Notes under the pieces: generated by a model
Databases searched by the model: none
Told to the model about the DNA's origin: nothing
Seen by the model: only the letters and a program-made list of their open reading frames with translations
Made by a program: the position numbers and the translations under genes
Shown here: piece after piece, positions 1-64,000 of the stretch
Position numbering within the stretch: the first letter of the stretch is position 1
Layout: each line of letters starts with the position of its first letter
Source of the DNA: Marmoricola sp.
GTDB taxonomy: Bacteria; Actinomycetota; Actinomycetes; Propionibacteriales; Nocardioidaceae
NCBI GenBank assembly: GCA_035699145.1
Contig: DASSBB010000076.1
Span: forward strand, 18,815-82,814
Reading direction: 5' to 3'
Length of the DNA: 64,000 nucleotides

Positions 1-950
1 AGCCCGTCGAGCTCCTCGGCGTCCTGGTAGTCGTCGCTGACGATCGACGCCGCGTTGGTGTACGAGACGACGTACTCGCGGAAGTCGAGCTCGTTCTCCA
101 GGACGTAGTTGATGATCCCGCCGAGGAACGCGATGTCCGAGCCGGCCCGGAGCGGCACGAAGCGGTCCGCGTGCGCACTGGTCCGGGTGAACCGCGGATC
201 GACGTGGATGAGCTTCGCCCCGCGGGCCTTGGCCTCCATCACCCACTGGAAACCGACCGGGTGGGCCTCGGCCATGTTCGAGCCCTGGATGACGATGCAG
301 TCAGCGTTGGCCAGGTCCTGCTGGAACGTCGTCGCGCCGCCGCGACCGAAGCTGGTCCCCAGACCGGGGACGGTGGAGGAGTGTCAAATACGCGCCTGGT
401 TCTCGATCTGGATCGCACCCATGGCGGTGAAGAGCTTCTTGATGAGGTAGTTCTCCTCGTTGTCCAGCGTCGCGCCACCGAGGCTGGCGATGCCGAGAGT
501 ACGGCGGACCCGCCGCCCCTCCTCGTCGATCTCCTGCCAGGTGTCGTTGCGGGTCTTGACGACCCGGTCCGCGATCATGTTCATCGCGGTGTCGAGGTCG
601 AGGTCCTCCCACTCGGTGCCGAACGGGCGGCGGTAGCGGACCGTCGTCTCGCGGAGGTCGCTCGTCACGAGGTTCTTGCTCGCCGAGCCCTTCGGGCAGA
701 GCCGCCCGCGCGAGATGGGGCTGTCGGGGTCGCCCTCGATCTGGACGACCTTCTCGTCCTTGACGAACACCTTCTGGCCGCAACCGACCGCGCAGTAGGG
801 ACAGACGCTCCGCGCGACCCGGTCGGCGGTCGCCGTACGAGCAGTGATCGTCTCGGTGCGCTTCGAGCGGACGGCCGGTCCGCGACCGAGCGGGTCCGTC
901 CCGCGGAGCTGCCGGAGCACCGGCCAGCCGAGAAATGACTTGTCGCCCAT
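1..950 (-). CDS. fdhA: Formate dehydrogenase catalytic (alpha) subunit, selenocysteine-containing; 3' end runs off the window start
   Basis: Track ORF 384..1064, start refined to ATG 950 (GAGGGGG RBS upstream). It carries the N-terminal Cys cluster CPYCAVGCG...CPKG and stops at ...IENQARI, TGA 384-386. My translation of the same frame downstream continues HSSTVPGLGTSFGRGGATTFQQDLANADCIVIQGSNMAEAHPVGFQWVMEAKARGAKLIHVDPRFTRT... to position 1. This matches the FdnG/FdhF NQAR(V/I)-U-H active-site context. Confidence 0.9.
355..386 (-). promoter_or_regulatory. UGA selenocysteine recoding site with SECIS-like hairpin
   Basis: The in-frame TGA is at 384..386 on the minus strand. Twelve nt downstream is a perfect hairpin GUCCCC-GGUCU-GGGGAC (355..371) with a G/U-containing apical loop, placed as expected for a bacterial SECIS. 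Confidence 0.7.
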
Positions 951-1060
951 GGGGAGCCCCCTCGATTCAGCTGTGGCCCGTGACCGGGACGCTACACACG
1001 CCGGTACCCCTTGTGAAGCATCCGCAACCTCCGGCAGGTCGCGCAGTGCGGACCGGGGCG

Positions 1061-2077
1061 TCACCGTACGACGAGCGCGCTCCCCTGAGCCGGCACCAGC
1101 TCACCGATGACGGGGTGGCCGGGGAGCTCTCCGGCGACGAGGAGACCGCCGGAGGTCTGGGCGTCGGCGAGCAGGACCAGCTCGTCCTCGGAGACGCCTG
1201 CGTCGAGGTGCGGCCGGACCCACTCGAGGTTGCGACGGCTGCCGCCGGGGACGAAGCCGTCGGCCAGCGACTGGCGGGCGCCCTCGACGTAGGGAACCGC
1301 ACCCGAGTCCACCACCGCGGTGACGCCGCTCGCCCGCGCGACCTTGTACAGGTGGCCCAGCAGGCCGAAGCCGGTGACGTCCGTCGCGCAGGTGTACCCC
1401 GCCGCCAGCGCCGCGAGCGCGGCGTCCCGGTTGAGCCGGCACATGACGGCCACCGCCTCGTCGAACCACTCCCCCGTCGCCTTGTGCCGGTTGTTGAGGA
1501 CACCGAGCCCCAACGGCTTCGTCAGCGTGAGCGGGACGCCCGCACGCCCGCCGTCGTTGCGGAGCAACCGGTCCGGGTGCGCCAGCCCGGTGACCGCGAG
1601 CCCGTACTTTGGCTCGCGGTCGTCGATGCTGTGGCCCCCGGCCAGGTAGGCCCCGGCTTCGGCGCAGACCTCGGCGCCGCCGGCGAGCACCTCCGCGGCC
1701 AGCTCGAACGGGATCCGGTCGCGCGGCCAGGCCAGCAGGTTGAGCGCGACGAGCGGGGTGCCGCCCATCGCATAGACGTCGGAGAGGGCGTTCGCCGCGG
1801 CGATCCGCCCCCAGGTGCGCGCGTCGTCCACGACCGGCGTGAAGAAGTCGGTCGTCGCGATCACCGCGCGTTCGCCGTCGATGCGGACCGCGGCCGCGTC
1901 GTCGCCGTCGTCGAGCCCGACCAGGAGGTCACCTCCGCTCCGGCTGGTCGGCAGGTCGCGCACGATCCGTTCCAGCTCGCCCGGGGGGACCTTGCAGGCA
2001 CAGCCGCCGCCGGCGGCGTACTGGGTGAGGCGGACCGTGCTGCTCGTCGTCGTGGGCGCGGACGTCATGGGGTTCAA
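1061..2077 (-). CDS. selD: Selenide, water dikinase (selenophosphate synthetase)
   Basis: 338-aa ORF. The N-terminal LTQYAAGGGCACKVPP matches the SelD glycine-rich Cys-Lys active-site loop. It has an AIR-synthase-like fold length and sits next to tRNA-Sec and a Sec-containing FDH. Confidence 0.9.
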   Translation of the reverse strand: MNPMTSAPTTTSSTVRLTQYAAGGGCACKVPPGELERIVRDLPTSRSGGDLLVGLDDGDDAAAVRIDGERAVIATTDFFTPVVDDARTWGRIAAANALSDVYAMGGTPLVALNLLAWPRDRIPFELAAEVLAGGAEVCAEAGAYLAGGHSIDDREPKYGLAVTGLAHPDRLLRNDGGRAGVPLTLTKPLGLGVLNNRHKATGEWFDEAVAVMCRLNRDAALAALAAGYTCATDVTGFGLLGHLYKVARASGVTAVVDSGAVPYVEGARQSLADGFVPGGSRRNLEWVRPHLDAGVSEDELVLLADAQTSGGLLVAGELPGHPVIGELVPAQGSALVVR

Positions 2078-2105
2078 CCTATGCCGGGGTGGCTAGGTTG
2101 TCCCC

Positions 2106-2200
2106 GGAGGCGTTCCTCGTCTGGTGACGGGCGCGGTCCTCAAAACCGTAGGGGCCCGGTATCCGGGTCCGGCGGGTTCGATTCCCGTCCGCCTCCGCCA
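2106..2200 (+). tRNA. selC: tRNA-Sec (anticodon UCA), CCA encoded
   Basis: 95 nt, GGAGGCG...CGCCUCC-G-CCA acceptor. It has a 6-bp D stem CTCGTC/GACGGG with 4-nt loop TGGT, typical of tRNA-Sec. The anticodon stem CGGT/ACCG carries loop CCUCAAA (anticodon UCA). The long variable arm is GGGCCCGG-TAT-CCGGGTCC and the T loop is GTTCGATTC. Confidence 0.9.
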
Positions 2201-2217
2201 TCATGCCGGGATACGGC

Positions 2218-3462
2218 TCAGCGCGCCCCGGTCACCATCCCGGTCACCTCAGCCACGAACCGGTCTCCCACGCCCGCGGCGCGGATCAGTCTGCCGAGCC
2301 TTGCCGCGCCCTCGGCGTACGAGGGGTCGGTGAGCAGCTCGGAGACGGCTCGACCGATGCGCTCCGGTGTCGCGGTCGGACGGAGCCGGGCACCGGCGTG
2401 GTGCCGGACGACTCGGGCAGCGTTGTCCGGCTGGTCGCGCCCGAGCGGGAGCACGAGCACCGGTCGGTCGGCCGCGAGAGCCTTGATCACCGTGCCGTGG
2501 CCGCCGTGCGTCACGACGAGAGAAACGTGCGGGAGCACCCGCGAGTGGGGTACCGACGGCACCAGCTGGATGCCCGGCCGAGGCGCGGCCACCGGACGAA
2601 GCGCAGGGCCAGTGGTGACGAGGGCCCGGACCTGGCACCCGGCGAGGCCGGCGACCACCCGTTCCAGGAGCTCGGGCGCTCCGCGGGTCCGGGCGGTGGA
2701 CAACCCGACGAGGACCAACGGGTCGTCACCGGGCGGCAGCGGAACTGCGTCACCGGCCCACTCCGGATCGTCCAGGATCGGCCCGACGTAGCGGACGTTG
2801 GCCGGGCGGTCACCGGCCGGGAAGTCGAAGGCCTCGGCGGTGAGAACGAGGACGCGATCGGTTCGGTCCAGCTGGGACCACACATGGTCCAGGGCCTCGA
2901 GCCCCAGCTCGTGGCGAGTGGCATTGAGCTGGCGCAGGCCGAGATCCGTCAACCGGTTCGCCACCCGCGGCAGCACTTGGTCGCGCAGCTGGCCCAGAGG
3001 ACCCGTCGCGGGCGACAACCCGCTGCCGAACGGCGGCTCGCCCGGGGTCGGGCGAAGGTACGGACCCGGTATCAGCGCCGCGGACGGGATGCCGAGCGAC
3101 TCCGCTGCGACCAGTGCCCCCATCAGTGCCACGTCCGCCACCACTGCGTCGACCGGTTCGGCCTCGGCCGCGGCGCGGACGTCGGCGGCCAAGGCCGCTG
3201 ACGGCCCGGTGAACAGGCCGTCGAGCAGCCGCCGGAGCAGGGTGAGCGGGTTGGTGACCTCCCAGTCGGCGATGCGCTCCTGAACCGGGTACGGCGCCCG
3301 CTGCCACGGCCTGAACCGGGCACCCACAGCGGCTGCTGCGCCGCCCACGCTCGGCTCCCCCAGCACGGTGACCGAGTGGCCGGCCTCGATCAGCCGGCGG
3401 GCGGCGCCGACCTCGACCGGCACCGTGCCTCCGCCGTCCCAGAGGACCATGAGGACGTGCAT
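2218..3462 (-). CDS. Family 1 (GT-B, MGT/UDP-glycosyltransferase-like) glycosyltransferase
   Basis: This is the C-terminal 414 codons of track ORF 2218..4650, starting MHVLMVLWDGGG at ATG 3462. The nucleotide-sugar binding motif VTHGGHGTVIKALAADRPVLVLPLGRDQPDNA lies near the C-terminus. Confidence 0.75.
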   Translation of the reverse strand: MHVLMVLWDGGGTVPVEVGAARRLIEAGHSVTVLGEPSVGGAAAAVGARFRPWQRAPYPVQERIADWEVTNPLTLLRRLLDGLFTGPSAALAADVRAAAEAEPVDAVVADVALMGALVAAESLGIPSAALIPGPYLRPTPGEPPFGSGLSPATGPLGQLRDQVLPRVANRLTDLGLRQLNATRHELGLEALDHVWSQLDRTDRVLVLTAEAFDFPAGDRPANVRYVGPILDDPEWAGDAVPLPPGDDPLVLVGLSTARTRGAPELLERVVAGLAGCQVRALVTTGPALRPVAAPRPGIQLVPSVPHSRVLPHVSLVVTHGGHGTVIKALAADRPVLVLPLGRDQPDNAARVVRHHAGARLRPTATPERIGRAVSELLTDPSYAEGAARLGRLIRAAGVGDRFVAEVTGMVTGAR

Positions 3463-3652
3463 CGCTCCCGAGCGTGGGGGCCTCAGGGCCGCTACGAGAA
3501 GGGCCGGAGGTCGCGGAAGCGTCAGGGCCATCAGCCAGTGGCTCAGGTCAGTGTCGACGAGGAACGCGCTGCCCTCGGCTTCGTGACGGGCTCGGCCACG
3601 CGGTGGCCGCCTGCGCCTTTCCCGTGGCGGAGCAACATGGTGTGATGCTTGC

Positions 3653-4351
3653 GTGGACCACGCCGGGGCGTTCCCCGCGACCGAGAACCTCGCAGCGCTG
3701 CTGCTGCTGGCGGACGGACGCTTCCCGGCCGGCGGGTACGCCCACTCCGGTGGTCTCGAACCGGCCATCGGTGCCGGCCGAGTGCGCGACCTCGCGACGC
3801 TGGAGGCGTTCCTCGAGGGGCGTGCCGCGACGGCGGGGTTCCTCGCCGCCACCTTCGCGGCCGCAGCCTGTGGCGCCTTCGCGGAATCGGACGACTCCCG
3901 ACTCGACGCCCTGCACCCGGAGCTGGACGCCCGGATCCCCTCGCCGGCACAACGGGCGACGTCACGCCAGCTCGGACGCCAGCTGCTCCGGGCGATGCAG
4001 ACGATCCGCCCCCACCCGAGGTTCGGCCAGCTCGGACCGGCCCCGCACCAACCGATCGCGCTCGGCGCCGCGGTCGCCTCGTTCGGCCTGGGGCCGCGCG
4101 AGGCCGCCATGGTCGCGCTGCACGAGTCCACCGCAGGGCCTGCCGCTGCGTCGGTGCGGCTGCTGAGCCTCGACCCGTTCAGCACCCATGCCTGTCTGGC
4201 CAGGCTCGGCGCACGGCTGGACGTGCTCGCGGACGAAGCAGTCGCATCGAGCGGCGATGACCTCGATGACCTGCCGGCGGCGGGGACTCCGCTCCTCGAC
4301 ATCTCGGCTGAGCGCCACGCGACCGCAGCGATGCGGCTGTTCGCATCATGA
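3653..4351 (+). CDS. ureF: Urease accessory protein UreF
   Basis: 232 aa. LLLLADGRFPAGGYAHSGGLE is the conserved UreF N-terminal motif. Its stop overlaps the next ORF start (ATGA). Confidence 0.85.
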   Translation: MDHAGAFPATENLAALLLLADGRFPAGGYAHSGGLEPAIGAGRVRDLATLEAFLEGRAATAGFLAATFAAAACGAFAESDDSRLDALHPELDARIPSPAQRATSRQLGRQLLRAMQTIRPHPRFGQLGPAPHQPIALGAAVASFGLGPREAAMVALHESTAGPAAASVRLLSLDPFSTHACLARLGARLDVLADEAVASSGDDLDDLPAAGTPLLDISAERHATAAMRLFAS

Positions 4352-5292
4352 GCACCGACGAAGCGCTCGCGTCCGGGCATCGTCCCCTCTCGTTGACCGA
4401 GCCGGTCGCGGTCGGTGGGCCCACCAGAGGCACGACCGCGGGGATGCGCGCCCGAGCGCACCTGGCGACACAGCTCCGCACGACGGCCGGTGGAGGGCGA
4501 CGCAGCTGCGTGTCGACGCTTCGGTCGGAGGCGCCGTTGGTGCTCCGGCCCACCAGGCCGACGGCAGCCGAGTCGTGGTCCGCTGTCGCGTCGGATGCCG
4601 TCCAGGTCTCCTTGGCGGCCGGGGCCGCCGGGCCCGTGGGGGGTGACCACCTGATCTTGGAGATCGATGTCGGCGAAGGCAGCTCGCTCGTGCTGTCGGA
4701 GGTCTCACCCACGCTGCTGCTGCCGGGACCGCACGGACGGCGGTCCCGCACCGACGTACGGATCACCGTGGCCGAGGGCGGCACCTTGATCTGGCTGCCC
4801 GAACCGGTCATCGCCGCCCGCGCCTGCGACCACCTCAACGACGTCCGCGTGCACCTCGACGACGGGGCCCGGCTCCTCATGCGCGAGGAGGTCCTGCTGG
4901 GCCGGCACGGTGAGCCCGGCGGACGCGTCGCCCAGCGGGTCAGCGTACGGCTCGCCGGTCGGCCGCTGCACCGCCAGGACCTCGTCCACGGGACGCCCGT
5001 CTCGACCACGCCCGCGGTGACCGGTGGGCACCGGGCGGTCGGGTCGGTCCTCGTCGTGGACCCCGACTGGGTGGAGCGACCACCAACCGTGCGACAGGTC
5101 GACGGCGAGGCCGCGTTGCTTCCCCTGACCGGCCCCGCGGCACTGGTCACCGCCCTCGCCGGCGACAACCTCCAGCTGCGGCGCCGACTGGCTGCGGGGC
5201 TGGCCGAGCTCGGGCCGCCGTGGGGTCGGAACGGTGGCCCGACCATGGACATCTGCACGTCACGAGCACCAGGAGGACGCGTTGAGCGATGA
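4348..5292 (+). CDS. ureD: Urease accessory protein UreD/UreH
   Basis: Carries [46 protein letters not shown] and [16 protein letters not shown], the characteristic UreD blocks. The start is uncertain; a later Met at residue 33 is possible. Confidence 0.75.
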
Positions 5293-6103
5293 GACCAGGC
5301 AAGGGACCACTCCCGAGGCATCCCCGAGCGGCACGAGCGGCAGGGCGTTGCGTCTGGGGGTGGCCGGGCCCGTCGGCACCGGGAAGAGCTCGCTGATCGC
5401 GACCGTGTGCCGCGCCTTGGCCGATGAGCTGAGCCTGGCGGTCATCACCAACGACATCTACACCGACGAGGACGCCCGGTTCCTCCGCTCCGCCGGAGTG
5501 CTGCCCGGTGAACGGATCCGTGCGGTGGAGACCGGAGCTTGCCCGCACACGGCGATCCGTGACGACATCACGATGAACCTGCTCGCCGTGGAGGACCTCG
5601 AACGTGACTTCGCGCCCGTCGACATCGTCCTCGTCGAGAGCGGCGGGGACAACCTCACCGCGACGTTCTCCCCGGGGCTGGTGGACGCCCAGCTCTTCGT
5701 GCTCGACGTGGCCGGCGGCGGCGACGTCGCTCGCAAGGGCGGTCCCGGCATCGCCCGCGCCGACCTGCTGGTCATCAACAAGACCGACCTCGGCCCCCAC
5801 GTCGACGTCGACGTCGACCAGATGGTCGCCGACGCGACCGCCGCACGCAACGGTGGGCCGGTGCTCGCGCTCTCCCGGAAGGACGAGGCGTCGGTCCAGG
5901 AGCTCTGTGCGTGGGTGAGGTGGATGCACCAGCAGCACATCGAGGGCAAGCACACGCCGAGCGACCCTGACCCGATGGCGCCGCACTCGCACCCGCGCGC
6001 GGCCTCGACGACCCCGACCAGCACCGCCGTCGACGACGGCACCGTGCCGGACAAGCAGCTGTGGCGGTGGAAGGACGACGGCGGGGCGTTGCCGCCGTCG
6101 TAG
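5234..6103 (+). CDS. ureG: Urease accessory GTPase UreG
   Basis: Carries the P-loop [17 protein letters not shown] and NKTDL, the UreG signature blocks. An alternative TTG start at 5282 would remove most of the overlap with ureD. There is a C-terminal tail of about 50 aa beyond the usual UreG end. Confidence 0.85.
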
Positions 6104-6158
6104 ATCGCGTTCGGATCGAGCCACTCGGCAACACCGCGTCGGCGCGCGGGCGGAATGG

Positions 6159-6563
6159 TCAGCCGACCACGGCGAGCGCGTCGATCTCGACGAGCATGGC
6201 CTCGTTCGGCAGCTGGGTCATCACTGTCGTCCGGCAGGGCAGCCGGCCGCTCGGCACGTTCTCTCGGACGAACTCGCCGTACGCCTCGTTCATCGCGGCG
6301 AAGTCGTCGCGGGTGGTGAGGTACACACGGAACATCACGACGTCCTCCACGCTGGCACCGCCGGCCTCGAGGATCGCCTTGACGTTGTCGAGCACACGAT
6401 GGGTCTGCACGCGCACGTCGCCGGCGCCGATGTACTCGTTGGTCCCCGGGTCTACGGGTCCCTGTCCACTGACCTGAAGCAGCCCGCCCTTGGTCACCCC
6501 CTGGCTGAAAGTGTGCGCGGGAGCGGGGGCCGAGGACGTGCTGACGACGGTCTTGGTGGTCAT
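6159..6563 (-). CDS. ridA: RidA/YjgF family reactive enamine-imine deaminase
   Basis: 134 aa with typical RidA layout: APAPAHTFSQGV...LQVSGQ...VDPGT, then C-terminal CRTTVMTQLPNEAMLVEIDALAV. It has an ATGA overlap with the upstream IclR gene. Confidence 0.8.
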   Translation of the reverse strand: MTTKTVVSTSSAPAPAHTFSQGVTKGGLLQVSGQGPVDPGTNEYIGAGDVRVQTHRVLDNVKAILEAGGASVEDVVMFRVYLTTRDDFAAMNEAYGEFVRENVPSGRLPCRTTVMTQLPNEAMLVEIDALAVVG

Positions 6564-7333
6564 GAGGTGAGCTCCTTGTCGTGGTTGAGGTCCGGCTGCC
6601 AGCCGAAGTCTTGGGAGATCGCCGTGGTCACTTCGAGCAGGTCGGGCAGCAGGTTCAGCAGCTGGTCGTAGGTGAGGACGACGTCGGGGACCGAGACCGA
6701 CACCGCTGCCACGGTGCGCCCCGAGGCGCCGCGCACGGGCGCCGCGATGCAGTTGATGGACGGCTCGTTCTCCTCACGGTCGTGCGCCCACCCCTGTTGC
6801 CGGACGGCGTCGAGCTCCGCGAGCAGGGTGTCCGGGTCCGTGATCGTGTTCGGGGTCGTCGGGCTCATCGAGAGGTGGGACACGATGTCTGTGCGTTCGG
6901 CCTCGGGGAGGTCCGCGAGGAGGACCTTGCCGACCGCTGACGAGTGCAACGGGGGATGCAGTCCGATGCGGGAGTACATGCGGATCTGGTCGTGCGACTC
7001 CAGCTTGTCGATGTACACCGCCTCGCCGTCCTCGAGCACCGCGAGGTGGGTGGTGCGACCGTGCTTCCGGTTGAACGCGGCGAGGTGCGGGCCGGCGACG
7101 CGCCGTACCTCTCGTTGGTCCAGTGCGCGTGAGGAGAGCTCGAAGACGCGTGATCCCAGGTAGAAGCGATGGCTGCTGTCACGCACGACGAACTGCTCCT
7201 GGGCGAGGGTTCGCAACAGTCGCAGCACGGTCGTCTTGTGGACGCCGGTGGCGGCTGCAAGCTCGTCGAGGTTGGCCGGTCCGTCCCCCAGCTGGATCAG
7301 GATCTGCAGCGCCCGGCCGACGCTCTGGCTCAC
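6560..7333 (-). CDS. IclR family transcriptional regulator
   Basis: GTG start at 7333, overlapping the kinase stop (GTGA). It has an N-terminal winged HTH (SVGRALQILIQLGDGPANLDELAAATGVHKTTVLRLLRTL) and a C-terminal IclR effector domain (HSSAVGKVLLA..., NCIAAPVR). Confidence 0.85.
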   Translation of the reverse strand: MSQSVGRALQILIQLGDGPANLDELAAATGVHKTTVLRLLRTLAQEQFVVRDSSHRFYLGSRVFELSSRALDQREVRRVAGPHLAAFNRKHGRTTHLAVLEDGEAVYIDKLESHDQIRMYSRIGLHPPLHSSAVGKVLLADLPEAERTDIVSHLSMSPTTPNTITDPDTLLAELDAVRQQGWAHDREENEPSINCIAAPVRGASGRTVAAVSVSVPDVVLTYDQLLNLLPDLLEVTTAISQDFGWQPDLNHDKELTS

Positions 7334-8397
7334 CGGTCGGCTCCGTCTGGGGTGCGGGTCGTGACACCGGATGCGGTCACGATGGCCGCTGCCCACTCGG
7401 CCGGCGTGGCGTTCAGGAGGTGCTGGACGCCTGCCAGGTCGGCGGCGGCTGAATCGCCCGTGACGGTGAGGACCACTGCGGCGCTGAGGTGGCCACGACG
7501 CAGGCATCGGCGCGTCTCCTCGCCGCGCACCCGCCCCGCGAGGAACCCCGCCGCGAACGCGTCGCCGGCGCCGACCGGCTCCACCACCTCCACGCTGAGG
7601 GCAGGTTCCTCCACAACAGTCCCGTCCCGGGCCACTGCCACCGCTCGACGTGCGCCGTCCTTCACGATGAGCAGCTCGGGACCCGGGAGCATCGCGCGCA
7701 GGGACGTCGGGTCGTCGGTGCCGAACACACGGATGGCCTCGTCGGCGCCGACCAGCACCGTGTCCGCCAGGCCGGCGAGCTCGACCACGGTGCTCGGGTC
7801 GCCACCGGGCCAGAGCTGCTCACGCCAGTTCACGTCGAAGCAGATCTGTGCGTCCCACTCACGCGCTCGATGCAGCAGAGCACGCATGAGCTGGGCGCAG
7901 GACGCCGAGAGTGCGGGATTGATGCCGCTCGTGTGGATCACCGTGGCTCGTGACAGCACCGCGTCGACGTGAGGCTCGTCGAGGAGCTCCGGGCCCATCG
8001 CAGAGGCTGCCGAGCTGGCCCGACGATAGCGAACCCGAGTGCTCGGCTCGCCGTGTTCGTCTCGTTCGACCAGCTTGGCGTACGAGCCCGTCGGTCGGTC
8101 GGGGTCCCGTTGCACCGCGCTGACGTCCACTCCGTGCCGCTTCAAGTCGGCGTACAGCAGGTCCCCGAGCCAGTCCGCGCCAAGGCGGCCTATCCAGGAC
8201 GCCGGGACGCCCATCGCCGCCAACGCGGCGGCGACGTTGGCCTCGGCGCCGGCGAGCGTCCCTGCCACGGGTGGGCCGACGGGCGCGTCGGTGGCCGGCG
8301 AGCGGGTATCGGCCTCGTCTGGCAGTGCGGGGAGCAGCACGAGCGCCTCTCCCAGGCAGGCCACCGACCCCAGGTGTTGCTCCGCGGGGCTACGCAT
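7330..8397 (-). CDS. kdgK: PfkB family sugar kinase, 2-dehydro-3-deoxygluconokinase-like
   Basis: 355 aa. The PfkB C-terminal signature is VEPVGAGDAFAAGFLAG. Context: a KDPG aldolase sits in the divergent operon. Confidence 0.7.
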   Translation of the reverse strand: MRSPAEQHLGSVACLGEALVLLPALPDEADTRSPATDAPVGPPVAGTLAGAEANVAAALAAMGVPASWIGRLGADWLGDLLYADLKRHGVDVSAVQRDPDRPTGSYAKLVERDEHGEPSTRVRYRRASSAASAMGPELLDEPHVDAVLSRATVIHTSGINPALSASCAQLMRALLHRAREWDAQICFDVNWREQLWPGGDPSTVVELAGLADTVLVGADEAIRVFGTDDPTSLRAMLPGPELLIVKDGARRAVAVARDGTVVEEPALSVEVVEPVGAGDAFAAGFLAGRVRGEETRRCLRRGHLSAAVVLTVTGDSAAADLAGVQHLLNATPAEWAAAIVTASGVTTRTPDGADR

Positions 8398-8518
8398 CGG
8401 CGACAGGTCCTCCTCAGATGACGACAGGGGCGCCGGAACGCCGGCGATCGAAGTCGTGGCGCCGGGTGGATCGTTGACGCCGCTCTGCGACCGATGCTAC
8501 AACAGATGACGCAGCCTA

Positions 8519-8534
8519 TGCAACGCGCGTTGCG
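8519..8534. promoter_or_regulatory. Candidate operator palindrome in the kdgK / deaminase divergent promoter region
   Basis: GCAACGCGCGTTGC (8520..8533) is a perfect 14-bp palindrome. The half-site TGCAAC/GTTGCA recurs at 8540..8545 and 8564..8569, between the divergently transcribed operons and next to an IclR gene. Confidence 0.4.
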
Positions 8535-8590
8535 CAGGCTGCAACTTCAACCGTGGGGCGACCGTTGCACTGGTTGCCAGGAAGGCCGGC

Positions 8591-9931
8591 ATGACCCTCG
8601 AACCCTCAGGCAGAACGCTGGACCCACGCGTCATGGCGCGGCTCTCCAAGGTGACCTTGACCGGCATGGAGAAGTCGATGCCGCACAGAGCCGCGGGGCA
8701 CGACGTCGGAGGCTTCCTGGCGTCCTCGCCCCGGCTCTCGGAGTTCAGCACACCGCTTCTCGTGCTGACCGACCTCGAGCTGGAGCACAACCTCACCGTG
8801 ATGTCGGAATGGTGCGCCGGGCGGGGCCTCGGCCTCGCGCCGCATGGGAAGACGACGATGGCCCCGGCGCTGTGGGAGCGGCAGCTCGCAGCCGGGGCCT
8901 GGGGCATCTCGCTCGCCACGCCGAGCCAGCTACGGGTGGCCGTGGAGTTCGGCGTCCGCCGGATCCAGCTGGCCAACGCCCTGGTCGACCCGCCGTCGCT
9001 GAGGTGGGTGAGCAGCCGCCTCGACGACGACCCCGAGCTACAGATCCTCAGCTGGGTGGACTCGCCGGAGACCGTGGCGGCCATGGAAGGCGTGCTCGCG
9101 GAGCTCTCGCCCCAGCGTCCACTGACCGTGCTGATCGAGCTCGGCGCGCCGGGTGGACGCACCGGAGCCCGGACCGTGGAAGAAGCGAAGCACGTCGCGA
9201 GGGCGGTCTCGTCGAGCCGCTGGCTGCGCCTGGCCGGCGTCAGCGGCTACGAGGGCGCGCTGGCGCACGATGCGTCGGACGCCGGACTGCACGCCGTACG
9301 TGGATACCTGGAACAGCTCGCGGCGCTGCACCGGTCGCTGCTGGCGGACGGCGAGTACGCCGGCGTCGACGACCTCGTCGTGACGGCCGGCGGGAGCGCC
9401 TACTTCGACGAGGTCGCCGACGCGCTCGGCCCGCTCGCCGACCCAGAAGGCGCATCGGGTCCGCGCTGCTCGGTCCTCCTGCGCTCCGGCGCCTACATCA
9501 TCCACGACGACGGCTTCTACCGGATGATTTCTCCCCTGGGCCGCACTCCTGGACAGACTCCCCTCCGCTCGGCCATGCACGCCTGGGCGCGCGTGGTGTC
9601 CCGCCCCCAGCCCGGTCTCGCCCTCCTGGACGCCGGGAAGCGCGACGTACCGTTCGACGAGGGACTCCCGGAGCCTCAGCTGTACGCCGACCAGCTGGGA
9701 TCCCCGACCAAGCCCCTCACCGGTGCCCGCGTCACCGCGGTGAACGACCAGCACGCATTCCTCGAGCTCGATCCCGACGGCTCGGGTGCCGACCTCCGCG
9801 TGGGCCAGGTCGTCCGGCTCGGCCTCTCCCACCCGTGCACGGCGTTCGACAAGTGGCGGATGATCCCCGTGCTACCCGACAGCGACGGGGACGACCCCGT
9901 GGTCGTCGACCTTGTCCAGACCTTCTTCTGA
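8591..9931 (+). CDS. PLP-dependent amino acid deaminase/dehydratase of the alanine-racemase-fold (D-serine dehydratase-like, DSD1/D-threonine aldolase) family
   Basis: 446 aa. GLAPHGKTTMAP holds the PLP-lysine context. The architecture is an N-terminal racemase-like barrel plus a C-terminal beta domain (LGLSHPCTAFDKW). A GGAAGG RBS precedes ATG 8591. Confidence 0.65.
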   Translation: MTLEPSGRTLDPRVMARLSKVTLTGMEKSMPHRAAGHDVGGFLASSPRLSEFSTPLLVLTDLELEHNLTVMSEWCAGRGLGLAPHGKTTMAPALWERQLAAGAWGISLATPSQLRVAVEFGVRRIQLANALVDPPSLRWVSSRLDDDPELQILSWVDSPETVAAMEGVLAELSPQRPLTVLIELGAPGGRTGARTVEEAKHVARAVSSSRWLRLAGVSGYEGALAHDASDAGLHAVRGYLEQLAALHRSLLADGEYAGVDDLVVTAGGSAYFDEVADALGPLADPEGASGPRCSVLLRSGAYIIHDDGFYRMISPLGRTPGQTPLRSAMHAWARVVSRPQPGLALLDAGKRDVPFDEGLPEPQLYADQLGSPTKPLTGARVTAVNDQHAFLELDPDGSGADLRVGQVVRLGLSHPCTAFDKWRMIPVLPDSDGDDPVVVDLVQTFF

Positions 9932-9944
9932 GCAGGGAGCACAG

Positions 9945-11552
9945 ATGCGCACCCTCATCCTGGCCGCGACCGTGGTCGACGGCACCGAGGCACCGAGGTA
10001 CGTCGCCGATGTCCTGGTCGACGGCGACCGGATCGCCGACATCCGCCCGGGCGGAGGCGCGGTTCCCCAGGCCGACCGCGTCATCGAGGCCGACGGCCTC
10101 GTCCTGACGCCAGGGTTCATCGACATGCACGCACACTCAGACCTGCAGCTGCTGCTGGATCCTGCGCACCTGGCCAAGGTGAGCCAGGGCGTCACCACGG
10201 AGCTCCTGGGTCAGGACGGGCTCTCCTATGCGCCCGTCGACGACGTCACGCTCGGCAAGGTGCGCAAGAAGATCGCCGGCTGGAACACCGACCCGGCCGA
10301 CTTCGACTTCTCGTGGCGGTCGATCGGTGAGTACCTCGACCGTCTCGACCAGGGCATCGCCACCAACGCGGCCTACCTGGTCCCGCACGGCGTCGTCCGC
10401 GCGCTCGTCGTGGGCTGGGACGACGTTCCCGCGAGCGACACCCAGATTCAGGAGATGCAAGAAGTCATCTCCGACGGCATGCTGCAGGGCGCCGTCGGCC
10501 TCTCGATGGGGCTGACCTATACCCCGGGGATGTACGCCGACCGGTCCGAGCTGGTCGCACTGTGCCGTACGGTCGCCTCGCTCGGCGGGTTCTTCGCACC
10601 TCACCACCGTTCGTACGGCAAGGGCGCCCTCGAGGCGTACGCCGAGATGGTCGACGTCGCTCGGGAGTCCGGGTGTGCGTTGCACCTGTCGCACGCGACC
10701 ATGAACTTCGCGCCTAACAAGGGCCGCGCCCCGGAGCTGCTCGCGCTCATCGACGAGGCGGTCGCGGACGGTGTCGACGTCAGCCTCGACACCTACCCCT
10801 ACCTTCCGGGCGCGACCACGCTGTCCGCCGTCCTGCCGAGCTGGGCCTCGGCGGGCGGCCTCGAGCCGACGCTGGACCGGCTGCGCGACCCCGCCAGCCT
10901 CGCCAGGATCCGGCAGGACCTGGAGGTCAACGGCTCCGACGGCTGCCATGGCGTGGTGGCCGAGTGGGACACGATCGAGCTCAGCGGCGTGACGCACGAG
11001 GAGCTTCACGACCTGGTCGGGCGCACGATCGCCGAGATCGCCGCGGAGGACGGTCGCGAGCCGTTCGAGGTGTTCGTCGACGTCCTGGTCCGTGACGAGC
11101 TCGCGACGGGGATCCTCCAGCACGTCGGTCACGAGGAGAACGTGCGCGCGATCATGCAGCACAGCCGGCACACCGGCGGGAGCGACGGTCTGCTGGTCGG
11201 GGCGAAGCCGCACCCGCGAGCCTGGGGCACGTTCCCGCGGTACCTCGGCCACTACACCAGGGACCTCGGCCTGTTCTCGCTCGAGGAGTGCGTCGGGCAC
11301 CTCACCGGCCGGGCGGCCCGCCGGCTGGGGCTGCGGGACCGCGGGCTGGTCAGGACCGGGTACGCCGCCGACCTGGTCCTGCTCGACCCGGGCACGGTCG
11401 CCGACACCGCCACCTTCGAGCGTCCGAGGCAGCCGGCAGCGGGCATCCGCCACGTCTTCGTCAACGGTGAGCCGGCGATCGAGGAGGGGCGGCGCACCGA
11501 GGCCGTCGCCGGTCGGGCGCTGCGCCGGGTCTCCGAAGGGACGGTCGTGTGA
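9945..11552 (+). CDS. N-acyl-D-amino-acid deacylase (D-aminoacylase) family amidohydrolase
   Basis: ATG 9945 with a GGGAG RBS. Carries VLVDGDRIADI, then the metal motif GFIDMHAHSD, and a typical D-aminoacylase C-terminus (DLVLLDP...ATFERP...GIRHVFVNG). Confidence 0.8.
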   Translation: MRTLILAATVVDGTEAPRYVADVLVDGDRIADIRPGGGAVPQADRVIEADGLVLTPGFIDMHAHSDLQLLLDPAHLAKVSQGVTTELLGQDGLSYAPVDDVTLGKVRKKIAGWNTDPADFDFSWRSIGEYLDRLDQGIATNAAYLVPHGVVRALVVGWDDVPASDTQIQEMQEVISDGMLQGAVGLSMGLTYTPGMYADRSELVALCRTVASLGGFFAPHHRSYGKGALEAYAEMVDVARESGCALHLSHATMNFAPNKGRAPELLALIDEAVADGVDVSLDTYPYLPGATTLSAVLPSWASAGGLEPTLDRLRDPASLARIRQDLEVNGSDGCHGVVAEWDTIELSGVTHEELHDLVGRTIAEIAAEDGREPFEVFVDVLVRDELATGILQHVGHEENVRAIMQHSRHTGGSDGLLVGAKPHPRAWGTFPRYLGHYTRDLGLFSLEECVGHLTGRAARRLGLRDRGLVRTGYAADLVLLDPGTVADTATFERPRQPAAGIRHVFVNGEPAIEEGRRTEAVAGRALRRVSEGTVV

Positions 11553-12205
11553 ACACTCAAGCCACGAGCCTTCTCGACGTGCTGCGCGAGGACCGCGTGC
11601 TCAGCGTCGTACGTGCCGACCGGATTCCCGACGCCGCCGAGCTGTGCCGTGCGCTCACGGCGGGCGGGATCCGCATCGTGGAGCTGACGTTCACGACGCC
11701 GGACGTGCTGACCCACGTGCGGCGGGCGGCCGCGGCCGCCGACAGCACCGGGGCGGTCGTCGGCGTGGGCACCGTGATGACCGCGGCCCAAGCCGGTGCC
11801 GCCATCGATGCCGGGGCGCGGTTCCTGGTCACCCCCGGCCTGCGCCCCGACGTGGCGAAGGAGGCGGTCAGGCGAGGTGTCCCGGTGTTCCTCGGCGCCT
11901 TCACGCCGTCCGAGGTGGCGCAAGCGGTCGACCTCGGCTCGGCAGCGGTCAAGATCTTCCCCGCCGGCCAGCTGGGCCCGAAGTACCTCAAGGACCTGCA
12001 CGGCCCCTACCCCGACGTGTCCCTGCTGCCCTCAGGCGGGATCAGCGAGGAGAACGCCCCGTCGTTCCTCGACGCCGGCGCGCTCGCAGTCTGCGCCGGC
12101 ACCAGCGTCGTCCCTCCCGCCTCCGTCGCCTCCGCTGCATGGCATGACGTCACCGACCGGGCCCGCCGGTTCGTGGCCGCACTGACCCCCCCTCCAGGCC
12201 GATAG
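11549..12205 (+). CDS. eda: 2-dehydro-3-deoxyphosphogluconate (KDPG) / 4-hydroxy-2-oxoglutarate aldolase
   Basis: 218 aa. Carries IVELTFTTP, GVGTV and the catalytic Lys context AVKIFPA. The GTG start overlaps the previous stop (GTGTGA). Confidence 0.8.
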   Translation: MNTQATSLLDVLREDRVLSVVRADRIPDAAELCRALTAGGIRIVELTFTTPDVLTHVRRAAAAADSTGAVVGVGTVMTAAQAGAAIDAGARFLVTPGLRPDVAKEAVRRGVPVFLGAFTPSEVAQAVDLGSAAVKIFPAGQLGPKYLKDLHGPYPDVSLLPSGGISEENAPSFLDAGALAVCAGTSVVPPASVASAAWHDVTDRARRFVAALTPPPGR

Positions 12206-12216
12206 GAGCCACACCC

Positions 12217-13773
12217 ATGGGAACCTTCGTCGACTGGCTGCAGAACGACACAGCCGGCTTGCTCACTCTCGCTGCGCTCAGCATCGTGGTGCTGCTCGTT
12301 GCCATCATCCGGTTCAAGATCGAACCCTTCATCGTGCTGCTCATCGTCGGCATCCTCGTCGCCCTCGCAGCGGGCTTGCCCATCGTCGACCTCGTCGGGA
12401 CGCCCACCACCGCGGGCGAGTCGCTCCTCGAAGTCGGGTTCGCCGGCATCCTCGGCCACATCACACTGATCATCGGGCTCGGCACCGTGCTCGGCGCGAT
12501 CATGGAGCGCTCCGGCGGCGCCGACGTACTCACCAGCAAGCTGCTGCACCTTTTCGGGCCCAAGGGCGCCCCGCTCGCGATGGGCCTGACCGGCCTCATC
12601 CTGGGCATCCCCGTCTTCTTCGACATCGGCATCTTCGTGCTCGCCCCCCTCGTCTACGTGGCCGCCAAGCGCGGCGGCCGGTCGCTGGTCCTCTACGCGA
12701 TGCCGATGCTCGCCGGCCTGTCGGTCACCCACGCGTTCCTGCCGCCCCACCCTGGCCCTGTCGCTGCCAGCGGGCTGCTCGGCGTGAGCCTGGGGTGGAT
12801 CATCGTCATCGGTGCCGTCTGCGGAATCCCGGCATGGTTGGTCGCAGGCGTCTGGTGGGGCTCCTTCATCGGCAAGCGGGTGCACATCGAGGTGCCGGAC
12901 GAGTTCATCTCTGCCGAGCTCGAAGGGCACCAGTCTGAGGTCTTCGATGGGCATGACGGAGGGCTGACCAGCGACGACCCGTCCGCAGCCGGTCGAGCCG
13001 AGTCCGCCCGCCCGACCCCCGGGGCAAGCCGCTCGATGGTCCTCGATGACACCGCGGAGCCGGTCCGCGATCCCGTGACCACGTCCCGGACCGCACTACC
13101 GCCCCCATCGCTCGGCCTGGTCGCGCTCGTGATCCTGGTCCCGATGGTGCTGATCCTCGGGGCGACCGTCGGGAGCGTCACGCTGGACGACGGCTCGGAC
13201 CTGCGTCAGCTGCTGATCTTCCTCGGCACACCGGCGATCGCGCTCACCATCGCCGTTCTGCTCGCGCTGTGGCTGCTCGGCACGCGCCGCGGCATGACCA
13301 CGACCGAGCTCGGCCACATCAGCGGAGAGTCCCTCAGGCCGATCGGGATGATCCTCCTCGTCGTCGGTGCGGGAGCCTTCTACGGCGCCGTCCTCCGCGC
13401 CACCGGCATCGGGGACGCGGTCGCCAGCTCGATGGAGGCCGGGGGGCTCCCCGTCATCCTGTCGGCGTACCTCATCAGCTGCGCACTACGGCTTGCCCAA
13501 GGCTCTGCCACGGTCGCCATCGTGACCACGGCCGGCATCATCCAGCCCGTGCTCGAGGGGACCAGCTACTCGCAGGCGCAGATCGCGGTCATCGTGATCG
13601 CTATCTCGGCCGGCTCGATCATCGCCAGCCACGTCAACGACGGCGGCTTCTGGATCATCGCCAAGTACTTCAACATGTCGGTCAAGGAGACCCTGCTGAC
13701 GTGGACGGTCCTGGAGACCATCCTGTCGGTCGTGGGGTTCCTTGCGGCCTCGGTGGTCTGGCTCATCGTCTAG
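12217..13773 (+). CDS. GntP family (gluconate:H+ symporter-like) permease
   Basis: 518 aa, polytopic. The conserved GntP C-terminal block is SHVNDGGFWIIAKYFNMSVKETL. It has an unusually long hydrophilic central loop (residues ~235-295). A TAGGAG RBS is present. Confidence 0.8.
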   Translation: MGTFVDWLQNDTAGLLTLAALSIVVLLVAIIRFKIEPFIVLLIVGILVALAAGLPIVDLVGTPTTAGESLLEVGFAGILGHITLIIGLGTVLGAIMERSGGADVLTSKLLHLFGPKGAPLAMGLTGLILGIPVFFDIGIFVLAPLVYVAAKRGGRSLVLYAMPMLAGLSVTHAFLPPHPGPVAASGLLGVSLGWIIVIGAVCGIPAWLVAGVWWGSFIGKRVHIEVPDEFISAELEGHQSEVFDGHDGGLTSDDPSAAGRAESARPTPGASRSMVLDDTAEPVRDPVTTSRTALPPPSLGLVALVILVPMVLILGATVGSVTLDDGSDLRQLLIFLGTPAIALTIAVLLALWLLGTRRGMTTTELGHISGESLRPIGMILLVVGAGAFYGAVLRATGIGDAVASSMEAGGLPVILSAYLISCALRLAQGSATVAIVTTAGIIQPVLEGTSYSQAQIAVIVIAISAGSIIASHVNDGGFWIIAKYFNMSVKETLLTWTVLETILSVVGFLAASVVWLIV

Positions 13774-13918
13774 TCATCAGCTCCACGGAGACTCAGCCGC
13801 GCGGCACCAGCCCCCTCCATGATGCGTCGCCGTCTTGGCCATGCTGGTGTGCGTCGAGACGCTGAACGCCAGAGGTTCGACGAGCAGGATGGCCCGGGAC
13901 CTCACGTCGCACGGAAGG

Positions 13919-14569
13919 CTAGGACTCCACGAGGGCCACGAGGGAATGCAGGTCCTTGAAGACGTCGGTGACCCCCGCCGTTCTCAGTGCGTCCGCGGGC
14001 CAGGTGGTGGTCACGCCGTAGACGCGGCCCACCTCTGCGGCAACCGCGGCAGCCACGCCGGCCGGAGAGTCTTCCACCGCGATCGCGTGCTCAGGCGCTG
14101 CGTTCAGCAGTTCACACGCATGGCGGTAGCACATGGGGTCGGGCTTCCCGTCCCTGACGTCGTCGGCCGTGACGACAACCTCCACGAATTGACGTACTCC
14201 CAGCGAATCCATGGTGAGCTCAGCCCAGTCGAGAGTCGCAGAGGTGACGATCGCCACCCGGACTCCCGCGGCGGCGGCAGCCGTGATCAGCTCCGCCCCG
14301 CCGGAAACAGGCGGGGGGCGGACATCGGGATCGACATGAGCGACCACTGCATCGCGAAGGACCGCCGGGTCCTCACCCACCCAGGGCCCCGGGTCGGTTG
14401 CGAAGACATCCTCGGCTCGACGACCCGTGAACCTGCTGAGCAGCGCCTCGTCGTAGGGCCACCCCCGCCGGGCGAAGTACGCGCGGTAGGCCGCGCGATG
14501 CATCTGCTCGGAGTCGATCAACGTGCCATCAAGGTCCAGGAGCAGCGCGGATGTCGTCATCGCCCACAC
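13919..14569 (-). CDS. HAD superfamily hydrolase (beta-phosphoglucomutase-like subfamily IA)
   Basis: Motif I is LLDLDGTLIDSE, motif II is VTSA, and motifs III/IV are GKPDP...AVEDSPAG. Confidence 0.8.
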   Translation of the reverse strand: MWAMTTSALLLDLDGTLIDSEQMHRAAYRAYFARRGWPYDEALLSRFTGRRAEDVFATDPGPWVGEDPAVLRDAVVAHVDPDVRPPPVSGGAELITAAAAAGVRVAIVTSATLDWAELTMDSLGVRQFVEVVVTADDVRDGKPDPMCYRHACELLNAAPEHAIAVEDSPAGVAAAVAAEVGRVYGVTTTWPADALRTAGVTDVFKDLHSLVALVES

Positions 14570-14782
14570 AACCCCTCGCGATCGCGGAGGCTACCATCGT
14601 CGGCGCTCAGGCCCGGATGGATGATGGCGCCACCTCCGTTCTTCTGGTCGCCCTTCCTCGACAGATTGCCACACTTTTCTCCGTCGGATACCCGCTCAGG
14701 GGGGCAGGACATGGCCGTCGGCCCGTGCCAGGATGGCCGAAGCGGGCCCATGTCACCCGATGGCACAACCCAGGAGGACCGA

Positions 14783-16915
14783 ATGAGCTCCACCACGGTG
14801 ACGTCGAAGAGGTCGGGGCTGCGGGTGCCCGGCTTCGCCCAGCTGCAGCGTTTCGGCAAGAGCCTCATGCTGCCGATCGCGCTGCTCCCCGCTGCCGGCA
14901 TCCTGTTGCGGCTCGGTCAGGACGACCTGCTGGGCGACATCGACACCCCGGTCATCGGACCGTTCTTCGACGCGATGACGGCGGCGGGTGGCGCGATCTT
15001 CGCGAACCTGCCCCTGCTGTTCGCCGTCGGGGTGGCGATCGGCATGGCCAAGAAGGCCGACGGGTCCACCGCCCTCTCCGCGGTCGCCGGATACCTCGTG
15101 ATCGACGCGGTCTTCGACGCCATGTCACCGATCGTCCTGGCAGGCGAGGTCGACACGGCAGGCAACCAGCTGCTGATCAACTACAGCGTCTTCGCCGGCA
15201 TCGCGGTCGGCCTGGTGACAGCGGTGTTGTACGACCGGTACCACACCATCGAGCTGCCGGCGTACCTCGGCTTCTTCGGCGGCCGTCGTTTCGTCCCCAT
15301 CGTCGTGTCCCTGGCCACCCTGTTCCTGGGCTTCGTCCTGAGCTACCTCTACCCGCTCTTCGAGAACGGTCTGACCTCGACGGGCGAGTTCATCGGCGCG
15401 TCGGGTGCCTTCGGCGCCTTCCTCTACGGGTTCATCAACCGGATGTTGATCCCGCTCGGCTTGCACCACATCGTCAACACCTACGTGTGGTTCATCTACG
15501 GCGACTATGAGACCGCGGACGGCGTGGTCACCGGCGAGCTCACCCGGTTCGCCTCCGGCGACGTCGCTGCGGGCCAGCTCACCTCAGGGTTCTACCCGAT
15601 CCTGATGTTCGGACTTCCCGGCGCCGCGCTGGCCATGATCCACGTCGCCAGGCCCAGGCAGAAGAAGGTCGCTATCGGGATCCTGTCGGCTGCCGCGCTC
15701 ACCGCCTTCGTCACCGGGATCACCGAACCGCTCGAGTTCGCGTTCATGTTCGTGGCGTTCCCGCTGTACGTCATCCATGCGCTCCTGACTGGCGTGTCAC
15801 TGGCGGTGGCCTACATGCTGGACATCCACCTCGGCTTCTCGTTCTCCGCGGGGCTCATCGACCTCATCCTCTACGGCACGGCACCCGCGGCCCAGAACGT
15901 TCCGCTGCTCATCGCGATGGGGTTGGTCTTCTTCGCCCTGTACTACGTGTTGTTCCGGTTCGCGATCGTGCGGTGGAACATGCGCACGCCCGGACGCGAG
16001 CCCGACGAGGAGTTCGAGGCCGAACAGGCTGCCAACCTGTCTGACCCGTCCGGTGGCCGGACGACCACCGGCGCCGTAGGAGCACCCCAGCACAAGGCCG
16101 AGCAGCTGATCGCCGCCTTCGGTGGCCGGGACAACCTCCTCAACGTCGACGCTTGCATCACCCGCCTGCGGATCGAGGTCGCCGACAAGGCCCAGGTCAA
16201 CCAGTCGCGGCTCAAGGCACTGGGCGCTGCGGGCGTGATCGAGGTGGGAAACAACGTCCAGGCTGTTTTCGGTACCCAGGCCGACGCCCTGAAGAGCGAC
16301 ATCAACAGCGTGCTGGCGGGTACGCCCCCGGAACAGCTCAACAGCACCGCCGAGACGGCGGCGGCCACGGCGGCCAGCACCGCTACAGCTGACGTCGCAG
16401 CCGCCGCGCATCCTGCGGCGCAGGCTCCGCGATCAGTGGTTGCTCCGGTCCCGGGCCGGCTCGTGGCGCTGGAGAACGTCCCCGATGCGACCTTCGCGAA
16501 AGGGATCGTCGGGGCGGGTCTGGCGATCGACCCGCCGCGAGCGGTCGTGGACGCGGTCGCACCCGTCAGCGGCGAAGTCATGAAGCTGTGGCCGCACGCC
16601 TACGTGATCATGACCTCCGACAAGGTGGGGGTCCTCGTGCACCTGGGGCTGGACACCGTCCAGCTCAACGGTGAAGGGTTCACCGTACTCGTCGAGGAGG
16701 GCGGCCAGGTGGAGGTCGGCCAACCGATGATCACCTACGACGTTCCCAGGGTCGAGGCGACCGGCCGTGATCCGGTCATCCCGATCGTGGTGATGGACAA
16801 GAAGGCCACCATCGACATGATCGCGACACCGGAGACACAAGTGGCGGTTCTCGACGAGATCTTCACCGTCTTGCCTGCTGCCAGCGCTACTGGCGCGACG
16901 AAACCCGAGCAGTAG
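14783..16915 (+). CDS. nagE: PTS N-acetylglucosamine/glucose family EIICBA component
   Basis: ATG 14783 with an AGGAGG RBS. Domains are an EIIC membrane domain, an EIIB Cys site (NVDACITRLRIEV), an Ala/Pro linker, and an EIIA His region (VLVHLGLDTVQLNGEGF). It is followed directly by nagB and nagA. Confidence 0.85.
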   Translation: MSSTTVTSKRSGLRVPGFAQLQRFGKSLMLPIALLPAAGILLRLGQDDLLGDIDTPVIGPFFDAMTAAGGAIFANLPLLFAVGVAIGMAKKADGSTALSAVAGYLVIDAVFDAMSPIVLAGEVDTAGNQLLINYSVFAGIAVGLVTAVLYDRYHTIELPAYLGFFGGRRFVPIVVSLATLFLGFVLSYLYPLFENGLTSTGEFIGASGAFGAFLYGFINRMLIPLGLHHIVNTYVWFIYGDYETADGVVTGELTRFASGDVAAGQLTSGFYPILMFGLPGAALAMIHVARPRQKKVAIGILSAAALTAFVTGITEPLEFAFMFVAFPLYVIHALLTGVSLAVAYMLDIHLGFSFSAGLIDLILYGTAPAAQNVPLLIAMGLVFFALYYVLFRFAIVRWNMRTPGREPDEEFEAEQAANLSDPSGGRTTTGAVGAPQHKAEQLIAAFGGRDNLLNVDACITRLRIEVADKAQVNQSRLKALGAAGVIEVGNNVQAVFGTQADALKSDINSVLAGTPPEQLNSTAETAAATAASTATADVAAAAHPAAQAPRSVVAPVPGRLVALENVPDATFAKGIVGAGLAIDPPRAVVDAVAPVSGEVMKLWPHAYVIMTSDKVGVLVHLGLDTVQLNGEGFTVLVEEGGQVEVGQPMITYDVPRVEATGRDPVIPIVVMDKKATIDMIATPETQVAVLDEIFTVLPAASATGATKPEQ

Positions 16916-16924
16916 GAGACCACG

Positions 16925-17710
16925 ATGGAAGTCGTCATCCTCGACGGAGCGGAGGCGATCGGGAAACTGGCCGCGGACGCCGTTGCCGACCTCCTGGGAC
17001 ACAGGCCGGACGCGGTGCTCGGTCTGGCGACCGGCTCATCCCCCCTGGCGGTCTACGACGAGCTGGCGCGGCGCTGTGCGGCTGGAGAGGTGTCCTTTGC
17101 GGGTGCCCGCGGGTTCACCCTCGACGAGTACGTCGGGCTCGAGGCCACCCACCCGGAGCGCTACCGCAACGTCATCGACAAGGACTTCGTCTCCCGAGTC
17201 GACTTCGTACCGGGGGCGGTCCAAGGTCCCGACGGGCTGGCGGAGGACATCCCGGCTGCATGCGCGGCGTACGAGGAGGCCATCGCCGAGGCAGGCGCGG
17301 TGGACCTGCAGATCCTGGGGATAGGGACCGATGGGCACATCGGCTTCAACGAGCCGGGCTCCTCGTTGGCGTCGCGGACCCGGATCAAGACTCTGACGCA
17401 GCAGACGCGGCTCGACAACGCCCGGTTCTTCGACGGCGATCTCGAGGCGGTCCCCACCCACTGCCTCACCCAGGGGCTGGCCACGATCATGTCGGCTCGC
17501 CACGTGCTGCTCGTTGCGACCGGTCAGGGGAAGGCCGAAGCGGTGCACCACCTGGTCGAAGGAGCGGTGAGCGCACTGTGGCCGGCGACCATCCTGCAGC
17601 ACCACCCGCACGCCACCGTGCTGTTGGACGAGGCGGCCGCGGGTCGATTGCAGCTGGCTTCGTACTACCGGGACACCTTCCGTGGGAAGCCTGCGTGGCA
17701 AGGCATCTGA
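16925..17710 (+). CDS. nagB: Glucosamine-6-phosphate deaminase
   Basis: 261 aa. Carries GLATGSSP and ILGIGTDGHIGFNEPGS, the NagB signatures. Confidence 0.9.
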   Translation: MEVVILDGAEAIGKLAADAVADLLGHRPDAVLGLATGSSPLAVYDELARRCAAGEVSFAGARGFTLDEYVGLEATHPERYRNVIDKDFVSRVDFVPGAVQGPDGLAEDIPAACAAYEEAIAEAGAVDLQILGIGTDGHIGFNEPGSSLASRTRIKTLTQQTRLDNARFFDGDLEAVPTHCLTQGLATIMSARHVLLVATGQGKAEAVHHLVEGAVSALWPATILQHHPHATVLLDEAAAGRLQLASYYRDTFRGKPAWQGI

Positions 17711-17738
17711 GGGGCATCCGAAGGGTTCCGGGCCGGGT

Positions 17739-18875
17739 GTGCTGATCACTGCCGACGCCGTCGTCACCGGTACGGCGGTGCTGCGACCCGGCTGGTTCCA
17801 GGTGGTCGGCAGGCGCCTGGTCGGCCTGGGCGCCGGTTCGCCACGCCGACCCGCCGACGTATCCCTGGGTGACGCGACGGTCGTCCCGGGCTTTGTCGAC
17901 ATGCACGTCCACGGAGGTGGGGGCGGGTCATTCTCGGAGGCCTCCGCCGAGGGAACCCGCCGTGCCGTTGAGCTGCATGCCCGACACGGGACCACCACGA
18001 TGGTTGCATCACTGGTCTCGGCGCCTCCCGAAGAGCTGTTGCGGCAGGTGGGTGTGCTGGCTGAGCAGGTGGAGGAGGGGCTCGTGGCGGGCATCCACCT
18101 TGAAGGCCCGTGGCTTGCACCGGGCAGGCGTGGCGCGCACGACGCCTCGGCCCTGCGCGACCCGCACCCCGCGGAGATCGATCGCGTTCTCAGGGCCGGT
18201 CGCGGGACCATCCGCATGGTGACCCTTGCTCCCGAGCTCGACGGGGCCCACGAGGCGATCAAGAGGGTCGTCGGCGCCGGCTCCGTCGCCGCGGTCGGGC
18301 ACACCGACGCCACCTACCAGCAGACCCGCGCGGCCATCGCGGCCGGCGCCACTGTCGGCACGCACCTGTTCAACGCGATGCGTCCGGTGCACCACCGCGA
18401 GCCCGGACCGGTGGTAGCACTGCTCGAGGACCCGCGCGTCACGGTCGAGCTGATCGCCGACGGCGTACACCTCGATGCAGCCCTCGCTCGCCACGTGTGG
18501 GACAGCGCCGGCATCGACCGGGTCACCCTGGTCACCGACGCCATGGCCGCAGCCGGGATGCCCGACGGTGAATACCGGCTCGGGGCGCTACCCGTCCGTG
18601 TCGCCGACGGCGTCGCAACGGTCGCCGGCACCACCACGATCGCCGGCAGCACCGCCACCATGGACGAGCTCTTCCGGTACGCCGTCCTCCACTGCAACCG
18701 CGATCAGGACACCGCCCTCGTCGCGGCGGCGCGGCTGACCTCCATCAACCCAGCACGTGCACTAGGACTGCCTGAACCCGCGATGACCGAAGGCGCTTCC
18801 GCCGACCTCGTCGTCCTGGACGCAGCGTTGACGGTGACCGCGGTCATGCGGCGCGGGACCTGGGCCACTCCTTGA
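17739..18875 (+). CDS. nagA: N-acetylglucosamine-6-phosphate deacetylase
   Basis: Carries GFVDMHVHGGGGGSF and HLEGPWL, then GHTDATY, the NagA motifs. The start is uncertain: GTG 17739 is chosen, while track start 17682 would overlap nagB by 29 nt. Confidence 0.85.
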   Translation: MLITADAVVTGTAVLRPGWFQVVGRRLVGLGAGSPRRPADVSLGDATVVPGFVDMHVHGGGGGSFSEASAEGTRRAVELHARHGTTTMVASLVSAPPEELLRQVGVLAEQVEEGLVAGIHLEGPWLAPGRRGAHDASALRDPHPAEIDRVLRAGRGTIRMVTLAPELDGAHEAIKRVVGAGSVAAVGHTDATYQQTRAAIAAGATVGTHLFNAMRPVHHREPGPVVALLEDPRVTVELIADGVHLDAALARHVWDSAGIDRVTLVTDAMAAAGMPDGEYRLGALPVRVADGVATVAGTTTIAGSTATMDELFRYAVLHCNRDQDTALVAAARLTSINPARALGLPEPAMTEGASADLVVLDAALTVTAVMRRGTWATP

Positions 18876-18932
18876 ACGCAGCCGCATGGCCGCACTGTCC
18901 CATGCGCGAGACGCGCTCCTGTGCGGCGCGAG

Positions 18933-18949
18933 GACGCCCACGGGGCGTC
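18933..18949. terminator. Candidate bidirectional terminator hairpin between convergent nagA and ureC
   Basis: GACGCCC-ACG-GGGCGTC is a perfect 7-bp GC-rich stem in the 79-nt convergent intergenic region. There is no U-tract. Confidence 0.35.
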
Positions 18950-18954
18950 GCCGA

Positions 18955-20659
<1,705 letters not shown>

Positions 20660-20667
<8 letters not shown>

Positions 20668-21160
20668 CGAGCTTCCCTCCGCACTCCCCGCGCAGCCCCG
20701 CCACGATGCGCTGGCCGCGGATCGGGATCAGCTCCACGTCCTCAGCCGCCCCCGGTTCGAACCGCACCGACCCGCCGGACAGCACGTTCAGGCGCCGGCC
20801 CCACGCCGCCTCCCGGTCGAACTGCAAGGCGGGATTGGCCTCGGCGAAGTGGTAGTGCGACCCCACCTGCACCGGCCGGTCGGCGGTGTTCTCCACCCGT
20901 AGCGTGACCACGTCGGCGCCCTCGTTGATGATCACCGGGTCGTCGGCGTAGCAGATCTGGCCCGGGATCAGCGGCTCGTCGGCGTGCGGGTCGTCGCCGG
21001 AGTACGGGCGCCGTTCAGCCTGCCGCTCCCCCGTGCCCGGACGCCGCGGCAGGCTCGGGCTGTTGGCGCCCGAGTGGGTGTGCCGTTCCAGCTCGTCGTG
21101 GGGACCGGTCTTGCGGGCGCGGGTGCCGGGGTCGTCGCTGGGGTGCTCTGCCCGCGTCAT
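20660..21160 (-). CDS. ureB: Urease beta subunit with an N-terminal extension of about 60 aa
   Basis: The C-terminal ~100 aa ([16 protein letters not shown]...[19 protein letters not shown]) is canonical UreB. The ATGA overlap with the ureA stop supports the upstream start. Confidence 0.85.
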
Positions 21161-21459
21161 GAGATCGGCGCCGTCAAGGTGATGAGCTTGGTGCCGTCAG
21201 GGAACGTCGCCTCGACCTGGAGCTGCCCCAGCATCTCCGGCACACCCTCCATCACGTCGTCACGGCCGAGCACGTGCCGGCCGGCCTCCATGAGGTCGGT
21301 GACGGTACGGCCGTCGCGCGCGCCCTCGAGCAGGAACGAGGTGAGCAACGCGGTGGCCTCGGGCAGGTTCAGCCGCAACCCACGGTCCCTGCGCTCCTCG
21401 GCAAGCTTGCCGGCGGTGTAGATCATCAGCCGCTCGCGCTCGTGCAACGTCAACAGCAT
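21157..21459 (-). CDS. ureA: Urease gamma subunit
   Basis: 100 aa. [31 protein letters not shown] is near-canonical UreA. Confidence 0.95.
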
Positions 21460-21627
21460 CGGGCACCCCCTGGGTCGTGGTAGCCCTCCCCATGGAACCT
21501 GCTGGGATCGGACGTGTCCATAGCCGTGTGCTCAGCGGGAGGCTCGAAGGTGCAAGGGTTTGGCTGGGGAGCGCCGCCGGGATGCTCTTGTAGGAGACAA
21601 CCACCCTGGAGCCGAGGAGCACGTCCC

Positions 21628-22551
21628 ATGCGCGCAGCTGTCTATGACGAGTACGGCGACGCCGATGTGATCGCCGTCCGTGACCATGACGACCCACCGG
21701 TCGGCCCCGACACCGTCCTGGTGCGGAGCCGGGCGACGAGCGTCAACCCGGTCGACTGGAAGATCCGCAAGGGGTTCCTCCAAGGCGCCTATCCGCACCA
21801 TCTCCCGATCATCCCGGGGTGGGACGTCGCCGGCGTCGTGGAGGCCGTTGGACCCGCGGTGATCACGGGGCTGCAGGTCGGTGACGAGGTCTACGGCTAC
21901 GTCCGGCGCGACGACGTCTGCTGGGGCACCGCCGCCGAGCTCGTCCCCGCGCCGCAGCGGACCGTCACGCGCAAGCCGTCGTTGCTGTCGTTCGAGGAGG
22001 CAGCCGCGGTCCCGCTCGCCGGGCTCACGGCGTACCAGTGCCTCGTGGAAGCGCTCGATGTCCGGGCGGGCGACCGGGTGCTCGTGCACGCGGCCGCCGG
22101 GGGCGTCGGCCGGTTCGCCGTCCAGATCGCTCTCGCGCACGGCGCCACCGTCGTCGGCACCGCGAGCCGGCGCAACCACGACTCCCTGCGGGAGCTCGGC
22201 GTCGACGAGGTCGTCGACTACACCGAGGGCCCCGTCAGTGAGCAGCTCTCCTCACCCGTCGACGCCGTGCTCGACCTCGTCGGTGGCGACGCCTTGGCGG
22301 ACGCACCGAAGCAGGTGAAGGACAGCAGCCGGATCGCGTCGGTGATCGAGCCGGACACGGTCCTGGAGCTGGGCGGCCGCTACGTCTTCGTGCGTCCCGA
22401 GCGGGACCACCTCGACGCGCTGACTCGGCTCGTCGACGAGGGCAAGCTGCGGGTGGAGGTCGCGGCGACATACTCCCTCGACCGTATGGCCGACGCCCAT
22501 CGGGCCTCGGAGTCGGGCCACACGTCCGGGAAGATCGTCGTGACGCTCTGA
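21628..22551 (+). CDS. Zinc-type alcohol dehydrogenase/quinone oxidoreductase (MDR superfamily)
   Basis: ATG 21628 with a GAGGAG RBS. Carries VNPVDWKIRKG and the AAGGVG cofactor loop. 307 aa. Confidence 0.8.
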   Translation: MRAAVYDEYGDADVIAVRDHDDPPVGPDTVLVRSRATSVNPVDWKIRKGFLQGAYPHHLPIIPGWDVAGVVEAVGPAVITGLQVGDEVYGYVRRDDVCWGTAAELVPAPQRTVTRKPSLLSFEEAAAVPLAGLTAYQCLVEALDVRAGDRVLVHAAAGGVGRFAVQIALAHGATVVGTASRRNHDSLRELGVDEVVDYTEGPVSEQLSSPVDAVLDLVGGDALADAPKQVKDSSRIASVIEPDTVLELGGRYVFVRPERDHLDALTRLVDEGKLRVEVAATYSLDRMADAHRASESGHTSGKIVVTL

Positions 22552-22555
22552 GGGC

Positions 22556-22705
22556 TCAGCCAGCAGGTCGGGGCTGGCTCTCCGCGTTCGCGATCTTCAG
22601 GACCGAGGACGACACGTAGCGGCCGGTCTTGGCGCTGCGGTCGACCAGGGCCTTGGCGGCACGCTTCTGGGCGGAGGTCACCTTGACGGTCCTACTCTTC
22701 GCCAT
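22556..22705 (-). CDS. Small basic hypothetical protein (49 aa)
   Basis: ATG 22705 with a GGAAGGG RBS. Third-position GC is high throughout. The sequence is MAKSRTVKVTSAQKRAAKALVDRSAKTGRYVSSSVLKIANAES. I recognise no family. Confidence 0.45.
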   Translation of the reverse strand: MAKSRTVKVTSAQKRAAKALVDRSAKTGRYVSSSVLKIANAESQPRPAG

Positions 22706-23231
22706 CGTTCGCCCTTCCAGCCCGTGCATGTTTCTCCTCCTCCGATGATAGGTCGCCACGACCCGCGTCGGAAGGACCCGACTCGTCGCCGGCCACCTCG
22801 ACGACCTCGGCGGTCTGCCCTCCGCCTTCGATCTCCTCGATCTCGTCGGCGGACGAGCTGACGACGGCACGCAAGGCCGCGTCGACCTGTGGCAACAGCT
22901 CTTCGTCCAGCAGCGGCGAGTCGTAGAGGGCGGTCAGCTGCGCCACGCCCAGCTCCGCTCTCCCCATGTCCTCGGAGATCGCGAGCTCGGCCGCCCAACG
23001 CATGATCCGCATGACCTCCTCCCGTTTGGCGCGCTGGTCGGCGGCCTCCGCGGAGACGGTGGCGGCATACGCGGACTCCTCGGCGGCGTCAGCCGAACGC
23101 GCCGCGGCTCGCGACGTCTCGCGTCCGGTCCTGCGCTGGAGAAGTGCGCCGATGATGCCGACCACGGCAGCGATCACGGCGGCGACGAGCGTGATCCACG
23201 GCACGGCCGAGCCCTCAGCGCCCGGGTTCAT
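22692..23231 (-). CDS. Hypothetical single-pass membrane protein with acidic C-terminal tail (179 aa)
   Basis: ATG 23231 is preceded by a GAGGAG RBS. It has one N-terminal TM helix (WITLVAAVIAAVVGIIGALL), a helical Ala/Glu-rich region, and an acidic tail. It overlaps both neighbouring genes (17 and 14 nt). Confidence 0.5.
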   Translation of the reverse strand: MNPGAEGSAVPWITLVAAVIAAVVGIIGALLQRRTGRETSRAAARSADAAEESAYAATVSAEAADQRAKREEVMRIMRWAAELAISEDMGRAELGVAQLTALYDSPLLDEELLPQVDAALRAVVSSSADEIEEIEGGGQTAEVVEVAGDESGPSDAGRGDLSSEEEKHARAGRANDGEE

Positions 23232-24036
23232 GCCGCTCCTCGCCCCACGACGGCCGGTGGAAGGCTGGACCGGCGAACGGTCCCCCGACGAACCGGTCGT
23301 CGTGCTCGTCGTCGGCGGAGTCGGGAACGTCGGCGGCGTACTGCTCGGCATCGTCCTGAGGCTCGTAGCCGAGCGCGCGGCCGGGCGCGAGGTCCCACCA
23401 GCTGCGGGTGTTGGCCGAGATCCCGTAGAGGATCGCGAACCCAGGTGTCGGCGCGGTGAGCGCGGCGTCGACCATGCGGACGCAGTCGTCGTGGGAGAGC
23501 CACGTGGCGAGGTGGCGGCGCCGCTCCGGCTTGGGCAGGAAGGAGCCGATGCGGCAGGCGACCGCGTCGAGGCCGTAGCGGTCGGCGTACAGGCTGAGCA
23601 GGGCTTCCGCGGCGACCTTGCCGACGCCGTAGAACGTGTCCGGCCGCGGACGTGCGTCGATCCCGAGCGGTCCGCCTTCCTGGTGCGGGGTCCGGCCGAC
23701 CGCATGGTTCGACGAGGCGTAGACGATCCGCCGGATGCCGTTGTCGACCATGGCGTCCAGGAGCGCCCCTGTGGTGTGGACGTGGCTCGCCAGCGCGGTC
23801 GGCAGGTCGGTCTCGTCCGGGACGCCGGCCAGGTGCACGACGGCGTCGAGCGGCTGCGCGGTCACCGCGGCGCGCACCGCCGCCGCGTCGCCGACGTCGA
23901 GGACGTGCCACGGCCTGCCGGTCGTCGCCGGGTCCGGCAGCAGGTCGGCTCCGACGACCTCGTGCCCGCGGCTCTCCAGCCCGGGGACGAGGACCCGTCC
24001 GATCGAGCCGGCCGCACCGGTCACCAGAACCCTCAT
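23215..24036 (-). CDS. NAD-dependent epimerase/dehydratase family oxidoreductase, uronate dehydrogenase-like
   Basis: Carries the VTGAAGSIG Rossmann loop, ASSNH, YGVGK (YxxxK), RIGS and ATWLSHDD. This block order is what I recall from Agrobacterium/Pseudomonas Udh. Confidence 0.65.
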   Translation of the reverse strand: MRVLVTGAAGSIGRVLVPGLESRGHEVVGADLLPDPATTGRPWHVLDVGDAAAVRAAVTAQPLDAVVHLAGVPDETDLPTALASHVHTTGALLDAMVDNGIRRIVYASSNHAVGRTPHQEGGPLGIDARPRPDTFYGVGKVAAEALLSLYADRYGLDAVACRIGSFLPKPERRRHLATWLSHDDCVRMVDAALTAPTPGFAILYGISANTRSWWDLAPGRALGYEPQDDAEQYAADVPDSADDEHDDRFVGGPFAGPAFHRPSWGEERHEPGR

Positions 24037-24095
24037 GCGTGACTCCCTCCTCCGGGGGCGAACGCTACTCCGGGACGGGTCCGTACGATCGACCC

Positions 24096-25412
24096 GTGCC
24101 CGATCCCCGGCGGTCCACGCCTCGCACCGACCACGTGCTCGCCGACCCGCGCCTGGAGGAGCCGCTGGCCCGGCTCGGCCGTCCCCTGGTCAAGCAGGCG
24201 GTCGTCGCTGCCCTCGACCGGTGCCGCAGCGGCGAGGTCGCTCCGACCGAGGTGGCCGACGTCGTGCTGTCATCGCTGCCGGCCTCGGCGACCTCGATGC
24301 GCCGGGTCGTCAACGCCACGGGCGTCATCGTGCACACCAACCTCGGCCGCGCTCCGCTCTCCGCGGCCGCGGTCGACGCCGTCACGGTCGCGGCCGGGGC
24401 CACCGACGTGGAGCTCGACCTCGCCACCGGCCGCCGTGGTCGACGGGGTCGGTCTGCGATGGCGGCGCTCGCGGCCGCCGTACCTCTCGCCGAGGCGGTG
24501 CACGTGGTCAACAACGGCGCTGCCGCACTGGCGCTCGTCACGAACGCGTTCGCCCAAGGGCGCACCGTGGTCGTCGCCCGCGGCGAGATGGTGGAGATCG
24601 GCGACGGCTTCCGGATCCCCGAGCTGGTGGAGGCGGCCGGCGGCCGGCTGCGCGAGGTGGGTACGACGAACCGCGTGCACCTCTCCGACTACGAGCGCGC
24701 CGTCGACGACGACACCGCCTTCGTGCTCAAGGTGCACCCGTCGAACTTCGTGGTGCGAGGGTTCACCTCATCGGTACCGGTGGCCGGGCTGGCGACGCTG
24801 CCCGTGCCGGTCGTCGCCGACATCGGCTCGGGGTTGCTGCGGCCGCACCCTCGGCTGCCGGACGAGCCCAGCGCCGCCGCTGCGCTGGGCGACGGCGCGG
24901 CGCTGGTCACCGCGTCCGGCGACAAGCTGCTCGGAGGGCCGCAGTGCGGGCTCGTGCTCGGCCGGGCTTCGCTCGTCGAAGTGCTGCGGCGGCACCCGCT
25001 GGCACGGGCGATGAGGGTCGACAAGCTGACGTTGGCCGCGCTCGAGGCGACGCTCACGGGGCCACCGACGCCCGTCGCGCAGGCGCTGGCGACGCTACCC
25101 ACGGCACTGCGGGATCGCGCGGCGCGGGTGGTCGACGCGCTCGACGGTGTCGTGGAGGCTTCGGTCGTGAGCTCCGAGGGCGCCGTCGGTGGCGGTGGTG
25201 CACCGGAGGTCTCGCTGCCGAGTGCTGCGGTCGCCCTGCCCGAGGCCCTGGCGCCGGCGCTCCGGCTCTGCACCCCGGCTGTCGTCGGGCGCGTGGAGCA
25301 GGGCCGGTTGCTGCTCGACCTCCTCGCGGTCGCGCCCGAGGACGACGTCGCCCTGGTCGAGGCGGTACGCCGCGCCGCGGCCGGGCCGGAGGGCTTTCCG
25401 ACGTGCACGTGA
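24096..25412 (+). CDS. selA: L-seryl-tRNA(Sec) selenium transferase
   Basis: GTG 24096. Carries [19 protein letters not shown] and the PLP-lysine block [14 protein letters not shown], the SelA signatures. 438 aa. Confidence 0.9.
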
Positions 25413-27133
25413 TCGCCACCGCGGGCCACGTCGACCACGGCAAGAGCACGCTCGTCCAGGCGCTCACGGGCTCCGACCCGGACCGCTTGGCGGAGGAACG
25501 ATCCCGGGGGCTGACGATCGAGCTGGGCTACGCCTGGACGGCGCTGCCGTCCGTGGGTGAGGTGGCGTTCGTCGACGTGCCGGGCCACGAGCGGTTCGTC
25601 TCCACGATGCTGTCAGGCATCGGGCCGGTCCCTGCCGTCCTCCTCGTCGTCGCCGCCGACGACCCCTGGATGCCGCAGGCTGCGGAGCACCTCGCGGCGC
25701 TCGACGCCCTCGCGGTCGGGCACGGCGTGGTCGCGGTGACGCGCTCGGACCTCGCGGACCCGGCGCCGATGGTGGCGCGGGCACGTCACGAGCTGGCCTC
25801 GACCTCGTTGGCCGGGTCCCCGGTCGTGCCGGTCAGCGGGGCCACCGGGATGGGGCTCGACGAGCTGCGGCAGCGGCTCGTGGCGATGCTCGCCGCACTG
25901 CCCGCACCCGACCCGTCGGCGGACGTCCGGCTCTGGCTCGACCGTTCGTTCCACGTCAAGGGAGCGGGCACGGTGGTGACCGGGACGCTGCCCGCAGGCA
26001 GGATCCGTGTCGGGGACGTGCTCGCGGTCGGCGAGCGGACGGTGCGGGTCCGTGGCGTCCAGTCGTTGGGCAGGCCGGTCGACGAGGTGTCCGGCGTCGC
26101 CCGGGTCGCCCTGAACCTCAGTGGTGAGGACCGGGTCGCGCTGGACCGGCACAGCGTGCTCACCACCCCCTCGGCGTGGCACGAGACGGCGGCGCTCGAC
26201 GTCCGGCTCACCGGACCCGCCTCCGGACTCCCCCGTCGGCCGCTCCTGCACATCGGGGCGGTGGCGGTGCCGTCGTACTCCCGCCCGCTGGCGGACGACC
26301 TCGTCCGGCTCACTCTCGAGCGACCGCTGCCGCTGCGCGTCGGTGACCGGGCGCTGCTGCGAGACCCGGGCAGCCGGGTGGTCTGGGGGGTGACCGTGCT
26401 CGACCCGGCGCCGCCCGCGCTCGGTCGACGCGGGGCGGCGCGGGCGCGGGCGGACGAGCTGCGGCTCGTCGACGGCACTCCCTCCGTGGAGTCGGAGGTA
26501 CGCCGGCGTGGCGCCGTCCACGTCGACCTGCTCCGGCGGATCGGGGTGCCCTCTGACGGGTCCGCGTGGCTCGTGAGCGAGGAGACGCGTGCCCGGTGGC
26601 GCGCCGGCATGCGGCGGCTCGTCGAGCAGCACCACGTGGACCACCCGCTGGACGCCGGCGTACCGCTCTCCGCGCTGGCCTCGGCGCTGGGCGCCCCGGA
26701 CCCCGAGCTGCTCGCCTCCCTCGTCGAACCGCCCCTCGTGCTGGTGGACGGGCGGGTCTCCGTGGCCGGCCGGTCGACGTTGCCACCGGAGGTGGCCGCT
26801 GCGGTGAGCGAGCTGCGCTCCGAGCTCGCCGTCGCGCCGTTCGCGGCACCGACCGCAGACCGGCTGCGTGCGGTGGGGCTGAGTCCCCGAGCCGTATCGG
26901 CCGCGGCCAAGGCCGGCGAGCTGCTCCACCTCGGGGACGGGATCGTCCTCCTCCCCGACGCAGCGGACCGGGCGATCGAGCTGCTGCGGGAGCTGCCGCA
27001 GCCGTTCACGACGAGTGAGGCGCGGACCAGGCTGGGGACCAGCCGCCGCGTCGCCCTGCCACTCCTCCAGCACCTCGACCGACGACGGCTCACCCGTCGC
27101 CTGCCCGACGACCGCCGCACCGTGAATGGTTGA
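25403..27133 (+). CDS. selB: Selenocysteine-specific translation elongation factor
   Basis: GTG 25403, overlapping the selA stop by 10 nt. Carries the G1 motif [14 protein letters not shown], then DVPGHERF, with C-terminal winged-helix-like repeats. 576 aa. Confidence 0.9.
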
Positions 27134-27216
27134 GCCGCCCCTCGTGCTGGGTTGAGCCGCCCCTCGTGCTGGGTTGAGCCGCCCCTCGTGCAGGGTCGAG
27201 CCGCCCCTCGTGCTGG
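27129..27216 (+). repeat. Tandem array, 4 x 22 bp (GTTGAGCCGCCCCTCGTGCTGG)
   Basis: Units lie at 27129-27150, 27151-27172, 27173-27194 and 27195-27216. The first two are identical and the last two have 1 mismatch each. There are no spacers. The selB stop TGA (27131-27133) lies inside unit 1. Confidence 0.95.
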
Positions 27217-27292
27217 TGCGGCGGACCTCACACCGTCTGCCGCTGGCAGCGGCGGACGGACGGGGGGACGCTGGAGCCAGGAGGTGGTCCTC

Positions 27293-27766
27293 ATGAGGAC
27301 TGTCATCAGCCGGCATCCAGCACCGGCATCCGCTCATCACCCCGGGCGAGGAACTGCCGCCGTACGGCGCCGCTGGCTCCTGGCGTGGATCGGAATGGCC
27401 GCGTTGGGCGTGGTCAACGGGGTACTGCGCGAAGTGACCTACGCCGGCGCCGTCGGTGATCACACCGCCCACCAGCTGTCGACGTTCACGCTCATCGCGA
27501 TGATGGCCGCTTACGTCTGGTGGCTGCAGCAGCGGTGGCCGCTGACCTCGATGCAGGAAGCGCTGCGGATCGGTGCGTTGTGGGCAGCCATGACCGTCGT
27601 GTTCGAGTTCGGCTTCGGGCACTACGTCGACGGCGCCGCATGGTCCACGCTGCTGGCCGACTACGACATCACCCGAGGAAACCTGTGGATTCTTGTCCTC
27701 CTGACCATTGGCTCCGCGCCTGAGCTCGTGAGGCGGAGCGTCGTACCCCGCGCGAAGGGCGGTTGA
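27293..27766 (+). CDS. Hypothetical integral membrane protein (157 aa, about 4 TM helices)
   Basis: ATG 27293 with an AGGAGG RBS 8 nt upstream. Hydrophobic segments are LLAWIGMAALGVVNGVL, STFTLIAMMAAYVWWL, IGALWAAMTVVFEFGF and LWILVLLTIGSA. I recognise no family. Confidence 0.6.
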   Translation: MRTVISRHPAPASAHHPGRGTAAVRRRWLLAWIGMAALGVVNGVLREVTYAGAVGDHTAHQLSTFTLIAMMAAYVWWLQQRWPLTSMQEALRIGALWAAMTVVFEFGFGHYVDGAAWSTLLADYDITRGNLWILVLLTIGSAPELVRRSVVPRAKGG

Positions 27767-27815
27767 ACACAGCCCGAAGGGCGGTTGAACACAGCACGGA
27801 GGGCGGTTCAACACA
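27750..27815 (-). repeat. Tandem array, 3 x 22 bp, an inverted and diverged copy of the 27129 repeat family
   Basis: Units 27750-27771, 27772-27793 and 27794-27815 read GCNCGRAGGGCGGTTSAACACA. The reverse complement TGTGTTGAACCGCCCTCCGTGC matches the core TTGAGCCGCCCCTCGTGC at 15/18 positions. The stop TGA of the 157-aa ORF lies inside unit 1. Confidence 0.85.
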
Positions 27816-27820
27816 GGGGG

Positions 27821-29596
27821 TCAGGGGGTGCGGAGCTTGGCGAGCCGGGCCTCGAGGAGGGGCACCCGGTGGGCGTTGCCATGCAGCTGCACGTACCGCA
27901 TCCCGAAGAGGTCGAGGAGGGCGTCGTCGAGCCGACGGACGGCTCCGGCGGGGTACTTGTACCCCATCCGAGCGTCGATCGTCGTGTGGTCGACCGAGGC
28001 GAGCAGCCCGCCGAGCTCGTCGAGCGAGGTGATCCCCAGCTCGAGCAGCAGCCCTGCCACCCACTGGTAGTGGTCGGGGCGTGACCAGCCCGCCTCGACG
28101 AACCGCCCGGCGAGGAACGCCGCGAGCTCCTGGTCGCTGATCCGCGGGTCCTCCGAGGCGCCGTCGACCGGACGGTCCGGGAGCGCCGCCTGCAACCGGT
28201 CCCGGATCTGGGAGAACTCCCGGTCGGCGAGCTCGAGCAGCCCGGCCGCCAGCGTGAACCGCCGGTCGAGGTCGGGGGCGTGCTCCTCGGGGATCGTCCC
28301 CTTGTAGCGGATCGCGTGCTCGAACTCCGCCCACGCATGCTGCAGCACCGTCCGCACCTGCACCTGTGCCTGCCGCCCGCGGATCGCCTCGAGGGCCGGG
28401 CCGGCGCGCCCCACGTCGACGGAGACCAGCAGGTGCCGGCTGGCGTAGCCGAACCGGCCCTCGCTCGCCGTCTCCTGCCCCCAGTCCCGGTCGTCGAGGA
28501 CGACCATCTGGTCACCGAGCAGCTCGGCCACGGCCGCCACGTCGCTGTGCAGGTAGGTGATCACCCGCAGCCCGACCTGGTCGGTGATCTCCTCGAGCGG
28601 GTCCGTGTAGAGCCGCCGGCCGCCTGACGTCCGCTCGGCCTTCGCGGCGAACGAGGCGACGCTCTTGGCCCGACCGGTGACGCTGAGGTAGTTGATGCCG
28701 GCGTCGTCGAGCAGCGTCCTCACCAACGACACGAAGGTCTCCGTGGCGGCCTGCAGCTCCGGCTGCAGCTCGGCAAAGCGGCGGACCGCGTCCCGCGCCG
28801 GGTCCGCCGGCGGAGCGGGAGCGGGGACGGCCGCCGGAGCACGACGCGACGGCTCCTGTCCCTCCGGGAGCGTCGGGGTCACGATGTAGCCGGTCTCGCC
28901 GTCCCCGTAGACGGTCGTGAGGTCCGGCCGCTGGGACGAGAACAGGGCGACGTAGGCGCAGACGACGGCGTCCACCTGGTCCTCGACCTTCCGCAGGTCG
29001 CTCTTGCGCTCGGCGGCCTCGACCAGGGCCCGCAGCGAGAGCCAGGCCGGGTTGTCAGCGACCCGCAGCGGCACCGCGGCGACGTCGAGCCCCTCGAGGT
29101 GGTCCATGAGCACCAGGAGCTCCGACCGCAGTCGTTCGAGGGTCCGACCGGGCTTGTTCTTGTACTTCAGCGTCCGGCCGAGCCCGAACAGCGCCACGGT
29201 CGCCGGGTGCGGGTAGACCTCGATCGCCCGCCGTCGCGCCGTCGACGACGGGTCGGTGTCCAGCTTCAGGGCTGTCGCGATGCGGGCGGCCCGGGGGCCT
29301 CCGGCGAACTCCTTCTTGCCCGTGTTCGCCGGATGCGCTCCGGCGTCGAACCGGGCGAACACCTTGTTGAGCGCGGCCTCCGCGGGGCGGTTGCCGGTGG
29401 CGTTGGCCACGATCAGAGGGGCATCGATCGCGACGAGGCACTCCCCCTCGACGTACGGCGCCACCGCGGCCATGATCGCCGCATCGTCGCCGTGGGTCGA
29501 GACGTGCAGCAGCTCCCCCGCCCCGTCGAGGACGGCGACCCCGGTGGGCCGGTTCTGGCCCCAGGCCAGGTCGAGCCCGACGAAGTGGCCGCTCAC
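27821..29596 (-). CDS. DUF429-like (predicted RNase H-fold) domain fused to a RelA/SpoT-type alarmone synthetase domain
   Basis: The N-terminal ~270 aa (FVGLDLAWG...CLVAIDAPL...VYPHPA...EDQVDAVVCAYVA) looks DUF429-like. The central part carries synthetase motifs GRAKSVASFAAK, DQVGLRVITY, GYASRHLLV and VQVRTVLQHAWAEFEH. A helical C-terminal domain of ~150 aa follows. I prefer GTG 29596 (GTGA overlap with the channel stop) over the track ATG 29638, because third-position GC is low before 29596. Confidence 0.8.
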   Translation of the reverse strand: MSGHFVGLDLAWGQNRPTGVAVLDGAGELLHVSTHGDDAAIMAAVAPYVEGECLVAIDAPLIVANATGNRPAEAALNKVFARFDAGAHPANTGKKEFAGGPRAARIATALKLDTDPSSTARRRAIEVYPHPATVALFGLGRTLKYKNKPGRTLERLRSELLVLMDHLEGLDVAAVPLRVADNPAWLSLRALVEAAERKSDLRKVEDQVDAVVCAYVALFSSQRPDLTTVYGDGETGYIVTPTLPEGQEPSRRAPAAVPAPAPPADPARDAVRRFAELQPELQAATETFVSLVRTLLDDAGINYLSVTGRAKSVASFAAKAERTSGGRRLYTDPLEEITDQVGLRVITYLHSDVAAVAELLGDQMVVLDDRDWGQETASEGRFGYASRHLLVSVDVGRAGPALEAIRGRQAQVQVRTVLQHAWAEFEHAIRYKGTIPEEHAPDLDRRFTLAAGLLELADREFSQIRDRLQAALPDRPVDGASEDPRISDQELAAFLAGRFVEAGWSRPDHYQWVAGLLLELGITSLDELGGLLASVDHTTIDARMGYKYPAGAVRRLDDALLDLFGMRYVQLHGNAHRVPLLEARLAKLRTP

Positions 29597-31326
29597 CGGA
29601 GCTGCTCGCTGTCGCGCCGCCCGGCGAGCCTGCGCCACACCCAGCTCGAGGGCGCGAACCGGTCCTCGAGCACGTACGCCGCGGTGGGCTCCTCGGTCAG
29701 CGTCAGCTGGAGGGAGGTGCGAGCGCGCGACCGGCCGGCGATGAGCAGCTGGTCGTCGGTGCGCAGCACCACGTCGTTGTCGGGAGCCATCACCCGGGTG
29801 CCGTCGGCGCGCAGCAGCGCGAGAGGTACGGCGGGCAGCGGCTCGACCCGGAAGGCGGGGTCCCGCAGGAGGTCACCGAGGACGACGCCCTCGGTGGCGA
29901 GCCGGTCGACCAGGGCCGGCGCCCGGGCAGCGTCGAGGTGAACCCGCCACAGGTCGGGGGCACCGGTCCCGCACCTCTCGACCAGCCGGTCGAGCATCCG
30001 CCGCGACCACGCCTCGCCCTCACGAGGCACGCGAGGCAGGAACCGCATGAGCACCGGGCTGGCGATCCGCGCCAGCACCTCGTGGGCGATCACCTCCGCG
30101 GGCACCATGCCGAAGTCCACGCCCACGGCCTCGAACAGCTTCGAGTTGGCCCGACGGTTCTGCAGGGCCGCGACGAAGGCGTCCGGGTTCGCCCGGCGGG
30201 CCGCGTCGACCAGCCAGAGGTTGGTGGTGTCGTTCTCGGTGGCGGCGACAAAGCCGACCGCGTCGTCCACATCACCCGCCTCGACGACGACCGAGCTGTC
30301 CCCCTCGCCGGCCCGGACCGTGCCGCCGGTGACGCGCACCCGGGTCACCTCGAGCTCCTCGGCCTCCAGGTCGGCGGTGAGCTCGTCGCCGAACCGGCCG
30401 TGCCCGGCCACGACCCACCGGCCGCGCGGCGGGGGCACGGGCCGGTCGGGCAGCGGCGTGCCCGGGGCGCTGGTCAGCCACACCATCAGCTGGTAGGCAG
30501 CCGGCGAGCGGAGCAGGATCCGCAGGTGGTCGCCGAACCGGTCCAGCGGGTTGACCACCTCCTGCGCGGCGAAGGCTCGCATCCGCTCGGCGACATCACG
30601 CGAGCTCGACCTCGCGATCACCGGGAGGTCGGGCCGGAGCAGCGCGGTCGTCATCGTCACGTCGAGGTTCGTCCCGTCGTCGCCGGTCAGGGCGACCACT
30701 CCCTCACAGTGCCGGTGCCCCAGCCCGGCAAGCGTCATCCGGCTGGTGTCCCGGGCGTCGCCGAGCAACGCCGGTGCGTCGGCGGTGTAGGAGTCGAGGT
30801 CGACCTGGGAGACCCGCCTCTCCTCGCGGTCGATGACCACGAAGCGTCGGCCCATGTCGTCGAGAGAGCGCGCGAGCATCTTGGTCGCGTTCCCGTAGCC
30901 GACGAGGAGGAGGAACGGCTCGCCCATCCGGCGTACCGCCTTGTAGAAAGCCCGGCGCGCGAGGGCCTGGCGGAAGGCGGTGTCCTGCATGAGCGAGAGC
31001 AGGGAGCCGATCGCGTAGGCCCACCCGACCACCGAGAGGAAGATGACGACCGTCACCCACATCCGCTGCTCGGTCGTGAAGGGGTGCGGGATCTCGCCGA
31101 AGCCGATCGTCGACGCCGTGTAGGTCATGAAGTAGAACGCCTCGAACAGGCTCAACCGGTCAGGCCGCCCCTGGTCGTCGACGCCGGGGACCAGCGACAG
31201 CCCGAGCACGCTGACGGCGAAGATCGAGATGAGCACGATGAGCGGCACGCGCATCCGACGCATGACGAGGACGAGCCCGGCCGAGGCGAGCTGGCCGCGG
31301 ATCTCCGGGAGCGGGGTGGGGGCCAC
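29593..31326 (-). CDS. Two-TM potassium channel with tandem RCK/TrkA-N domains
   Basis: The pore helix plus filter is FYFMTYTASTIGFGE. Two Rossmann loops are present: LLLVGYGNATK and WVVAGHGRFG. 577 aa. The start is uncertain; an internal Met at residue 22 is possible. Confidence 0.8.
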   Translation of the reverse strand: MAPTPLPEIRGQLASAGLVLVMRRMRVPLIVLISIFAVSVLGLSLVPGVDDQGRPDRLSLFEAFYFMTYTASTIGFGEIPHPFTTEQRMWVTVVIFLSVVGWAYAIGSLLSLMQDTAFRQALARRAFYKAVRRMGEPFLLLVGYGNATKMLARSLDDMGRRFVVIDREERRVSQVDLDSYTADAPALLGDARDTSRMTLAGLGHRHCEGVVALTGDDGTNLDVTMTTALLRPDLPVIARSSSRDVAERMRAFAAQEVVNPLDRFGDHLRILLRSPAAYQLMVWLTSAPGTPLPDRPVPPPRGRWVVAGHGRFGDELTADLEAEELEVTRVRVTGGTVRAGEGDSSVVVEAGDVDDAVGFVAATENDTTNLWLVDAARRANPDAFVAALQNRRANSKLFEAVGVDFGMVPAEVIAHEVLARIASPVLMRFLPRVPREGEAWSRRMLDRLVERCGTGAPDLWRVHLDAARAPALVDRLATEGVVLGDLLRDPAFRVEPLPAVPLALLRADGTRVMAPDNDVVLRTDDQLLIAGRSRARTSLQLTLTEEPTAAYVLEDRFAPSSWVWRRLAGRRDSEQLR

Positions 31327-31332
31327 GGCGGC

Positions 31333-31719
31333 CTAGCGACGGCGGAACGAGACGGTCTCGACGACCAGCAGGACGACCGAGACGATGTTCGCGAACAGCG
31401 CACCACCCGAGAGCGAGACCACCGCGGCGGTGGTCTCCGGGTCGAGGGAGCTGCCCCCGACGTTGGTGGCGAACGCCCAGACCACCGCTCCGGAGACGAG
31501 CTGCAGCGTCGCGACGAGACTCGTGGCGAGGTGCACCGCGCCGATCTGGGTGCGGTCGCCGAACTTGAGCACGGTGGCGATGAGGTTGACCACGACCGCG
31601 GCGAAGAGCTCGTAGACGTTGTGGACGTGCGGGGCGTCGATCGGGCCGATGAAGAACCCGAAGTTGAGGGTGGCGGCGAGCAGCACGAAGAAGCCGAAGA
31701 TCACCTTCTCCAGGTTCAT
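31333..31719 (-). CDS. Hypothetical small integral membrane protein (128 aa, about 4 TM helices)
   Basis: ATG 31719 with a GAGGGAG RBS. It is hydrophobic throughout and lies 6 nt upstream of the channel gene. Confidence 0.6.
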   Translation of the reverse strand: MNLEKVIFGFFVLLAATLNFGFFIGPIDAPHVHNVYELFAAVVVNLIATVLKFGDRTQIGAVHLATSLVATLQLVSGAVVWAFATNVGGSSLDPETTAAVVSLSGGALFANIVSVVLLVVETVSFRRR

Positions 31720-31801
31720 CGACGCTCCCTCGCTCGGCTTCTGGGCATCGTACGGCGGCGCCCACCGATCGTGCTGCACGTGACCGTGCGGCGGCGAGCC
31801 G

Positions 31802-32017
31802 TCAGGAGGACCGCTTGATGAACTTGTGCGTGCCGTCGCACCACGGCGCACGCTGGCTGCGCCCGCACATGCAGACGCCGACCACAGGGCGGGTGACCGG
31901 GTGCTCGGTGCCGTCCTGGTCACGGACGACGTCGGCGCCACGCACCAGCGCGGGACGGTTCTCCCCGCAGAGCACGATCTCGACGTCGTGTCCGACGGCC
32001 TCGGGGACGGCGGTCAC
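31802..32017 (-). CDS. CDGSH iron-sulfur domain protein
   Basis: 71 aa with CMCGRSQRAPWCDGTH, the CDGSH 2Fe-2S signature. It overlaps the stop of the upstream gene by 4 nt. Confidence 0.85.
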   Translation of the reverse strand: MTAVPEAVGHDVEIVLCGENRPALVRGADVVRDQDGTEHPVTRPVVGVCMCGRSQRAPWCDGTHKFIKRSS

Positions 32018-33024
32018 GCGGCACCGACCAGGTCGGCCGCGTCGCGCAGTGCGCTACGGCCCTCACGCCAAGCGGTCACCAGCCCGGCGCCGTCGAGAGC
32101 CTCGAGGTGGCAGCAGACGAAGGCGCCGAAGAGGATGTCGGCGACCAGCTCCGGCTCGTCGTCCCCCAGCACTCCGCAGATGTCCCGGAGCGCCAGCTGC
32201 TCGTGGACGGCGTCGGCCTCGACGTGCTCGTCGAAGTACTCCGCCGCCCTCTCGGACAGCCCGATCCGCCGCATCCCCTGGGCGATCCGGCGGCACGGGA
32301 TCGAGCTCGTGCTCTCGAAGGCGGCGAGGTGGCCCATCGCGGCGCCACGGAACCGGCGGTGCAGCGCGAAGAGCGACGTCGCGTTGTTGACGGCGAGCGT
32401 GGTTGCGGGGGCGTGCTGGAGGTAGACGCCGTACGTGTCGTCGAGCCCGGCCTCGACGAGCGTGCGGGCGAACAGCGTCTGGTGGAGCCGGTCGGGTCTG
32501 CCGGAGCCGTACTCGTCGTACTGCAGCTCGGCGAGCCGCACCTTCGGGACGCCGCGCAGCCTCGCCAGGACGAACGACTGGGGGTCGGACTCCTTGAGGT
32601 GGTAGACGCTCTTGATCTTGAGGTACTCGCGGTACTGCTCCAGAGTCGCCTCGCGCTGCATGAACCGCGCGAGGTCGGCCCCGGGGACCGCCTCGACGAG
32701 CGCCTCGATCCGCTCGTGGAGCGGCGCGTCGGGGGACGTCTCGGGCACCGGCCCGGCCGCGCGGAGGGCGTCGACGAAGACCCTCTCCAGGACGGCGCGG
32801 CAGGCAAACGCGCCCGGGTGCCACTCCCACTCCTCGTCGCAGTCGTCGAACCCCCGGTAGTGCAGCTCGTAGAGGACCCAGAGGGCGAGCTGGAAGTCGG
32901 CGTCGTGGAGGCAGTCACCGTCGTACGAGGAGGGGCCGGACGGGAACGAGCCCGTTGTCGCCGGGGCACGGAGGGCGTCGATGACCTGGGCGCTCAACGC
33001 GCCGGTCGGCTCAGGAAGTAGCAC
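32014..33024 (-). CDS. Iron-containing redox enzyme family protein (heme-oxygenase-like fold, possible diiron oxidase)
   Basis: 336 aa, all-helical. Candidate carboxylate/His ligand blocks are LAELQYDEYGSG, GHLAAFESTS and YFDEHVEADAVHEQ. Confidence 0.6.
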   Translation of the reverse strand: MLLPEPTGALSAQVIDALRAPATTGSFPSGPSSYDGDCLHDADFQLALWVLYELHYRGFDDCDEEWEWHPGAFACRAVLERVFVDALRAAGPVPETSPDAPLHERIEALVEAVPGADLARFMQREATLEQYREYLKIKSVYHLKESDPQSFVLARLRGVPKVRLAELQYDEYGSGRPDRLHQTLFARTLVEAGLDDTYGVYLQHAPATTLAVNNATSLFALHRRFRGAAMGHLAAFESTSSIPCRRIAQGMRRIGLSERAAEYFDEHVEADAVHEQLALRDICGVLGDDEPELVADILFGAFVCCHLEALDGAGLVTAWREGRSALRDAADLVGAA

Positions 33025-33099
33025 CGCAGCGGTCCCCTCACACTCGGGCCGGCGCCCGCGCGCCGGTCGTCGCCTGCTTCCTACCCGGCGAGTACCGAG

Positions 33100-34587
33100 T
33101 TACACGGTTCGGGTTCGCAACGGCCGCGTCGCCGGCCCCTCGAGGACCTGGCCGTCAGGAGTGAACCGCGAACCGTGCAGCGGGCAGTCCCACGACTTCT
33201 CGGCGTCGTTCCACTTCAGGGTTCCTCCCACATGGGTGCAGATCGCGACGACCGAGCAGGTCTTCCCGTCCACGGTGGCGGTTCCCGTCGGCACGAGCCC
33301 GTCCCGGCCGACGACGCCGGCGCCCTCGGCCGGGAGCTCATCGGTCCTCCGCAGTCCAGCCCGAACCGTCGAGGCGAGCTCGGCGGCCGCGACGCCGACG
33401 TTCATCCGGCCGACCTGCAGACCACCTGACGACGTCGGCTTCCGCTCCGCCATCGTCCGCGCCCAGTGCGGCACCTCACCGCCGAGGATCGTCGCGCTCA
33501 GCTGGAGGGATGCCGCGACCGCATTGGTCATCCCCCACTTGTCGTAGCCGGTCGCGTAGTGGATCCGTCCGCCGCCGAGCGGCAGCTTCCCGACCAGTGG
33601 CACCCCGTCGTACGGCGAGTAGTCCTGCGCGGACCAGGCGTGCGTCTCGGTGGCGCCCGGGAAGTGCTCCTGGGTCCACGAGCGGAGCTCGTCGAGGTGC
33701 TGCCGCTCCGAGGGGGTCCTGCCGACGGTGTGGCCGCTGCCGCCGACGAGGAAGACGCTCCTCCCGTCGCCGACCGGCACGTCGCGCAAGGAGCGCGACG
33801 AGGAGCCGGCGGAGAGGTACATCCCGTCGGGGATCGAAGCTCCCTCGTAGGCCAGCAGGTAGGAGCGCTTCGGCTCGGCCTTCGCCCAGGTCACCGCCCG
33901 GTCGAGGATCGGCATGCCGGTGGCGAGCACGAGGTTGTCCGCCGTCAGGGTGCGCCCGGAGTCGAGCCGGAGCTCGGGGCGGCCGCTCTTGGACACCGAC
34001 ACCACCCGGTGTCCCTCGTGCACCGTCCCGCCGTGAGCCCTCAGCTGCTCGACGAGCGCGGCGAGGACCGCCATCGGGTCGAACTGCGCCTGGTCGGCGA
34101 GCACCACCGCCCCGTGGTTCGGGAACGGCACGTCGAGCCGGTCACGCCACTCGACCTCGAGGCCGAGCTGGGACGCCGCCTCGTGCTCCTTGCGGACGGC
34201 GCTCAGCTCCGTCGGGTCGGCGGCGTAGGTGACGGCGTCGCGGGGCTGCACCGCGACCCCGTGGTCGCGGCAGAACCGGAGCAGCCACTCCTTGCCCTCG
34301 AGGTTCCCCTCGAGGTAGGCGCGGGCGACCTGCTCGGTCTGCCTGGAGAGGATCTCGCTCAGCTTGGTGCCCTGGAGCAGCGAGACCTTGGCGGTCGTCC
34401 GGCCTGTCGTCACCGCTCCGACGTGCCTCGCCTCGACCACGCCGACCCGACGGCCGGCCCGGGCGAGGAGCAGGGCGGTGGTGAGCCCGGTGAGCCCCGC
34501 TCCGACGACGATCTCCTCGAACCTCCCGTCCTCGGGGAACGGGTCCTCGAGGTGCTCGAGGGGGCGGTCCAGCCACAAGGATGTCAT
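33100..34587 (-). CDS. FAD-dependent oxidoreductase with C-terminal Rieske 2Fe-2S domain
   Basis: The N-terminal dinucleotide fold is IVVGAGLTGLTTALLLARAG. The C-terminal Rieske motif is CTHVGG...CPLHGSRF. Confidence 0.8.
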   Translation of the reverse strand: MTSLWLDRPLEHLEDPFPEDGRFEEIVVGAGLTGLTTALLLARAGRRVGVVEARHVGAVTTGRTTAKVSLLQGTKLSEILSRQTEQVARAYLEGNLEGKEWLLRFCRDHGVAVQPRDAVTYAADPTELSAVRKEHEAASQLGLEVEWRDRLDVPFPNHGAVVLADQAQFDPMAVLAALVEQLRAHGGTVHEGHRVVSVSKSGRPELRLDSGRTLTADNLVLATGMPILDRAVTWAKAEPKRSYLLAYEGASIPDGMYLSAGSSSRSLRDVPVGDGRSVFLVGGSGHTVGRTPSERQHLDELRSWTQEHFPGATETHAWSAQDYSPYDGVPLVGKLPLGGGRIHYATGYDKWGMTNAVAASLQLSATILGGEVPHWARTMAERKPTSSGGLQVGRMNVGVAAAELASTVRAGLRRTDELPAEGAGVVGRDGLVPTGTATVDGKTCSVVAICTHVGGTLKWNDAEKSWDCPLHGSRFTPDGQVLEGPATRPLRTRTV

Positions 34588-34680
34588 GGAGAACGGGCTC
34601 CTGGAGGGTCGGAGACGATGACCTTGCTCCTACCCTGTCGCAAGCGGCGCGAACCGGACGGCGTCTGCGATCATCGGCGG

Positions 34681-36700
<2,020 letters not shown>

Positions 36701-36774
36701 CTACGCAGGCGGACCGACGGTCGTCGGCCTCCGAAAGGGGGCGACCGTGCGCTCCGCCGGCCCGCCGCCGTACC

Positions 36775-37899
36775 GTGTGCGTGGTGGAGGTAGTAGAACA
36801 GCTTCGTCGACGACACTGCGTGGAGCCCGCGGCCGTCGCTTCGGCGCCCGGACGGGTCAACCTCATCGGTGAGCACCTGGACTACAACGGCGGGCTCTCC
36901 CTGCCGATCGCCCTCCCCTGCCGCACGTACGTCGCCGTGGCGCCCCGCAGCGACGGCAGGCTGGTGGTCGACACGCTGCAGGAGGGCGACCGGGTCGAGC
37001 TCGCGACCGCCGAGCTGGCGCCGGGCGAGGGTGGGTGGGCCGGCTACGTCCTCGGTGTGGTCTGGGCGCTGGCCTCTGCCGGCGACGGGCTCACCCTCAT
37101 GGTCGACGGCCGGGTGCCGCTCGGCGCGGGGTTGTCGAGCTCCGCGGCCCTGGAGTGCGCGACGGCCGTCGCGGTCGATGCGCTCACCGGCGCCGGCGCG
37201 AGCGCCGACCAGCTCGTCGACGCCTGCGTCCGCGCCGAGAACGACTACGTCGGGGCGCCGACCGGCACCATGGACCAGACCGTCTCCATGCTGGCCGAGG
37301 AAGGCCACGCCCTGCTCCTCGACTTCGCTGCGGGGGACCACCGCCAGGTCCCGTGGCGGCCGGCGGGCGAGCTCGTCGTCATCGACACCCGCGCCAGTCA
37401 CGCGCTCGTCGGCGGGGAGTACGGCGAGCGTCGGCGAGCCTGCGAGGAGGCCGCCGCCACGCTCGGGGTCGAGCACCTCGCGCTCGCCGCCCCGGAGCAG
37501 CTCGAGAGGCTCACGGACCCGGTGCAGAGGCGCCGGGCCGCCCACGTGGTCTCGGAGACGGCCAGGGTCCGCGAGCTCGTCGCGGCGGTCGAGCAGGGCG
37601 ACTGGCGCCGCGTCGGCACGCTGATGACCGAGTCGCACGCCTCGTTGCGCGACGACTACGAGGTGTCCTGCCGGGAGCTCGACGTCGCGGTGGCGGCTGC
37701 GCTCGCCCACGGGGCCTACGGCGCTCGCATGACCGGCGGCGGCTTCGGCGGCTCGGCGATCGCGCTCGTCCCGCCCGGTCGGGGCGAGGAGGTGCGGTCA
37801 GCCGTCACGCACGCCTTCGCAGCCGAGGGGCTGGCCCCGCCCGCCTTCGTCGACGGGACGGCCTCCGGTCCCGCCGAGGTGGTCACCCCGGGGCGCTAG
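36775..37899 (+). CDS. galK: Galactokinase
   Basis: Carries APGRVNLIGEHLDYNGG and the GHMP motif PLGAGLSSSAALECA. Confidence 0.9.
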   Translation: MCVVEVVEQLRRRHCVEPAAVASAPGRVNLIGEHLDYNGGLSLPIALPCRTYVAVAPRSDGRLVVDTLQEGDRVELATAELAPGEGGWAGYVLGVVWALASAGDGLTLMVDGRVPLGAGLSSSAALECATAVAVDALTGAGASADQLVDACVRAENDYVGAPTGTMDQTVSMLAEEGHALLLDFAAGDHRQVPWRPAGELVVIDTRASHALVGGEYGERRRACEEAAATLGVEHLALAAPEQLERLTDPVQRRRAAHVVSETARVRELVAAVEQGDWRRVGTLMTESHASLRDDYEVSCRELDVAVAAALAHGAYGARMTGGGFGGSAIALVPPGRGEEVRSAVTHAFAAEGLAPPAFVDGTASGPAEVVTPGR

Positions 37900-38410
37900 G
37901 TGGCCCGCCGACTCTCCTCGAGGTGGCGCCCTCGGACTTGTCCGTCAGCGAGATCTTCGTGCTCTCGCCGCGGATGCAGGCGTCGCGCACCGTGATCTCG
38001 ACGAGCCCGTCGTCGAACTCCGCACCGATCTCGGACGGTTCGGTGCCCTCGGGAAGAGTGATCACCCGGCGGAACTCGCCGTAGAAGCGCTCCCGGACGT
38101 AGAACTCGGCCTCGTCGCCCCCGTCGCCCCCGTCGTCGCCGGAGCTCCGTGTGCCGGAGACCGTCAGCACCCCGTGGGTGAACCGAAGGTCGACGTCCTC
38201 GGGGTCGACCCCTGCGAGCTCCACCCTGATGATCAAGTCGTCCCCGCGGGCCAGGATGTCGGTCGTGGGCACCCACGCGGACGCGTGGGTGCGCTCACCG
38301 GCCTCGACCCCGGGAGCACCGCCTCCGCGGACTCCCAGGGACCGCAGGCGAGCAAGCTCGCTGAAGAAGTCTGTGACGCCGTCGAACGGGTTGCGCTTGG
38401 GGTCCGGCAC
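37883..38410 (-). CDS. Hsp20/alpha-crystallin family small heat shock protein
   Basis: 175 aa. The alpha-crystallin domain core is WVPTTDILARGDDLIIRVELAGV...GVLTVSG...ERFYGEFRRVITLP. Confidence 0.85.
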   Translation of the reverse strand: MPDPKRNPFDGVTDFFSELARLRSLGVRGGGAPGVEAGERTHASAWVPTTDILARGDDLIIRVELAGVDPEDVDLRFTHGVLTVSGTRSSGDDGGDGGDEAEFYVRERFYGEFRRVITLPEGTEPSEIGAEFDDGLVEITVRDACIRGESTKISLTDKSEGATSRRVGGPPSAPG

Positions 38411-38449
38411 CGGGGGCTCCTTGGGGTGAGGCTCTGACGGTAGTACGGC

Positions 38450-39379
38450 TCAACCGAGGTCGAGCGGGGTTCTCAGGCCGACGTCGCGCAGGAAGTCGAC
38501 GGCCACCTCGGCCTCGTCGTCACCTGCGGTGACCTCGGCGTTCATCGCGACCATGTCGCCCTCCGTGAGCTCGCGGTTCACCGCGTCGACCACGGCCATG
38601 AACGCGTCCGCGTCGATGCGGTCGAGCTTGTCCTCGCCGACGACCATGACGACGTTCTGCGACCCGAACAACAGCTCGGGATCGTCGAGGAGCACGTAGT
38701 CGCCGGTCCCGAGCTGCGGGTCGGTGGTGAATGCGTCGACCGCGTCGGCATCGCCGTCGTCGAGCGCTGCGTACTGCTCGCCGAGGGGGATCGGGGCGAA
38801 GTCGGCGTTCGTGAGTCCGTAGACGTCCCGGAGCCCCTCGAGGCCGAGGTGGAGGGTCTCGAACTCGGGGCGCGCGCCGAGGGTGAACGCGCCCACCTCG
38901 GCGAGGTCCGCGATCGTGGTGAGCTCGTGGGACCGGGCGTACTGATCCGTGGTCGCGATCGCATCCTTGTTCTGGAACGGCGTCATGCTGCTCATCACCA
39001 TGTCCTGACCGGCGTAGAACGCCTTGGCCCGGTCGTAGGTCTCCTGCGGGTCCAGGCCGGAGACGTCCTCGCCGGCGACGATCGACAGAACGGTGCCGGT
39101 GTAGGCGACGTATCCGTCGATCTCCCCGGCCTTGAGCGCCTCGTCAAGGTCTTCGGCCGGCCCGATCCCCTTGCGCAGGTCCACCGTGTAGCCGTTGACC
39201 GCGAGCGCCTGCCGCCACAGCTCGCCGAGGATCCGCGCCTCCGGGAACTCCTGGGTGCCCAGCGTCACGCGGAGCGAGGCTCCCTGGGGCTGCTGCGAGG
39301 CGCCGCGCTGCTCGGTCTCCCCGCAGGCGCCCAGAGCCAGGGCGACGGATGCCGCCAGCACCCAGATCGCGCGCCTCAC
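38450..39379 (-). CDS. Glycine betaine/osmoprotectant ABC-type substrate-binding lipoprotein (OpuAC/ProX-like)
   Basis: Has a lipoprotein signal MRRAIWVLAASVALALGAC and a substrate-binding fold length. It overlaps the BCCT gene stop by 4 nt. Confidence 0.7.
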   Translation of the reverse strand: MRRAIWVLAASVALALGACGETEQRGASQQPQGASLRVTLGTQEFPEARILGELWRQALAVNGYTVDLRKGIGPAEDLDEALKAGEIDGYVAYTGTVLSIVAGEDVSGLDPQETYDRAKAFYAGQDMVMSSMTPFQNKDAIATTDQYARSHELTTIADLAEVGAFTLGARPEFETLHLGLEGLRDVYGLTNADFAPIPLGEQYAALDDGDADAVDAFTTDPQLGTGDYVLLDDPELLFGSQNVVMVVGEDKLDRIDADAFMAVVDAVNRELTEGDMVAMNAEVTAGDDEAEVAVDFLRDVGLRTPLDLG

Positions 39380-40923
39380 GTCTCCCTCCCGCTCCGGCTG
39401 GGAACGGGCTCGACCGACGGATCGGGCACCCTCGTCTCCTCACGCAGGGCCTTGATCCAGCACCAGGCGACGCCGACCAGCACGAACGTGAAGGGAACGG
39501 CTCCGAGCACCGCCGCCTGCTGCAGCGCCACCAGCCCGCCGACCAGGAGCATGGCGCAGGCGATCCCGCCCATCAGCACGCCGAGGACCACCACCACGAG
39601 CTTCGACGGCGCCATGGAGCCTCGCGAGGCCATCGTCGCCATCACGACGCTGGCCGCGTCGGCGCCGCTGATGAAGAACAGCGCGATCAGCAGCACGCAG
39701 ACCAGCGAGCTCACCACGGGGAACGGCAGGACGTCCAGGGCGGTGAACAAGGACAGCTCCGGCGTCCCGAGCGATCCGACGATGTCGGCCCGGCCGCTGC
39801 GTTGCAGCTCGATGCCGGTGCCCCCGACCACCGCGAACCAGAGGAACCCGAAGCCGGTGGGCGCGGCGACGACGCCCAGCACGAACTCGCGGATCGTCCG
39901 ACCGCGGGAGATGCGAGCGACGAACATGCCGACGAAGGGTGCCCAGGAGATCCACCAGGCCCAGTAGAAGATCGTCCACCCCGCCATCCACTGCTCGTCT
40001 CCCACGCCGGTCTCCAGTGACATCGGCAGGACCTGCATGACGTAGTCGCCGATGGACTCGATGCCGTTGGAGATGACCACGACGGTGGAGCCCCCCACGG
40101 CCAGGAAGAACATGAACAGGACGATGGTCGCGAGGGCGCCCAGGTTCGCCAGGTAGTTGATCCCCTTCTCGACCCCCGAGGTGGCAGAGAGGAGGAACAT
40201 GCCGGTCACCGCGACGATGATCGCGACGGCGACGGCGTTGGACTTCGGTACGCCGAAGATGTAGTCCAGGCCGCTGTTGAGCTGGAGCCCGTTGAGCCCC
40301 AGTGCCGTGGCCGTGCCGAACAACGTGGCCACGATCGCCAGCGCGTCCACGACACGGCCGAGCGGCTTCTCGCTGGCGTCGGGACCCAGCAGCGGGGTGA
40401 AGGTCGCGCTGACGAGGGTGGGCAGCCCTTTGCGGTAGCTGAAGTAGGCCATCGCCCCGCCGATGACGGCGTACATCGCCCAGCCGTTGAACCCCCAGTG
40501 GAAGTAGGTGTACCGCAGGGCGACCAGTGCGGCCTCCTCGGTCCGAGGCTCGGCCAGGCCGTGCGGTGGCGCGGTCCAGTGGGAGACGGGCTCGGCGATG
40601 CCGTAGAAGAGCAGGCCGGCGCCGAGGCCGGCGGCGAACATCATGGACACCCACGAGAAGGTGCGGAACTGGGGGCGCGAGTCGTCGGGGCCGAGGCGGA
40701 TCCCGCCCCACGGGTGGATCACGAGGAAGATGCACAGCGCGAGGGCGCCGAACGCGATCAGCACGAAGGTCCACCCGAAGTTGCCGATGACCCAGGACAG
40801 GGTGGAGGACATCACGCTGCCGAGACTCTCCGGAGCGACGAGCCCCCAGCAGACGAAAGCGGCGATCAGCACCGCCGAGCCCCCGAAGACCGCGAGGTCT
40901 ACACCCTTGAGGTTGCGGTTCAC
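39376..40923 (-). CDS. BCCT family betaine/carnitine/choline transporter
   Basis: 515 aa. The BCCT signature is GWTIFYWAWWISWAPFVGMFVARISRGRTIREF. Confidence 0.9.
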   Translation of the reverse strand: MNRNLKGVDLAVFGGSAVLIAAFVCWGLVAPESLGSVMSSTLSWVIGNFGWTFVLIAFGALALCIFLVIHPWGGIRLGPDDSRPQFRTFSWVSMMFAAGLGAGLLFYGIAEPVSHWTAPPHGLAEPRTEEAALVALRYTYFHWGFNGWAMYAVIGGAMAYFSYRKGLPTLVSATFTPLLGPDASEKPLGRVVDALAIVATLFGTATALGLNGLQLNSGLDYIFGVPKSNAVAVAIIVAVTGMFLLSATSGVEKGINYLANLGALATIVLFMFFLAVGGSTVVVISNGIESIGDYVMQVLPMSLETGVGDEQWMAGWTIFYWAWWISWAPFVGMFVARISRGRTIREFVLGVVAAPTGFGFLWFAVVGGTGIELQRSGRADIVGSLGTPELSLFTALDVLPFPVVSSLVCVLLIALFFISGADAASVVMATMASRGSMAPSKLVVVVLGVLMGGIACAMLLVGGLVALQQAAVLGAVPFTFVLVGVAWCWIKALREETRVPDPSVEPVPSRSGRET

Positions 40924-40945
40924 GGCGCCTCCGAGGTCTGGATGT

Positions 40946-40968
40946 CCGGGACCGAGCTCGCGTCCCGG
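40946..40968 (-). terminator. Candidate terminator hairpin after the 1043-aa gene
   Basis: CCGGGAC-N9-GTCCCGG lies in the 105-nt gap between the large gene stop (41029) and the BCCT start. There is no U-tract. Confidence 0.3.
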
Positions 40969-41028
40969 CTCGGACCACGATGGGTGCCCAGGGGAACGGC
41001 TGTCAACGCACCGTCGGCCACCGCCGGC

Positions 41029-44000
41029 TCACGAGGGATCGTGCGGCGAGACCCAGATCGGGGAGGACCATGCCATCTCGCCGTCGACCAGGAAGAGCCG
41101 CGCGTAGTAGAACGCCGTGCGGTCGACCGGCGGCTCCGGGTCGGTCCAGGCGAGGTCGACCGAGCGGGTGCCGAGGCCGGTGAGCCCGCCGATGCCGGGC
41201 TGGAGCCGCAGGTGCCCCTGCGGGACGGGAACCTCGTGCACCGGCTGCTGCGTGAGCTCGGCGAGGCTGACGTCGAGCGCCGCGCCGTCGGTGCGGACGG
41301 AGAGACTCGCTTCCGGAGGCCCGACGACGGTGAGCTCCACGCCGCCGCGCTGCGAGCCGTAGGGCTCACCGAAGCTGTACGTCGTGCACGCCCAGGCGAC
41401 CTCGGACGCGGAGGCGTGGGTGACGTCCGGGCTCCAGAACGGCGTCTGCACGATCTCGCCGCCATGGACGGTGAGCCGCCCGTCCCACCTGGTCGTCTCG
41501 TCGGCACCGCCCCACTCCACCCGCAGGGCCACTGCGAGGTGCCCTGCGGGGATCGGATGACCTGGCTCGGTCTCGTGGACGACCTCGCCGTCGCGGAGCA
41601 GGTCGACCCTCGCCACCTCGGTGTAGCCCTCGGCGTGCACCGTGAACGTGCGGGGGCCGTCGTGGGTCACCTCCTCGCCGAGCAACGTCTCGCCGAGCCG
41701 CACGTCGAGGAGCACGTCGCGGGTGGTCGCGGCGAAGGTGCGGCGGCTGTGCAGCGCGTCGAAGATCGATGCCCGGTCCAGCGACGTTGCATAGGCGCCG
41801 ACATAGCTGGCTCCGTGCCCGTGGTCGGAGGAGGCGATGAACCCGAACCGGTGACCGCGCCGCAGACCGTCGAGCGTGAAGGTCCCCTCCCTGGTGGCAT
41901 CGGAGTACTGGCGGTAGGAGCCGAGCGCCTCGTAGTTGCCCCGGCAGGCCTGGAAGATCTCCACCAGGCGGCTGTAACGAGGGTGGTGGTAGTCCCAGTC
42001 GTTGTGGACCATGGCCGAGCCCGGGTGATGGGGAATCGTGATCGCGGGGAACTCCGGGTGCTGTTCCATCCGGTCCCACAGCCCGGCCGGGTCGGTCGTC
42101 CCCTCCGCGAACGCCGAGAAGATCGGCGCACCGCGTGCGACGTCGCCGTAGATGACGTTCTGGTGCCCGCTGTCGGCCGAGGTCCACTCGAACCCGTAGA
42201 GCGGCACGAAACGGTGGTCGATGTGGAACAGGTCCGCGATCTTCTGGATCGACCACCATTGGTGGTCCGACGAGTTCTCCGAGTGGTCCGTGACCGCCCA
42301 GAAGTCGTACTCGCAGACGTCCCAGGCATAGCGGTAGAAGTCCTCCAGCGACGGCTCGTCGCCCGACGTGCAGCGACTGACCAGCGAGTGCCGGTGCAGG
42401 TCGCCCCAGTAGACGGTCAGCTCCCGACCGCCGGACTTCATGACGTAGCGCCCGGGCTCCTGCGTCCGCGGCTCCGCCCACCTCCGGGCATCGGTGCGGT
42501 CACCGGAGTGCACCCGGGCGGTGCGGGTGCCCGTGAAGGCGGACGTGACGGCCGGACCAGCGCTGGTCGCCCGCCCGAGCACCACCGAACCCACCCCGTG
42601 GACCCCGTGCCACACCACCGAGCCGTGGTGCTCGTGCAGGTAGGGGCACTCACGTCCGCCGAACCCCTCGGTCCACTCGAGCGCCACCTGGAGCCGGGCA
42701 TCGGTCTGGGCGGCGACCACGGCACCGCCCGGCTCCGCGGCCAGGCTGATCTCCTCCAGCGTCCCGTCGCTGCCGCTGTACGTCGTGGGCGGCAGCCAGC
42801 CGCCGTCGCTGAGCACCTGGGTGGCGACCTCCCAGTAGTAGGTCATCAACGGCAGCCGTCGGTGGATCCGGTAGGCCACGACCAGCCCGCCGTCGTCGGT
42901 CGCGACCAGCTTGGGCAGCCCCGAGGGGACCACGTCCAGCCGCTCCGCGAGCTCACCCGGCGCCTCACGGACCCCGTCGTCGGTCACCGCCACCACCTGG
43001 ATGGACGCCCGGACGTCGGGAAGGAGCTCCGGCGGGACGCTCTCCCCGCCGGGCCGCATGCCGTCGAGGACCGCGGGATCGGCGCCGACCTCGGCTGACG
43101 GGCGGAGCTTGGTGGGGCCGCTGCCTCCGTGACCGTTGACCGTGATCAGGTCGAAGGCGCACCACAGCTGCTGGTCGCGGGTCACCGCGAGGTGCGGGTG
43201 CAGCGCGTAGTCGGTGCCGGAGGTGAGGTCCCGTGGCTCGCCCAGCCCTTCACCGGCGTCGCGGCGTCGCACCACGATGCGGTACGCACCGTCGACGTAC
43301 TCCGACCAGCCGTAGGCGGTGCCGCCGTCGGCGAAGGCGGCAACGGTGGGGTCCCACACGTTCGCCTCGACGCCCAGGCTGACCGTCTCGGTGGGCTGCC
43401 AGGCGCCGGCCGACCAGCGGCGGGAGTAGATCGCGAACCGGTCACCCTGCCGTCCCTGCCAGCACAGCTCGAGGCTGCCGTCGGCGTGCGCGACGGCCTC
43501 CTGGTTGAACGACGGGTGCTCGGTGTCCGACACCTGCTCCGGTGCTCCCCAGCCCTCGTTCGCGGACCACCGGGTGCCCCAGACCGCAACCCCTCCGGGG
43601 GTGCGGCGGCCGTAGAAGATCCAAGGCACGCCCTCCGCGGTGATCAGCGCGGTCGGGCGGTGGACGTCGGTGACCTCGCCCGAGACGACCGCGGGAACCG
43701 GCGACGTGCCGTCCCCGGTGTGGAGAACGGCACGGACGACGTCGCCCTCGTCGGGCAGCCACTCGACCCAGGCCACCAGGCGGATGCCGTTGTGGGCGGC
43801 GATGCTCGGCCGTGCGGCGTTGACCGACCCAGGCACCGGGGTCGTCGGCTCGCGGCCGTGCCCGTCGGGGCGCGGCGCCTGGTCGAGCACGAGGTGGGCG
43901 GCGGCGATGACCTCGGCGATGCGTCCCTTGCCCTCGTCGACCCACATGTAGCGCAACGGGTCGGGGTCGAGGAAGGACTCGACGGCGGTGACGTCGTGCC

Positions 44001-44157
44001 CCAGGTTGATCAGGTCGGACATCCGGCGGTTGAAGCCGAGCACCAGGTCGAGGTCGGCACGCTGTCGGGGGGTGTAGTCACCGCGATGGTGGTCGGGGCC
44101 ACCGCACACATGGTGGCCGGGGCGCACGTGGCTGTGCCCGAGGTGGCTCCGGTCCAT
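41029..44157 (-). CDS. Large hypothetical protein: His-rich N-terminus, beta-propeller-like repeat region, C-terminal PHP/DUF3604-like metallohydrolase domain
   Basis: C-terminal half motifs are YWGDLHRHS, AVTDHSE, FEWTS...GHQNVIY, IPHHPG, ASSDHGHG and terminal YYARLFLVDGEMAWSSPIWV. The N-terminal half has repeated W/G-rich beta-strand-like segments. ATG 44157 is chosen because third-position GC is low in the 12 codons upstream of it. No signal peptide is evident. Confidence 0.6.
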   Translation of the reverse strand: MDRSHLGHSHVRPGHHVCGGPDHHRGDYTPRQRADLDLVLGFNRRMSDLINLGHDVTAVESFLDPDPLRYMWVDEGKGRIAEVIAAAHLVLDQAPRPDGHGREPTTPVPGSVNAARPSIAAHNGIRLVAWVEWLPDEGDVVRAVLHTGDGTSPVPAVVSGEVTDVHRPTALITAEGVPWIFYGRRTPGGVAVWGTRWSANEGWGAPEQVSDTEHPSFNQEAVAHADGSLELCWQGRQGDRFAIYSRRWSAGAWQPTETVSLGVEANVWDPTVAAFADGGTAYGWSEYVDGAYRIVVRRRDAGEGLGEPRDLTSGTDYALHPHLAVTRDQQLWCAFDLITVNGHGGSGPTKLRPSAEVGADPAVLDGMRPGGESVPPELLPDVRASIQVVAVTDDGVREAPGELAERLDVVPSGLPKLVATDDGGLVVAYRIHRRLPLMTYYWEVATQVLSDGGWLPPTTYSGSDGTLEEISLAAEPGGAVVAAQTDARLQVALEWTEGFGGRECPYLHEHHGSVVWHGVHGVGSVVLGRATSAGPAVTSAFTGTRTARVHSGDRTDARRWAEPRTQEPGRYVMKSGGRELTVYWGDLHRHSLVSRCTSGDEPSLEDFYRYAWDVCEYDFWAVTDHSENSSDHQWWSIQKIADLFHIDHRFVPLYGFEWTSADSGHQNVIYGDVARGAPIFSAFAEGTTDPAGLWDRMEQHPEFPAITIPHHPGSAMVHNDWDYHHPRYSRLVEIFQACRGNYEALGSYRQYSDATREGTFTLDGLRRGHRFGFIASSDHGHGASYVGAYATSLDRASIFDALHSRRTFAATTRDVLLDVRLGETLLGEEVTHDGPRTFTVHAEGYTEVARVDLLRDGEVVHETEPGHPIPAGHLAVALRVEWGGADETTRWDGRLTVHGGEIVQTPFWSPDVTHASASEVAWACTTYSFGEPYGSQRGGVELTVVGPPEASLSVRTDGAALDVSLAELTQQPVHEVPVPQGHLRLQPGIGGLTGLGTRSVDLAWTDPEPPVDRTAFYYARLFLVDGEMAWSSPIWVSPHDPS

Positions 44158-44205
44158 CCGACGACCATAGTGTCCTGGCCATCCACGAGCCACGACCCGC
44201 GCGGT

Positions 44206-45036
44206 TCAGGGAGCGACGGCGTCCGCGAACGAGGTCGCCGGCCGGCCGAGCAGTCGCGGCACGTCGTCCGAGACGTGCTCGAGCTCGCCGTCCCGGATGG
44301 CGGTGTAGGTGCTGATCCAGGCGTCCACGAGCCAGTCGGGTGCGCCGTACCCCTCGCGGCTGCGGCGCGCCTCCTCGATCGTCTCGTCGACGAACCGGTG
44401 CGGACGGCCGGTGACACGCGTCAGCACGTCGGCGATCTCCGGGAGCGTCAGGGCCTCGGGGCCGGTGAGGTCGTACGACTGCCCGCTATGCGCCGCCGGT
44501 TCGCGGAGGACGAGCGCGGCCACCTCGGCGACGTCGCGCCGGGAGACGGCAGCGACCCTCCCCTCGCCGGCCGGTCCGCGGATGGCGCCGTCCTCCCCCG
44601 CGAACTCGGGAAAGACCTCGGCGTAGAAGTTGTCGCGCAGGAACGTGTGGTCCAGCCCCGAACGCTCGATGATCTGCTCGGTCGCTCCGTGGTCCCGCCC
44701 GAGCAGGAACCCGGAGGCGTCGCCGGCCCCGACGAAGGAGGTGTAGACGACGTGCCGGACGCCCGCCTCGACGGCGGCCTCGACGAGCGCGGCGTGGAGC
44801 TTCACCCGGTCCGCCGACTCGTGCGCCGACACCATGAGGAGGGTCCCGACGCCCCGCAACGCCTCGACGGTGCCGCTCCCGGCGTACTCCGCCCGGACCA
44901 CCTCGGCTCCCGGGAGCTCGGGAGCGCGGCGTGGCTCCCGCGCCAGCAGCCGGGTCGCGATGCCGTCGGCGGCGAGGAGCCGCGCGACGGCGCCCCCGAT
45001 GTGGCCGGTCGAGCCGGTGAGGGCAAGGGTCGTCAT
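44206..45036 (-). CDS. NmrA-like/SDR family NAD(P)-binding oxidoreductase
   Basis: ATG 45036. LALTGSTGHIGGAV is the Rossmann loop. 276 aa. Confidence 0.75.
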   Translation of the reverse strand: MTTLALTGSTGHIGGAVARLLAADGIATRLLAREPRRAPELPGAEVVRAEYAGSGTVEALRGVGTLLMVSAHESADRVKLHAALVEAAVEAGVRHVVYTSFVGAGDASGFLLGRDHGATEQIIERSGLDHTFLRDNFYAEVFPEFAGEDGAIRGPAGEGRVAAVSRRDVAEVAALVLREPAAHSGQSYDLTGPEALTLPEIADVLTRVTGRPHRFVDETIEEARRSREGYGAPDWLVDAWISTYTAIRDGELEHVSDDVPRLLGRPATSFADAVAP

Positions 45037-45073
45037 GCCGGCCCAACCACGTCGGCCGGTCCGGCATTCCTGG

Positions 45074-45502
45074 CTACAGGGCGGTGCCCGGGCCGAGCGG
45101 CGCTTCCCAGCCGGCCAGCCGCTCCGCGATCGCCTCGACCTCCGTCGCACGGCCCGCGGCGACGGCCATGGTGATGTCGAACAGCTCGTCGTCGGTGGCG
45201 GTCAGGCGCACGCCGTTCAGGGCGTAGAACAGGAGGGTCGCCGCGATGCCCACGCGCTTGTTCCCGTCCAGCAGTGGGTGGGAAGTCACGAGCGAGTGCA
45301 GCAGGGCGGCAGCCTTGCCAGCCAGTCCGGGGTAGGCCGGCGCGCCGAACAAGGTCGTCCGTGGCCGGGCGGCCGCGGCCATCAGCAACCCTGCGTCGCG
45401 GATGACGTGCCGGCCGCCGAGCTCCGTCTCGATGAGCACGAGCAAGTCCTCGTCGTCGAGGTGCTCGACGTCCTGAGGGTCAGGAGGTGCTCCGCCGCTC
45501 AC
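45074..45502 (-). CDS. doc: Doc (death-on-curing) family Fic-fold toxin
   Basis: 142 aa with the Doc variant of the Fic motif, HPLLDGNKRVG. The GTG start overlaps the upstream antitoxin stop (GTGA). Confidence 0.85.
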   Translation of the reverse strand: MSGGAPPDPQDVEHLDDEDLLVLIETELGGRHVIRDAGLLMAAAARPRTTLFGAPAYPGLAGKAAALLHSLVTSHPLLDGNKRVGIAATLLFYALNGVRLTATDDELFDITMAVAAGRATEVEAIAERLAGWEAPLGPGTAL

Positions 45503-45699
45503 GCGCGACCGAGCCGGTCGAGGAGGTCTCGCCGGTCGGTGCGGATGCGGGCGATCAGCTCGTCGCGACGGCGCGCCCGGCCCCGGGCCGCCTCGAGCAC
45601 GGCCTCCCGGACGAAGGCCTGCATGGACTTGCCCTCGCGCTCGGCGGCCTCACGGACCTCGGCGCTCTCCTCCTCGGTCAGTCGCAGCGTCATGGCCAT
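45499..45699 (-). CDS. Ribbon-helix-helix type antitoxin partner of Doc
   Basis: 66 aa, MAMTLRLTEEESAEVREAAEREGKSMQAFVREAVLEAA. This is a typical RHH beta-strand plus two helices. The start could also be ATG 45693. Confidence 0.7.
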   Translation of the reverse strand: MAMTLRLTEEESAEVREAAEREGKSMQAFVREAVLEAARGRARRRDELIARIRTDRRDLLDRLGRA

Positions 45700-45783
45700 G
45701 GAGCGACGATACCGCGTGATACCAGAGCGCACCATCGCTGTGCACCTCAGGTCGGCCGAGGTGTCCGGCGTTCCCGCCCTACC

Positions 45784-46386
45784 ATGGGCGCCATGACCGC
45801 CCCCGACCTCCCCGAGACCGACGGATCCGTGCTCCCCGAGGGCGGCTCGGTGCGCCCGATCACCCGCTGGGGCGAGCCGGTCATGCACCGTCCGCAGCGG
45901 CCGGTCACGGAGTTCGACGCCGAGCTGCGATCGCTCGTGGCCGACATGGTCGCGACGATGTACGCCGCCGACGGGGTCGGCCTCGCCGCCTGCCAGGTCG
46001 GCGTGGACCTCTCGGTCTTCGTCTTCGACTGCCCCGACGAGGGCGGCACGATGGTCAAGGGGGTCGTGTGCAACCCGACGCTCGTCCTCCCGGAGGGCAA
46101 GGAGCGGCGGCTCGACTCCGACGACGAGGGGTGCCTGTCGTTCCCCGGAGCGTTCGTGGAGTGCCCCCGCCCCGACCGCGCCGAGGTGCACGGCCAGGGG
46201 GTCGACGGCTCCGCCGTCCACGTCGTCGGGACCGGCCTCCTGGCACGGTGCCTCCAGCACGAGACCGACCACTGCCACGGCACCGTCTTCGGCGATCGGC
46301 TCAGCCGGCGTACCTACAAGAGGCTCCAGAAGCAGCACGACGCGGCGACCGAGGAGTACCCCCACGACTGGCCCACCCCCCGTTGA
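45784..46386 (+). CDS. def: Peptide deformylase
   Basis: Carries GVGLAACQ, EGCLSFPG and QHETDH, the three Def motifs. An alternative ATG lies at 45793. Confidence 0.9.
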   Translation: MGAMTAPDLPETDGSVLPEGGSVRPITRWGEPVMHRPQRPVTEFDAELRSLVADMVATMYAADGVGLAACQVGVDLSVFVFDCPDEGGTMVKGVVCNPTLVLPEGKERRLDSDDEGCLSFPGAFVECPRPDRAEVHGQGVDGSAVHVVGTGLLARCLQHETDHCHGTVFGDRLSRRTYKRLQKQHDAATEEYPHDWPTPR

Positions 46387-46476
46387 GCCGCCCCTCGTGC
46401 TGGGCCGAGCCGCCCCTCGTGCAGCAATGAACCGCCCCTCGTGCCGGTCCAGGACCAGCACGAGGGGCGGCTCAAC
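46382..46476. repeat. Cluster of the 22-bp repeat family: 3 direct units plus 1 inverted unit
   Basis: The direct units are 46382-46403 GTTGAGCCGCCCCTCGTGCTGG, 46404-46425 GCCGAGCCGCCCCTCGTGCAGC and 46426-46447 AATGAACCGCCCCTCGTGCCGG. After a 7-nt spacer comes the inverted unit CCAGCACGAGGGGCGGCTCAAC at 46455-46476. The last two units form a 13-bp perfect stem (CCGCCCCTCGTGC/GCACGAGGGGCGG) between convergent genes. The def stop TGA lies inside unit 1. Confidence 0.95.
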
Positions 46477-46492
46477 TGTGTGAGGAGGTCGT

Positions 46493-49018
46493 TCAGTTCG
46501 TGGTGCCGACCCTCACGGTCATCCACTTCTTCCGGTTGACCTTCCCGACCTTGACCGTTGTCCCGGTCTCGGGCACGTTGACGCTGTACCAGCCGGGCTG
46601 GTAGCGGCCGTCGTGGTGACCCGTGGCGGCGTGCTCGTCGCGGTTGTACCACCACCTCGAGGTGTCGTCGAACGTCCTGACGCCGCGCGATGCCTCGATC
46701 CGGAACCGGTCACCCTCGTAGTGCAGGTTGAACCCCTTCACCCTGCCCGGCGCGAACGCCGAGTCGAAGCTCATCGTCCGCGGCCGGACCAGCGTGCCGT
46801 CCGGGTTGTGGTCGAACTCCGGGTGCGCGTCCACCGGCAGGATGAGCCCCTCACCAGGGTGGTCGCCGACGTTGTTGTCGGTCTGCGAGGTGTCCCAGTA
46901 GCTGATCAGGGCACCGGCACGGTAGCGGTAGAACTCGGCCCGGTCCGCCAGCCTGCCGGTGAACCCGAGGTTGTACACGTGGGCGAGCAACTTGTCCCGC
47001 TTCACGTACTGGCGGTTGTCGACGATGTAGGCGTTCAGGAACCCCCGGAGCCCGTTGCCGGTGCTGAGCCGGAAGCCGTCGAACTGCCAACCCGCCTCCG
47101 ACTCCCCGTCTCCGATGAGCGCGCCGTCCAGGGAGATGTCGTCCACCTGGAACCCGCTCAGGACAAAGGCGCCGTCGGTGAGGTACCGCCACCTGATGGC
47201 GTTCGCGGTCTCCGGCACGGTGGCGGTGAGGTCGACCCACCCGTCCGAGACACCGGTGATGCCGGTGCCGTCGGGGTTGGCGCCGCTGAAGTCCTGCCCG
47301 GTGTAGCTGAGGTTGGTCTCGAGCGACTGCCAGGTCTCGCCGCCGTCGCTCGAGGCCTCGAGGAACGCGTAGTCCCAGCCTTCCTCGATCTCGTAGCGGA
47401 CCTGCGCCGTCAGCTCCCCGCCGCCGTCCACCGCAGTGGTCAGCCGGTTGTCCAGGTCGTTTCCGGCCTCGCTGTAGTAGAAGCTCTCACCGCACCCGTC
47501 GCACGGGGGGCCGAGCGTCTCCTGGACCTGCTTGTCCGGAAGGATCACGATCAGCGCGTTGTTGCCCTTCTTGGTCACGAGCTGTGCCGGGCGGAGCCGA
47601 TGGGTGGAGCGCTTCCCTGCCCGCGCTACGGCGTAGTCCAACCACCCGAGCTGGAACTTGTCCCAGGCGCCGAACGGCATCGGCCGGTCACCGATGCCCT
47701 GGTCGCGCTTCGCGGTGCCGCGCGACTGGCTCATGAGCGACCAGAAACCGACGCTGTTCTCCGCGCCCCCGGTGTTGCCGGAGGTGTCGTAGAGGTCGGG
47801 GAGCCCCAGGTCGTGGGCGTACTCGTGGGCGAAGACGCTGAGACCACCGTTCTCCGGCTGGATCGTGTAGTCGTTGACCCAGATGCCGATCGGGTTGTTC
47901 GGGATCTCGACGGCGCTGCCCTCCGGGTCCGAGATGCCACCCTCACCGATGTCGAAGCCGCCCTTGGCAGGGCCGGGGCCCGTGCCGAGGGGCTGGATCT
48001 GGGCGTTCCAGCGGTGGCTCCAGATCGCGTCGGTCGCGAAGGTCGGGTCACCGTCGGCCTGGTCACCACCGGCGTGCACGACCTGCATGTGGTCGATGTA
48101 GCCGTCGGGCTCGCGGAAGTCGCCGTCCTCGTCGTAGTCGTACCGGTCCTCGATGTCGAAGGTGCTGAGGTAGTTCTCGATCCGGGCCGAGGTCCAGCCG
48201 GCGTCGAGCTTCTTCTGGACCCAGAACGCCATGCCGTCCCTCAGCAGGAACCACGTGCTCGAGCACACGATGTCGCCGCAGTAGTCACGGCCGTAGCGGG
48301 CCTCGTTGAACGGCACGCGCACCTTGGCCGTGACGTCGCCGGTGAACGAGTACTTGCCGAGCGACTGCTGCTCGTAGAAGTTCCGCATCCGCTTGAAGTA
48401 CATGTTCTCGTAGTGCTGGCGGCTGTAGTTCTTCTGCCACAGGGTGGTGTTGTCCACGGCGCGGTTCGGCTTCGGGATCTCGTTGAACCGCGGCCCGTCG
48501 TACCGCTGGGGGGAGCCGTCGGAGGGGAAGGTGCAGCTCTCCGGTGCTGTGTCCGCGGTCTCGTCGCAGAAGGCCGAGTGCCGGGTGTCCCCGAACTCGA
48601 CGAGCAGGGCGAAGATGCGGTCCCTGCCGTCCACGGCCGCGCGGCCGTGGACCCCTCGCTTGATCCGCTCGCTGACACCCTTCCCGCCGTCGAGGAGCCG
48701 CTGCTTCACGGCCTCCTGGTTGCGGCGCTCGTACTTGAGGCGCCAGCTCGGCGTCAGGTTGTCGCTGAAGGAGCGGGGGGAGTCGGCCGACCTCTCGGCC
48801 GGGGCGGGGGCCGGCGCTGCGCCGACCTGTGCGGTGGTTCCGGGTAGTGCTAGGGCTACGCCCGTTAGTGCGGCTGCCGCGATGGCGGCGACGCGTCTTG
48901 TCTGCAAGACCCCTCCTGGTGGGCTTGTGGCCGAAACCGCACCCGCCCAGCCCGTGGATCCACGGAGCGGGCGCGGAAGGTAGCGGCTCATCCGACCTCT
49001 CGACGGACGACCTTGCAA
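46493..49018 (-). CDS. Secreted M6 family (immune inhibitor A-like) metalloprotease
   Basis: Carries the zinc motif HEYAHDLGLPDLYD and a signal-like region RRVAAIAAAALTGVALALPGTTAQ. The likely true start is Met at 48991. Confidence 0.8.
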   Translation of the reverse strand: MQGRPSRGRMSRYLPRPLRGSTGWAGAVSATSPPGGVLQTRRVAAIAAAALTGVALALPGTTAQVGAAPAPAPAERSADSPRSFSDNLTPSWRLKYERRNQEAVKQRLLDGGKGVSERIKRGVHGRAAVDGRDRIFALLVEFGDTRHSAFCDETADTAPESCTFPSDGSPQRYDGPRFNEIPKPNRAVDNTTLWQKNYSRQHYENMYFKRMRNFYEQQSLGKYSFTGDVTAKVRVPFNEARYGRDYCGDIVCSSTWFLLRDGMAFWVQKKLDAGWTSARIENYLSTFDIEDRYDYDEDGDFREPDGYIDHMQVVHAGGDQADGDPTFATDAIWSHRWNAQIQPLGTGPGPAKGGFDIGEGGISDPEGSAVEIPNNPIGIWVNDYTIQPENGGLSVFAHEYAHDLGLPDLYDTSGNTGGAENSVGFWSLMSQSRGTAKRDQGIGDRPMPFGAWDKFQLGWLDYAVARAGKRSTHRLRPAQLVTKKGNNALIVILPDKQVQETLGPPCDGCGESFYYSEAGNDLDNRLTTAVDGGGELTAQVRYEIEEGWDYAFLEASSDGGETWQSLETNLSYTGQDFSGANPDGTGITGVSDGWVDLTATVPETANAIRWRYLTDGAFVLSGFQVDDISLDGALIGDGESEAGWQFDGFRLSTGNGLRGFLNAYIVDNRQYVKRDKLLAHVYNLGFTGRLADRAEFYRYRAGALISYWDTSQTDNNVGDHPGEGLILPVDAHPEFDHNPDGTLVRPRTMSFDSAFAPGRVKGFNLHYEGDRFRIEASRGVRTFDDTSRWWYNRDEHAATGHHDGRYQPGWYSVNVPETGTTVKVGKVNRKKWMTVRVGTTN

Positions 49019-49068
49019 AGACGGCGAAGTCGAACGTTATCGATTTGTGACCTTCGTCCTTCCACCCG

Positions 49069-49929
49069 TCAGACCGACAAGAACTCCACGATCGACGCCG
49101 CCACGGCGTCGGGGTTCTCCTCTGCCATGTGGTGGCCCGACTCGATGCGGCGGCCACGCAGGTCGTCGGCCCAGTCCGCCCAGACCGCGAGCGGCTCGCC
49201 GTACAGCTCCTCGAGGTCGTCGCGGCTCGACCACAGCAGCAGGGTCGGGCACTCGACCTTCCGGCCCCGCCGCTTGTCGTCCAGCTCGTGCTCGCGGTCG
49301 ACCCCCAGCCCCGCGCGGTAGTCCTCGAGCATGGCCCGGACCGTCGCCGGGTCACGGGTGGCCTCGCGGAACTCCCGGTGGTTCTCCTCCCCCATGACGT
49401 CGGGGTCACCGGCGTACCAGGAGTCGGGATCGGCGAGGATCGCCCGCTCCGGCTTCTCCGCCTGCCCGTAGAAGAACCAGTGCCACCACGACCGGGCGAA
49501 CCGCGCGTCGCACCGGTCGAGCGCCTCACTGATCGGCACCCCGTCCATCGCGACGAGCCGCTCGACCGCGGCGGGGTGGTCGAGGGCGGTCCGCAGCGCC
49601 ACGTAGCACCCGCGGTCGTGGCCGGCGACCGTGAACGTCTCGTGGCCGAGTCGGCCCATCAGCCGGACCAGGTCGCCCGCCACGGCCCGCTTCGACTGCT
49701 GCGCGTGGTCGGGCCGGATCTCGGCCTTGCCCGAGCGCCCGTAGCCGCGCATGTCGGGGCACACCACCGTGTGGCCCGCGGCGACCAGCTGGGGGGCCAC
49801 CCGGTGCCAGGTCGCGCCGGTGCGGGGGTGGCCGTGCACGAGCAGGACCGGCGGCCCCTCACCTGCGTGCCGGACCCGCAGGGCGACGTCGCCGACGTCG
49901 ACGGTCTCGTCGACGAACCCCTCGAACAT
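49069..49929 (-). CDS. Alpha/beta hydrolase (haloacetate dehalogenase/epoxide hydrolase-like)
   Basis: Carries LLVHGHP and the nucleophile elbow AGHDRG (Asp nucleophile type), then C-terminal SGHHMAEE. Confidence 0.75.
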   Translation of the reverse strand: MFEGFVDETVDVGDVALRVRHAGEGPPVLLVHGHPRTGATWHRVAPQLVAAGHTVVCPDMRGYGRSGKAEIRPDHAQQSKRAVAGDLVRLMGRLGHETFTVAGHDRGCYVALRTALDHPAAVERLVAMDGVPISEALDRCDARFARSWWHWFFYGQAEKPERAILADPDSWYAGDPDVMGEENHREFREATRDPATVRAMLEDYRAGLGVDREHELDDKRRGRKVECPTLLLWSSRDDLEELYGEPLAVWADWADDLRGRRIESGHHMAEENPDAVAASIVEFLSV

Positions 49930-49958
49930 GGCGGCACGCTAACGCCGCCGGCGGGTCC

Positions 49959-50762
49959 TCAGCGAGCCCGGGCGACGTAGCAGGCGACCGCGGTCGCCGC
50001 GGCGACGTTGAGGGAGTCGATCCCGCCGGCCATCGGGATCACCGCGCGGACGTCGGCGCTGTCGACCCACCGTCGCGACAAGCCGTGGCCCTCGGTGCCC
50101 AGGAGCAGCGCGACCTTGTCCCGGCCGGCCATCGCCGCCTCCACGGGTACGGAGTCGTCGGCCAGGCACATCGCGACCGTGGTGAATCCCGCTCCGGAGA
50201 GCGCCTGCACGGCGTCGTACCAGCCCTCGATCCGGGCGTACGGGACGCTGAAGACCGCGCCCATCGCGACCTTGACCGACCGCCGGTAGAGCGGGTCGGC
50301 GCACCGCGGCGACAGCAGCACCGCGTCCACCCCCAGCGCGGCCGCAGACCGGAAGATCGCGCCGACGTTCGTGTGGTCGACCACGTCCTCGAGGACGACG
50401 ACGGTGCGTGCGCCGTCGAGGACGTCGGCCACCGACGGCAGGGTACGACGGTGCAGCGACCCGAGGGCGCCGCGGTGCACGTGGAAGCCGGTCACCTGCT
50501 CGGCGAGCTCCTCGTCCACGACGTAGCAGGGAGCGTCCGTGGGGGCGAGCACGTCGGCGAGCCCGTCGAGCCAGCGTCGGGCCATGAGGAAGGAGCGGGG
50601 GGTGAACCCACCCTCGACCGCTCGGCGGACGACCTTCTCCCCTTCCGCGATGAAGAGTCCCTGGTCGGCCTCGAGGTGCTTGCGGAGCTCGACGTCACGC
50701 AGGTCGCGGTAGTCGGAGAGCCGCGGGTCCGCGGGGTCGTCGATCTCGATGAGGGTGGCCAT
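49959..50762 (-). CDS. TrmH/SpoU family RNA 2'-O-methyltransferase
   Basis: ATG 50762 (TGATG junction with the upstream stop). SpoU blocks are VVLEDVVDHTNVGAIFRSA, LLLGTEGHGLS and IPMAGGIDSLNVAAA. Confidence 0.8.
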   Translation of the reverse strand: MATLIEIDDPADPRLSDYRDLRDVELRKHLEADQGLFIAEGEKVVRRAVEGGFTPRSFLMARRWLDGLADVLAPTDAPCYVVDEELAEQVTGFHVHRGALGSLHRRTLPSVADVLDGARTVVVLEDVVDHTNVGAIFRSAAALGVDAVLLSPRCADPLYRRSVKVAMGAVFSVPYARIEGWYDAVQALSGAGFTTVAMCLADDSVPVEAAMAGRDKVALLLGTEGHGLSRRWVDSADVRAVIPMAGGIDSLNVAAATAVACYVARAR

Positions 50763-51994
50763 CAGGCGTTCAGGCTGCCGTACCGCTCCGGGTTGGCGAC
50801 CGCCACCACTCCGCCGACCACCACGATGGCCGGAGGCCGGACCGGGTCGGCCGCCAGGTCGGCCTCGATGGTGCCGAGGGTCGACCACAGCGCGCGCTGC
50901 GTCGGCATGCTGCCGTCGGAGACGACCGCGACCGGCGAGTCCGGCTGCCGCCCGGCAGCGACCAGCCGGGCAGAGATCGCCGGGAGGTTCTGGACGGCCA
51001 TGAGGAGCACGACGGTGCCGCGGAGCCGGGCGACGGCGTCCCACTCGACGAGGGAGTCCGGGTGGTCCGGGGGCAGGTGGCCGGAGATGACCGTGAACTC
51101 GTGGGCGACGCCGCGATGGGTGACCGGGATCCCGGCCAGGGCGGGGACCGAGATCGCGCTGGTCATCCCCGGCACGACGGTGCACGGCACTCCGGCCTCG
51201 GCGCAGGCGAGCATCTCCTCGTAGCCCCGGCCGAAGACGAAGCTGTCCCCGCCCTTGAACCGCACCACCCGCTTGCCGGCGAGCGCCCGGTCGACGATGA
51301 CCCGGTTGATCTCCTCCTGCGAGGCCGAGCGGCCGCGCGGCAGCTTGGCGACGTCGATCAGCTCGACGTCCGGGGAGAGCTCGCTGAGCAGCTCGCGCGG
51401 GGCGAGCCGGTCCGCGACGACGACGTCGGCGTCGCCGAGCGCGCGCCGGGCGGCGACCGAGGCGAGGTCGGGGTCCCCGGGCCCGCCGCCGACGAGCACG
51501 ACTCCGGGCGTCCGTTCCTGCGAGCGGACCGGCAGTGCGCCGTCGCGGAGGCCGGCGATGATCTGGTCCCGCAGCCCGGCGGAGCGACGCGGCTCTCGGT
51601 TCGCCACGACCGCCACGGTGACCCCGGCGTGGCGGCCGACCGCCGGCGTCCAGGCCGTCGCCTTGGGGGCGTCGTCGCTGCGCACGCAGAAGACCCGCCG
51701 CTCCTCTGCGGCGGCGCTGATCCGTTCGTTGACAGCACGGTCGTCGGTCGCGGCGACGACGTACCAGGCCTGGTCGAGGTCCCGCTCCTCGAAGCCACGC
51801 CGGTGCCAGGTGACCTCGCCGCCGCCGACCAGCCCCTCGATCGACGGTGTCACCTCCGGGGAGACGACGACGACGTCGGCCCCGGCGGCCAGCAGCGCCG
51901 GGACCCGGCGCTGGGCCACGTGGCCACCGCCGGCGACGACGACCCGCCGCCCGGCGAGCCGGAGCGCGGAGGGGTAAGGAGGGAAGTCGTCCAT
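50762..51994 (-). CDS. cysG: Siroheme synthase-like fusion: precorrin-2 dehydrogenase/ferrochelatase plus uroporphyrinogen-III C-methyltransferase
   Basis: ATG 51994. The N-terminal NAD loop is VVVAGGGHVA. Methyltransferase motifs are LVGGGPGDPDL and VVRFKGGDSFVFGRG. Confidence 0.8.
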   Translation of the reverse strand: MDDFPPYPSALRLAGRRVVVAGGGHVAQRRVPALLAAGADVVVVSPEVTPSIEGLVGGGEVTWHRRGFEERDLDQAWYVVAATDDRAVNERISAAAEERRVFCVRSDDAPKATAWTPAVGRHAGVTVAVVANREPRRSAGLRDQIIAGLRDGALPVRSQERTPGVVLVGGGPGDPDLASVAARRALGDADVVVADRLAPRELLSELSPDVELIDVAKLPRGRSASQEEINRVIVDRALAGKRVVRFKGGDSFVFGRGYEEMLACAEAGVPCTVVPGMTSAISVPALAGIPVTHRGVAHEFTVISGHLPPDHPDSLVEWDAVARLRGTVVLLMAVQNLPAISARLVAAGRQPDSPVAVVSDGSMPTQRALWSTLGTIEADLAADPVRPPAIVVVGGVVAVANPERYGSLNA

Positions 51995-52091
51995 CCCGTC
52001 ATTGTTCGCGACGATCCCGGAGGGCGTGGCGGAGGACCACCCAGCGGAATAGGGTCGACGGAGTCCCTGCACCGTGTAGAGGAGAGAGCCG

Positions 52092-52622
52092 ATGTCCCTG
52101 GACCGCCCGGTCACCCCGAACCCCTACGAGCTGCTGCCGGAGGTCCCCTCGTTCGAGGTGACGAGCAGCGACGTCTCCGACGGGCAGCCGCTGAAGGACG
52201 ACCAGGTCGGCGCCGGCGGCGACCGGTCCCCGCAGCTGAGCTGGTCAGGGTTCCCGGAGGAGACCAGGAGCTTCGTCGTCACCTGCTTCGACCCGGACGC
52301 CCCGACCCCGTCGGGGTTCTGGCACTGGGTCGTCTGTGACATCCCCGCGAGCGTCACCTCGCTGGACGCGGACGCCGGCGCCGAGGGCGGTGGAGGGCTG
52401 CCCGAGGGCGCCTTCATGTGCCGCAACGACGGCGGCTCCAAGGCGTTCACGGGGGCGGCCCCGCCGGAGGGCGACCAGGTGCACCGCTACTTCTTCGTGG
52501 TCCACGCGGTCCGTGAGGAGAAGCTCGGCGTCGACTCCGACGCCAGCCCGGCCGTCGTCTCGTTCAACCTGGCGTTCAAGACCGCAGCGCGCGCGGCCCT
52601 GCACGGCACCTATCAGCACTGA
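52092..52622 (+). CDS. YbhB/YbcL family (PEBP/Raf kinase inhibitor-like) protein
   Basis: Carries [23 protein letters not shown] and HRYFFVVHA, the PEBP signatures. Confidence 0.85.
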
Positions 52623-52641
52623 GCGGGACGAGCTCCCGCCG

Positions 52642-53139
52642 TCAGTCCAGCAGCCGCTGGTAGGTCGGCGACTGGAGGAGCGACGGCAGGAAGTGCCCGG
52701 TCGCCGGAGCGAGGTCGAGGTCGCCGATCCGGCCGGGGTCGACGAACACGATGCGCCTGCCCTCCCCGCACGCGATGTCGTCGTCGGTGAGGTCCACGCC
52801 ACCGACCCACAGCTGCCAGTGGTTGCGCAGGTGCGCCGTCGCCTTCGTCTCGGGGGTGTCCAGCCCGACGTACCAGAGCTCGAGAGCGTCCTCGGACAGC
52901 ACCAGCCCGGTCTCCTCGAGCAGCTCGCGCCGCATCGCCTCCGCCCGGGTCTCACCCGGGTCGACGTGGCCGCCGACGATCCCCCACTGGTCGGGAGCCA
53001 CCGGCGCGTGCTCGTCACGTTCCTGGAGGAGGACCCACCCGCGTGGGTCCACGAGGAAGGCCCCGACGATGTCGCACGACCGCTCCCGGCACGGCAGCAG
53101 GTGGTGGGGGTCGGTCTCGGTCGAGAGCACGTGGCGCAT
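52642..53139 (-). CDS. NUDIX hydrolase
   Basis: ATG 53139. The Nudix box is GGHVDPGETRAEAMRRELLEETG. Confidence 0.85.
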   Translation of the reverse strand: MRHVLSTETDPHHLLPCRERSCDIVGAFLVDPRGWVLLQERDEHAPVAPDQWGIVGGHVDPGETRAEAMRRELLEETGLVLSEDALELWYVGLDTPETKATAHLRNHWQLWVGGVDLTDDDIACGEGRRIVFVDPGRIGDLDLAPATGHFLPSLLQSPTYQRLLD

Positions 53140-53220
53140 CGACTCACTATGACGCACGCCGTCCCCGCGCCGACCGGCACCTGCCCGGCGCCGTCGTACG
53201 CCGTGCGCGACAATCTCCGC

Positions 53221-54180
53221 ATGCCGAACCCCGCCGCCCTCGTCGACGTCCTCGGTGAGCCCTACCTCGCCGAGACGCTGGAGCTGCCGCCGGACGACGA
53301 GGGTCCCGTCGTGGCCACGCTGGTGAGCCGGTGCGCCGAGGGCGGCTCGCGCAAGGCGGTGCTCCACGTGCACGGGTTCAACGACTACTTCTTCCAGACC
53401 GCGGCGGCCGACTTCTGGGTGGAGCGTGGCTACGACTTCTACGCCGTGGACCTCCGCAAGTACGGCCGTTCGCTGCTGCCCCACCAGACGCCGAACTTCG
53501 CCCTGGACCTCGCCGAGTACCACCCCGAGCTCGACGTGGCCCACCGGCTCATTACCGAGCGGGACGGCCACGACCACCTCGTGCTCTCCGGCCACTCCAC
53601 CGGAGGGCTGATCGGCTCGCTCTGGCTCGACGCCCGGAAGCCCGACCTCGCCGGTGTCGTCCTCAACGCGCCGTGGCTCGACCTCAACGGCTCGTTCCTC
53701 CTGCGGACCGCCGGCACGAAGGCGATCGACCAGGTGGGCGCGCGCCGGCCGTACCAGGCGATCCCACGCAGCGTCTCGGGGTTCTACGGCCGCAGCCTCC
53801 ACCGCGACCACGACGGCGAGTGGGAGTTCAACCTCGACTGGAAACCCTTGGAGAGCTGGCCCGTCTACGCCGGCTGGCTCCGGGCGGTACGGCGCGGCCA
53901 CGCCGTCGTGCACCGCGGGCTGGACGTCTCCGTGCCCACACTGGTGCTCAGCTCCGACACCAGCATCCATCCCCGGGTCTGGGAGGCCGCGGTCGACACC
54001 AGCGACATCGTGCTCGACGTCCAGCTGATGGCGAAGTGGGTCCACAAGCTGTCGCGGCACGTGACCCTGGTCCGGGTGCCGGGCGCCCGCCACGACGTCA
54101 CGCTCTCCCGGGAGCCGGCCAGGACCCAGGTCTTCGACGAGCTCGGCCGCTGGCTCGACGCGTACGTCGACCGGGACTGA
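53221..54180 (+). CDS. Alpha/beta hydrolase (lysophospholipase/monoacylglycerol lipase-like)
   Basis: ATG 53221. Carries the oxyanion region LHVHGFNDY, the nucleophile elbow GHSTGG and a C-terminal ARHD His region. Confidence 0.8.
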   Translation: MPNPAALVDVLGEPYLAETLELPPDDEGPVVATLVSRCAEGGSRKAVLHVHGFNDYFFQTAAADFWVERGYDFYAVDLRKYGRSLLPHQTPNFALDLAEYHPELDVAHRLITERDGHDHLVLSGHSTGGLIGSLWLDARKPDLAGVVLNAPWLDLNGSFLLRTAGTKAIDQVGARRPYQAIPRSVSGFYGRSLHRDHDGEWEFNLDWKPLESWPVYAGWLRAVRRGHAVVHRGLDVSVPTLVLSSDTSIHPRVWEAAVDTSDIVLDVQLMAKWVHKLSRHVTLVRVPGARHDVTLSREPARTQVFDELGRWLDAYVDRD

Positions 54181-54306
54181 GCGTCCAGGCCGGATCGCCC
54201 GCCCGCCTTCCCCACTCCTCCCACCGCCGAGTCGTCGGGTCTTCGGCCGGAAATCCCCGCGACGACTGGACGGCAAAACCGAGGACGCGACGACTCGGCA
54301 GGGGGG

Positions 54307-55083
54307 TCACCGGGTCATGAACACGGCGAGCGCGGTCACGCCGACCACGATGATGAACGCCCGCAGCAGCAGGGCGGGCATCCGCCGGCCGATCCGGGCG
54401 CCGAGCTGCGCGCCGACCACGGAGCCGACCGCGATGACCGCGACGATCACCCAGTCGACCTCGGCCACCGCGATGAAGATGACCGCCGCGACGGCGTTGA
54501 CGAGGCCGGCGAGGACGTTCTTCAGCGCGTTGTCGCGGTGCAGGGTGTCGTGGGTCCCCAGCCCGAGCACCGCCATGAGCAGGATCCCCTGGGCGGCGCC
54601 GAAGTAGCCGCCGTACACCCCGGTCGCCGCGACCGCCGGCCAGAGCCAGGGCCGGTCGACGGACACGTCGAGCGGTTCGTCACCCGCCTCCGAGGCGGCC
54701 GCCGCGGCGACCCGGCGGTTGACCCAGGGGCCTACCGCCACCAGCACGATGCCGAGCCCGACGAGGACCGGGACGATCGCGCCGAAGGCGGACTTGGGGA
54801 GCGACAGGAGCAGCACGGCACCGAGCACGCCGCCTGCCAGCGAGGCCGAGGCGAGCCGGAGCAGCCTCGGGCGTTGACCGGTGAGCTCGTGGCGCCACCC
54901 GATGACGCCGCTGACCGCGCCGGGCACCAGGCCGATGTTGTTGGAGACGTTCGCGGTGACCGGCGGGACGCCGAACGCCAGCAGGGTCGGGAACGTGACG
55001 AGCGTTCCCGACCCTGCGACGGTGTTGATGAACCCCGCTGCTCCCCCCGCCAGAGCGATGGCGAACAGCTCCCACGGGGTCAC
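54307..55083 (-). CDS. TauE/SafE family sulfite/anion exporter
   Basis: 258 aa, polytopic. The N-terminal GGAAGFINTVAGSGTLVTFP is typical of the family. Confidence 0.8.
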   Translation of the reverse strand: MTPWELFAIALAGGAAGFINTVAGSGTLVTFPTLLAFGVPPVTANVSNNIGLVPGAVSGVIGWRHELTGQRPRLLRLASASLAGGVLGAVLLLSLPKSAFGAIVPVLVGLGIVLVAVGPWVNRRVAAAAASEAGDEPLDVSVDRPWLWPAVAATGVYGGYFGAAQGILLMAVLGLGTHDTLHRDNALKNVLAGLVNAVAAVIFIAVAEVDWVIVAVIAVGSVVGAQLGARIGRRMPALLLRAFIIVVGVTALAVFMTR

Positions 55084-56204
55084 GTGGCGCGCGGCCCCTC
55101 ACCCTCGGCGGGGTCCGACGGGTCGGTGGTGAGCCCGGGCGTCGGGGTGTGCGAGGACGGGTCGGCCGCCTGCGCAGAGGCGATCGCATCCGCGACCACC
55201 GACGACGTCGAGCGGCGCTCCTGGTCCGACTCGCGCTCGATCGCCACCGACTCGCCCATGTCGACCCGGTGCCGCGGCCCGTCGGTGTCCTTCGGGATCC
55301 CGGGGATCTGGCCGATCGAGGAGCCCAGCCCCTCGAGCGCCCGGCCGATCTCCGACGGCACGATCCAGACCTTGTTCGCGTCGCCCTCGGCGATCTTCGG
55401 CAGCATCTGGAGGTACTGGTAGGCGAGCAGCGACTGGTCCGGCTGCCCGTCGTGGATCGCCTGGAAGACCGTCTGGATCGCCTGGCCCTCACCCTGCGCC
55501 CGCAGGATGCGCGACTGACGCTCGGCCTCGGCGGCGAGGATCTGCGCCTCGCGCTGGCCCTCCGCGTTGAGGATCGCCGACTGCTTGTTGCCCTCCGCGG
55601 TGAGGATCGCGGACTGCCGCTGCCCCTCGGCGGTGAGCACGACCGCTCGCTTGTCGCGGTCGGCGCGCATCTGCTTCTCCATCGCGTCCTTGATGGACGG
55701 CGGCGGGTCGATCCCCTTGATCTCCACCCGGTTGACCCGGATCCCCCACTTGCCGGTGGCCTCGTCGAGGACCGTGCGGAGACCGGTGTTGATCTCCTCC
55801 CGGCTGGTCAGCGTCTGCTCGAGGTCCATGCCGCCGACGATGTTGCGCAGCGTCGTCATCGTGAGCTGCTCGACCGCCTGGATGTAGTTGGCGATCTCGT
55901 AGGTCGCCGACACCGCGTCGGTGACCTGGAAGTAGATGACGGTGTCGATCGAGACGACGAGGTTGTCCTCGGTGATCACCGGCTGCGGCGGGAACGAGAC
56001 GACCTGTTCACGCAGGTCGATCATGTAGCGCACCCGGTCGACGAAGGGCAGCACGATGTTGAGCCCCGCGGGGAGGGTCGACTTGTACTTGCCGAACCGC
56101 TCGACGATGCCCGCACGCGCCTGCGGGACGATCCGCACCGTCTTGGCCAGGGCGAGGACCACCAGGAGCAGCAGCAGCAGGAACAGCACGCCGACGACTT
56201 CCAT
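55080..56204 (-). CDS. SPFH/Band 7 (stomatin-like) membrane protein
   Basis: ATG 56204. It has an N-terminal TM helix, then the SPFH core VRIVPQARAGIVERFGKY...VNRVEIKGIDPP, and coiled-coil repeats (AEGQRQSAILTAEGNKQSAILNAEGQREAQILAAEAERQ). Confidence 0.9.
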   Translation of the reverse strand: MEVVGVLFLLLLLLVVLALAKTVRIVPQARAGIVERFGKYKSTLPAGLNIVLPFVDRVRYMIDLREQVVSFPPQPVITEDNLVVSIDTVIYFQVTDAVSATYEIANYIQAVEQLTMTTLRNIVGGMDLEQTLTSREEINTGLRTVLDEATGKWGIRVNRVEIKGIDPPPSIKDAMEKQMRADRDKRAVVLTAEGQRQSAILTAEGNKQSAILNAEGQREAQILAAEAERQSRILRAQGEGQAIQTVFQAIHDGQPDQSLLAYQYLQMLPKIAEGDANKVWIVPSEIGRALEGLGSSIGQIPGIPKDTDGPRHRVDMGESVAIERESDQERRSTSSVVADAIASAQAADPSSHTPTPGLTTDPSDPAEGEGPRAT

Positions 56205-56238
56205 CGCGGACCACCTTCTTTCTCTCGTTGGGCTCGGC

Positions 56239-56700
56239 TCAGAAGCCGAGCTCGGGGATCTCGTGGACGTACGCCGTGGCGCCACGGATCTCGAAGACCT
56301 GCACCTTCGCGCCGGCGGGGATCACCGCCGTCTCGTCGTAGGGACGGGCGGTCCAGAGCTCGCCGGCGAGCTTGATCTGCCCGCCCTGCGCGGTGATCTC
56401 CGCGACCGTGAACGCTTCCTTGCCGACGAGCCCGGCGAAGCCGTGCTGGAGGTCAGGGCCGGTGTGCAGCCGCTTGACGAAGCTGGGACGGACGAATGCC
56501 AGCATCGCGACCGACGCGGCGGTGGCGGCCAGCACCTGCACCCAGACCTGGAGGTCGAGCAGGGCGGCGCCCATGCCGGCAAGCGCCCCGACGGCGAGCA
56601 TCAGGAGGACGAGGTCCAGGCTCGCCAGCTCGGCGACGCCGAGGACCATGGACAGCCCGAGCCAGACTGCCCACGCGTTCTCGCGGATCCACTCCTCCAT
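56239..56700 (-). CDS. NfeD family membrane protein (SPFH partner)
   Basis: 153 aa with N-terminal TM helices and a C-terminal OB-fold-like segment (GQIKLAGELWTAR...VQVFEIRG). It lies directly upstream of the SPFH gene. Confidence 0.85.
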   Translation of the reverse strand: MEEWIRENAWAVWLGLSMVLGVAELASLDLVLLMLAVGALAGMGAALLDLQVWVQVLAATAASVAMLAFVRPSFVKRLHTGPDLQHGFAGLVGKEAFTVAEITAQGGQIKLAGELWTARPYDETAVIPAGAKVQVFEIRGATAYVHEIPELGF

Positions 56701-56713
56701 GATGAAACCCTAC

Positions 56714-57514
56714 TCAGCCCCGACGACTCCGGGTCCGGCGCCGCGCTGACCAGCGGCCGGCCTCGTGCTGCAGCACCAGCGGCATCCCGAACGTCGCCGA
56801 CAGCGTCTCCTCGGTCAGCACCCGCTCGATCGGTCCCGCGGTCGTCACCTTGCCCTCCCGCAGCATGAGCACGTGGGTGAAGCCGGGCGGGATCTCCTCG
56901 ACGTGGTGCGAGACGAGGATGATCGCGGGGGCCTCGCCGTCCATCGCCAGCACGGAGAGGGTCGAGACGAGGTCCTCGCGGCCGCCGAGGTCGAGCCCGG
57001 CGGCGGGCTCGTCGAGAATCAGCAGCTCGGGGTCGGTCATGAGCGAGCGGGCGATCTGGACCCGCTTGCGCTCCCCCTCGCTGAGGGTCCCGAAGGTCCG
57101 CTCGGCGAGCCTGCCCACGCCCAGCTCGCTCATCAGGTCAGCCGCTCTCACGTGGTCGAGGTCGTCGTACTTCTCCCGCCACCGGCCGACGACGCTGTAC
57201 GCGGCCGAGACGACGACGTCCTTGACCAGCTCGCCGCGGGGGATCCGCTCGGCCAGTGCCGCGCTCGTGAGCCCGATCCGGGGACGGAGGTCGAAGACGT
57301 CGACGGCTCCGAGCACCTCGTTGAGCACGCCGGCGACGCCGGAGGTGGGGTGCATCTGCGCCGAGGCGACCTGCACGAGGGTGGTCTTGCCGGCTCCGTT
57401 GGGGCCGAGGATCACCCAGCGCTCGTCCTCCTCGACGGTCCAGTCGACGTCCTCGAGCAGGGTCGCCGTGCCTCGCCGTACGGTCACGCCGGCGAACTGG
57501 AGAACCGGGTCCAT
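56714..57514 (-). CDS. Orphan ABC transporter ATP-binding protein
   Basis: ATG 57514 with a GAGGGAGAG RBS. Carries Walker A GPNGAGKTT, the signature LSEGERKR and Walker B LLILDEP. No permease gene is adjacent. Confidence 0.85.
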   Translation of the reverse strand: MDPVLQFAGVTVRRGTATLLEDVDWTVEEDERWVILGPNGAGKTTLVQVASAQMHPTSGVAGVLNEVLGAVDVFDLRPRIGLTSAALAERIPRGELVKDVVVSAAYSVVGRWREKYDDLDHVRAADLMSELGVGRLAERTFGTLSEGERKRVQIARSLMTDPELLILDEPAAGLDLGGREDLVSTLSVLAMDGEAPAIILVSHHVEEIPPGFTHVLMLREGKVTTAGPIERVLTEETLSATFGMPLVLQHEAGRWSARRRTRSRRG

Positions 57515-57628
57515 CTCTCCCTCGGGTGCTCGACGTCGGCAGCGGTGGTCCGGCGGCGCCTGCCCGGACGGCACCAACCTACGTCACTCCTGCGCCGTCC
57601 CCGTGGCTGCCCCGCGTAGGCTCCCCGC

Positions 57629-58429
57629 GTGGACGAGGATCGCGAGCGGAGCACCTGGGAGGCCGAGTTCCGCACCCCCGGTGCGGAACGGCCGGCGCAG
57701 GCCGCCACCCTGCCCGACTCGGTCCGGCTGTCGCTCTGGTTCTCGGCCTGGTGCGACGGGCTGGTCAGCCTCGACGCGGCCCGGGACGCGGTGGTGCAGT
57801 CCGACGCGGCGCACGACGTCGTCGGGTTGCCGGGGCGGGACGAGAGCGTGCCGCTGATCCTGGCGCTGGGTGCCCTGCGGGCCGAGCGTGCCGCGGGCGC
57901 AGGGCTGGCGCTCCCGGTCCCCGGTGACCCGGTCGGGCTGGCCGGGCCGCCCGCCTTCAACGCCGAGGCTCTCGAGAGCGGTGAGGCGGTCGTGCTGCGC
58001 GGGGTGGACCTCGGGCTGGTGCCGGTGCGTGCCGGAGCAGGCGTCGTGTGGCGCTGCCTGCCCGCGCACGAGCGGCGCCAGGTGCCCGACCTGACGGAGG
58101 CCGACACCGGACTGCGTGCCGCGCTCCCCCAGGTCGCCGACGAGCTGGCCGCCCTCGACGTCGCCCGGTGGCGACCCGAGGTGGCCGACGAGCTGATGGC
58201 GCTGCGTCGCCCCGGCGAGCTCGAGGTCCCGGACGGGACGAGCCCGCGGGCGCAGCGGATGGTGGCACTGGCCGTCCGGTGCCGGCGCATCGTGTCCCTT
58301 GCCCTGGCCGACGACGGTGGTGCCGTCACGGCGGCCGACGCGGACCGGCGTCGCGAGGCACTGCTCCCGCTCGACCGCGCTGCGAGACGGGCACTGGTCG
58401 CGGCCTGCAGCCACCCCTTCGGACGGTAG
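57629..58429 (+). CDS. Hypothetical protein (266 aa)
   Basis: GTG start, with high third-position GC throughout. I recognise no motif. It lies immediately upstream of serB. Confidence 0.5.
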   Translation: MDEDRERSTWEAEFRTPGAERPAQAATLPDSVRLSLWFSAWCDGLVSLDAARDAVVQSDAAHDVVGLPGRDESVPLILALGALRAERAAGAGLALPVPGDPVGLAGPPAFNAEALESGEAVVLRGVDLGLVPVRAGAGVVWRCLPAHERRQVPDLTEADTGLRAALPQVADELAALDVARWRPEVADELMALRRPGELEVPDGTSPRAQRMVALAVRCRRIVSLALADDGGAVTAADADRRREALLPLDRAARRALVAACSHPFGR

Positions 58430-58442
58430 CCTCCTGCTCGTC

Positions 58443-59663
58443 ATGGACAGCGACCTCGACGCCCCGAAGACCCTCCTGCTCACGCTCACCGGGACCGACC
58501 GGCCGGGTGTCACCGCCGGCGTGTTCGACACGCTCGCGACCTTCGGTGTCGAGGTGCTCGACATCGAGCAGATCCTCATCCGGGGTCGGCTCGTCCTGGG
58601 GGTGCTCGTGACCGCGCCACGCCACTGGAAGAACCTTCGTGACGCGGTCGAGGAGGTCGGCGCTGCCCTGGAGCTCGACGTGAGCGTCGAGAAGGGGCAC
58701 GGGGACAATGACCGCCGGCGCAGCGGCCGGAGCCATGTCACCGTGCTCGGGACGCCGCTCCGGGCTGCCGCGGTCTCGGCGATCGCCGGCCGGATCTCCG
58801 ACATCGGGGCGAACATCGACCGCATCGAACGGATGGCGCGCTACCCGGTCACCGCGATCGACCTGCACGTCTCCGGGGCCGAGCCGGAGCGGCTCCGGAT
58901 GGTGCTCTCCGAGGAGGCGGCCCGACAGAAGGTCGACGTCGCCGTGCAGCCGGCCAACCTCCTCCGCCACGGGATGCGGCTCATCGTCATGGACGTCGAC
59001 TCCACGCTCGTCCAGGGCGAGGTGATCGAGATGCTCGCTGCGCACGCCGGGTGCGAGGCGAAGGTCGCCGCGGTCACCGAGGCAGCGATGCGCGGCGAGC
59101 TCGACTTCGAGCAGTCGTTGCGGGAGCGGGTCGCCCTCCTCGAGGGGCTCGACGCCGCCTGCCTCGACAAGGTCTACCACGCCCTGGTGCTGACTCCGGG
59201 GGCGCGCACGTTGGTCCGCACCCTCAAGCGGCTGGGCTACCGGTTCGCGATCGTCTCCGGGGGGTTCTCCCAGGTCACCGACCGGCTGGCCGCCGAGCTC
59301 GGCATCGACTGGGCCGCCGCCAACGAGCTCGAGGTGGTCGACGGCAGGCTCACCGGCCGGATCCTCGGGCCCGTCGTGGACCGGGCCGGGAAGGCCGACG
59401 CGCTCCGACGGTTCGCCGCCGAGGCCGGGGTGAGCAGCGCCGCGACCGTCGCCGTCGGTGACGGCGCCAACGACCTCGACATGCTCGCGGCAGCCGGGCT
59501 CGGCATCGCGTTCAACGCCAAGCCGCTGGTGCAGCAGGCGGCGGACACGACCGTCAACGTGCCGTTCCTCGACGCGATCATCTACCTGCTCGGCATCACC
59601 CGCGAGGAGGTCGAGGCCGCCGATGCGGAGGCCGGCTTCCTCAGCCCCGCTCCCTCGCCCTGA
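58443..59663 (+). CDS. serB: Phosphoserine phosphatase with N-terminal ACT domains (SerB2-like)
   Basis: ATG 58443. It has two ACT-like repeats, then the HAD motifs MDVDSTLV and GDGANDL. Confidence 0.9.
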   Translation: MDSDLDAPKTLLLTLTGTDRPGVTAGVFDTLATFGVEVLDIEQILIRGRLVLGVLVTAPRHWKNLRDAVEEVGAALELDVSVEKGHGDNDRRRSGRSHVTVLGTPLRAAAVSAIAGRISDIGANIDRIERMARYPVTAIDLHVSGAEPERLRMVLSEEAARQKVDVAVQPANLLRHGMRLIVMDVDSTLVQGEVIEMLAAHAGCEAKVAAVTEAAMRGELDFEQSLRERVALLEGLDAACLDKVYHALVLTPGARTLVRTLKRLGYRFAIVSGGFSQVTDRLAAELGIDWAAANELEVVDGRLTGRILGPVVDRAGKADALRRFAAEAGVSSAATVAVGDGANDLDMLAAAGLGIAFNAKPLVQQAADTTVNVPFLDAIIYLLGITREEVEAADAEAGFLSPAPSP

Positions 59664-59673
59664 CGGCGAACCT

Positions 59674-60177
59674 TCAACCGCGGCCGACGTGGAACCGGGT
59701 CAGCCGGGCACCTCCCTCGGTGAGCTCCGACCAGTCGCCCGGCAGCTCCAGGACGGCGACCGCCGCGGGCGGGAACCCCTCGAGCAGCCCGCGCATCACG
59801 TCCGGGTCGCCCTCGCCGTCGACGAGCAGCCGCGCGACATGGGCAGCCGTCGGGTTGTGCCCCACGAGCACCACGCACGAGGCCTCAGGCGGGAGCGACC
59901 GAAGAGCCTCGAGCAGGTCGTGCTCGGACGCCGAGTAGTACGCAGGGCTGACGTCCTCCTGGGCGCCCTCCCCGAGCGAGGCGCGGAGCTCGGCCCAGGT
60001 CTCCTGGGTCCTCGTCGCGTCGGAGACCAGGGCATGGGTGGGCGTGATCCCCGCGGTGGCGAGGAACCTCCCCGTGTCCGCCGCGTCGGCCCGCCCGCGG
60101 TCGGTCAGACGGCGGGCGTAGTCGGTCTCGGCGTACGGCTCCGCCTTCGCGTGCCGCACCACCACCAGCGTCTTCAC
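59674..60177 (-). CDS. sixA: Histidine phosphatase family protein, SixA-like
   Basis: GTG 60177 (GTGA overlap with the fabI stop). Carries the VVRHAKA catalytic motif and VGHNP. Confidence 0.75.
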   Translation of the reverse strand: MKTLVVVRHAKAEPYAETDYARRLTDRGRADAADTGRFLATAGITPTHALVSDATRTQETWAELRASLGEGAQEDVSPAYYSASEHDLLEALRSLPPEASCVVLVGHNPTAAHVARLLVDGEGDPDVMRGLLEGFPPAAVAVLELPGDWSELTEGGARLTRFHVGRG

Positions 60178-60944
60178 AGCCCCATCGCGTGGAAGCCACC
60201 GTCCACGTGGACGATCTCCCCGGTGGTGGCCGGGAAGAGGTCGCTGAGCAGCGCGACGACCGCCTTGGCGGTGGGCGCGTGGTCGCTCTCGTCCCAGCCG
60301 AGCGGCGCCCGGTCCTTCCACGACGACTCGAGGTCCTCGAAGCCGGGGATCGCCTTGGCGGCCAGGGTCCGCAGCGGCCCGGCGCTCACGAGGTTGACCC
60401 GGACGCCCTGCGGCCCGAGGTCGCGCGCGAGGTAGCGGGAGCACGACTCCAGCGCCGCCTTGGCGACGCCCATCCAGTCGTACGCCGGCCAGGCCACCGA
60501 GGCGTCGAAGGTCATGCCGACCACGGACCCGCCACTGCTCATGAGCGGCAGGCAGGCCGTCGCGAGCGACTTCAGGGAGTACGCCGACACCTGCACGGCC
60601 TGGGCCACGTCGTCCCACGGGCCGTCGAGGAACTTGCCGCCGAGGAGCGTCTCGGGGTTGCCGTAGGCGATGGAGTGGACCACCCCGTCGAGCCCGTCCA
60701 CGTGCTCGCGAAGCAGCGACGGGAGCCGTTCGAGGTGCTCGGGGTCGGTGACGTCGAGCTCGACGACCGGCGTCTCCTGCGGAAGCCGGCCGGCGATCCG
60801 CTTGGTGATGCCGAGCGCGCGGCCGAAGTTCGAGATGATGACCGTCGCGCCCTGCTCCTGGGCCACGCGGGCCACCGCGAAGCCGATCGAGCTCTCCATG
60901 GTGACGCCGGCCACCAGGATCCGCTTGCCGTCGAGGATGCCCAT
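60174..60944 (-). CDS. fabI: NADH-dependent enoyl-ACP reductase (FabI/InhA type)
   Basis: 256 aa. Carries ILVAGV...SIGFA and the Tyr/Lys block YDWMGVAKAALES. Confidence 0.9.
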   Translation of the reverse strand: MGILDGKRILVAGVTMESSIGFAVARVAQEQGATVIISNFGRALGITKRIAGRLPQETPVVELDVTDPEHLERLPSLLREHVDGLDGVVHSIAYGNPETLLGGKFLDGPWDDVAQAVQVSAYSLKSLATACLPLMSSGGSVVGMTFDASVAWPAYDWMGVAKAALESCSRYLARDLGPQGVRVNLVSAGPLRTLAAKAIPGFEDLESSWKDRAPLGWDESDHAPTAKAVVALLSDLFPATTGEIVHVDGGFHAMGL

Positions 60945-60998
60945 GTGTCTCTTCCTTCGCTGTGCTCGTGGGATGGGTTGGCCGCTCAGGGTCCGGGT

Positions 60999-61703
60999 TC
61001 AGTGCCCCATGCCGAGGCCGCCGTCGACCGGGATGACCGCGCCGGTCACGTAGGCGGCGCCGTCGGAGGCGAGCCACAGCACCGTGCTCGCGACCTCGTC
61101 GACCGAGGCGTAGCGGCCCAGGGGGATCTGGGCGAGGTACTCCGCCTTCTTCTCCTCGGGAAGGACCGAGGTCATCTCGGTCTCGACGAAGCCGGGGGCC
61201 ACCACGTTCGTGGTGATCGACCGGCTGCCGAGCTCGCGTGCGAGCGACCGGGCCATCCCGACGAGCCCGGACTTGCTGGCCGCGTAGTTGACCTGGCCGG
61301 CCGAGCCGAGGAGCCCGACGACCGACGAGATGAGGACGATCCGGCCGCGGCGGAGCCGCAGCATCCCCTTCGCCGCGCGCTTCGCGACCCGGAACGACCC
61401 GGTGAGGTTGGTCTCGATGACGTCGGACCACTCCTCGTCGCTCATCCGGAGGACGAGGGTGTCCTTGGTGATCCCGGCGTTGGCGACGAGCACCTCGACA
61501 GGGCCCTGCGCCTCCTCGACCTCGCCGAACGCCCGGTCGACGTCAGCGGCGTCGGTCACGTCGCAGCGGACCGCGAGGACCCCGGCCGGGGGCTCCCCGC
61601 TCCGGTAGGTGACGGCGACCTTGTCGCCGTTGGCGACGAACGCCTCGGCGATCGCCTTGCCGATGCCGCGGTTGCCGCCGGTCACGAGTACCGATCTGGA
61701 CAC
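60999..61703 (-). CDS. fabG: 3-oxoacyl-ACP reductase
   Basis: 234 aa. Carries VTGGNRGIG, NAG and YAASKSGLVGMARSLARE. Confidence 0.9.
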   Translation of the reverse strand: MSRSVLVTGGNRGIGKAIAEAFVANGDKVAVTYRSGEPPAGVLAVRCDVTDAADVDRAFGEVEEAQGPVEVLVANAGITKDTLVLRMSDEEWSDVIETNLTGSFRVAKRAAKGMLRLRRGRIVLISSVVGLLGSAGQVNYAASKSGLVGMARSLARELGSRSITTNVVAPGFVETEMTSVLPEEKKAEYLAQIPLGRYASVDEVASTVLWLASDGAAYVTGAVIPVDGGLGMGH

Positions 61704-61719
61704 CGGTGCCCCTCTCGTC

Positions 61720-61757
61720 GTGGAACGCTGTGGAACGCTGTGGAACGTCGTGGACGA
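61720..61757 (-). repeat. Phased 10-bp tandem repeat immediately upstream of fabG
   Basis: The plus strand reads GTGGAACGCT GTGGAACGCT GTGGAACGTC GTGGACGA. On the coding strand this is CGTCCAC GACGTTCCAC AGCGTTCCAC AGCGTTCCAC, ending 17 nt upstream of the fabG GTG. Confidence 0.9.
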
Positions 61758-61791
61758 CGCTATGGGCTACCGACGAGTACCCGAAAACGTC

Positions 61792-62004
61792 TCACTCGTC
61801 CTCGAGGCGGAACCCGATCTTGAGCCCCACCTGGAAGTGCTCGACCCGGCCGTCCTTGGCCTGGCCCCGCATCTGCGTGACCTCGAACCAGTCGATGTGA
61901 CGCAGCGTCGTGGATGCTCGTTCGATGCCGTTGCGGATCGCCTGGTCGATGCCGTCGGGAGAGGTTCCCACGATCTCGGTGACGCGGTACGTGCGGTTGG
62001 TCAT
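61792..62004 (-). CDS. Dodecin family flavin-binding protein
   Basis: 70 aa, MTNRTYRVTEIVGTSPDGIDQAIRNGIERASTTLRHIDWFEV, the typical dodecin sequence. Confidence 0.85.
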   Translation of the reverse strand: MTNRTYRVTEIVGTSPDGIDQAIRNGIERASTTLRHIDWFEVTQMRGQAKDGRVEHFQVGLKIGFRLEDE

Positions 62005-62124
62005 GCCGGCTCCTCGGTGGTCGTCGGGGCGTTGCCGGGGTCGCGCCCGGCGGTGCTGGTTCGGATGCTAGACCCCCTCGGGCCGGCGGGCGGCGACGGT
62101 TGGCGACCGGCGTACCGTGGAACC

Positions 62125-62424
62125 ATGCGCCGCAAGCGTGACGAACCCCTTCGGATCACCACCGCGTCGCGGCCGCGGAGTGAGGACATCCGTGGTCGCG
62201 AACGGCGCTACATCATCTCGATGGGGATCCGGACGGTCTGCTTCGTCCTGGCGGTCGTCTTCATGGGCCACTGGGTGATGTGGCTCTTCCTCGTCGGTGC
62301 CGTCTTCCTGCCGTACGTCGCCGTGGTGATGGCCAACGCCGGGGTCTCGCCGGACCCGGGGGCCTCGGACTTCGAGTACAACCCCGACCTGCGGGCGATC
62401 CACGACCGCCCCGCGCAACAGTGA
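62125..62424 (+). CDS. DUF3099-like small membrane protein
   Basis: ATG 62125. The basic N-terminus RGRERRYIISMGIRTVCFVLAVV is followed by two TM helices, a pattern I recognise from actinobacterial DUF3099. Confidence 0.65.
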   Translation: MRRKRDEPLRITTASRPRSEDIRGRERRYIISMGIRTVCFVLAVVFMGHWVMWLFLVGAVFLPYVAVVMANAGVSPDPGASDFEYNPDLRAIHDRPAQQ

Positions 62425-62612
62425 GCACGCTGGTCTGCTCGGCCAAGGGGTGCCAGGCGGAGGCCACCTGGACGCTGCTCTGGAACAACCCCAAGCTGCA
62501 CACGCCGGAGCGCCGCAAGGAGTGGCTCGCCTGCGACGAGCACCGCGAGTCCCTCGGCGCCTTCCTGGGCGCGCGGGGGTTCCTCAGGGAGACCCGGCCG
62601 CTCGACGGGTGA
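62421..62612 (+). CDS. Small Cys-containing hypothetical protein (63 aa)
   Basis: GTG 62421 (GTGA overlap with the previous stop). The sequence is CSAKGCQAEATWTLLWNNPKLHTPERRKEWLACDEH. Confidence 0.5.
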   Translation: MSTLVCSAKGCQAEATWTLLWNNPKLHTPERRKEWLACDEHRESLGAFLGARGFLRETRPLDG

Positions 62613-62614
62613 GG

Positions 62615-63616
62615 TCAGCCGCCGATCGCCGACATCGGTCGGCTCGGCTGGAGGAACGTCACGTCGTCGATCCCGTGGCCTGCGCGCTTCGGTGCCACCG
62701 CCGCACGCCACCGCTCGGCGAGCTGCTCGTCGGTCACGCCGGCCCTCAGCGGGCCTCGGAGGTCCGACTCCTCGCGCGCGAACAGGCAGTTGCGGACCTG
62801 GCCGTCGGCGGTGAGCCGGACCCGGTCGCAGTCGCCGCAGAACGGCCGGGTGACCGAGGCGATCACGCCCACGGTGGCCGGGCCGCCGTTGACCGTGAAG
62901 AGCTCGGCGGGAGCACTCCCGCGCGGCTCCTCGGCGTCGGTGAGGTCGAACTCGGCACCGAGCCGCTCGAGGATCTCCGCGGCGGTCACCATGTCGTCAC
63001 GTCGCCAGCCGTGCTGGGCGTCGAGCGGCATCTGCTCGATGAACCGCAGCTCGTAGCCGCGCTCGAGGCACCACCGCAGCAGCTCCGGCGCCTGGTCGTC
63101 GTTGATCCCGCGCATGAGCACGGCGTTGACCTTGACCGGTCGGAGCCCGGCGGCCTCCGCCGCCGCGAGACCGGCGACGACGTCGTGGAGCCGGTCGCGC
63201 AGGGTCAGCTGCTTGAAGGTCTCCTTGCGCACGGAGTCGAGCGAGACGTTGACCCGGTCGAGCCCCGCCTCGGCGAGCGCGACCGCGGTCCGGGCCAGCC
63301 CGAGGGCGTTGGTCGTGAGCGACAGCTGCGGCCGGGGGTCCAGGGCGGCGCACTGCTGGATGATGTCGACGATGCCGCGGCGTACCAACGGCTCGCCACC
63401 GGTGAACCGCACCTCGTCGACGCCGAGCAGGGTGACGGCGACGCGGACCAGCCGGACCACCTCGTCGTTGGTGAGCACCGAGTCGTCGGGCAGCCAGTCG
63501 AGCCCCTCGGGCGGCATGCAGTAGGTGCACCGGAGGTTGCACCGGTCGGTCAGCGACACCCGGAGGTCGGTGGCCGTCCGCCCGAAGCGGTCGGTGAGGG
63601 GCTGAGCTGCGGTCAC
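62615..63616 (-). CDS. moaA: GTP 3',8-cyclase (molybdenum cofactor biosynthesis protein A)
   Basis: Carries the radical SAM motif CNLRCTYCMP, the C-terminal Cys cluster CGDCDRVRLTADG and terminal GG. Confidence 0.95.
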   Translation of the reverse strand: MTAAQPLTDRFGRTATDLRVSLTDRCNLRCTYCMPPEGLDWLPDDSVLTNDEVVRLVRVAVTLLGVDEVRFTGGEPLVRRGIVDIIQQCAALDPRPQLSLTTNALGLARTAVALAEAGLDRVNVSLDSVRKETFKQLTLRDRLHDVVAGLAAAEAAGLRPVKVNAVLMRGINDDQAPELLRWCLERGYELRFIEQMPLDAQHGWRRDDMVTAAEILERLGAEFDLTDAEEPRGSAPAELFTVNGGPATVGVIASVTRPFCGDCDRVRLTADGQVRNCLFAREESDLRGPLRAGVTDEQLAERWRAAVAPKRAGHGIDDVTFLQPSRPMSAIGG

Positions 63617-63684
63617 GCCTCGACTCTACGTGGGTCCGCCGCACCGCACACCGGGAGCCACGGATGATCACCTAGATTCGTGGG

Positions 63685-64000
63685 GTGAGGTTCCTGTTCT
63701 CCCGCCGCTGGGTGCTCTTCGCGGTCGCCGTCGCCATCATGGCGTTCGGCGCCGTCCGGCTCGGCGAGTGGCAGTTCGACCGGCTCCACCAGCGCGAGCA
63801 GCGCAACGAGTGGACCCAGCGCAACCTCGCCGCCGACCCCGCACCGGTGGACGCGGTCCTCGCTGTGGGGCAGCCGGTCCCGGAGGACCGCGAGTGGACG
63901 AGGGTGACCGTCACCGGGGAGTACGACGCCGACGCGACCGTCGTGGTCCGCTACCAGACCCGCGACGGCGAGGCCGGGGTGGACCTCGTCACGCCACTGG
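63685..64000 (+). CDS. SURF1-like cytochrome oxidase assembly protein, 5' part only (runs off the window end)
   Basis: My translation from GTG 63685 reads VRFLFSRRWVLFAVAVAIMAFGAVRLGEWQFDRLHQREQRN...VTVTGEYDA...VVVRYQTRDGEAGVDLVTPL, the typical SURF1 N-terminus. It is absent from the ORF track because no stop is reached. Confidence 0.7.
   Translation, partial: MRFLFSRRWVLFAVAVAIMAFGAVRLGEWQFDRLHQREQRNEWTQRNLAADPAPVDAVLAVGQPVPEDREWTRVTVTGEYDADATVVVRYQTRDGEAGVDLVTPL

Follow-up and report, generated by a model that had tools for sequence, protein, structure and literature searches.

The seven genes at positions 6159-13773 of the window (the whole stretch of 64,000 nucleotides of Marmoricola sp. 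DNA that was analysed) appear, on balance, to form a self-contained catabolic unit, controlled by an IclR-family regulator, for an N-acyl-2-amino-2-deoxy-aldonic acid. The likeliest substrate is N-acetyl-D-glucosaminate (GlcNAc1A), with free D-glucosaminate probably being used as well. GlcNAc1A is a C1-oxidised chitin product, the sugar acid formed by oxidative chitin cleavage. If this assignment is correct, the cluster represents a GlcNAc1A pathway whose deacetylase, transporter and regulator are unlike those of the only published version.

The cluster consists of two divergent operons, with gene identities backed by Pfam and NCBIfam. These matches, together with a reading of the sequence, bore out the original prediction on all seven genes, on where they lie and on the ATGA/GTGA overlaps, as well as on its placement of nagE-nagB-nagA at 14783-18875. 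The features are as follows.

6159-6563, minus strand: ridA, RidA-family enamine/imine deaminase (Ribonuc_L-PSP, PF01042, 105 bits)
6560-7333, minus strand: iclR, IclR-family regulator (HTH_IclR and IclR_C)
7330-8397, minus strand: kdgK-like PfkB kinase (PF00294), exact start uncertain
8520-8533, no strand: candidate IclR operator palindrome GCAACGCGCGTTGC, in the 193-bp divergent intergenic region
8591-9931, plus strand: fold-type III PLP enzyme, D-serine-dehydratase-like (Ala_racemase_N, PF01168, and D-ser_dehydrat, PF14031)
9945-11552, plus strand: D-aminoacylase-fold amidohydrolase, the deacylase (Amidohydro_3; Alcaligenes faecalis D-aminoacylase, E 2e-86)
11549-12205, plus strand: eda, KDPG aldolase (TIGR01182, 190 bits, cut-off 156)
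12217-13773, plus strand: gntP, GntP-family sugar-acid:H+ symporter (PF02447, 405 bits; TIGR00791, 370 bits, cut-off 293)
13919-14569, minus strand: HAD-family hydrolase gene (PF13419 and PF00702)
14783-16915, 16925-17710 and 17682-18875, plus strand: nagE (PTS IIABC), nagB and nagA (NCBIfam matches)
6088-18954, no strand: accessory insertion of 12,867 bp carrying the seven-gene cluster, the HAD gene and nagE-nagB-nagA

The sequence reads ATGA at 6560-6563 (iclR stop and ridA start), GTGA at 7330-7333 (kinase stop and iclR start, the latter set at the GTG within the overlap) and GTGA at 11549-11552 (deacylase stop and eda start). A GGGAG lies 7 nt upstream of the deacylase ATG at 9945. The HAD gene, on the opposite strand, sits between gntP and the nag operon.

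We infer the substrate and every enzymatic step. The acid would enter through GntP, a predicted amino-sugar acid importer, and the amidohydrolase would take off the acetyl group to give D-glucosaminate. The PLP enzyme would eliminate the C3 hydroxyl, and the resulting enamine/imine would be hydrolysed with the help of RidA, yielding 2-keto-3-deoxygluconate (KDG) and ammonia. The PfkB kinase, predicted to act on KDG, would make KDPG, which Eda would split into pyruvate and glyceraldehyde-3-phosphate.

The route from GlcNAc1A through GlcN1A to KDG that the original prediction mentions does exist: in Pseudoalteromonas prydzensis ACAM 620 it has been described as the ong pathway (Jiang et al. 2022, PMC9537276). 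The deacetylase OngB, the deaminase OngC that yields KDG, the RidA protein OngD and KdgK are experimentally proven there, and kdgA joins the ong set in Vibrio, Klebsiella and Serratia (PMC9537276). The window's cluster follows the same enzyme logic but is no orthologous copy. Both are cytoplasmic modules with a D-aminoacylase-fold deacetylase, a fold-type III PLP deaminase leading to KDG, a RidA (the window's being the counterpart of OngD) and a KDG kinase; in both, the substrate would be treated as a D-amino acid with no prior phosphorylation, and a KDPG aldolase is included in some ong genera. In contrast, the regulator is an IclR in the window and a MurR/RpiR in ong, the importer is a GntP rather than a sodium-solute symporter (SSS), and the window's genome has no TonB receptor, GH20 or LPMO. 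In published surveys, moreover, the ong pathway is almost exclusive to Gammaproteobacteria. The reading of the original prediction (import, de-N-acylation, PLP-dependent formation of KDG with RidA, KdgK and Eda) gains real comparative support, but the deacylase is not OngB-type and the PLP enzyme falls outside the ong-type clade. The dga route likewise leads from an amino-sugar acid through a keto-deoxy intermediate to pyruvate and glyceraldehyde-3-phosphate, but it phosphorylates its substrate during uptake, deaminates the 6-phosphate with an unrelated PLP enzyme, has no deacylase or RidA, and is under sigma-54 control.

Megaplasmid clusters of the betaproteobacteria Ralstonia and Cupriavidus (loci L005 and L006), in which RpiR-deacylase-ridA-gntP-eda diverges from PLP-kinase, share the same seven functional roles, including GntP and Eda, and the divergent two-operon layout. 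They differ in having an RpiR regulator, a 3gwq-like PLP enzyme and an OngB-type deacylase with the Cys, the Lys and the Ser-Ser-Ser (668 bits to KleDacyl, 9g5m; 551 bits to PpOngB; 452 bits to the A. faecalis enzyme, AfDam). As an OngB-type deacylase stands here beside GntP and Eda, the pathway naturally occurs in a form with this permease and aldolase.

The PLP enzyme is predicted to be a D-glucosaminate ammonia-lyase yielding KDG, the counterpart of OngC. It appears to lie in the 3gwq/ong-type subfamily. Its best solved relative is PDB 3GWQ, a structural-genomics entry from Burkholderia xenovorans described as a putative 'D-serine deaminase' (231 bits, versus at most 82 bits to D-threonine aldolases), with which it shares the PHGKT (PLP-lysine) and SHPC (His-x-Cys) motifs. 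Nevertheless, the two are only about 40% identical, and 3GWQ, whose score with the PLP enzyme encoded in the Ralstonia ong-type cluster is 598 bits, falls in the proteobacterial branch of the tree. The window's enzyme belongs to an actinobacterial clade of its own, separate from the ong-type enzymes. This clade is weakly sister to enterobacterial homologues whose genes neighbour amino-acid ABC importers.

The deacylase is predicted to be an N-acetyl-D-glucosaminate deacetylase and a functional analogue of OngB, with which it shares the D-aminoacylase fold. Compared with characterised enzymes, however, it is closer to AfDam (294 bits) than to PpOngB (223 bits, about 35% identity), and it falls in the Cys-less D-acylase group. 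An Asp (GQDGLS) replaces the metal-bridging Cys96, a Thr (LSHATMNF) replaces the carboxylate-binding Lys252, YPYLPGATT stands where OngB has its sugar-binding Ser-Ser-Ser, and the insertion domain is larger by about 55 residues, including a conserved GSDGCHG. The enzyme keeps the catalytic Asp and the Arg of PHPRxWG. In a tree constructed without the characterised cluster-B enzymes, the deacylase belongs to a distinct Cys-less, Lys-less actinobacterial clade (99% support), apart from that of OngB. According to the structural study of OngB (PDB 9kb1/9kb3; Wang et al. 2025, PMC12017989), the Cys of the Cys/His/His site, Lys254, Ser290-292 and the Gln298 loop are strictly conserved or specificity-determining. 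As motif comparison found none of these in the window's deacylase, its substrate is not transferable by homology from OngB.

With the cluster-B D-acylases that lack the Cys (PMC12149444), some of which have proven N-acyl-D-amino-acid activity, the deacylase shares the Amidohydro_3 fold with an insertion domain, the HxH motif, two His, the catalytic Asp, and the substrate-holding Tyr and Arg, and likewise the bridging Cys is missing. In contrast to these enzymes, its clade is firmly tied to a gene neighbourhood for sugar acids; the Cys-less relatives from Halobaculum and Bacillus keep the carboxylate-binding Lys that this clade has lost, and polar Thr and Asn occupy the positions of Phe191 and Met254 of AfDam. 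As the residues that define OngB are missing, the deacylase was rejected as a strict OngB homologue. A carboxylate substrate gives no explanation for the loss of the carboxylate-binding Lys.

Judging from model scores, the kinase and the aldolase are probably of the gluco type. The best solved relative of the PfkB KdgK-like kinase is the KDG kinase of Thermus thermophilus (1v19, 127 bits), and its best NCBIfam model, a bifunctional KDG/KDGal kinase, is matched below cut-off. Eda lies above the cut-off of TIGR01182 and scores 114 with the KDPGal-aldolase model (cut-off 207). The kinase is the sole close copy in the genome and eda is the only one, so both would exist for the pathway of this cluster.

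The divergent layout recurs in all 80 fetched actinobacterial loci, with the PLP gene present in 78, ridA in 73, iclR in 71, the kinase gene in 68, gntP in 57 and eda in 38, an arrangement that is far from chance. The deacylase gene is the most conserved of the cluster; the PLP gene adjoins it in 78 of the 80 loci, and subclades match between the two protein trees. Between 14 and 16 of the 80 loci, from Amycolatopsis, Saccharopolyspora, Actinokineospora and MAGs, have an operon that runs on, in several different gene orders, into a PF10282 lactonase, a CUT1 sugar ABC importer and a GH20 hexosaminidase of the same family as OngA; in A. orientalis DSM 40040 the gaps ahead of these genes measure 2 to 30 bp. 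Handling chitobionic acid or its lactone requires this trio of functions. Some extensions are preceded by DasR-box-like sites (core TGGTCTAGACCA). The extension is confined to Pseudonocardiaceae-type lineages and therefore amounts to few independent observations.

In the window, the seven-gene cluster and the nag genes, which encode conventional GlcNAc uptake and catabolism, sit on one 12.9-kb insertion between convergent ureG (plus strand, ending at 6103) and ureC (minus strand, 18955-20667). By blastn, the sequences matching positions 3688-6087 and 18955-19871 are separated by just 27 bp in a complete genome of the same genus (G015). The deacylase was found in none of 18 same-genus genomes, and the HAD gene and nagE in none of five. 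The insertion has a GC content of 0.694, its flanks one of 0.72, and its junctions lack repeats. The chitin theme of the original prediction is supported by this joint insertion but weakened in two respects: nag genes adjoin the cluster in 0 of the 80 related loci, and the search of the genome for LPMO and chitinase genes, which it had called for, gave no LPMO, GH18 or GH20. As the genome has no chitin-cleaving enzymes, the host would be a scavenger of acid freed by other organisms.

These observations also bear on other possible substrates. The same chemistry could serve free D-glucosaminate as the physiological substrate, arising for example from dehydrogenase or oxidase oxidation of glucosamine or chitosan products in soil, with the deacylase acting on other or broader N-acyl groups (formyl, glycolyl, succinyl) rather than acetyl. 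GntP, the PLP enzyme, RidA, KdgK and Eda are enough for glucosaminate, the deacylase active site is unlike the GlcNAc1A-specific site of OngB, and the genome has no chitin-oxidising enzymes. We nevertheless consider this unlikely, given that the deacylase, the most conserved member, is coupled in translation to the PLP gene on one side and to eda on the other, and that the GH20 and lactonase extensions suggest N-acetylated, LPMO-type products. Similarly improbable is a non-chitin amide-linked sugar acid or lactam, the resemblance to ong being a shared chemical module only. The remodelled active site, in which Cys has given way to Asp and Lys to Thr and a new conserved GSDGCHG insertion has appeared, would fit such a substrate, but what reaches KdgK and Eda must still be a 2-keto-3-deoxy acid of six carbons, and the recurrent link to GH20, lactonase and sugar ABC importer fits oxidised chitooligosaccharides specifically.

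A true D-aminoacylase with a D-Ser/D-Thr dehydratase, acting on N-acyl beta-hydroxy D-amino acids (N-acetyl-D-serine, N-acetyl-D-threonine or N-acetyl-D-threo-3-hydroxyaspartate), is very unlikely, since it accounts neither for the conservation of a KDG-type kinase, a KDPG aldolase and a sugar-acid permease of the GntP family, nor for the location here of the only kdgK and eda of the genome, nor for the lactonase, sugar-ABC and GH20 extensions. Its attraction lies in the D-aminoacylase activity measured for the Cys-less enzymes Gox1177 and those of Microbacterium natoriense and Streptomyces sp. 64E6 (PMC12149444), in the deamination of D-Ser and D-Thr by OngC, and in the amino-acid ABC importers, IclR and RidA that neighbour the enterobacterial PLP homologues. 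A different epimer or related compound as substrate, for example N-acetyl-D-galactosaminate (from oxidised GalNAc, via 2-keto-3-deoxygalactonate), is highly improbable. The deaminase-deacylase-RidA module does occur beside DgoK in Comamonas, and beside DgoK and DgoA in a glycosaminoglycan-degradation locus on a Burkholderia pseudomallei plasmid; GalNAc, too, can be set free by GH20 enzymes, and the best model of the kinase, although below cut-off, is bifunctional. However, the window's kinase is of the PfkB KdgK type and not the DgoK type, and its aldolase passes the Eda model while failing the KDPGal-aldolase model.

For the GlcNAc1A unit favoured here, control is probably exerted by the IclR protein, whose nearest NCBIfam models, BhcR and KdgR, are both matched under cut-off. 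It probably represses both divergent operons through the candidate operator GCAAC-N4-GTTGC, and a pathway intermediate would release it from this site, derepressing both. Of 67 intergenic regions between kinase and PLP genes in related loci, 61 contain the motif with at most one mismatch, where shuffles predict 0.45, and there are only three strict copies in the 3.6-Mb genome. The divergent intergenic region of the window carries two further half-sites, TGCAAC at 8540-8545 and GTTGCA at 8564-8569.

The seven genes at 6159-13773 form two divergent units, and the Pfam and NCBIfam matches bore out in full the gene identities and coordinates of the original prediction. The ATGA and GTGA overlaps that it had claimed are present in the DNA sequence itself, in which GGGAG also stands upstream of the deacylase ATG. 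The G+C content of the window is about 70%.

Genes of the cluster and its neighbours (window positions; cluster genes from Pfam/NCBIfam, nag genes from NCBIfam)
6159-6563, minus strand: ridA (RidA)
6560-7333, minus strand: IclR regulator
7330-8397, minus strand: PfkB kinase
8591-9931, plus strand: fold-type III PLP enzyme with a D-ser_dehydrat C-terminal domain
9945-11552, plus strand: deacylase, Amidohydro_3, of the D-aminoacylase kind
11549-12205, plus strand: Eda
12217-13773, plus strand: GntP permease
between gntP and the nag genes, on the strand opposite to both: HAD hydrolase gene
14783-18875, downstream of gntP: nagE, nagB and nagA

In NCBIfam, Eda scores 190.3 bits with TIGR01182 (cut-off 156.05) and 114 bits with the KDPGal-aldolase model (cut-off 207). 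Every NCBIfam equivalog lies below its cut-off for the kinase, the top one being the KDG/KDGal kinase model (158 vs 440), and the best solved relative in the PDB search is the Thermus KDG kinase 1v19. As far as sequence can tell, this PfkB kinase with its relative 1v19 and the Eda scores argue for a gluco configuration in the putative pathway. The cluster kinase and aldolase are the sole such genes in the 3.6-Mb genome of the host, which indicates that they are present for this pathway. The permease scores 370 bits with TIGR00791 (cut-off 292.75), a family membership that leaves the substrate unreadable. At 518 residues it is longer than the family model and its Tsukamurella counterpart, which span about 440 to 465, and its Pfam match falls in two stretches; this implies that about 60 to 70 extra residues are inserted in the central loop.

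The route from N-acetyl-D-glucosaminate (GlcNAc1A) via D-glucosaminate (GlcN1A) to 2-keto-3-deoxygluconate (KDG), which was named in the original prediction, has been published for Pseudoalteromonas prydzensis. In this organism, OngB removes the acetyl group of GlcNAc1A, GlcN1A is converted to KDG by the deaminase OngC, an essential RidA protein (OngD) takes part, and KdgK forms KDPG; OngA belongs to GH20, and a KDPG aldolase gene is added to the ong set in some genera (PMC9537276). The pathway and the OngB-like enzymes have been presented as essentially gammaproteobacterial (PMC9537276; PMC12017989). Like the ong cluster, the window cluster brings together a predicted deacetylase of the D-aminoacylase fold, a predicted fold-III PLP deaminase, RidA and a putative KDG kinase. 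In contrast, the MurR/RpiR regulator OngR and the SSS importer OngIT are not in the cluster, which encodes IclR and GntP instead. The GH20 enzyme and the TonB-dependent receptor of the ong set are not matched either, nor is the co-occurrence of AA10 LPMO and chitinase seen in ong genomes: no AA10 LPMO (PF03067), GH18 (PF00704) or GH20 was found in the host genome, which is 99.3% complete. The search for LPMO and chitinase genes elsewhere in the genome, which the original prediction had suggested, thus came back empty. A proposal for haloarchaeal glucosaminate (PMC12343721) was set aside, as it concerns a different, phosphorylating route.

Very likely, the cluster deals in a broad sense with an N-acyl amino-sugar acid, which would lose its acyl group, undergo deamination to a keto-deoxy acid and then be split by Entner-Doudoroff enzymes. 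More narrowly, its function is probably the import of GlcNAc1A (and GlcN1A) and their catabolism via KDG and KDPG, which would yield pyruvate and GAP.

With regard to the deacylase, the PDB search gave 294 bits (E 2e-86, in two segments) with AfDam, the D-aminoacylase of A. faecalis, and 223 bits with P. prydzensis OngB. Its full-length similarity to characterised D-aminoacylases of EC 3.5.1.81 is significant, and it reaches 193 bits with the PRK09061 subfamily model of NCBIfam, below the cut-off of 340. The residues of OngB that anchor the acetamido and carboxylate groups are Tyr194, Lys254, Tyr285, Ser291, Asp368, Leu370 and Arg379, which have been called strictly conserved in both OngB and D-aminoacylases; Ser290, Ser292 and Gln298 are OngB-specific sugar binders, accompanied by the small residues Ala193, Ala256 and Gly348 (PMC12017989). 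These residues were mapped with the printed PDB alignment and with a MAFFT alignment including OngB-type and other relatives. In addition to the PDB alignments, an OngB-type cluster of Ralstonia was used as a stand-in for the P. prydzensis Ong sequences.

The deacylase retains the HxH motif, both metal histidines, the catalytic aspartate (GSDG), two tyrosines, the leucine and the arginine. The Cys/His/His site of subtype V is absent, the bridging cysteine being replaced by an aspartate (GQDGLS vs GNCGIS) in the window and in the whole actinobacterial clade. The anchor set shared by OngB and the D-aminoacylases is incomplete, as the carboxylate-binding Lys254 is replaced by threonine (LSHATMNF) and Ser291 by alanine. 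The residues that bind the sugar hydroxyls in OngB are missing as well: Gly-Ala-Thr-Thr replaces Ser-Ser-Ser, and an insertion of about 55 residues replaces the Gln298 loop. The small residues Ala193, Ala256 and Gly348 correspond to threonine, asparagine and valine, respectively. The pocket is still polar, with threonine and asparagine at the Phe and Met positions of the hydrophobic D-aminoacylase. The insertion contains the motif GSDGCHG (window 10935-10955; residues 330-336 of 535), which is invariant or near-invariant in the cluster-linked actinobacterial deacylases and absent from Cys-less relatives of Halobaculum and Bacillus. This motif might make up for the lost metal-bridging cysteine or the lost lysine.

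In the tree, the cluster-linked actinobacterial deacylases form one clade with 99% support, joined by a very long branch to the Cys-bearing proteobacterial enzymes. Given these motif differences and the separate clade, the deacylase falls outside the OngB family as defined, so the claim about its substrate must rest on other evidence. Gox1177 and enzymes of Microbacterium and Streptomyces constitute a Cys-less 'cluster B' of D-acylases, the natural function of which has been questioned (PMC12149444). The characterised D-acylase of Streptomyces sp. 64E6 was not recognisable among the best 120 relatives of a Streptomyces cluster deacylase, all of which bear generic names. A protein of 700 residues from a metagenome contig (P0022) is 78% identical to the window deacylase, and GntP/CitMHS permease domains are part of it as well; this reflects either read-through of adjoining genes or a genuine deacylase-permease fusion.

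The PLP enzyme matches PF01168 and PF14031, both above the Pfam cut-off. The motifs PHGKT, with the PLP lysine, and SHPC, a His-x-Cys motif, are common to this enzyme, to PDB entry 3gwq (a 'D-serine deaminase' of B. xenovorans) and to the Ralstonia enzyme. His-x-Cys is taken as a mark of dehydratases, not of aldolases. In the comparison with characterised PLP enzymes that had been proposed, the enzyme is 3gwq-like, this entry being the nearest solved relative at 231 bits, and is far from the hydroxyaspartate enzymes, as it is from D-threonine aldolases. A score of 598 bits shows that 3gwq and the PLP enzyme of the Ralstonia ong-type cluster are close relatives. In a midpoint-rooted tree, the actinobacterial PLP enzymes form a separate clade, weakly sister to enterobacterial homologues encoded beside amino-acid ABC importers; since this clade stands apart, the tree gives no orthology with OngC or ong-type enzymes. 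PLP homologues about 40% identical to that of the window are found on plasmids of Klebsiella variicola, Pantoea dispersa and Pseudomonas silvicola (L001, L087 and L088), in operons with IclR, RidA and a polar-amino-acid ABC importer and without deacylase or kinase. These operons are probably a catabolic unit for beta-hydroxy-D-amino acids, and their PLP enzymes the sister group of the actinobacterial clade.

When one genome was scanned for each species, at least 600 pattern matches were obtained, and at least 599 of them proved to be relatives. All of the best 80 relatives belong to Actinomycetota, with Pseudonocardia, Rhodococcus, Mycobacterium, Arthrobacter, Tsukamurella, Nocardia, Amycolatopsis, Streptomyces and Kitasatospora among the genera represented. 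The PLP gene directly precedes the deacylase gene in 78 of these best 80 loci, which also contain ridA (73/80), iclR (71/80), the kinase gene (68/80), gntP (57/80) and eda (38/80). Outside this phylum, megaplasmids of Ralstonia and Cupriavidus exhibit an RpiR-deacylase-ridA-gntP-eda unit divergent from PLP-kinase. Their deacylase is of the OngB type (551 bits to P. prydzensis OngB, 668 bits to 9g5m of Klebsiella), and the cysteine, the lysine and Ser-Ser-Ser are present. The occurrence of an OngB-type deacylase amid the same gene content shows that the gene set of the window, GntP and Eda included, is a natural ong format.

DgoK and DgoA replace KdgK and Eda beside the deaminase, deacylase and RidA in some loci. 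On a B. pseudomallei plasmid (NZ_CP009155.1, L089), an operon at 6884-11718 encodes an amino acid deaminase, a D-aminoacylase, RidA, DgoK and DgoA, in the surroundings of a glycosaminoglycan-degradation locus with a PL8 lyase, GH88, KduD, an IolB-like protein and an ABC importer. It has the look of a galacto-type variant, N-acetyl-galactosaminic acid being a possible substrate, and appears not to have been described before. A related set, likewise linked to DgoK but accompanied by RpiR and an ABC importer of the peptide type, is present in Comamonas odontotermitis (L094).

The plus-strand operon extends beyond the core genes in 14 to 16 of the 80 loci. In Amycolatopsis orientalis DSM 40040, the genes for the PLP enzyme, the deacylase and GntP lead on, at spacings of 2-30 bp, to those for a lactonase (PF10282), a solute-binding protein of the CUT1 type, a pair of permeases and a GH20 hexosaminidase. 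The same partners occur in different orders in Saccharopolyspora, Actinokineospora and two uncultured genomes, and GH20 with an ABC importer is found in the cluster loci of Pseudonocardiaceae relatives. To take up chitobionic acid or its lactone and release GlcNAc1A, a cell needs such equipment, namely a lactonase, an importer of oligosaccharides and a GH20 enzyme. For the solute-binding protein encoded in the Amycolatopsis extension, all matches were generic CUT1 ones. DasR-box-like sites (core TGGTCTAGACCA; perfect in three Amycolatopsis loci) are located 58 to 90 bp upstream of lactonase or sugar-binding-protein genes in the following loci.

DasR-box-like sites
L068, L072 and L085: at 12972
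L066: at 13430
L074: at 15298

As the total of such sites is modestly above chance, they are suggestive and no more; no DasR box is present in the window. This arrangement suggests that the peripheral extension belongs to a GlcNAc/chitin regulon, with the core under IclR control.

The divergent intergenic region of 193 bp contains a perfect palindrome, GCAACGCGCGTTGC, at 8520-8533, together with more half-sites. Across the phylum, 61 of 67 corresponding intergenic regions contain the pattern GCAAC-N4-GTTGC with at most one mismatch, compared with 0.45 for shuffled sequence. The host genome holds three strict copies, with about three expected; the other two are on its contig C5, near C5:5801 and at C5:87478, and the one at C5:87478 falls within an ORF and looks like chance. 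The palindrome at 8520-8533 is most simply a candidate operator of the IclR protein of the cluster, a pairing to which co-conservation points.

None of 18 same-genus genomes gave a deacylase match; in an even sample of 251 genomes from the phylum, 8 did so, among them all five of one genus with genomes of 7.5 to 9.2 Mb. Named proteins of the deacylase clade are very numerous in Streptomyces. In a complete same-genus genome, G015, the segments that match window positions 3688-6087 (accessory genes of urease) and 18955-19871 (ureC) are 27 bp apart, which identifies 6088-18954 as a 12.9-kb insertion between convergent urease genes. The seven-gene cluster, the gene for the HAD hydrolase and nagE-nagB-nagA all lie on this segment. 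Neither nagE nor the HAD gene was found in five congeners, and the GC content of the insertion is 0.694, compared with 0.72 in the flanks; no junction repeats were seen at its ends. The amino-sugar theme had been derived from the adjacent nag genes. These are not conserved neighbours, being found in none of the best 80 of at least 599 related loci, but both modules lie on one acquired segment here, so that the theme rests on a different basis from the one proposed. The lack of chitin-cleaving enzymes together with the presence of this island is in keeping with a scavenging host, one that uses chitin products of hydrolytic (GlcNAc) as well as oxidative (GlcNAc1A) origin. The urease genes themselves form two convergent units on either side of the island: a plus unit at 3650-6103 comprising ureD, ureG and a likely ureF upstream, and a minus unit at 18955-21160 comprising ureC and a small upstream ORF. 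Only the C-terminal 305 residues of ureC were matched in G015, so its urease locus may be damaged.

The assignment to GlcNAc1A is not firmer for four reasons. The active site of the deacylase is divergent, above all through the loss of the carboxylate-binding lysine, and Cys-less D-acylases with proven amino-acid substrates exist. Moreover, the position of the PLP clade is unsettled, and the link to GH20, lactonase and ABC importer is concentrated in one family-level lineage. A fuller proposal combines three elements: a missing, widespread actinobacterial route for LPMO-oxidised chitin, a deacetylase independently recruited in the D-aminoacylase fold, and a dedicated IclR repressor binding GCAAC-N4-GTTGC. 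This combination is possible, and we advance it tentatively. The cluster would follow the known ong logic; what differs is a non-orthologous or strongly diverged deacylase, another importer, another regulator and a newly defined candidate operator.

In soil, chitin is degraded chiefly by actinomycetes, which produce many chitin-active LPMOs. To our knowledge, marine Gammaproteobacteria are the only organisms for which the fate of the aldonic-acid products, GlcNAc1A and chitobionic acid, has been elucidated. No description of actinobacterial GlcNAc1A catabolism was found in the literature searched, where 'O-GlcNAcase' matches swamped one search. If the proposal is true, a conserved actinobacterial counterpart with a non-orthologous deacylase, GntP and IclR would fill this gap. 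It would also explain why OngB sequence searches miss the actinobacterial route, and would represent a second active-site solution for sugar-acid de-N-acetylation. The candidate operator and its regulator could be used as a pair for biosensing or induction studies. The host of the window would be the scavenger form, in which an acquired island joins GlcNAc uptake and the putative GlcNAc1A route in the absence of chitinase and LPMO.

Two further proteins are encoded on the minus strand elsewhere in the window. The product of 46493-49018 is an M6 immune-inhibitor-A-like metallopeptidase of 841 aa, and that of 27821-29638 joins DUF429 to a RelA/SpoT-type nucleotidyltransferase domain.

What the first reader, a model, noticed from the sequence alone, without database searches (positions are those of the whole stretch)
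27821..31719. Translationally coupled operon: small membrane protein, RCK-gated K+ channel, and a DUF429(RNase H-like)-RelA/SpoT alarmone-synthetase fusion
Three minus-strand genes are packed with a 6-nt gap and a GTGA stop/start overlap.

The last product fuses a DUF429-like domain to a complete RelA/SpoT synthetase motif set (RAKSVASFAAK, DQVGLRVI, GYASRH, VQVRTVLQHAWAEFEH) and an extra C-terminal domain of about 150 aa. Architecturally it recalls the mycobacterial RNase HII-(p)ppGpp synthetase fusion MS_RHII-RSD, the actRel class, as I remember it.

What I do not recognise as described is its tight coupling to a two-TM K+ channel (filter TIGFGE) carrying two nucleotide-binding RCK domains, plus a four-TM partner protein.

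Hypothesis: the nucleotide made by the synthetase, (p)ppGpp or a (pp)pApp-like product, gates the channel through its RCK domains. That would link R-loop or nucleic-acid stress sensing to membrane potential and K+ homeostasis. A more speculative alternative is a signal-synthase plus membrane-effector abortive-infection module. The surrounding context is housekeeping and contains no other defence genes.
Basis: partly seen in the sequence, partly recalled or inferred. Interest (0 to 1): 0.7.

Follow-up and report, generated by a model that had tools for sequence, protein, structure and literature searches.

The report
RelZ-type synthetase captured behind K+ channel
The three tightly packed genes are real, but they are two unrelated units: a small membrane protein plus potassium channel pair that is conserved across phyla, and a known RelZ-type RNase H/alarmone-synthetase fusion that sits next to the channel only in one narrow group of close relatives, so nothing indicates that the alarmone controls the channel.

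Summary
DUF6394 (31333-31719), a 2-TM K+ channel with two RCK domains (29593-31326) and a DUF429-RelA/SpoT fusion (27821-29596) lie on the minus strand, with a 6-nt gap and a GTGA stop/start overlap.

The fusion is an orthologue of the characterised mycobacterial RelZ (MS_RHII-RSD, RnhD; the actRel class). It is 63-64% identical over its full length to Mycolicibacterium copies.

The proposed functional coupling is not supported.
- The genome scan found at least 579 relatives of the fusion. I examined 85 loci.
- A channel lies upstream only in the four loci whose fusion is at least 84% identical, and there the whole region is syntenic.
- None of the 81 loci at 73% identity or less has a channel or DUF6394 within 10 kb.
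- At least 11 channel loci with enough downstream sequence lack the fusion.

Outside the clade, fusion orthologues carry a conserved GGCAnnnT-N6-ATG element at the start codon, which looks like a leaderless promoter. In the window clade the channel's 3' end occupies that position. The fusion was therefore probably captured into the channel operon in this lineage.

The conserved association is DUF6394 plus channel. They are adjacent in every locus examined, including a gammaproteobacterial one and a 26-29% GC lineage.

Overall this is ordinary, with one modest lead: DUF6394 may be a channel partner.

The parts
31747..31752 (-). TACGAT, a -10-like hexamer 28-33 nt upstream of the DUF6394 start. 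It is the candidate promoter of the DUF6394-channel unit and, in this clade, of the fusion as well.
   Evidence: TA(C/G)GAT or a close variant recurs upstream of DUF6394 in most of the 17 aligned loci, whatever the upstream gene. It usually lies about 25-35 nt from the start, further in L082/L083, and is not evident in L098. Coordinates were checked. This is a consensus-type match only. The sigma-70 scan found nothing.
31333..31719 (-). DUF6394 gene, encoding a 128-aa protein with four predicted TM helices. It is the conserved neighbour of the channel.
   Evidence: Pfam PF19931, E 2.4e-36. AF2 predicts four helices at low confidence (pLDDT 64.5). Homologues are 77-94% identical, with 70 invariant columns among 30 sequences. 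It lies next to an Ion_trans_2/TrkA_N channel in every locus examined.
29593..31326 (-). K+ channel gene, 577 aa. Two TM helices plus a pore with filter TIGFGE (aa 73-78), RCK1 (TrkA_N, aa 140-260), RCK2 (TrkA_N, aa 305-405), and a weak TrkA_C-like C-terminal end.
   Evidence: Pfam. The best solved relative is GsuK of Geobacter (4gx0/4gx5, E 2e-8). The filter, the GYG of RCK1 and D166 are conserved in 18 homologues. The TrkA_C match is below threshold (E 0.006).
29593..29596 (-). GTGA, where the channel stop overlaps the fusion start.
   Evidence: CCGGTGA is conserved in the window, L001 and L101-L103. In orthologues outside the clade this position holds a GGCAnnnT-N6-ATG element instead.
27821..29596 (-). 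RelZ-type (actRel) fusion gene, 591 aa. DUF429 RNase H-like domain (aa 7-220; nt 28937-29578), small-alarmone-synthetase domain (aa ~266-470; Pfam match nt 28298-28675), and a conserved helical C-terminal domain (aa ~437-591; nt 27824-28288).
   Evidence: Pfam. PDB sequence hits to B. subtilis SAS1/YjbM (E 4e-13). Foldseek hits to SAS1/RelP (TMt 0.6-0.76). AF2 pLDDT 79.9. 62-88% identical over the full length to 80 genome loci, including Mycolicibacterium. Invariant D9, D58, E126, D206 and D209 in the DUF429 domain, and R309, K311, D339, R344, Y384, H388, Q413 and R415 in the synthetase domain.
28364..28366 (-). Codon for Q411, the position of the canonical catalytic Glu of the ExQxRT synthetase motif.
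   Evidence: The alignment to YjbM places Q411 opposite the Glu of VEIQIRT. At this column 63 sequences have Q, 22 have S, 1 has A and none has E, among the 86 aligned family members (window protein included).

Best explanation
The region joins two independent functional units that became neighbours in one narrow actinobacterial lineage.

Unit 1 is DUF6394 plus a GsuK-like K+ channel (two TM helices, TIGFGE filter, two tandem RCK domains per subunit). The pair is conserved across phyla. In Actinomycetota it usually carries a -10-like TA(C/G)GAT element just upstream of DUF6394. Inference: the small four-helix protein works with the channel, as an accessory subunit or assembly factor. Gating is by the cytoplasmic RCK ring in response to a cytosolic ligand. 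Adenine nucleotides or ions are the precedent; the actual ligand is unknown.

Unit 2 is an orthologue of mycobacterial RelZ/MS_RHII-RSD/RnhD. It has a DUF429 RNase H-like domain, a small alarmone synthetase domain and a family-specific helical C-terminal domain. [quoted passage not shown]

In most genomes Unit 2 is a stand-alone gene with variable neighbours and a conserved GGCAnnnT-N6-start element, which suggests a leaderless transcript. In the window's clade the channel's 3' end replaces that element. The ancestral ATG is gone, and a GTG two codons upstream overlaps the channel's stop. The fusion is therefore probably transcribed from the DUF6394-channel promoter and translated by coupling.

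Shown: the domain content, the orthology, the distribution of the adjacency and the motif conservation. Inferred: co-transcription, the promoter roles, and a physical DUF6394-channel partnership. Nothing indicates a biochemical link between the synthetase and the channel.
For: Adjacency is restricted to near relatives.
- tblastn found a channel or DUF6394 next to the fusion in 1 of 80 genome loci.
- Profile HMMs confirmed this. Only L001 and L101-L103 have a channel upstream, and all four have a fusion at least 84% identical.
- In that clade the whole block FAD/Rieske - Haem_oxygenas_2 - zf-CDGSH - DUF6394 - channel - fusion - SelB - SelA is collinear.

Fusion contexts elsewhere are unrelated.
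- Peptidase_S9 upstream in Nocardioides mesophilus, and CbiQ in another Nocardioidaceae contig.
- purB lies divergently upstream in 12 mycobacterial loci. This matches the Rv0776c/purB position in the literature (PMC5224475).
- No neighbour cluster is shared by more than 11 loci.

The reciprocal test agrees.
- 13 of 13 metagenomic channel loci with upstream sequence have DUF6394, and none has the fusion.
- The same holds for Vallicoccus soli and Propionibacteriaceae, for a gammaproteobacterial MAG and for a 26-29% GC lineage with divergent orientation.

Promoter-like motifs.
- TA(C/G)GAT lies upstream of DUF6394 in most loci.
- GGCAnnnT-N6-start occurs in 57 of 80 fusion orthologues outside the clade exactly, and in 71 of 80 in relaxed form. 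It is absent in the window clade.

Family identity: and the literature read.
Against: - The GTGA overlap is conserved within the clade. It implies co-expression there, which could have acquired a physiological meaning.
- The RCK ligand is unknown, so alarmone binding cannot be excluded from sequence alone.
- The promoter assignments rest on motif conservation only. The consensus scan found no sigma-70 sites or terminators in 27000-35000.
- M. smegmatis RelZ itself was not aligned. Orthology is inferred through Mycolicibacterium copies and purB synteny.
Confidence: 0.85

Rival explanations
1. The nucleotide made by the fusion ((pp)pGpp, or a (pp)pApp-like product) binds the channel's RCK domains and gates K+ flux, linking R-loop or nucleic-acid stress to membrane potential.
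For: The genes overlap (GTGA) and are probably co-transcribed in this clade. The RCK domains keep Rossmann-type glycine motifs (GYGNAT, GHGRFG) and D166, so a nucleotide ligand is plausible.
Against: Adjacency is absent from 81 of 81 fusion loci at 73% identity or less, and from every DUF6394-channel locus outside the clade. Both units function without the other almost everywhere. No paper in the library links ppGpp to RCK domains; the hits concern c-di-AMP. The synthetase lacks the canonical catalytic Glu, so its product in vivo is itself uncertain.
Confidence: 0.03
2. An abortive-infection or defence module. The fusion senses phage nucleic acid and makes a signal or toxin nucleotide, and the channel is the membrane effector.
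For: The DUF429 part matches the PADLOC candidate profile PDC-S44 (E 8.6e-83), and the synthetase part weakly matches PDC-S33 (E 6.5e-9). The fusion's neighbourhood varies between genomes. Related SAS enzymes such as CapRel are defence toxins; CapRel appears among the weaker fold hits.
Against: The PDC profiles are untested candidates, and no paper describes them. The channel and DUF6394 have no PADLOC hit. The flanks are housekeeping genes: SelA/SelB, Haem_oxygenas_2, CDGSH and FAD/Rieske. The fusion is highly conserved (62-71% identity from Nocardioides to Mycolicibacterium) and syntenic with purB in mycobacteria, which looks like vertical inheritance. Synthase-effector pairing is not conserved.
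Confidence: 0.02
3. Lineage-specific co-regulation without a direct biochemical link. In this clade, placing the RelZ-type gene under the DUF6394-channel promoter makes its expression follow whatever controls the channel (for example K+ or osmotic state), and selection keeps that arrangement.
For: The ancestral start-proximal motif has been lost, and the overlap is conserved in all five clade sequences: the window, L001 and L101-L103. Other lineages have likewise placed the fusion tightly behind unrelated genes (L015/L016/L018, L032/L046, L003).
Against: The clade is so narrow that conservation of the junction may reflect only recent common ancestry. There are no expression data.
Confidence: 0.1

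Closest known systems
RelZ / MS_RHII-RSD / RnhD (MSMEG_5849) of Mycolicibacterium smegmatis, in the actRel subgroup of small alarmone synthetases
   Same: Same architecture: N-terminal DUF429 RNase H-like domain, RelA/SpoT synthetase domain, no HD hydrolase domain, similar length (591 versus 567 aa). 63-64% identical over the full length to Mycolicibacterium orthologues that lie beside purB. Literature: PMC3153485, PMC4429107, PMC5224475, PMC7591505.
   Different: The genomic context differs. Here the gene overlaps the stop of a K+ channel gene and lacks the start-proximal GGCAnnnT element of most orthologues. M. smegmatis RelZ itself was not aligned. No activity was tested.
GsuK, the multi-ligand-gated K+ channel of Geobacter sulfurreducens (PDB 4gx0, 4gx1, 4gx2, 4gx5)
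   Same: Two-TM pore followed by two tandem RCK domains in one polypeptide. It is the best solved sequence relative. Both have a GFG-type selectivity filter.
   Different: The similarity is weak (E 2e-8, mainly one RCK domain). The ligands are unknown here. I do not know whether GsuK has a DUF6394 neighbour; this was not checked.
SAS1/RelQ (YjbM) and SAS2/RelP of Firmicutes
   Same: The synthetase domain has the same fold (Foldseek TMt 0.6-0.76) and shares the RxKxxxSxxxK, DxxGxR, GYxSxH and QxRT...W..EH motifs.
   Different: The window protein has additional DUF429 and C-terminal domains. The Glu of ExQxRT is replaced by Gln.
Pfam DUF6394 (PF19931)
   Same: Full-length match (E 2.4e-36).
   Different: The family has no described function, and no paper in the library mentions it. 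Its consistent pairing with two-RCK channels, seen here, is as far as I know not described.

Membership tests
RelZ-type actRel (DUF429-SAS fusion) | N-terminal DUF429 (RNase H-like) domain | tested here: met
   PF04250, aa 7-220, E 1.1e-28. Invariant acidic residues D9, D58, E126, D206 and D209 across 86 sequences.
RelZ-type actRel (DUF429-SAS fusion) | RelA/SpoT synthetase domain without an HD hydrolase domain | tested here: met
   PF04607, aa 308-433, E 3.2e-14, and no HD hit. SAS fold confirmed.
RelZ-type actRel (DUF429-SAS fusion) | Full-length orthology to the mycobacterial proteins | tested here: met
   63-64% identity over residues 4-589 to M. pyrenivorans and M. chubuense loci. Those loci lie beside purB, as Rv0776c does in the literature. 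M. smegmatis itself was not aligned.
RelZ-type actRel (DUF429-SAS fusion) | RNase H activity and (pp)pGpp synthesis | not testable with these tools
   Reported only for the M. smegmatis enzyme (PMC7591505, PMC10500699). The canonical catalytic Glu is absent in the whole family.
Canonical RSH synthetase active site | Glu of the ExQxRT motif (RelMtb E325, stated to be essential in PMC10500699) | tested here: not met
   Q411 aligns with the Glu of YjbM VEIQIRT. The column holds Q in 63, S in 22 and A in 1 of the 86 aligned family members.
Two-RCK (GsuK-like) prokaryotic K+ channel | Two-TM pore with a TxGxGx selectivity filter | tested here: met
   Ion_trans_2, aa 31-114. T-I-G-F-G-E is conserved in 18 homologues, and hydrophobic segments lie at 17-50 and 88-113.
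Two-RCK (GsuK-like) prokaryotic K+ channel | Two tandem RCK (TrkA_N) domains in the same chain | tested here: met
   TrkA_N at aa 140-260 and 305-405. GsuK is the best PDB hit.
Two-RCK (GsuK-like) prokaryotic K+ channel | Ligand gating (nucleotide or Ca2+) | not testable with these tools
   Only the glycine motifs and D166 can be read from the sequence.
Signal-synthase plus membrane-effector defence system | Conserved co-occurrence of synthase and effector genes | tested here: not met
   None of 81 fusion loci outside the clade has a channel, and no channel locus outside the clade has the fusion.
Signal-synthase plus membrane-effector defence system | Match to a known defence system, or a defence-island context | tested here: not met
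   Only the untested candidate profiles PDC-S44 and PDC-S33 hit the fusion, and nothing hit the channel or DUF6394. The neighbours are housekeeping genes.

The most novel reading that the evidence does not exclude
DUF6394 is a dedicated partner (accessory subunit, assembly factor or regulator) of a family of two-RCK, GsuK-like K+ channels. The two genes are adjacent in every locus examined. These include several actinobacterial families, a gammaproteobacterial MAG (channel 35% identical) and a 26-29% GC lineage (channel ~20% identical, genes divergently oriented). DUF6394 is more conserved than the channel itself. No publication in the searched library mentions the family.

I put it at about 0.03.
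Probability: 0.55. Interest if true: 0.35.

Novelty: new member of a known kind. Interest (0 to 1): 0.2.

Why it matters
As proposed, the finding would have given a direct link between alarmone signalling and K+ channel gating. The comparative evidence removes the basis for that link.

Three smaller points remain.
- The DUF6394-channel gene pair is clear and conserved across phyla. It assigns a likely role to an uncharacterised membrane-protein family and could be tested by co-expression.
- The whole RelZ-type family lacks the catalytic Glu that is considered essential in Rel enzymes. This bears on the reports that RelZ synthesis is unusual (Mg2+-independent).
- The locus is a tidy example of a normally autonomous, probably leaderless gene being captured into a neighbouring operon.

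Tried and rejected
- Neighbour clustering around the 80 fusion loci seemed to show a second protein in 63 loci. It was an artefact: the antisense ORF of the high-GC fusion gene merged with purB. A direct purB search found it in only the 12 mycobacterial loci.
- The paper search for 'DUF429' mostly returned DUF4297 (HerA-DUF4297 defence) papers because of prefix matching. Those papers are not about this domain.
- The AF2 model of DUF6394 was too poor (pLDDT 64.5) for a meaningful fold search, so none was run.
- The fold search with the full fusion model returned only SAS/Rel hits. It gave nothing for the DUF429 or C-terminal domains in the top 50, and no Pfam family matches the C-terminal 149 aa. 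That domain stays unassigned.
- The consensus promoter/terminator scan of 27000-35000 found nothing useful.
- The Rfam scan found no riboswitch near the channel, only tRNA-Sec far upstream.
- NCBIfam gave only sub-threshold hits.

Full report
**1. The observation**

- The small membrane protein runs from an ATG at 31719 to a stop at 31333, and the ATG is preceded by GAGGGAG.
- Six bases later the channel ORF starts at 31326 and ends with a TGA at 29595-29593.
- The GTG at 29596-29594 overlaps that stop as GTGA and opens the fusion ORF, which ends at 27821.

Pfam confirms every domain call.
- DUF6394 (E 2.4e-36).
- Ion_trans_2 plus two TrkA_N stretches. The second stretch was confirmed alone at aa 305-405 (E 2.6e-11).
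- DUF429 (aa 7-220) plus RelA_SpoT (aa 308-433).

The same strand continues upstream with three further genes: zf-CDGSH (31802-32017), Haem_oxygenas_2 (32014-33024, also joined by a GTGA overlap) and a DAO/Rieske oxidoreductase (33100-34587). Downstream, SelB and SelA converge on the fusion.

**2. What the fusion is**

A scan of one genome per species found at least 579 relatives. The 80 best are 62-88% identical over essentially the full length. They come from Nocardioides, Marmoricola, Mumia, Ornithinimicrobium, Georgenia, Angustibacter and Mycolicibacterium/Mycobacterium.

The literature places the family clearly.
- Atkinson et al. 2011 defined the actRel subgroup of small alarmone synthetases. 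They noted that the M. smegmatis, M. gilvum and M. vanbaalenii members carry an N-terminal DUF429 (PMC3153485).
- MSMEG_5849 (MS_RHII-RSD, RelZ, RnhD; 567 aa) is reported to have RNase H activity through that domain and to synthesise pGpp and (p)ppGpp. It is reported to be a hexamer and to be UV-induced (PMC4429107, PMC7591505, PMC10500699, PMC5224475).
- In the 12 mycobacterial loci the gene lies divergently beside purB. This fits the statement that the M. tuberculosis counterpart is Rv0776c, next to purB (Rv0777).

The synthetase domain aligns to B. subtilis SAS1/YjbM (E 4e-13). An AlphaFold model (pLDDT 79.9) matches SAS1 and RelP structures (TMt 0.6-0.76).

The C-terminal ~150 residues are helical and conserved in all orthologues, and they have no Pfam or fold assignment. 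They are therefore part of the family, not an addition in this genome.

**3. Is the coupling to the channel conserved?**

It is not.
- With the window's channel and DUF6394 as tblastn queries, only L001 (fusion 88% identical) has them next to the fusion. None of the other 79 loci has them within 10 kb.
- Profile HMMs built from the homologues give the same answer over 85 fusion loci. The positives are L001 and L101-L103.
- The protein search shows a sharp step from 84-91% identity (seven proteins) to 73% or less for everything else.
- In L101 and L102 the whole block is collinear with the window, from the upstream oxidoreductase fragment through Haem_oxygenas_2, zf-CDGSH, DUF6394, channel and fusion to SelB and SelA. 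L001 also has the FAD/Rieske and Haem_oxygenas_2 genes upstream. L103 is a short contig that shows only the channel 3' end ahead of the fusion.
- Elsewhere the upstream gene is unrelated: Peptidase_S9 in Nocardioides mesophilus, CbiQ in another Nocardioidaceae contig, purB in mycobacteria.
- Apart from the fusion itself and an antisense-ORF artefact, no neighbour cluster occurs in more than 11 of the 80 loci.

The reciprocal test agrees.
- Of 17 metagenomic channel loci, all 13 with upstream sequence have DUF6394 directly upstream, and none has a fusion. Seven of them have 0.8-3.7 kb of downstream sequence.
- Vallicoccus soli and two Propionibacteriaceae genomes have the pair with other flanks.

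**4. How the junction arose**

Outside the clade, the sequence immediately before the fusion's start codon is strikingly conserved. G-14 G-13 C-12 A-11 ... T-7 is followed by six bases and then ATG or GTG. This holds exactly in 57 of 80 loci and in relaxed form in 71 of 80.

From general knowledge of actinobacterial promoters (a -10 element of the form TANNNT, and frequent leaderless mRNAs), this is the geometry of a -10 element driving a leaderless transcript. That reading is an inference.

In the window, L001 and L101-L103 the same positions are the last codons of the channel. Position -11 is G and position -7 is A. The ancestral ATG codon is GGC, and translation must start at the GTG two codons upstream, inside CCGGTGA. 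A few other lineages have also placed the fusion within about 10 nt of an unrelated upstream gene or a tRNA.

Upstream of DUF6394, a TA(C/G)GAT element or a close variant recurs in most of the aligned loci, whatever gene precedes it. It usually lies about 25-35 nt before the start. In the window it is at 31747-31752.

The most economical reading is that the DUF6394-channel pair is an autonomous transcription unit, and that the normally autonomous fusion gene was captured at its 3' end in this lineage. Co-transcription here is likely, but it is lineage-specific.

**5. The channel and its real partner**

The channel has a conserved T-I-G-F-G-E filter and two hydrophobic segments. It has a GYG-type RCK1 with a conserved Asp at the end of beta-2, and a GHGRFG motif in RCK2 that is degenerate in some homologues. 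There is a sub-threshold TrkA_C-like end. Its best solved relative is GsuK, the two-RCK multi-ligand K+ channel (4gx0/4gx5, E 2e-8).

DUF6394 is unusually conserved. Homologues are 77-94% identical, with 70 invariant columns in 30 sequences. It is more conserved than the channel beside it. The family is small, with 492 clusters at 50% identity in 1.8 billion representatives.

I used a distant member (P0353) to reach other phyla.
- In a gammaproteobacterial MAG, DUF6394 is followed after 9 nt by a 591-aa Ion_trans_2/TrkA_N protein that is 35% identical to the window channel.
- In a 26-29% GC lineage, the channel (~20% identical) lies divergently about 100-130 nt from DUF6394, next to minD/minE.

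Adjacency that survives this divergence and a change of orientation is good comparative evidence for a functional partnership. No paper in the library mentions DUF6394.

**6. The proposed mechanisms**

Alarmone gating of the RCK ring cannot be excluded by sequence. It now has no comparative support, and no precedent in the searched literature, where RCK domains appear with c-di-AMP.

The defence reading rests only on two untested PADLOC candidate profiles hitting the fusion (PDC-S44 at E 8.6e-83 and PDC-S33 at E 6.5e-9), and no paper describes them. The channel and DUF6394 hit nothing, the flanks are housekeeping genes, and the fusion looks vertically inherited.

**7. A correction to the motif claim**

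The Glu of the ExQxRT motif is Gln here (Q411). At this column the 86 aligned family members have Q in 63, S in 22 and A in 1, and never Glu. The corresponding residue E325 is stated to be essential in RelMtb (PMC10500699). The same review reports that RelZ synthesis is Mg2+-independent. Whether the two facts are connected was not tested.

**8. Verdict**

The fusion is a new member of the known RelZ/actRel family, and the channel is a GsuK-like two-RCK K+ channel. The three-gene operon is a lineage-specific juxtaposition, not a conserved system. The conserved DUF6394-channel pair is the only modestly new lead.

Noticed in passing
window 28364-28366 (codon Q411 of the fusion); loci L001-L080 and L101-L105: The canonical catalytic Glu of the RelA/SpoT ExQxRT motif is Gln, Ser or Ala in all 86 aligned RelZ-type family members (window protein included), and never Glu. 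All other synthetase motifs are invariant. This may relate to the reported Mg2+-independent synthesis by M. smegmatis RelZ.
   Followed up: partly
L002-L080, L104, L105, immediately upstream of the fusion start; absent at window 29597-29615: A conserved GGCAnnnT-N6-ATG/GTG element lies directly at the start codon of fusion orthologues, from Nocardioidaceae to Mycobacteriaceae, Georgenia and Ornithinimicrobium (57 of 80 exact). Its geometry is that of a -10 box for a leaderless mRNA. The unusually conserved GGC before the A suggests a specific sigma factor or regulator.
   Followed up: partly
window 31747-31752 (-) and the equivalent positions in L001, L081-L092 and L099-L102: A TA(C/G)GAT(G/T)C element, or a close variant, lies upstream of DUF6394 in most of the aligned loci regardless of the upstream gene. 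It is usually about 25-35 nt from the start, further in L082/L083, and not evident in L098. It is a candidate promoter of the DUF6394-channel unit.
   Followed up: partly
window 27128-27216 and 27753-27816: Two arrays of a 22-nt tandem repeat (4 and 2.9 copies, units about 18/21 identical, in opposite orientation) sit just after the SelB stop and just after the fusion stop. They bracket a 204-aa ORF (27152-27766, +) that has no Pfam hit and a weaker codon-position GC signal (GC3 0.80 versus 0.95 in the neighbouring genes). The segment between the fusion and SelB varies among clade relatives: a 150-aa ORF in L101 and none called in L102.
   Followed up: partly
window 31802-34587 (-): Upstream on the same strand are a DAO/Rieske fusion oxidoreductase, a Haem_oxygenas_2 'iron-containing redox enzyme' and a 71-aa zf-CDGSH protein. 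The last two are joined by another GTGA overlap at 32014-32017. The trio is syntenic in L101/L102. It looks like a separate small redox operon of unknown function.
   Followed up: no
window 2106-2200 (+) and ~23650-27133 (+): tRNA-Sec (ARAGORN and Rfam RF01852, 75.5 bits) lies about 21 kb from selA/selB. The organism therefore uses selenocysteine.
   Followed up: no
fusion aa 4-248 (window 28853-29587): The DUF429 domain matches the PADLOC candidate single-gene profile PDC-S44 very strongly (E 8.6e-83, profile length 259). That is the size of stand-alone DUF429 proteins such as M. tuberculosis Rv0776c. No publication describing PDC-S44 was found.
   Followed up: partly
L106, L107, L110 (26-29% GC contigs): In a low-GC lineage, DUF6394 is immediately followed by minD/minE-like genes (4-nt overlap in L106/L107, 46-nt gap in L110), while the channel is divergent. 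This is a different operon partner for DUF6394.
   Followed up: no

Follow-up and report, generated by a model that had tools for sequence, protein, structure and literature searches.

The whole stretch of DNA analysed here (the window; 64 kb from Marmoricola sp.) has a G+C content of 71.5% and an ordinary chromosomal gene content, which includes a formate-dehydrogenase-like fragment, selD, tRNA-Sec, urease, sugar catabolism, selA-selB, def and an M6 protease. The nearest relatives of its SelB and protease were found in Nocardioides and Marmoricola. Three arrays of a 22-bp unit, GTTGAGCCGCCCCTCGTGCTGG, with a repeat core of GAGCCGCCCCTCGTGC, are present at the 3' ends of genes in this window (Table 1). 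All three clusters had been proposed, with the unit counts given here, in an earlier reading of the letters alone (the sequence-only reading), and their presence was borne out: 7 matches at ≤3 mismatches were detected in the 64-kb window, compared to 0.00 expected from 100 dinucleotide-preserving shuffles. Tandem Repeats Finder detected a period of 22 for array 1 (27128-27216; 4.0 copies; score, 164), array 2 (27753-27816; 2.9 copies; score, 107) and array 3 (46385-46444; 2.7 copies; score, 78). The boundaries put forward earlier for arrays 1 and 3 (27129-27216 and 46382-46476) were retained, while those of array 2 were refined from 27750-27815 to 27747-27812. A scan of the entire 64 kb with a position-weight matrix made from 30 units recovered exactly the 11 intergenic units and one extra copy, located inside selB, with scores of 20 to 32.5 bits against a shuffle maximum of 15.5, and no copies beyond these were detected in the 64 kb.

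Table 1. Repeat arrays, hairpins and adjoining genes, numbered along the window
Feature	Positions	Strand	Description
selB, selenocysteine-specific elongation factor	25403-27133	+	Adjoins array 1
Unit look-alike in selB coding sequence	26723-26744	+	GTCGAACCGCCCCTCGTGCTGG; 20/22 identical; encodes VEPPLVL
Array 1	27129-27216	+	Four spacerless direct 22-bp units: GTTGAGCCGCCCCTCGTGCTGG twice, ...CAGG, GTCGAG...
Nonrepeat hairpin with 12-bp stem	27233-27259	+	CCGTCTGCCGCTG GCA GCGGCGGACGG; between array 1 and the ribosome-binding site of the next gene
Array 2	27747-27812	-	Three diverged units, GTTGAACCGCCCTCCGTGCTGT, GTTCAACCGCCCTTCGGGCTGT and GTTCAACCGCCCTTCGCGCGGG; type GTTSAACCGCCCTYCGNGC
DUF429 + RelA_SpoT-domain gene	27821-29638	-	Adjoins array 2
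def, peptide deformylase	45793-46386	+	Adjoins direct part of array 3
Array 3, direct part	46382-46447	+	Three units, sense to def
Hairpin core, third direct + inverted unit of array 3	46432-46470	.	13-bp perfect G+C stem, extends further
Array 3, inverted unit	46455-46476	-	Perfect consensus copy
InhA-like M6 metalloprotease	46493-48907	-	Convergent with def

Four units at two window loci 19 kb apart were identical at 22/22 bases, and the inter-core letters in array 1 are TGGGTT. The arrays were considered noncoding because their 22-bp period is not divisible by 3 and the G+C signal by codon position is lost, the third-position signal collapsing over 27.06-27.30 kb; a coding repeat was ruled out on these grounds. 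Each window-type unit carries a TGA, such that three units close all three frames. A CRISPR array was rejected, as the arrays are spacerless and have no unique spacers between repeats. A search of the whole window against Rfam 15 at the gathering score matched only tRNA-Sec, with no family over the arrays. No description of the family emerged when the literature was searched for its core sequence, for repeats of Nocardioides and for actinobacterial RAYT; the sequence-only reading had not recognised it as described either.

Stop codons were located within or close to the units. The selB stop codon (TGA, 27131-27133) forms bases 3 to 5 of the first unit of array 1, and the def stop codon (TGA, 46384-46386) occupies bases 3 to 5 of the first unit of array 3, in the same register. 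The inverted unit of array 3 is sense to the minus-strand M6 protease gene and begins 16 nt past its stop codon (46493-46495); the def and protease genes converge on this array, as had been supposed. Array 2 is sense to the minus-strand DUF429/RelA_SpoT gene and begins 8 nt past the stop codon at 27821-27823. A plus-strand gene for a 157-residue membrane protein enters array 2 from the other side and ends on a TGA (27764-27766) provided by GGTTGAAC, so that its final residues (...PRAKGG) are encoded by the repeat. Three points in the window went beyond the sequence-only reading, namely the stop codons inside units, the sense orientation of array 2 to the DUF429/RelA_SpoT gene and the selB-internal copy.

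Dispersal and orientation of the repeat family

Assembler word depth was examined in the soil metagenome from which the window derives. One run contained 99% of the sampled words of the window. Depths of 475 to 604 against 11.7 were observed for array 1, of 130 to 149 against 8.5 for array 2 and of 271 against 11 in the flanks for array 3, an overall excess of arrays over flanks of 15- to 50-fold. The values for array 2 indicated that the diverged subfamily is also multicopy. Many unit-bearing contigs with different flanks were present in this metagenome. Exact searches were then performed for two cores 22 bp apart. Among species-representative genomes, 8 loci were detected, on 6 contigs of one Marmoricola metagenome-assembled genome (MAG), in the isolate Nocardioides caldifontis YIM 730233 and in another actinobacterial MAG, MFD01275.bin.1.42; 8 contigs from soil metagenomes (JGI) brought the total, together with the genome matches, to 16 loci. 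A 22-kb stretch of MAG MFD01275 (L057) contained two further arrays. Many of the array matches were located at contig ends, as expected since repeats break short-read assemblies. A 16-mer scan of viral contigs produced 39 isolated single matches and no tandem pair, leaving a phage origin without support. The depth excess and the 16 further loci indicated that the motif is not confined to the window and upheld the earlier proposal of a dispersed family at gene 3' ends. Overall, these searches demonstrated a real family of dispersed, extragenic, multicopy 22-bp repeats, for which the census comprises about 20 independent arrays and the metagenome depth.

Across these approximately 20 arrays, the units are spacerless with a fixed period of 22 bp, which was kept in every lineage compared, and number 2 to 7. 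The start of the first sense unit ranges from 7 nt of overlap with the stop codon to ∼35 nt past it and is usually at ≤20 nt (window arrays 1 to 3 and loci L001 to L008, L010 to L012, L015 and L057a). Relative to the gene whose stop codon adjoins the array, ∼18 gene-array pairs were sense and 3 were antisense. Sense orientation and stop adjacency were also observed before long intergenic regions (L006 and L008), and where genes converge each has its own sense units, the arms meeting head-to-head. All 8 of the inverted arrangements ran plus-then-minus and the reverse was never observed. Head-to-head pairs or terminal palindromes were present at 8 arrays (window array 3, L003, L004, L005, L012, L013 and both arrays of L057), with most units being direct tandem copies. 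In the MFD01275/Ga0126311 lineage, arrays often close with a near-perfect palindrome, GAGCCGCCC-R-CCATGG-Y-GGGCGGCTC, which is common to four array ends (L004, L013 and both of L057); the L011 contig stops where the palindrome would begin. There were exceptions to these rules. The L014 array and one L057 array (at 17.4 kb) adjoin gene starts in 5' or divergent regions, and the L016 array is antisense after a stop codon at a point where the contig ends, indicating that the location is biased and not absolute. The inter-core letters were uniform per genome: all loci of the MFD01275/Ga0126311 type have CCGGTC, and those of the Marmoricola MAG have AGGGCC-like letters.

Copy number and unit turnover at the selB locus

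Five independently assembled contigs from related strains, with 83% to 94% SelB identity, have the gene order of the window; the full order, selA-selB-(membrane protein)-DUF429/RelA_SpoT, was detected in the three that are long enough (L058 to L060). An array was found after selB at the same place in 6/6 strains, followed in all by a common right flank, TGCGRCG...CTCACAC. The number of units in this array differed between strains, with 4 in the window, 3 in L058, 6 in L059, 2 in L060, 3 in L063 and 2 in L064. Each array had substitutions that were shared by its units, namely GAGCCGTCCC in L058, GAGCCGTCGC in L059, GACCCGCCCC in L060, GAGCCGTCAY in L063 and GAGTCGCCCC in L064, and between strains the units drift freely in their 3' half. 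A second array, on the RelA_SpoT side, consisted of 3 units in each of the window and L058 to L060 and was even more diverged than the selB array. In L058 and L059, a GCCGTC variant was common to both arrays, which are ∼550 bp apart.

The presence of substitutions private to each array or genome indicated a turnover of units, through slippage or unequal exchange, together with their homogenisation. Comparison of these sequences indicated that the selB arrays behave as minisatellites undergoing concerted evolution, in which the loci are inherited while the units turn over. Furthermore, the selB units of the window are identical to its def units, whereas the orthologous selB arrays have diverged in sister strains, which implied homogenisation between loci (by conversion or reseeding) or a shared constraint. 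In N. caldifontis and in a Marmoricola MAG, selB has a different synteny and overlaps with a convergent gene, and for this reason no array follows it.

Hairpins at inverted junctions

The spacer between the def and protease genes contains the 13-bp perfect stem described in the sequence-only reading, with arms at 46432-46444 and 46458-46470 and 13 nt between them, all of which was correct. These 13 intervening nucleotides would pair among themselves, giving an effective loop of ∼3 nt, and each of the three direct units is a possible pairing partner for the inverted unit. Folding of the 121-nt spacer gave -68 kcal/mol for the plus strand (z = -5.3) and -80.5 kcal/mol for the minus strand (z = -7.1). 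The predicted folding of the direct-only arrays was no stronger than that of shuffled sequence (z = -1.67 and -1.08), and the 22-mer has no dyad beyond GAG/CTC, a single unit not being palindromic. Overall, these folding analyses indicated that strong hairpins are predicted to form only where inverted units meet. In the closest relative of the protease (81% identity) the def-protease synteny is kept, with a gap of 88 bp; the synteny differs in the next relative, which has no array.

No U-tract follows the array 3 hairpin on either strand, indicating that it is not a canonical intrinsic terminator. A consensus terminator scan detected 0 terminator-like sites at 45.5-47.5 kb and 26.5-28.5 kb, and a consensus promoter scan detected nothing at either locus. 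Mycobacterial RNA polymerase terminates poorly in vitro at hairpins without a U-tract. A role for the 46.4-kb hairpin as a terminator or mRNA stabiliser, as put forward in the sequence-only reading, is plausible. The nonrepeat hairpin downstream of array 1 (Table 1) is probably the 3' stem of the selB transcript itself and is outside the repeat family.

The sense strand of the arrays is mildly C-rich (698 C versus 524 G; ratio, 1.33; range, 0.92 to 1.92), a skew that was absent in window array 1, L058 and L059 (0.92 to 1.03). Assembled metatranscriptome contigs, which are unstranded and fragmentary, join units to the stop codons of other genes, as in ...GAGTGACCCCGCCCCGGCC|GAGCC. These contigs are compatible with transcription into arrays at other loci, to which they lend slight support as DNA carry-over is possible.

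Interpretation and relation to known repeats

The best explanation for these results is a lineage-specific family of short, noncoding, nonautonomous interspersed repeats of the Nocardioidaceae, which is apparently undescribed. With a probability of about 60%, we consider that this noncoding family forms minisatellite arrays next to stop codons in sense orientation and that the hairpins at inverted junctions serve as RNA 3'-end elements. The def/protease hairpin would then be a bidirectional 3'-end element that acts on RNA and insulates two convergent transcripts, either as a barrier to 3' exonucleases or as a factor-assisted hairpin terminator lacking a U-tract. The direct units would be unstructured and mainly a by-product of array expansion by slippage that is tolerated only just after a stop codon, although they may add mildly C-rich untranslated RNA. 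At the junction of two convergent arrays, and likewise at array ends closed by a partial inverted unit, the arms are head-to-head in every case and give a long predicted G+C hairpin that lacks a U-tract.

An alternative that we regard as unlikely is that the head-to-head pair or terminal palindrome is a mobile element of the REPIN type, copied by a single-copy domesticated Y1/HUH transposase (RAYT or an actinobacterial analogue) encoded elsewhere in the genome, with the direct arrays being decayed or partly duplicated arms. The dispersed, extragenic, multicopy nature of the repeats is consistent with such elements, as are the fixed head-to-head geometry of the inverted pairs, the one terminal palindrome shared by four arrays of the MFD01275/Ga0126311 lineage (with a fifth, L011, cut at a contig end) and the uniform variant per genome, which resembles the situation with a REPIN master sequence. 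The four 22/22-identical units at window loci 19 kb apart, set against the diverged selB arrays of sister strains, point in the same direction. However, the unit is nonpalindromic, is mostly arranged head-to-tail and has no GTAG-type head, and polarity relative to transcription on both sides of convergent pairs is unexpected from a single-strand transposase that depends on the replication strand. The outer boundaries of the selB array are identical in six strains, indicating that it was inherited and not reinserted. Furthermore, a Pfam scan of the ∼50 predicted genes of the window detected no transposase, integrase, RAYT or Y1/HUH protein in the 64 kb, such that the RAYT gene for which the sequence-only reading had advised a search was not found there, and the RAYT/REPIN literature found makes no mention of Actinobacteria.

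It is likewise doubtful that the arrays are a selected 3'-untranslated-region module read in trans, in which RNA sites after the stop codon, such as a C-rich Rho pad or sites for another RNA-binding protein, would co-evolve with their factor and so produce both the polarity and the genome-wide uniformity. Sense polarity and stop adjacency despite long downstream space at L006 and L008, arrays of 44 to 132 nt that are unstructured, the excess of C over G in the sense strand (ratio, 1.33) and lineage-specific variants common to two neighbouring arrays (GCCGTC in L058 and L059) would fit this proposal. The C/G skew is weak, however, and is absent from window array 1, L058 and L059; the 3' half of the unit shows free drift among strains, and some arrays lie in 5' regions. 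As the variant-sharing arrays are only ∼550 bp apart, local gene conversion suffices to explain them.

Neutral slippage alone does not explain why sense polarity is strict and why the spacer letters are uniform genome-wide. Active maintenance of the arrays by a dedicated trans-acting system, in place of passive slippage, is a speculation to which we attach a rather low probability. If correct, this system could be an actinobacterial counterpart of RAYT or a factor by which the 22-nt unit is recognised or written in a manner coupled to the termination of transcription or translation, and it would jointly account for the strict sense polarity, the placement within a few bases of stop codons, the restriction of inversions to head-to-head and the uniformity of variants despite fast divergence between strains.

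A role at the DNA level is very improbable. Here 22 bp, approximately two helical turns, would set a DNA-binding protein, such as a nucleoid-associated protein or a topoisomerase (compare gyrase at BIME-2), on one face of the helix. Positive supercoils accumulate at gene ends and between convergent genes. The exact 22-bp period in every lineage and the location of the arrays at gene ends and between convergent genes agree with this proposal. Against it, a DNA-level site has no need of sense orientation to a neighbouring gene, the unit lacks dyad symmetry, and conservation is poor for both the copy number and the 3' half of the unit. Almost no credence can be given to the view that the repeats are coding sequence, artefacts of assembly or chance resemblances. 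The sole point in its favour is that the window comes from a metagenome assembly; against it, there were zero matches in the shuffles, the architecture recurs in independent assemblies including an isolate genome and five orthologous contigs, and coding sequence is excluded by frame and composition.

The family is REP-like in its position and in its formation of hairpins and MIRU-like in its organisation, and is a member of neither group. Small interspersed repeats have been well studied in Proteobacteria and Mycobacterium and hardly at all in other Actinobacteria. Mycobacterial interspersed repetitive units (MIRU), reportedly described by Supply et al. in 1997, are elements of ∼40 to 100 bp located inside operons, whose small reading frames are coupled in translation to the start and stop codons of their neighbours. 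They are found in the same phylum and are, like the present family, dispersed intergenic repeats with direct head-to-tail copies. The arrays found here are similarly oriented with flanking genes and overlap translation signals (the selB and def stop codons lie in the first unit), and their copy number differs between strains at the orthologous selB locus. In contrast to MIRU, the unit has a length of 22 bp, which is not divisible by 3, and lacks a reading frame; the arrays are placed after stop codons, including between convergent genes; inverted copies form predicted hairpins; and there is no sequence similarity. MIRU are mentioned in PMC12548453.

The resemblance to REP/BIME that was suggested from the letters alone was upheld in part: it stood for position and failed for the nonpalindromic units, the head-to-tail organisation, the lack of folding of direct arrays and the absence of a transposase from the 64 kb. 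In Escherichia coli, REP hairpins stabilise upstream mRNA. The REP, BIME and REPIN-RAYT sequences of Proteobacteria are short, G+C-rich, extragenic and multicopy and are often near stop codons (PMC3116915, PMC3337134). As in those groups, each lineage has its own consensus and inverted pairs can form hairpins. REP units are imperfect palindromes, whereas the present unit is asymmetric; BIME units alternate and are accompanied by linker motifs, whereas the present units run head-to-tail with a fixed period of 22 bp and no linkers. A REPIN consists of an inverted doublet with a short spacer and goes with a single-copy RAYT gene, which is usually flanked by the repeats. The arrays observed here are mostly direct, spacerless and polar, with head-to-head pairs or terminal palindromes at 8 of them, and no RAYT is present in the 64 kb.

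A looser parallel is provided by repeats with a 7-nt unit. The short tandemly repeated repetitive (STRR) sequences of cyanobacteria consist of heptamers. Intergenic TAACTGA direct repeats have been described in Beggiatoaceae (PMC4679880). In both cases, as here, many intergenic loci of one genome carry spacerless head-to-tail copies of the same short unit, the difference being a unit of 7 nt compared to 22 nt; a post-transcriptional role for the heptamers has been proposed and is unproven. To our knowledge, placement 3' of stop codons is not a feature of the heptamers, and no hairpin-forming inverted partners have been described for them. Hairpin-only terminators lacking a U-tract have been proposed for high-G+C Actinobacteria, and their activity is disputed. 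They resemble the def/protease element in having a strong G+C stem directly downstream of convergent genes and differ from it in being locus-specific sequences that are not members of a repeat family.

The family unites features that are usually separate, namely direct arrays of the minisatellite type, REP-like hairpins, strict polarity relative to the upstream gene and an overlap with stop codons. Concerted evolution can be measured at an orthologous locus, making the family a tractable case for studying how short repeats spread and remain uniform within a bacterial chromosome. Whether hairpins lacking U-tracts define mRNA 3' ends in high-G+C bacteria could be tested with it as well, and the arrays are markers for strain typing within the Nocardioidaceae.

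The extra copy detected by the weight-matrix scan is located in the coding sequence of selB (Table 1). The corresponding protein motif contains P444 and L445, which are invariant in 13 aligned SelB sequences, and a neighbouring proline that is present in most of them. Insertion of a unit into selB was ruled out by the absence of an indel and by the conservation of this motif.

A match to the repeat unit within selB

The selB codons for VEPPLVL match the 22-bp repeat unit at 20 of 22 bases. Comparison of the same codons in five related-strain contigs carrying the orthologous selB array (L058, L059, L060, L063 and L064) detected, in L060, a 24/24 match to the fourth unit of the window's selB array plus 2 nt. 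There was no indel at the site. P444 and L445 of the motif were invariant across 13 aligned SelB sequences. Its E and V residues, and likewise the DNA identity, were found only in the clade with an array ~400 bp downstream. This look-alike may have arisen by short-patch gene conversion, with the array as donor and CCGCCCCTC as the seed, or else by chance, for which our rough estimate is about 1e-3 to 1e-4.

Genes and stop codons beside the arrays

Selenocysteine machinery was present in two places in the window, and other features were located as listed in the table. The 157-residue membrane-protein gene terminates within the second array of the window (three diverged units), and a large internal deletion was detected in the same gene in L059. 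Because of this gene end and this deletion, the gene seems to be dispensable and to lie in an unstable, repeat-flanked spot.

A C-TGA-C context was observed at ~11 of 17 array-adjacent stops, a small count drawn from the window, L001 to L015 (array-carrying loci from other genomes or soil metagenomes) and L057 (a 22-kb stretch of MAG MFD01275). This share was above the roughly 20% that we expected from composition, with the first unit's own letters contributing to it. UGA-C is the leakiest stop context in E. coli.

Features in the window and in related loci
Feature	Position	Strand	Context
Formate-dehydrogenase-like gene fragment (Molybdop_Fe4S4), selD and tRNA-Sec	384-2200		left end of window
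selA-selB	24039-27133		22 kb from selD/tRNA-Sec group
VEPPLVL codons	26723-26744		within selB
Membrane-protein gene, 157 residues	27293-27766		between two arrays; no Pfam match
Same membrane-protein gene, with large deletion	L059 ~3440-3620		internal
Fic/DOC-family gene	45074-45502	-	just upstream of def, opposite strand
33-bp tandem repeat	55504-55637		coding
Short-chain dehydrogenase (FabG-like) gene	60999-61703	-
10-bp direct repeat GTGGAACGCT, 3.6 copies	61719-61754		intergenic
Second dispersed element	L013 ~270-350; L014 ~525-610; L057 ~12500-12590

Other repeated elements

A second dispersed element, unrelated to the 22-bp family and containing a hairpin (...CTTCCCACGGCGTMCTG...CTCCCCAYGGC...GACCCRTGGGGAG...), was intergenic in the MFD01275/Ga0126311 lineage; it adjoined a 22-bp array in two loci, L013 and L014, and stood alone in L057. 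Two further tandem repeats were detected in the window. The 10-bp repeat lies directly upstream of the FabG-like gene and may act as an operator or as a promoter element. The 33-bp repeat is ordinary: it belongs to the coding sequence of an SPFH/Band_7 protein, whose C-terminal part contains the corresponding 11-residue repeats, such as LTAEGQRQSAI.
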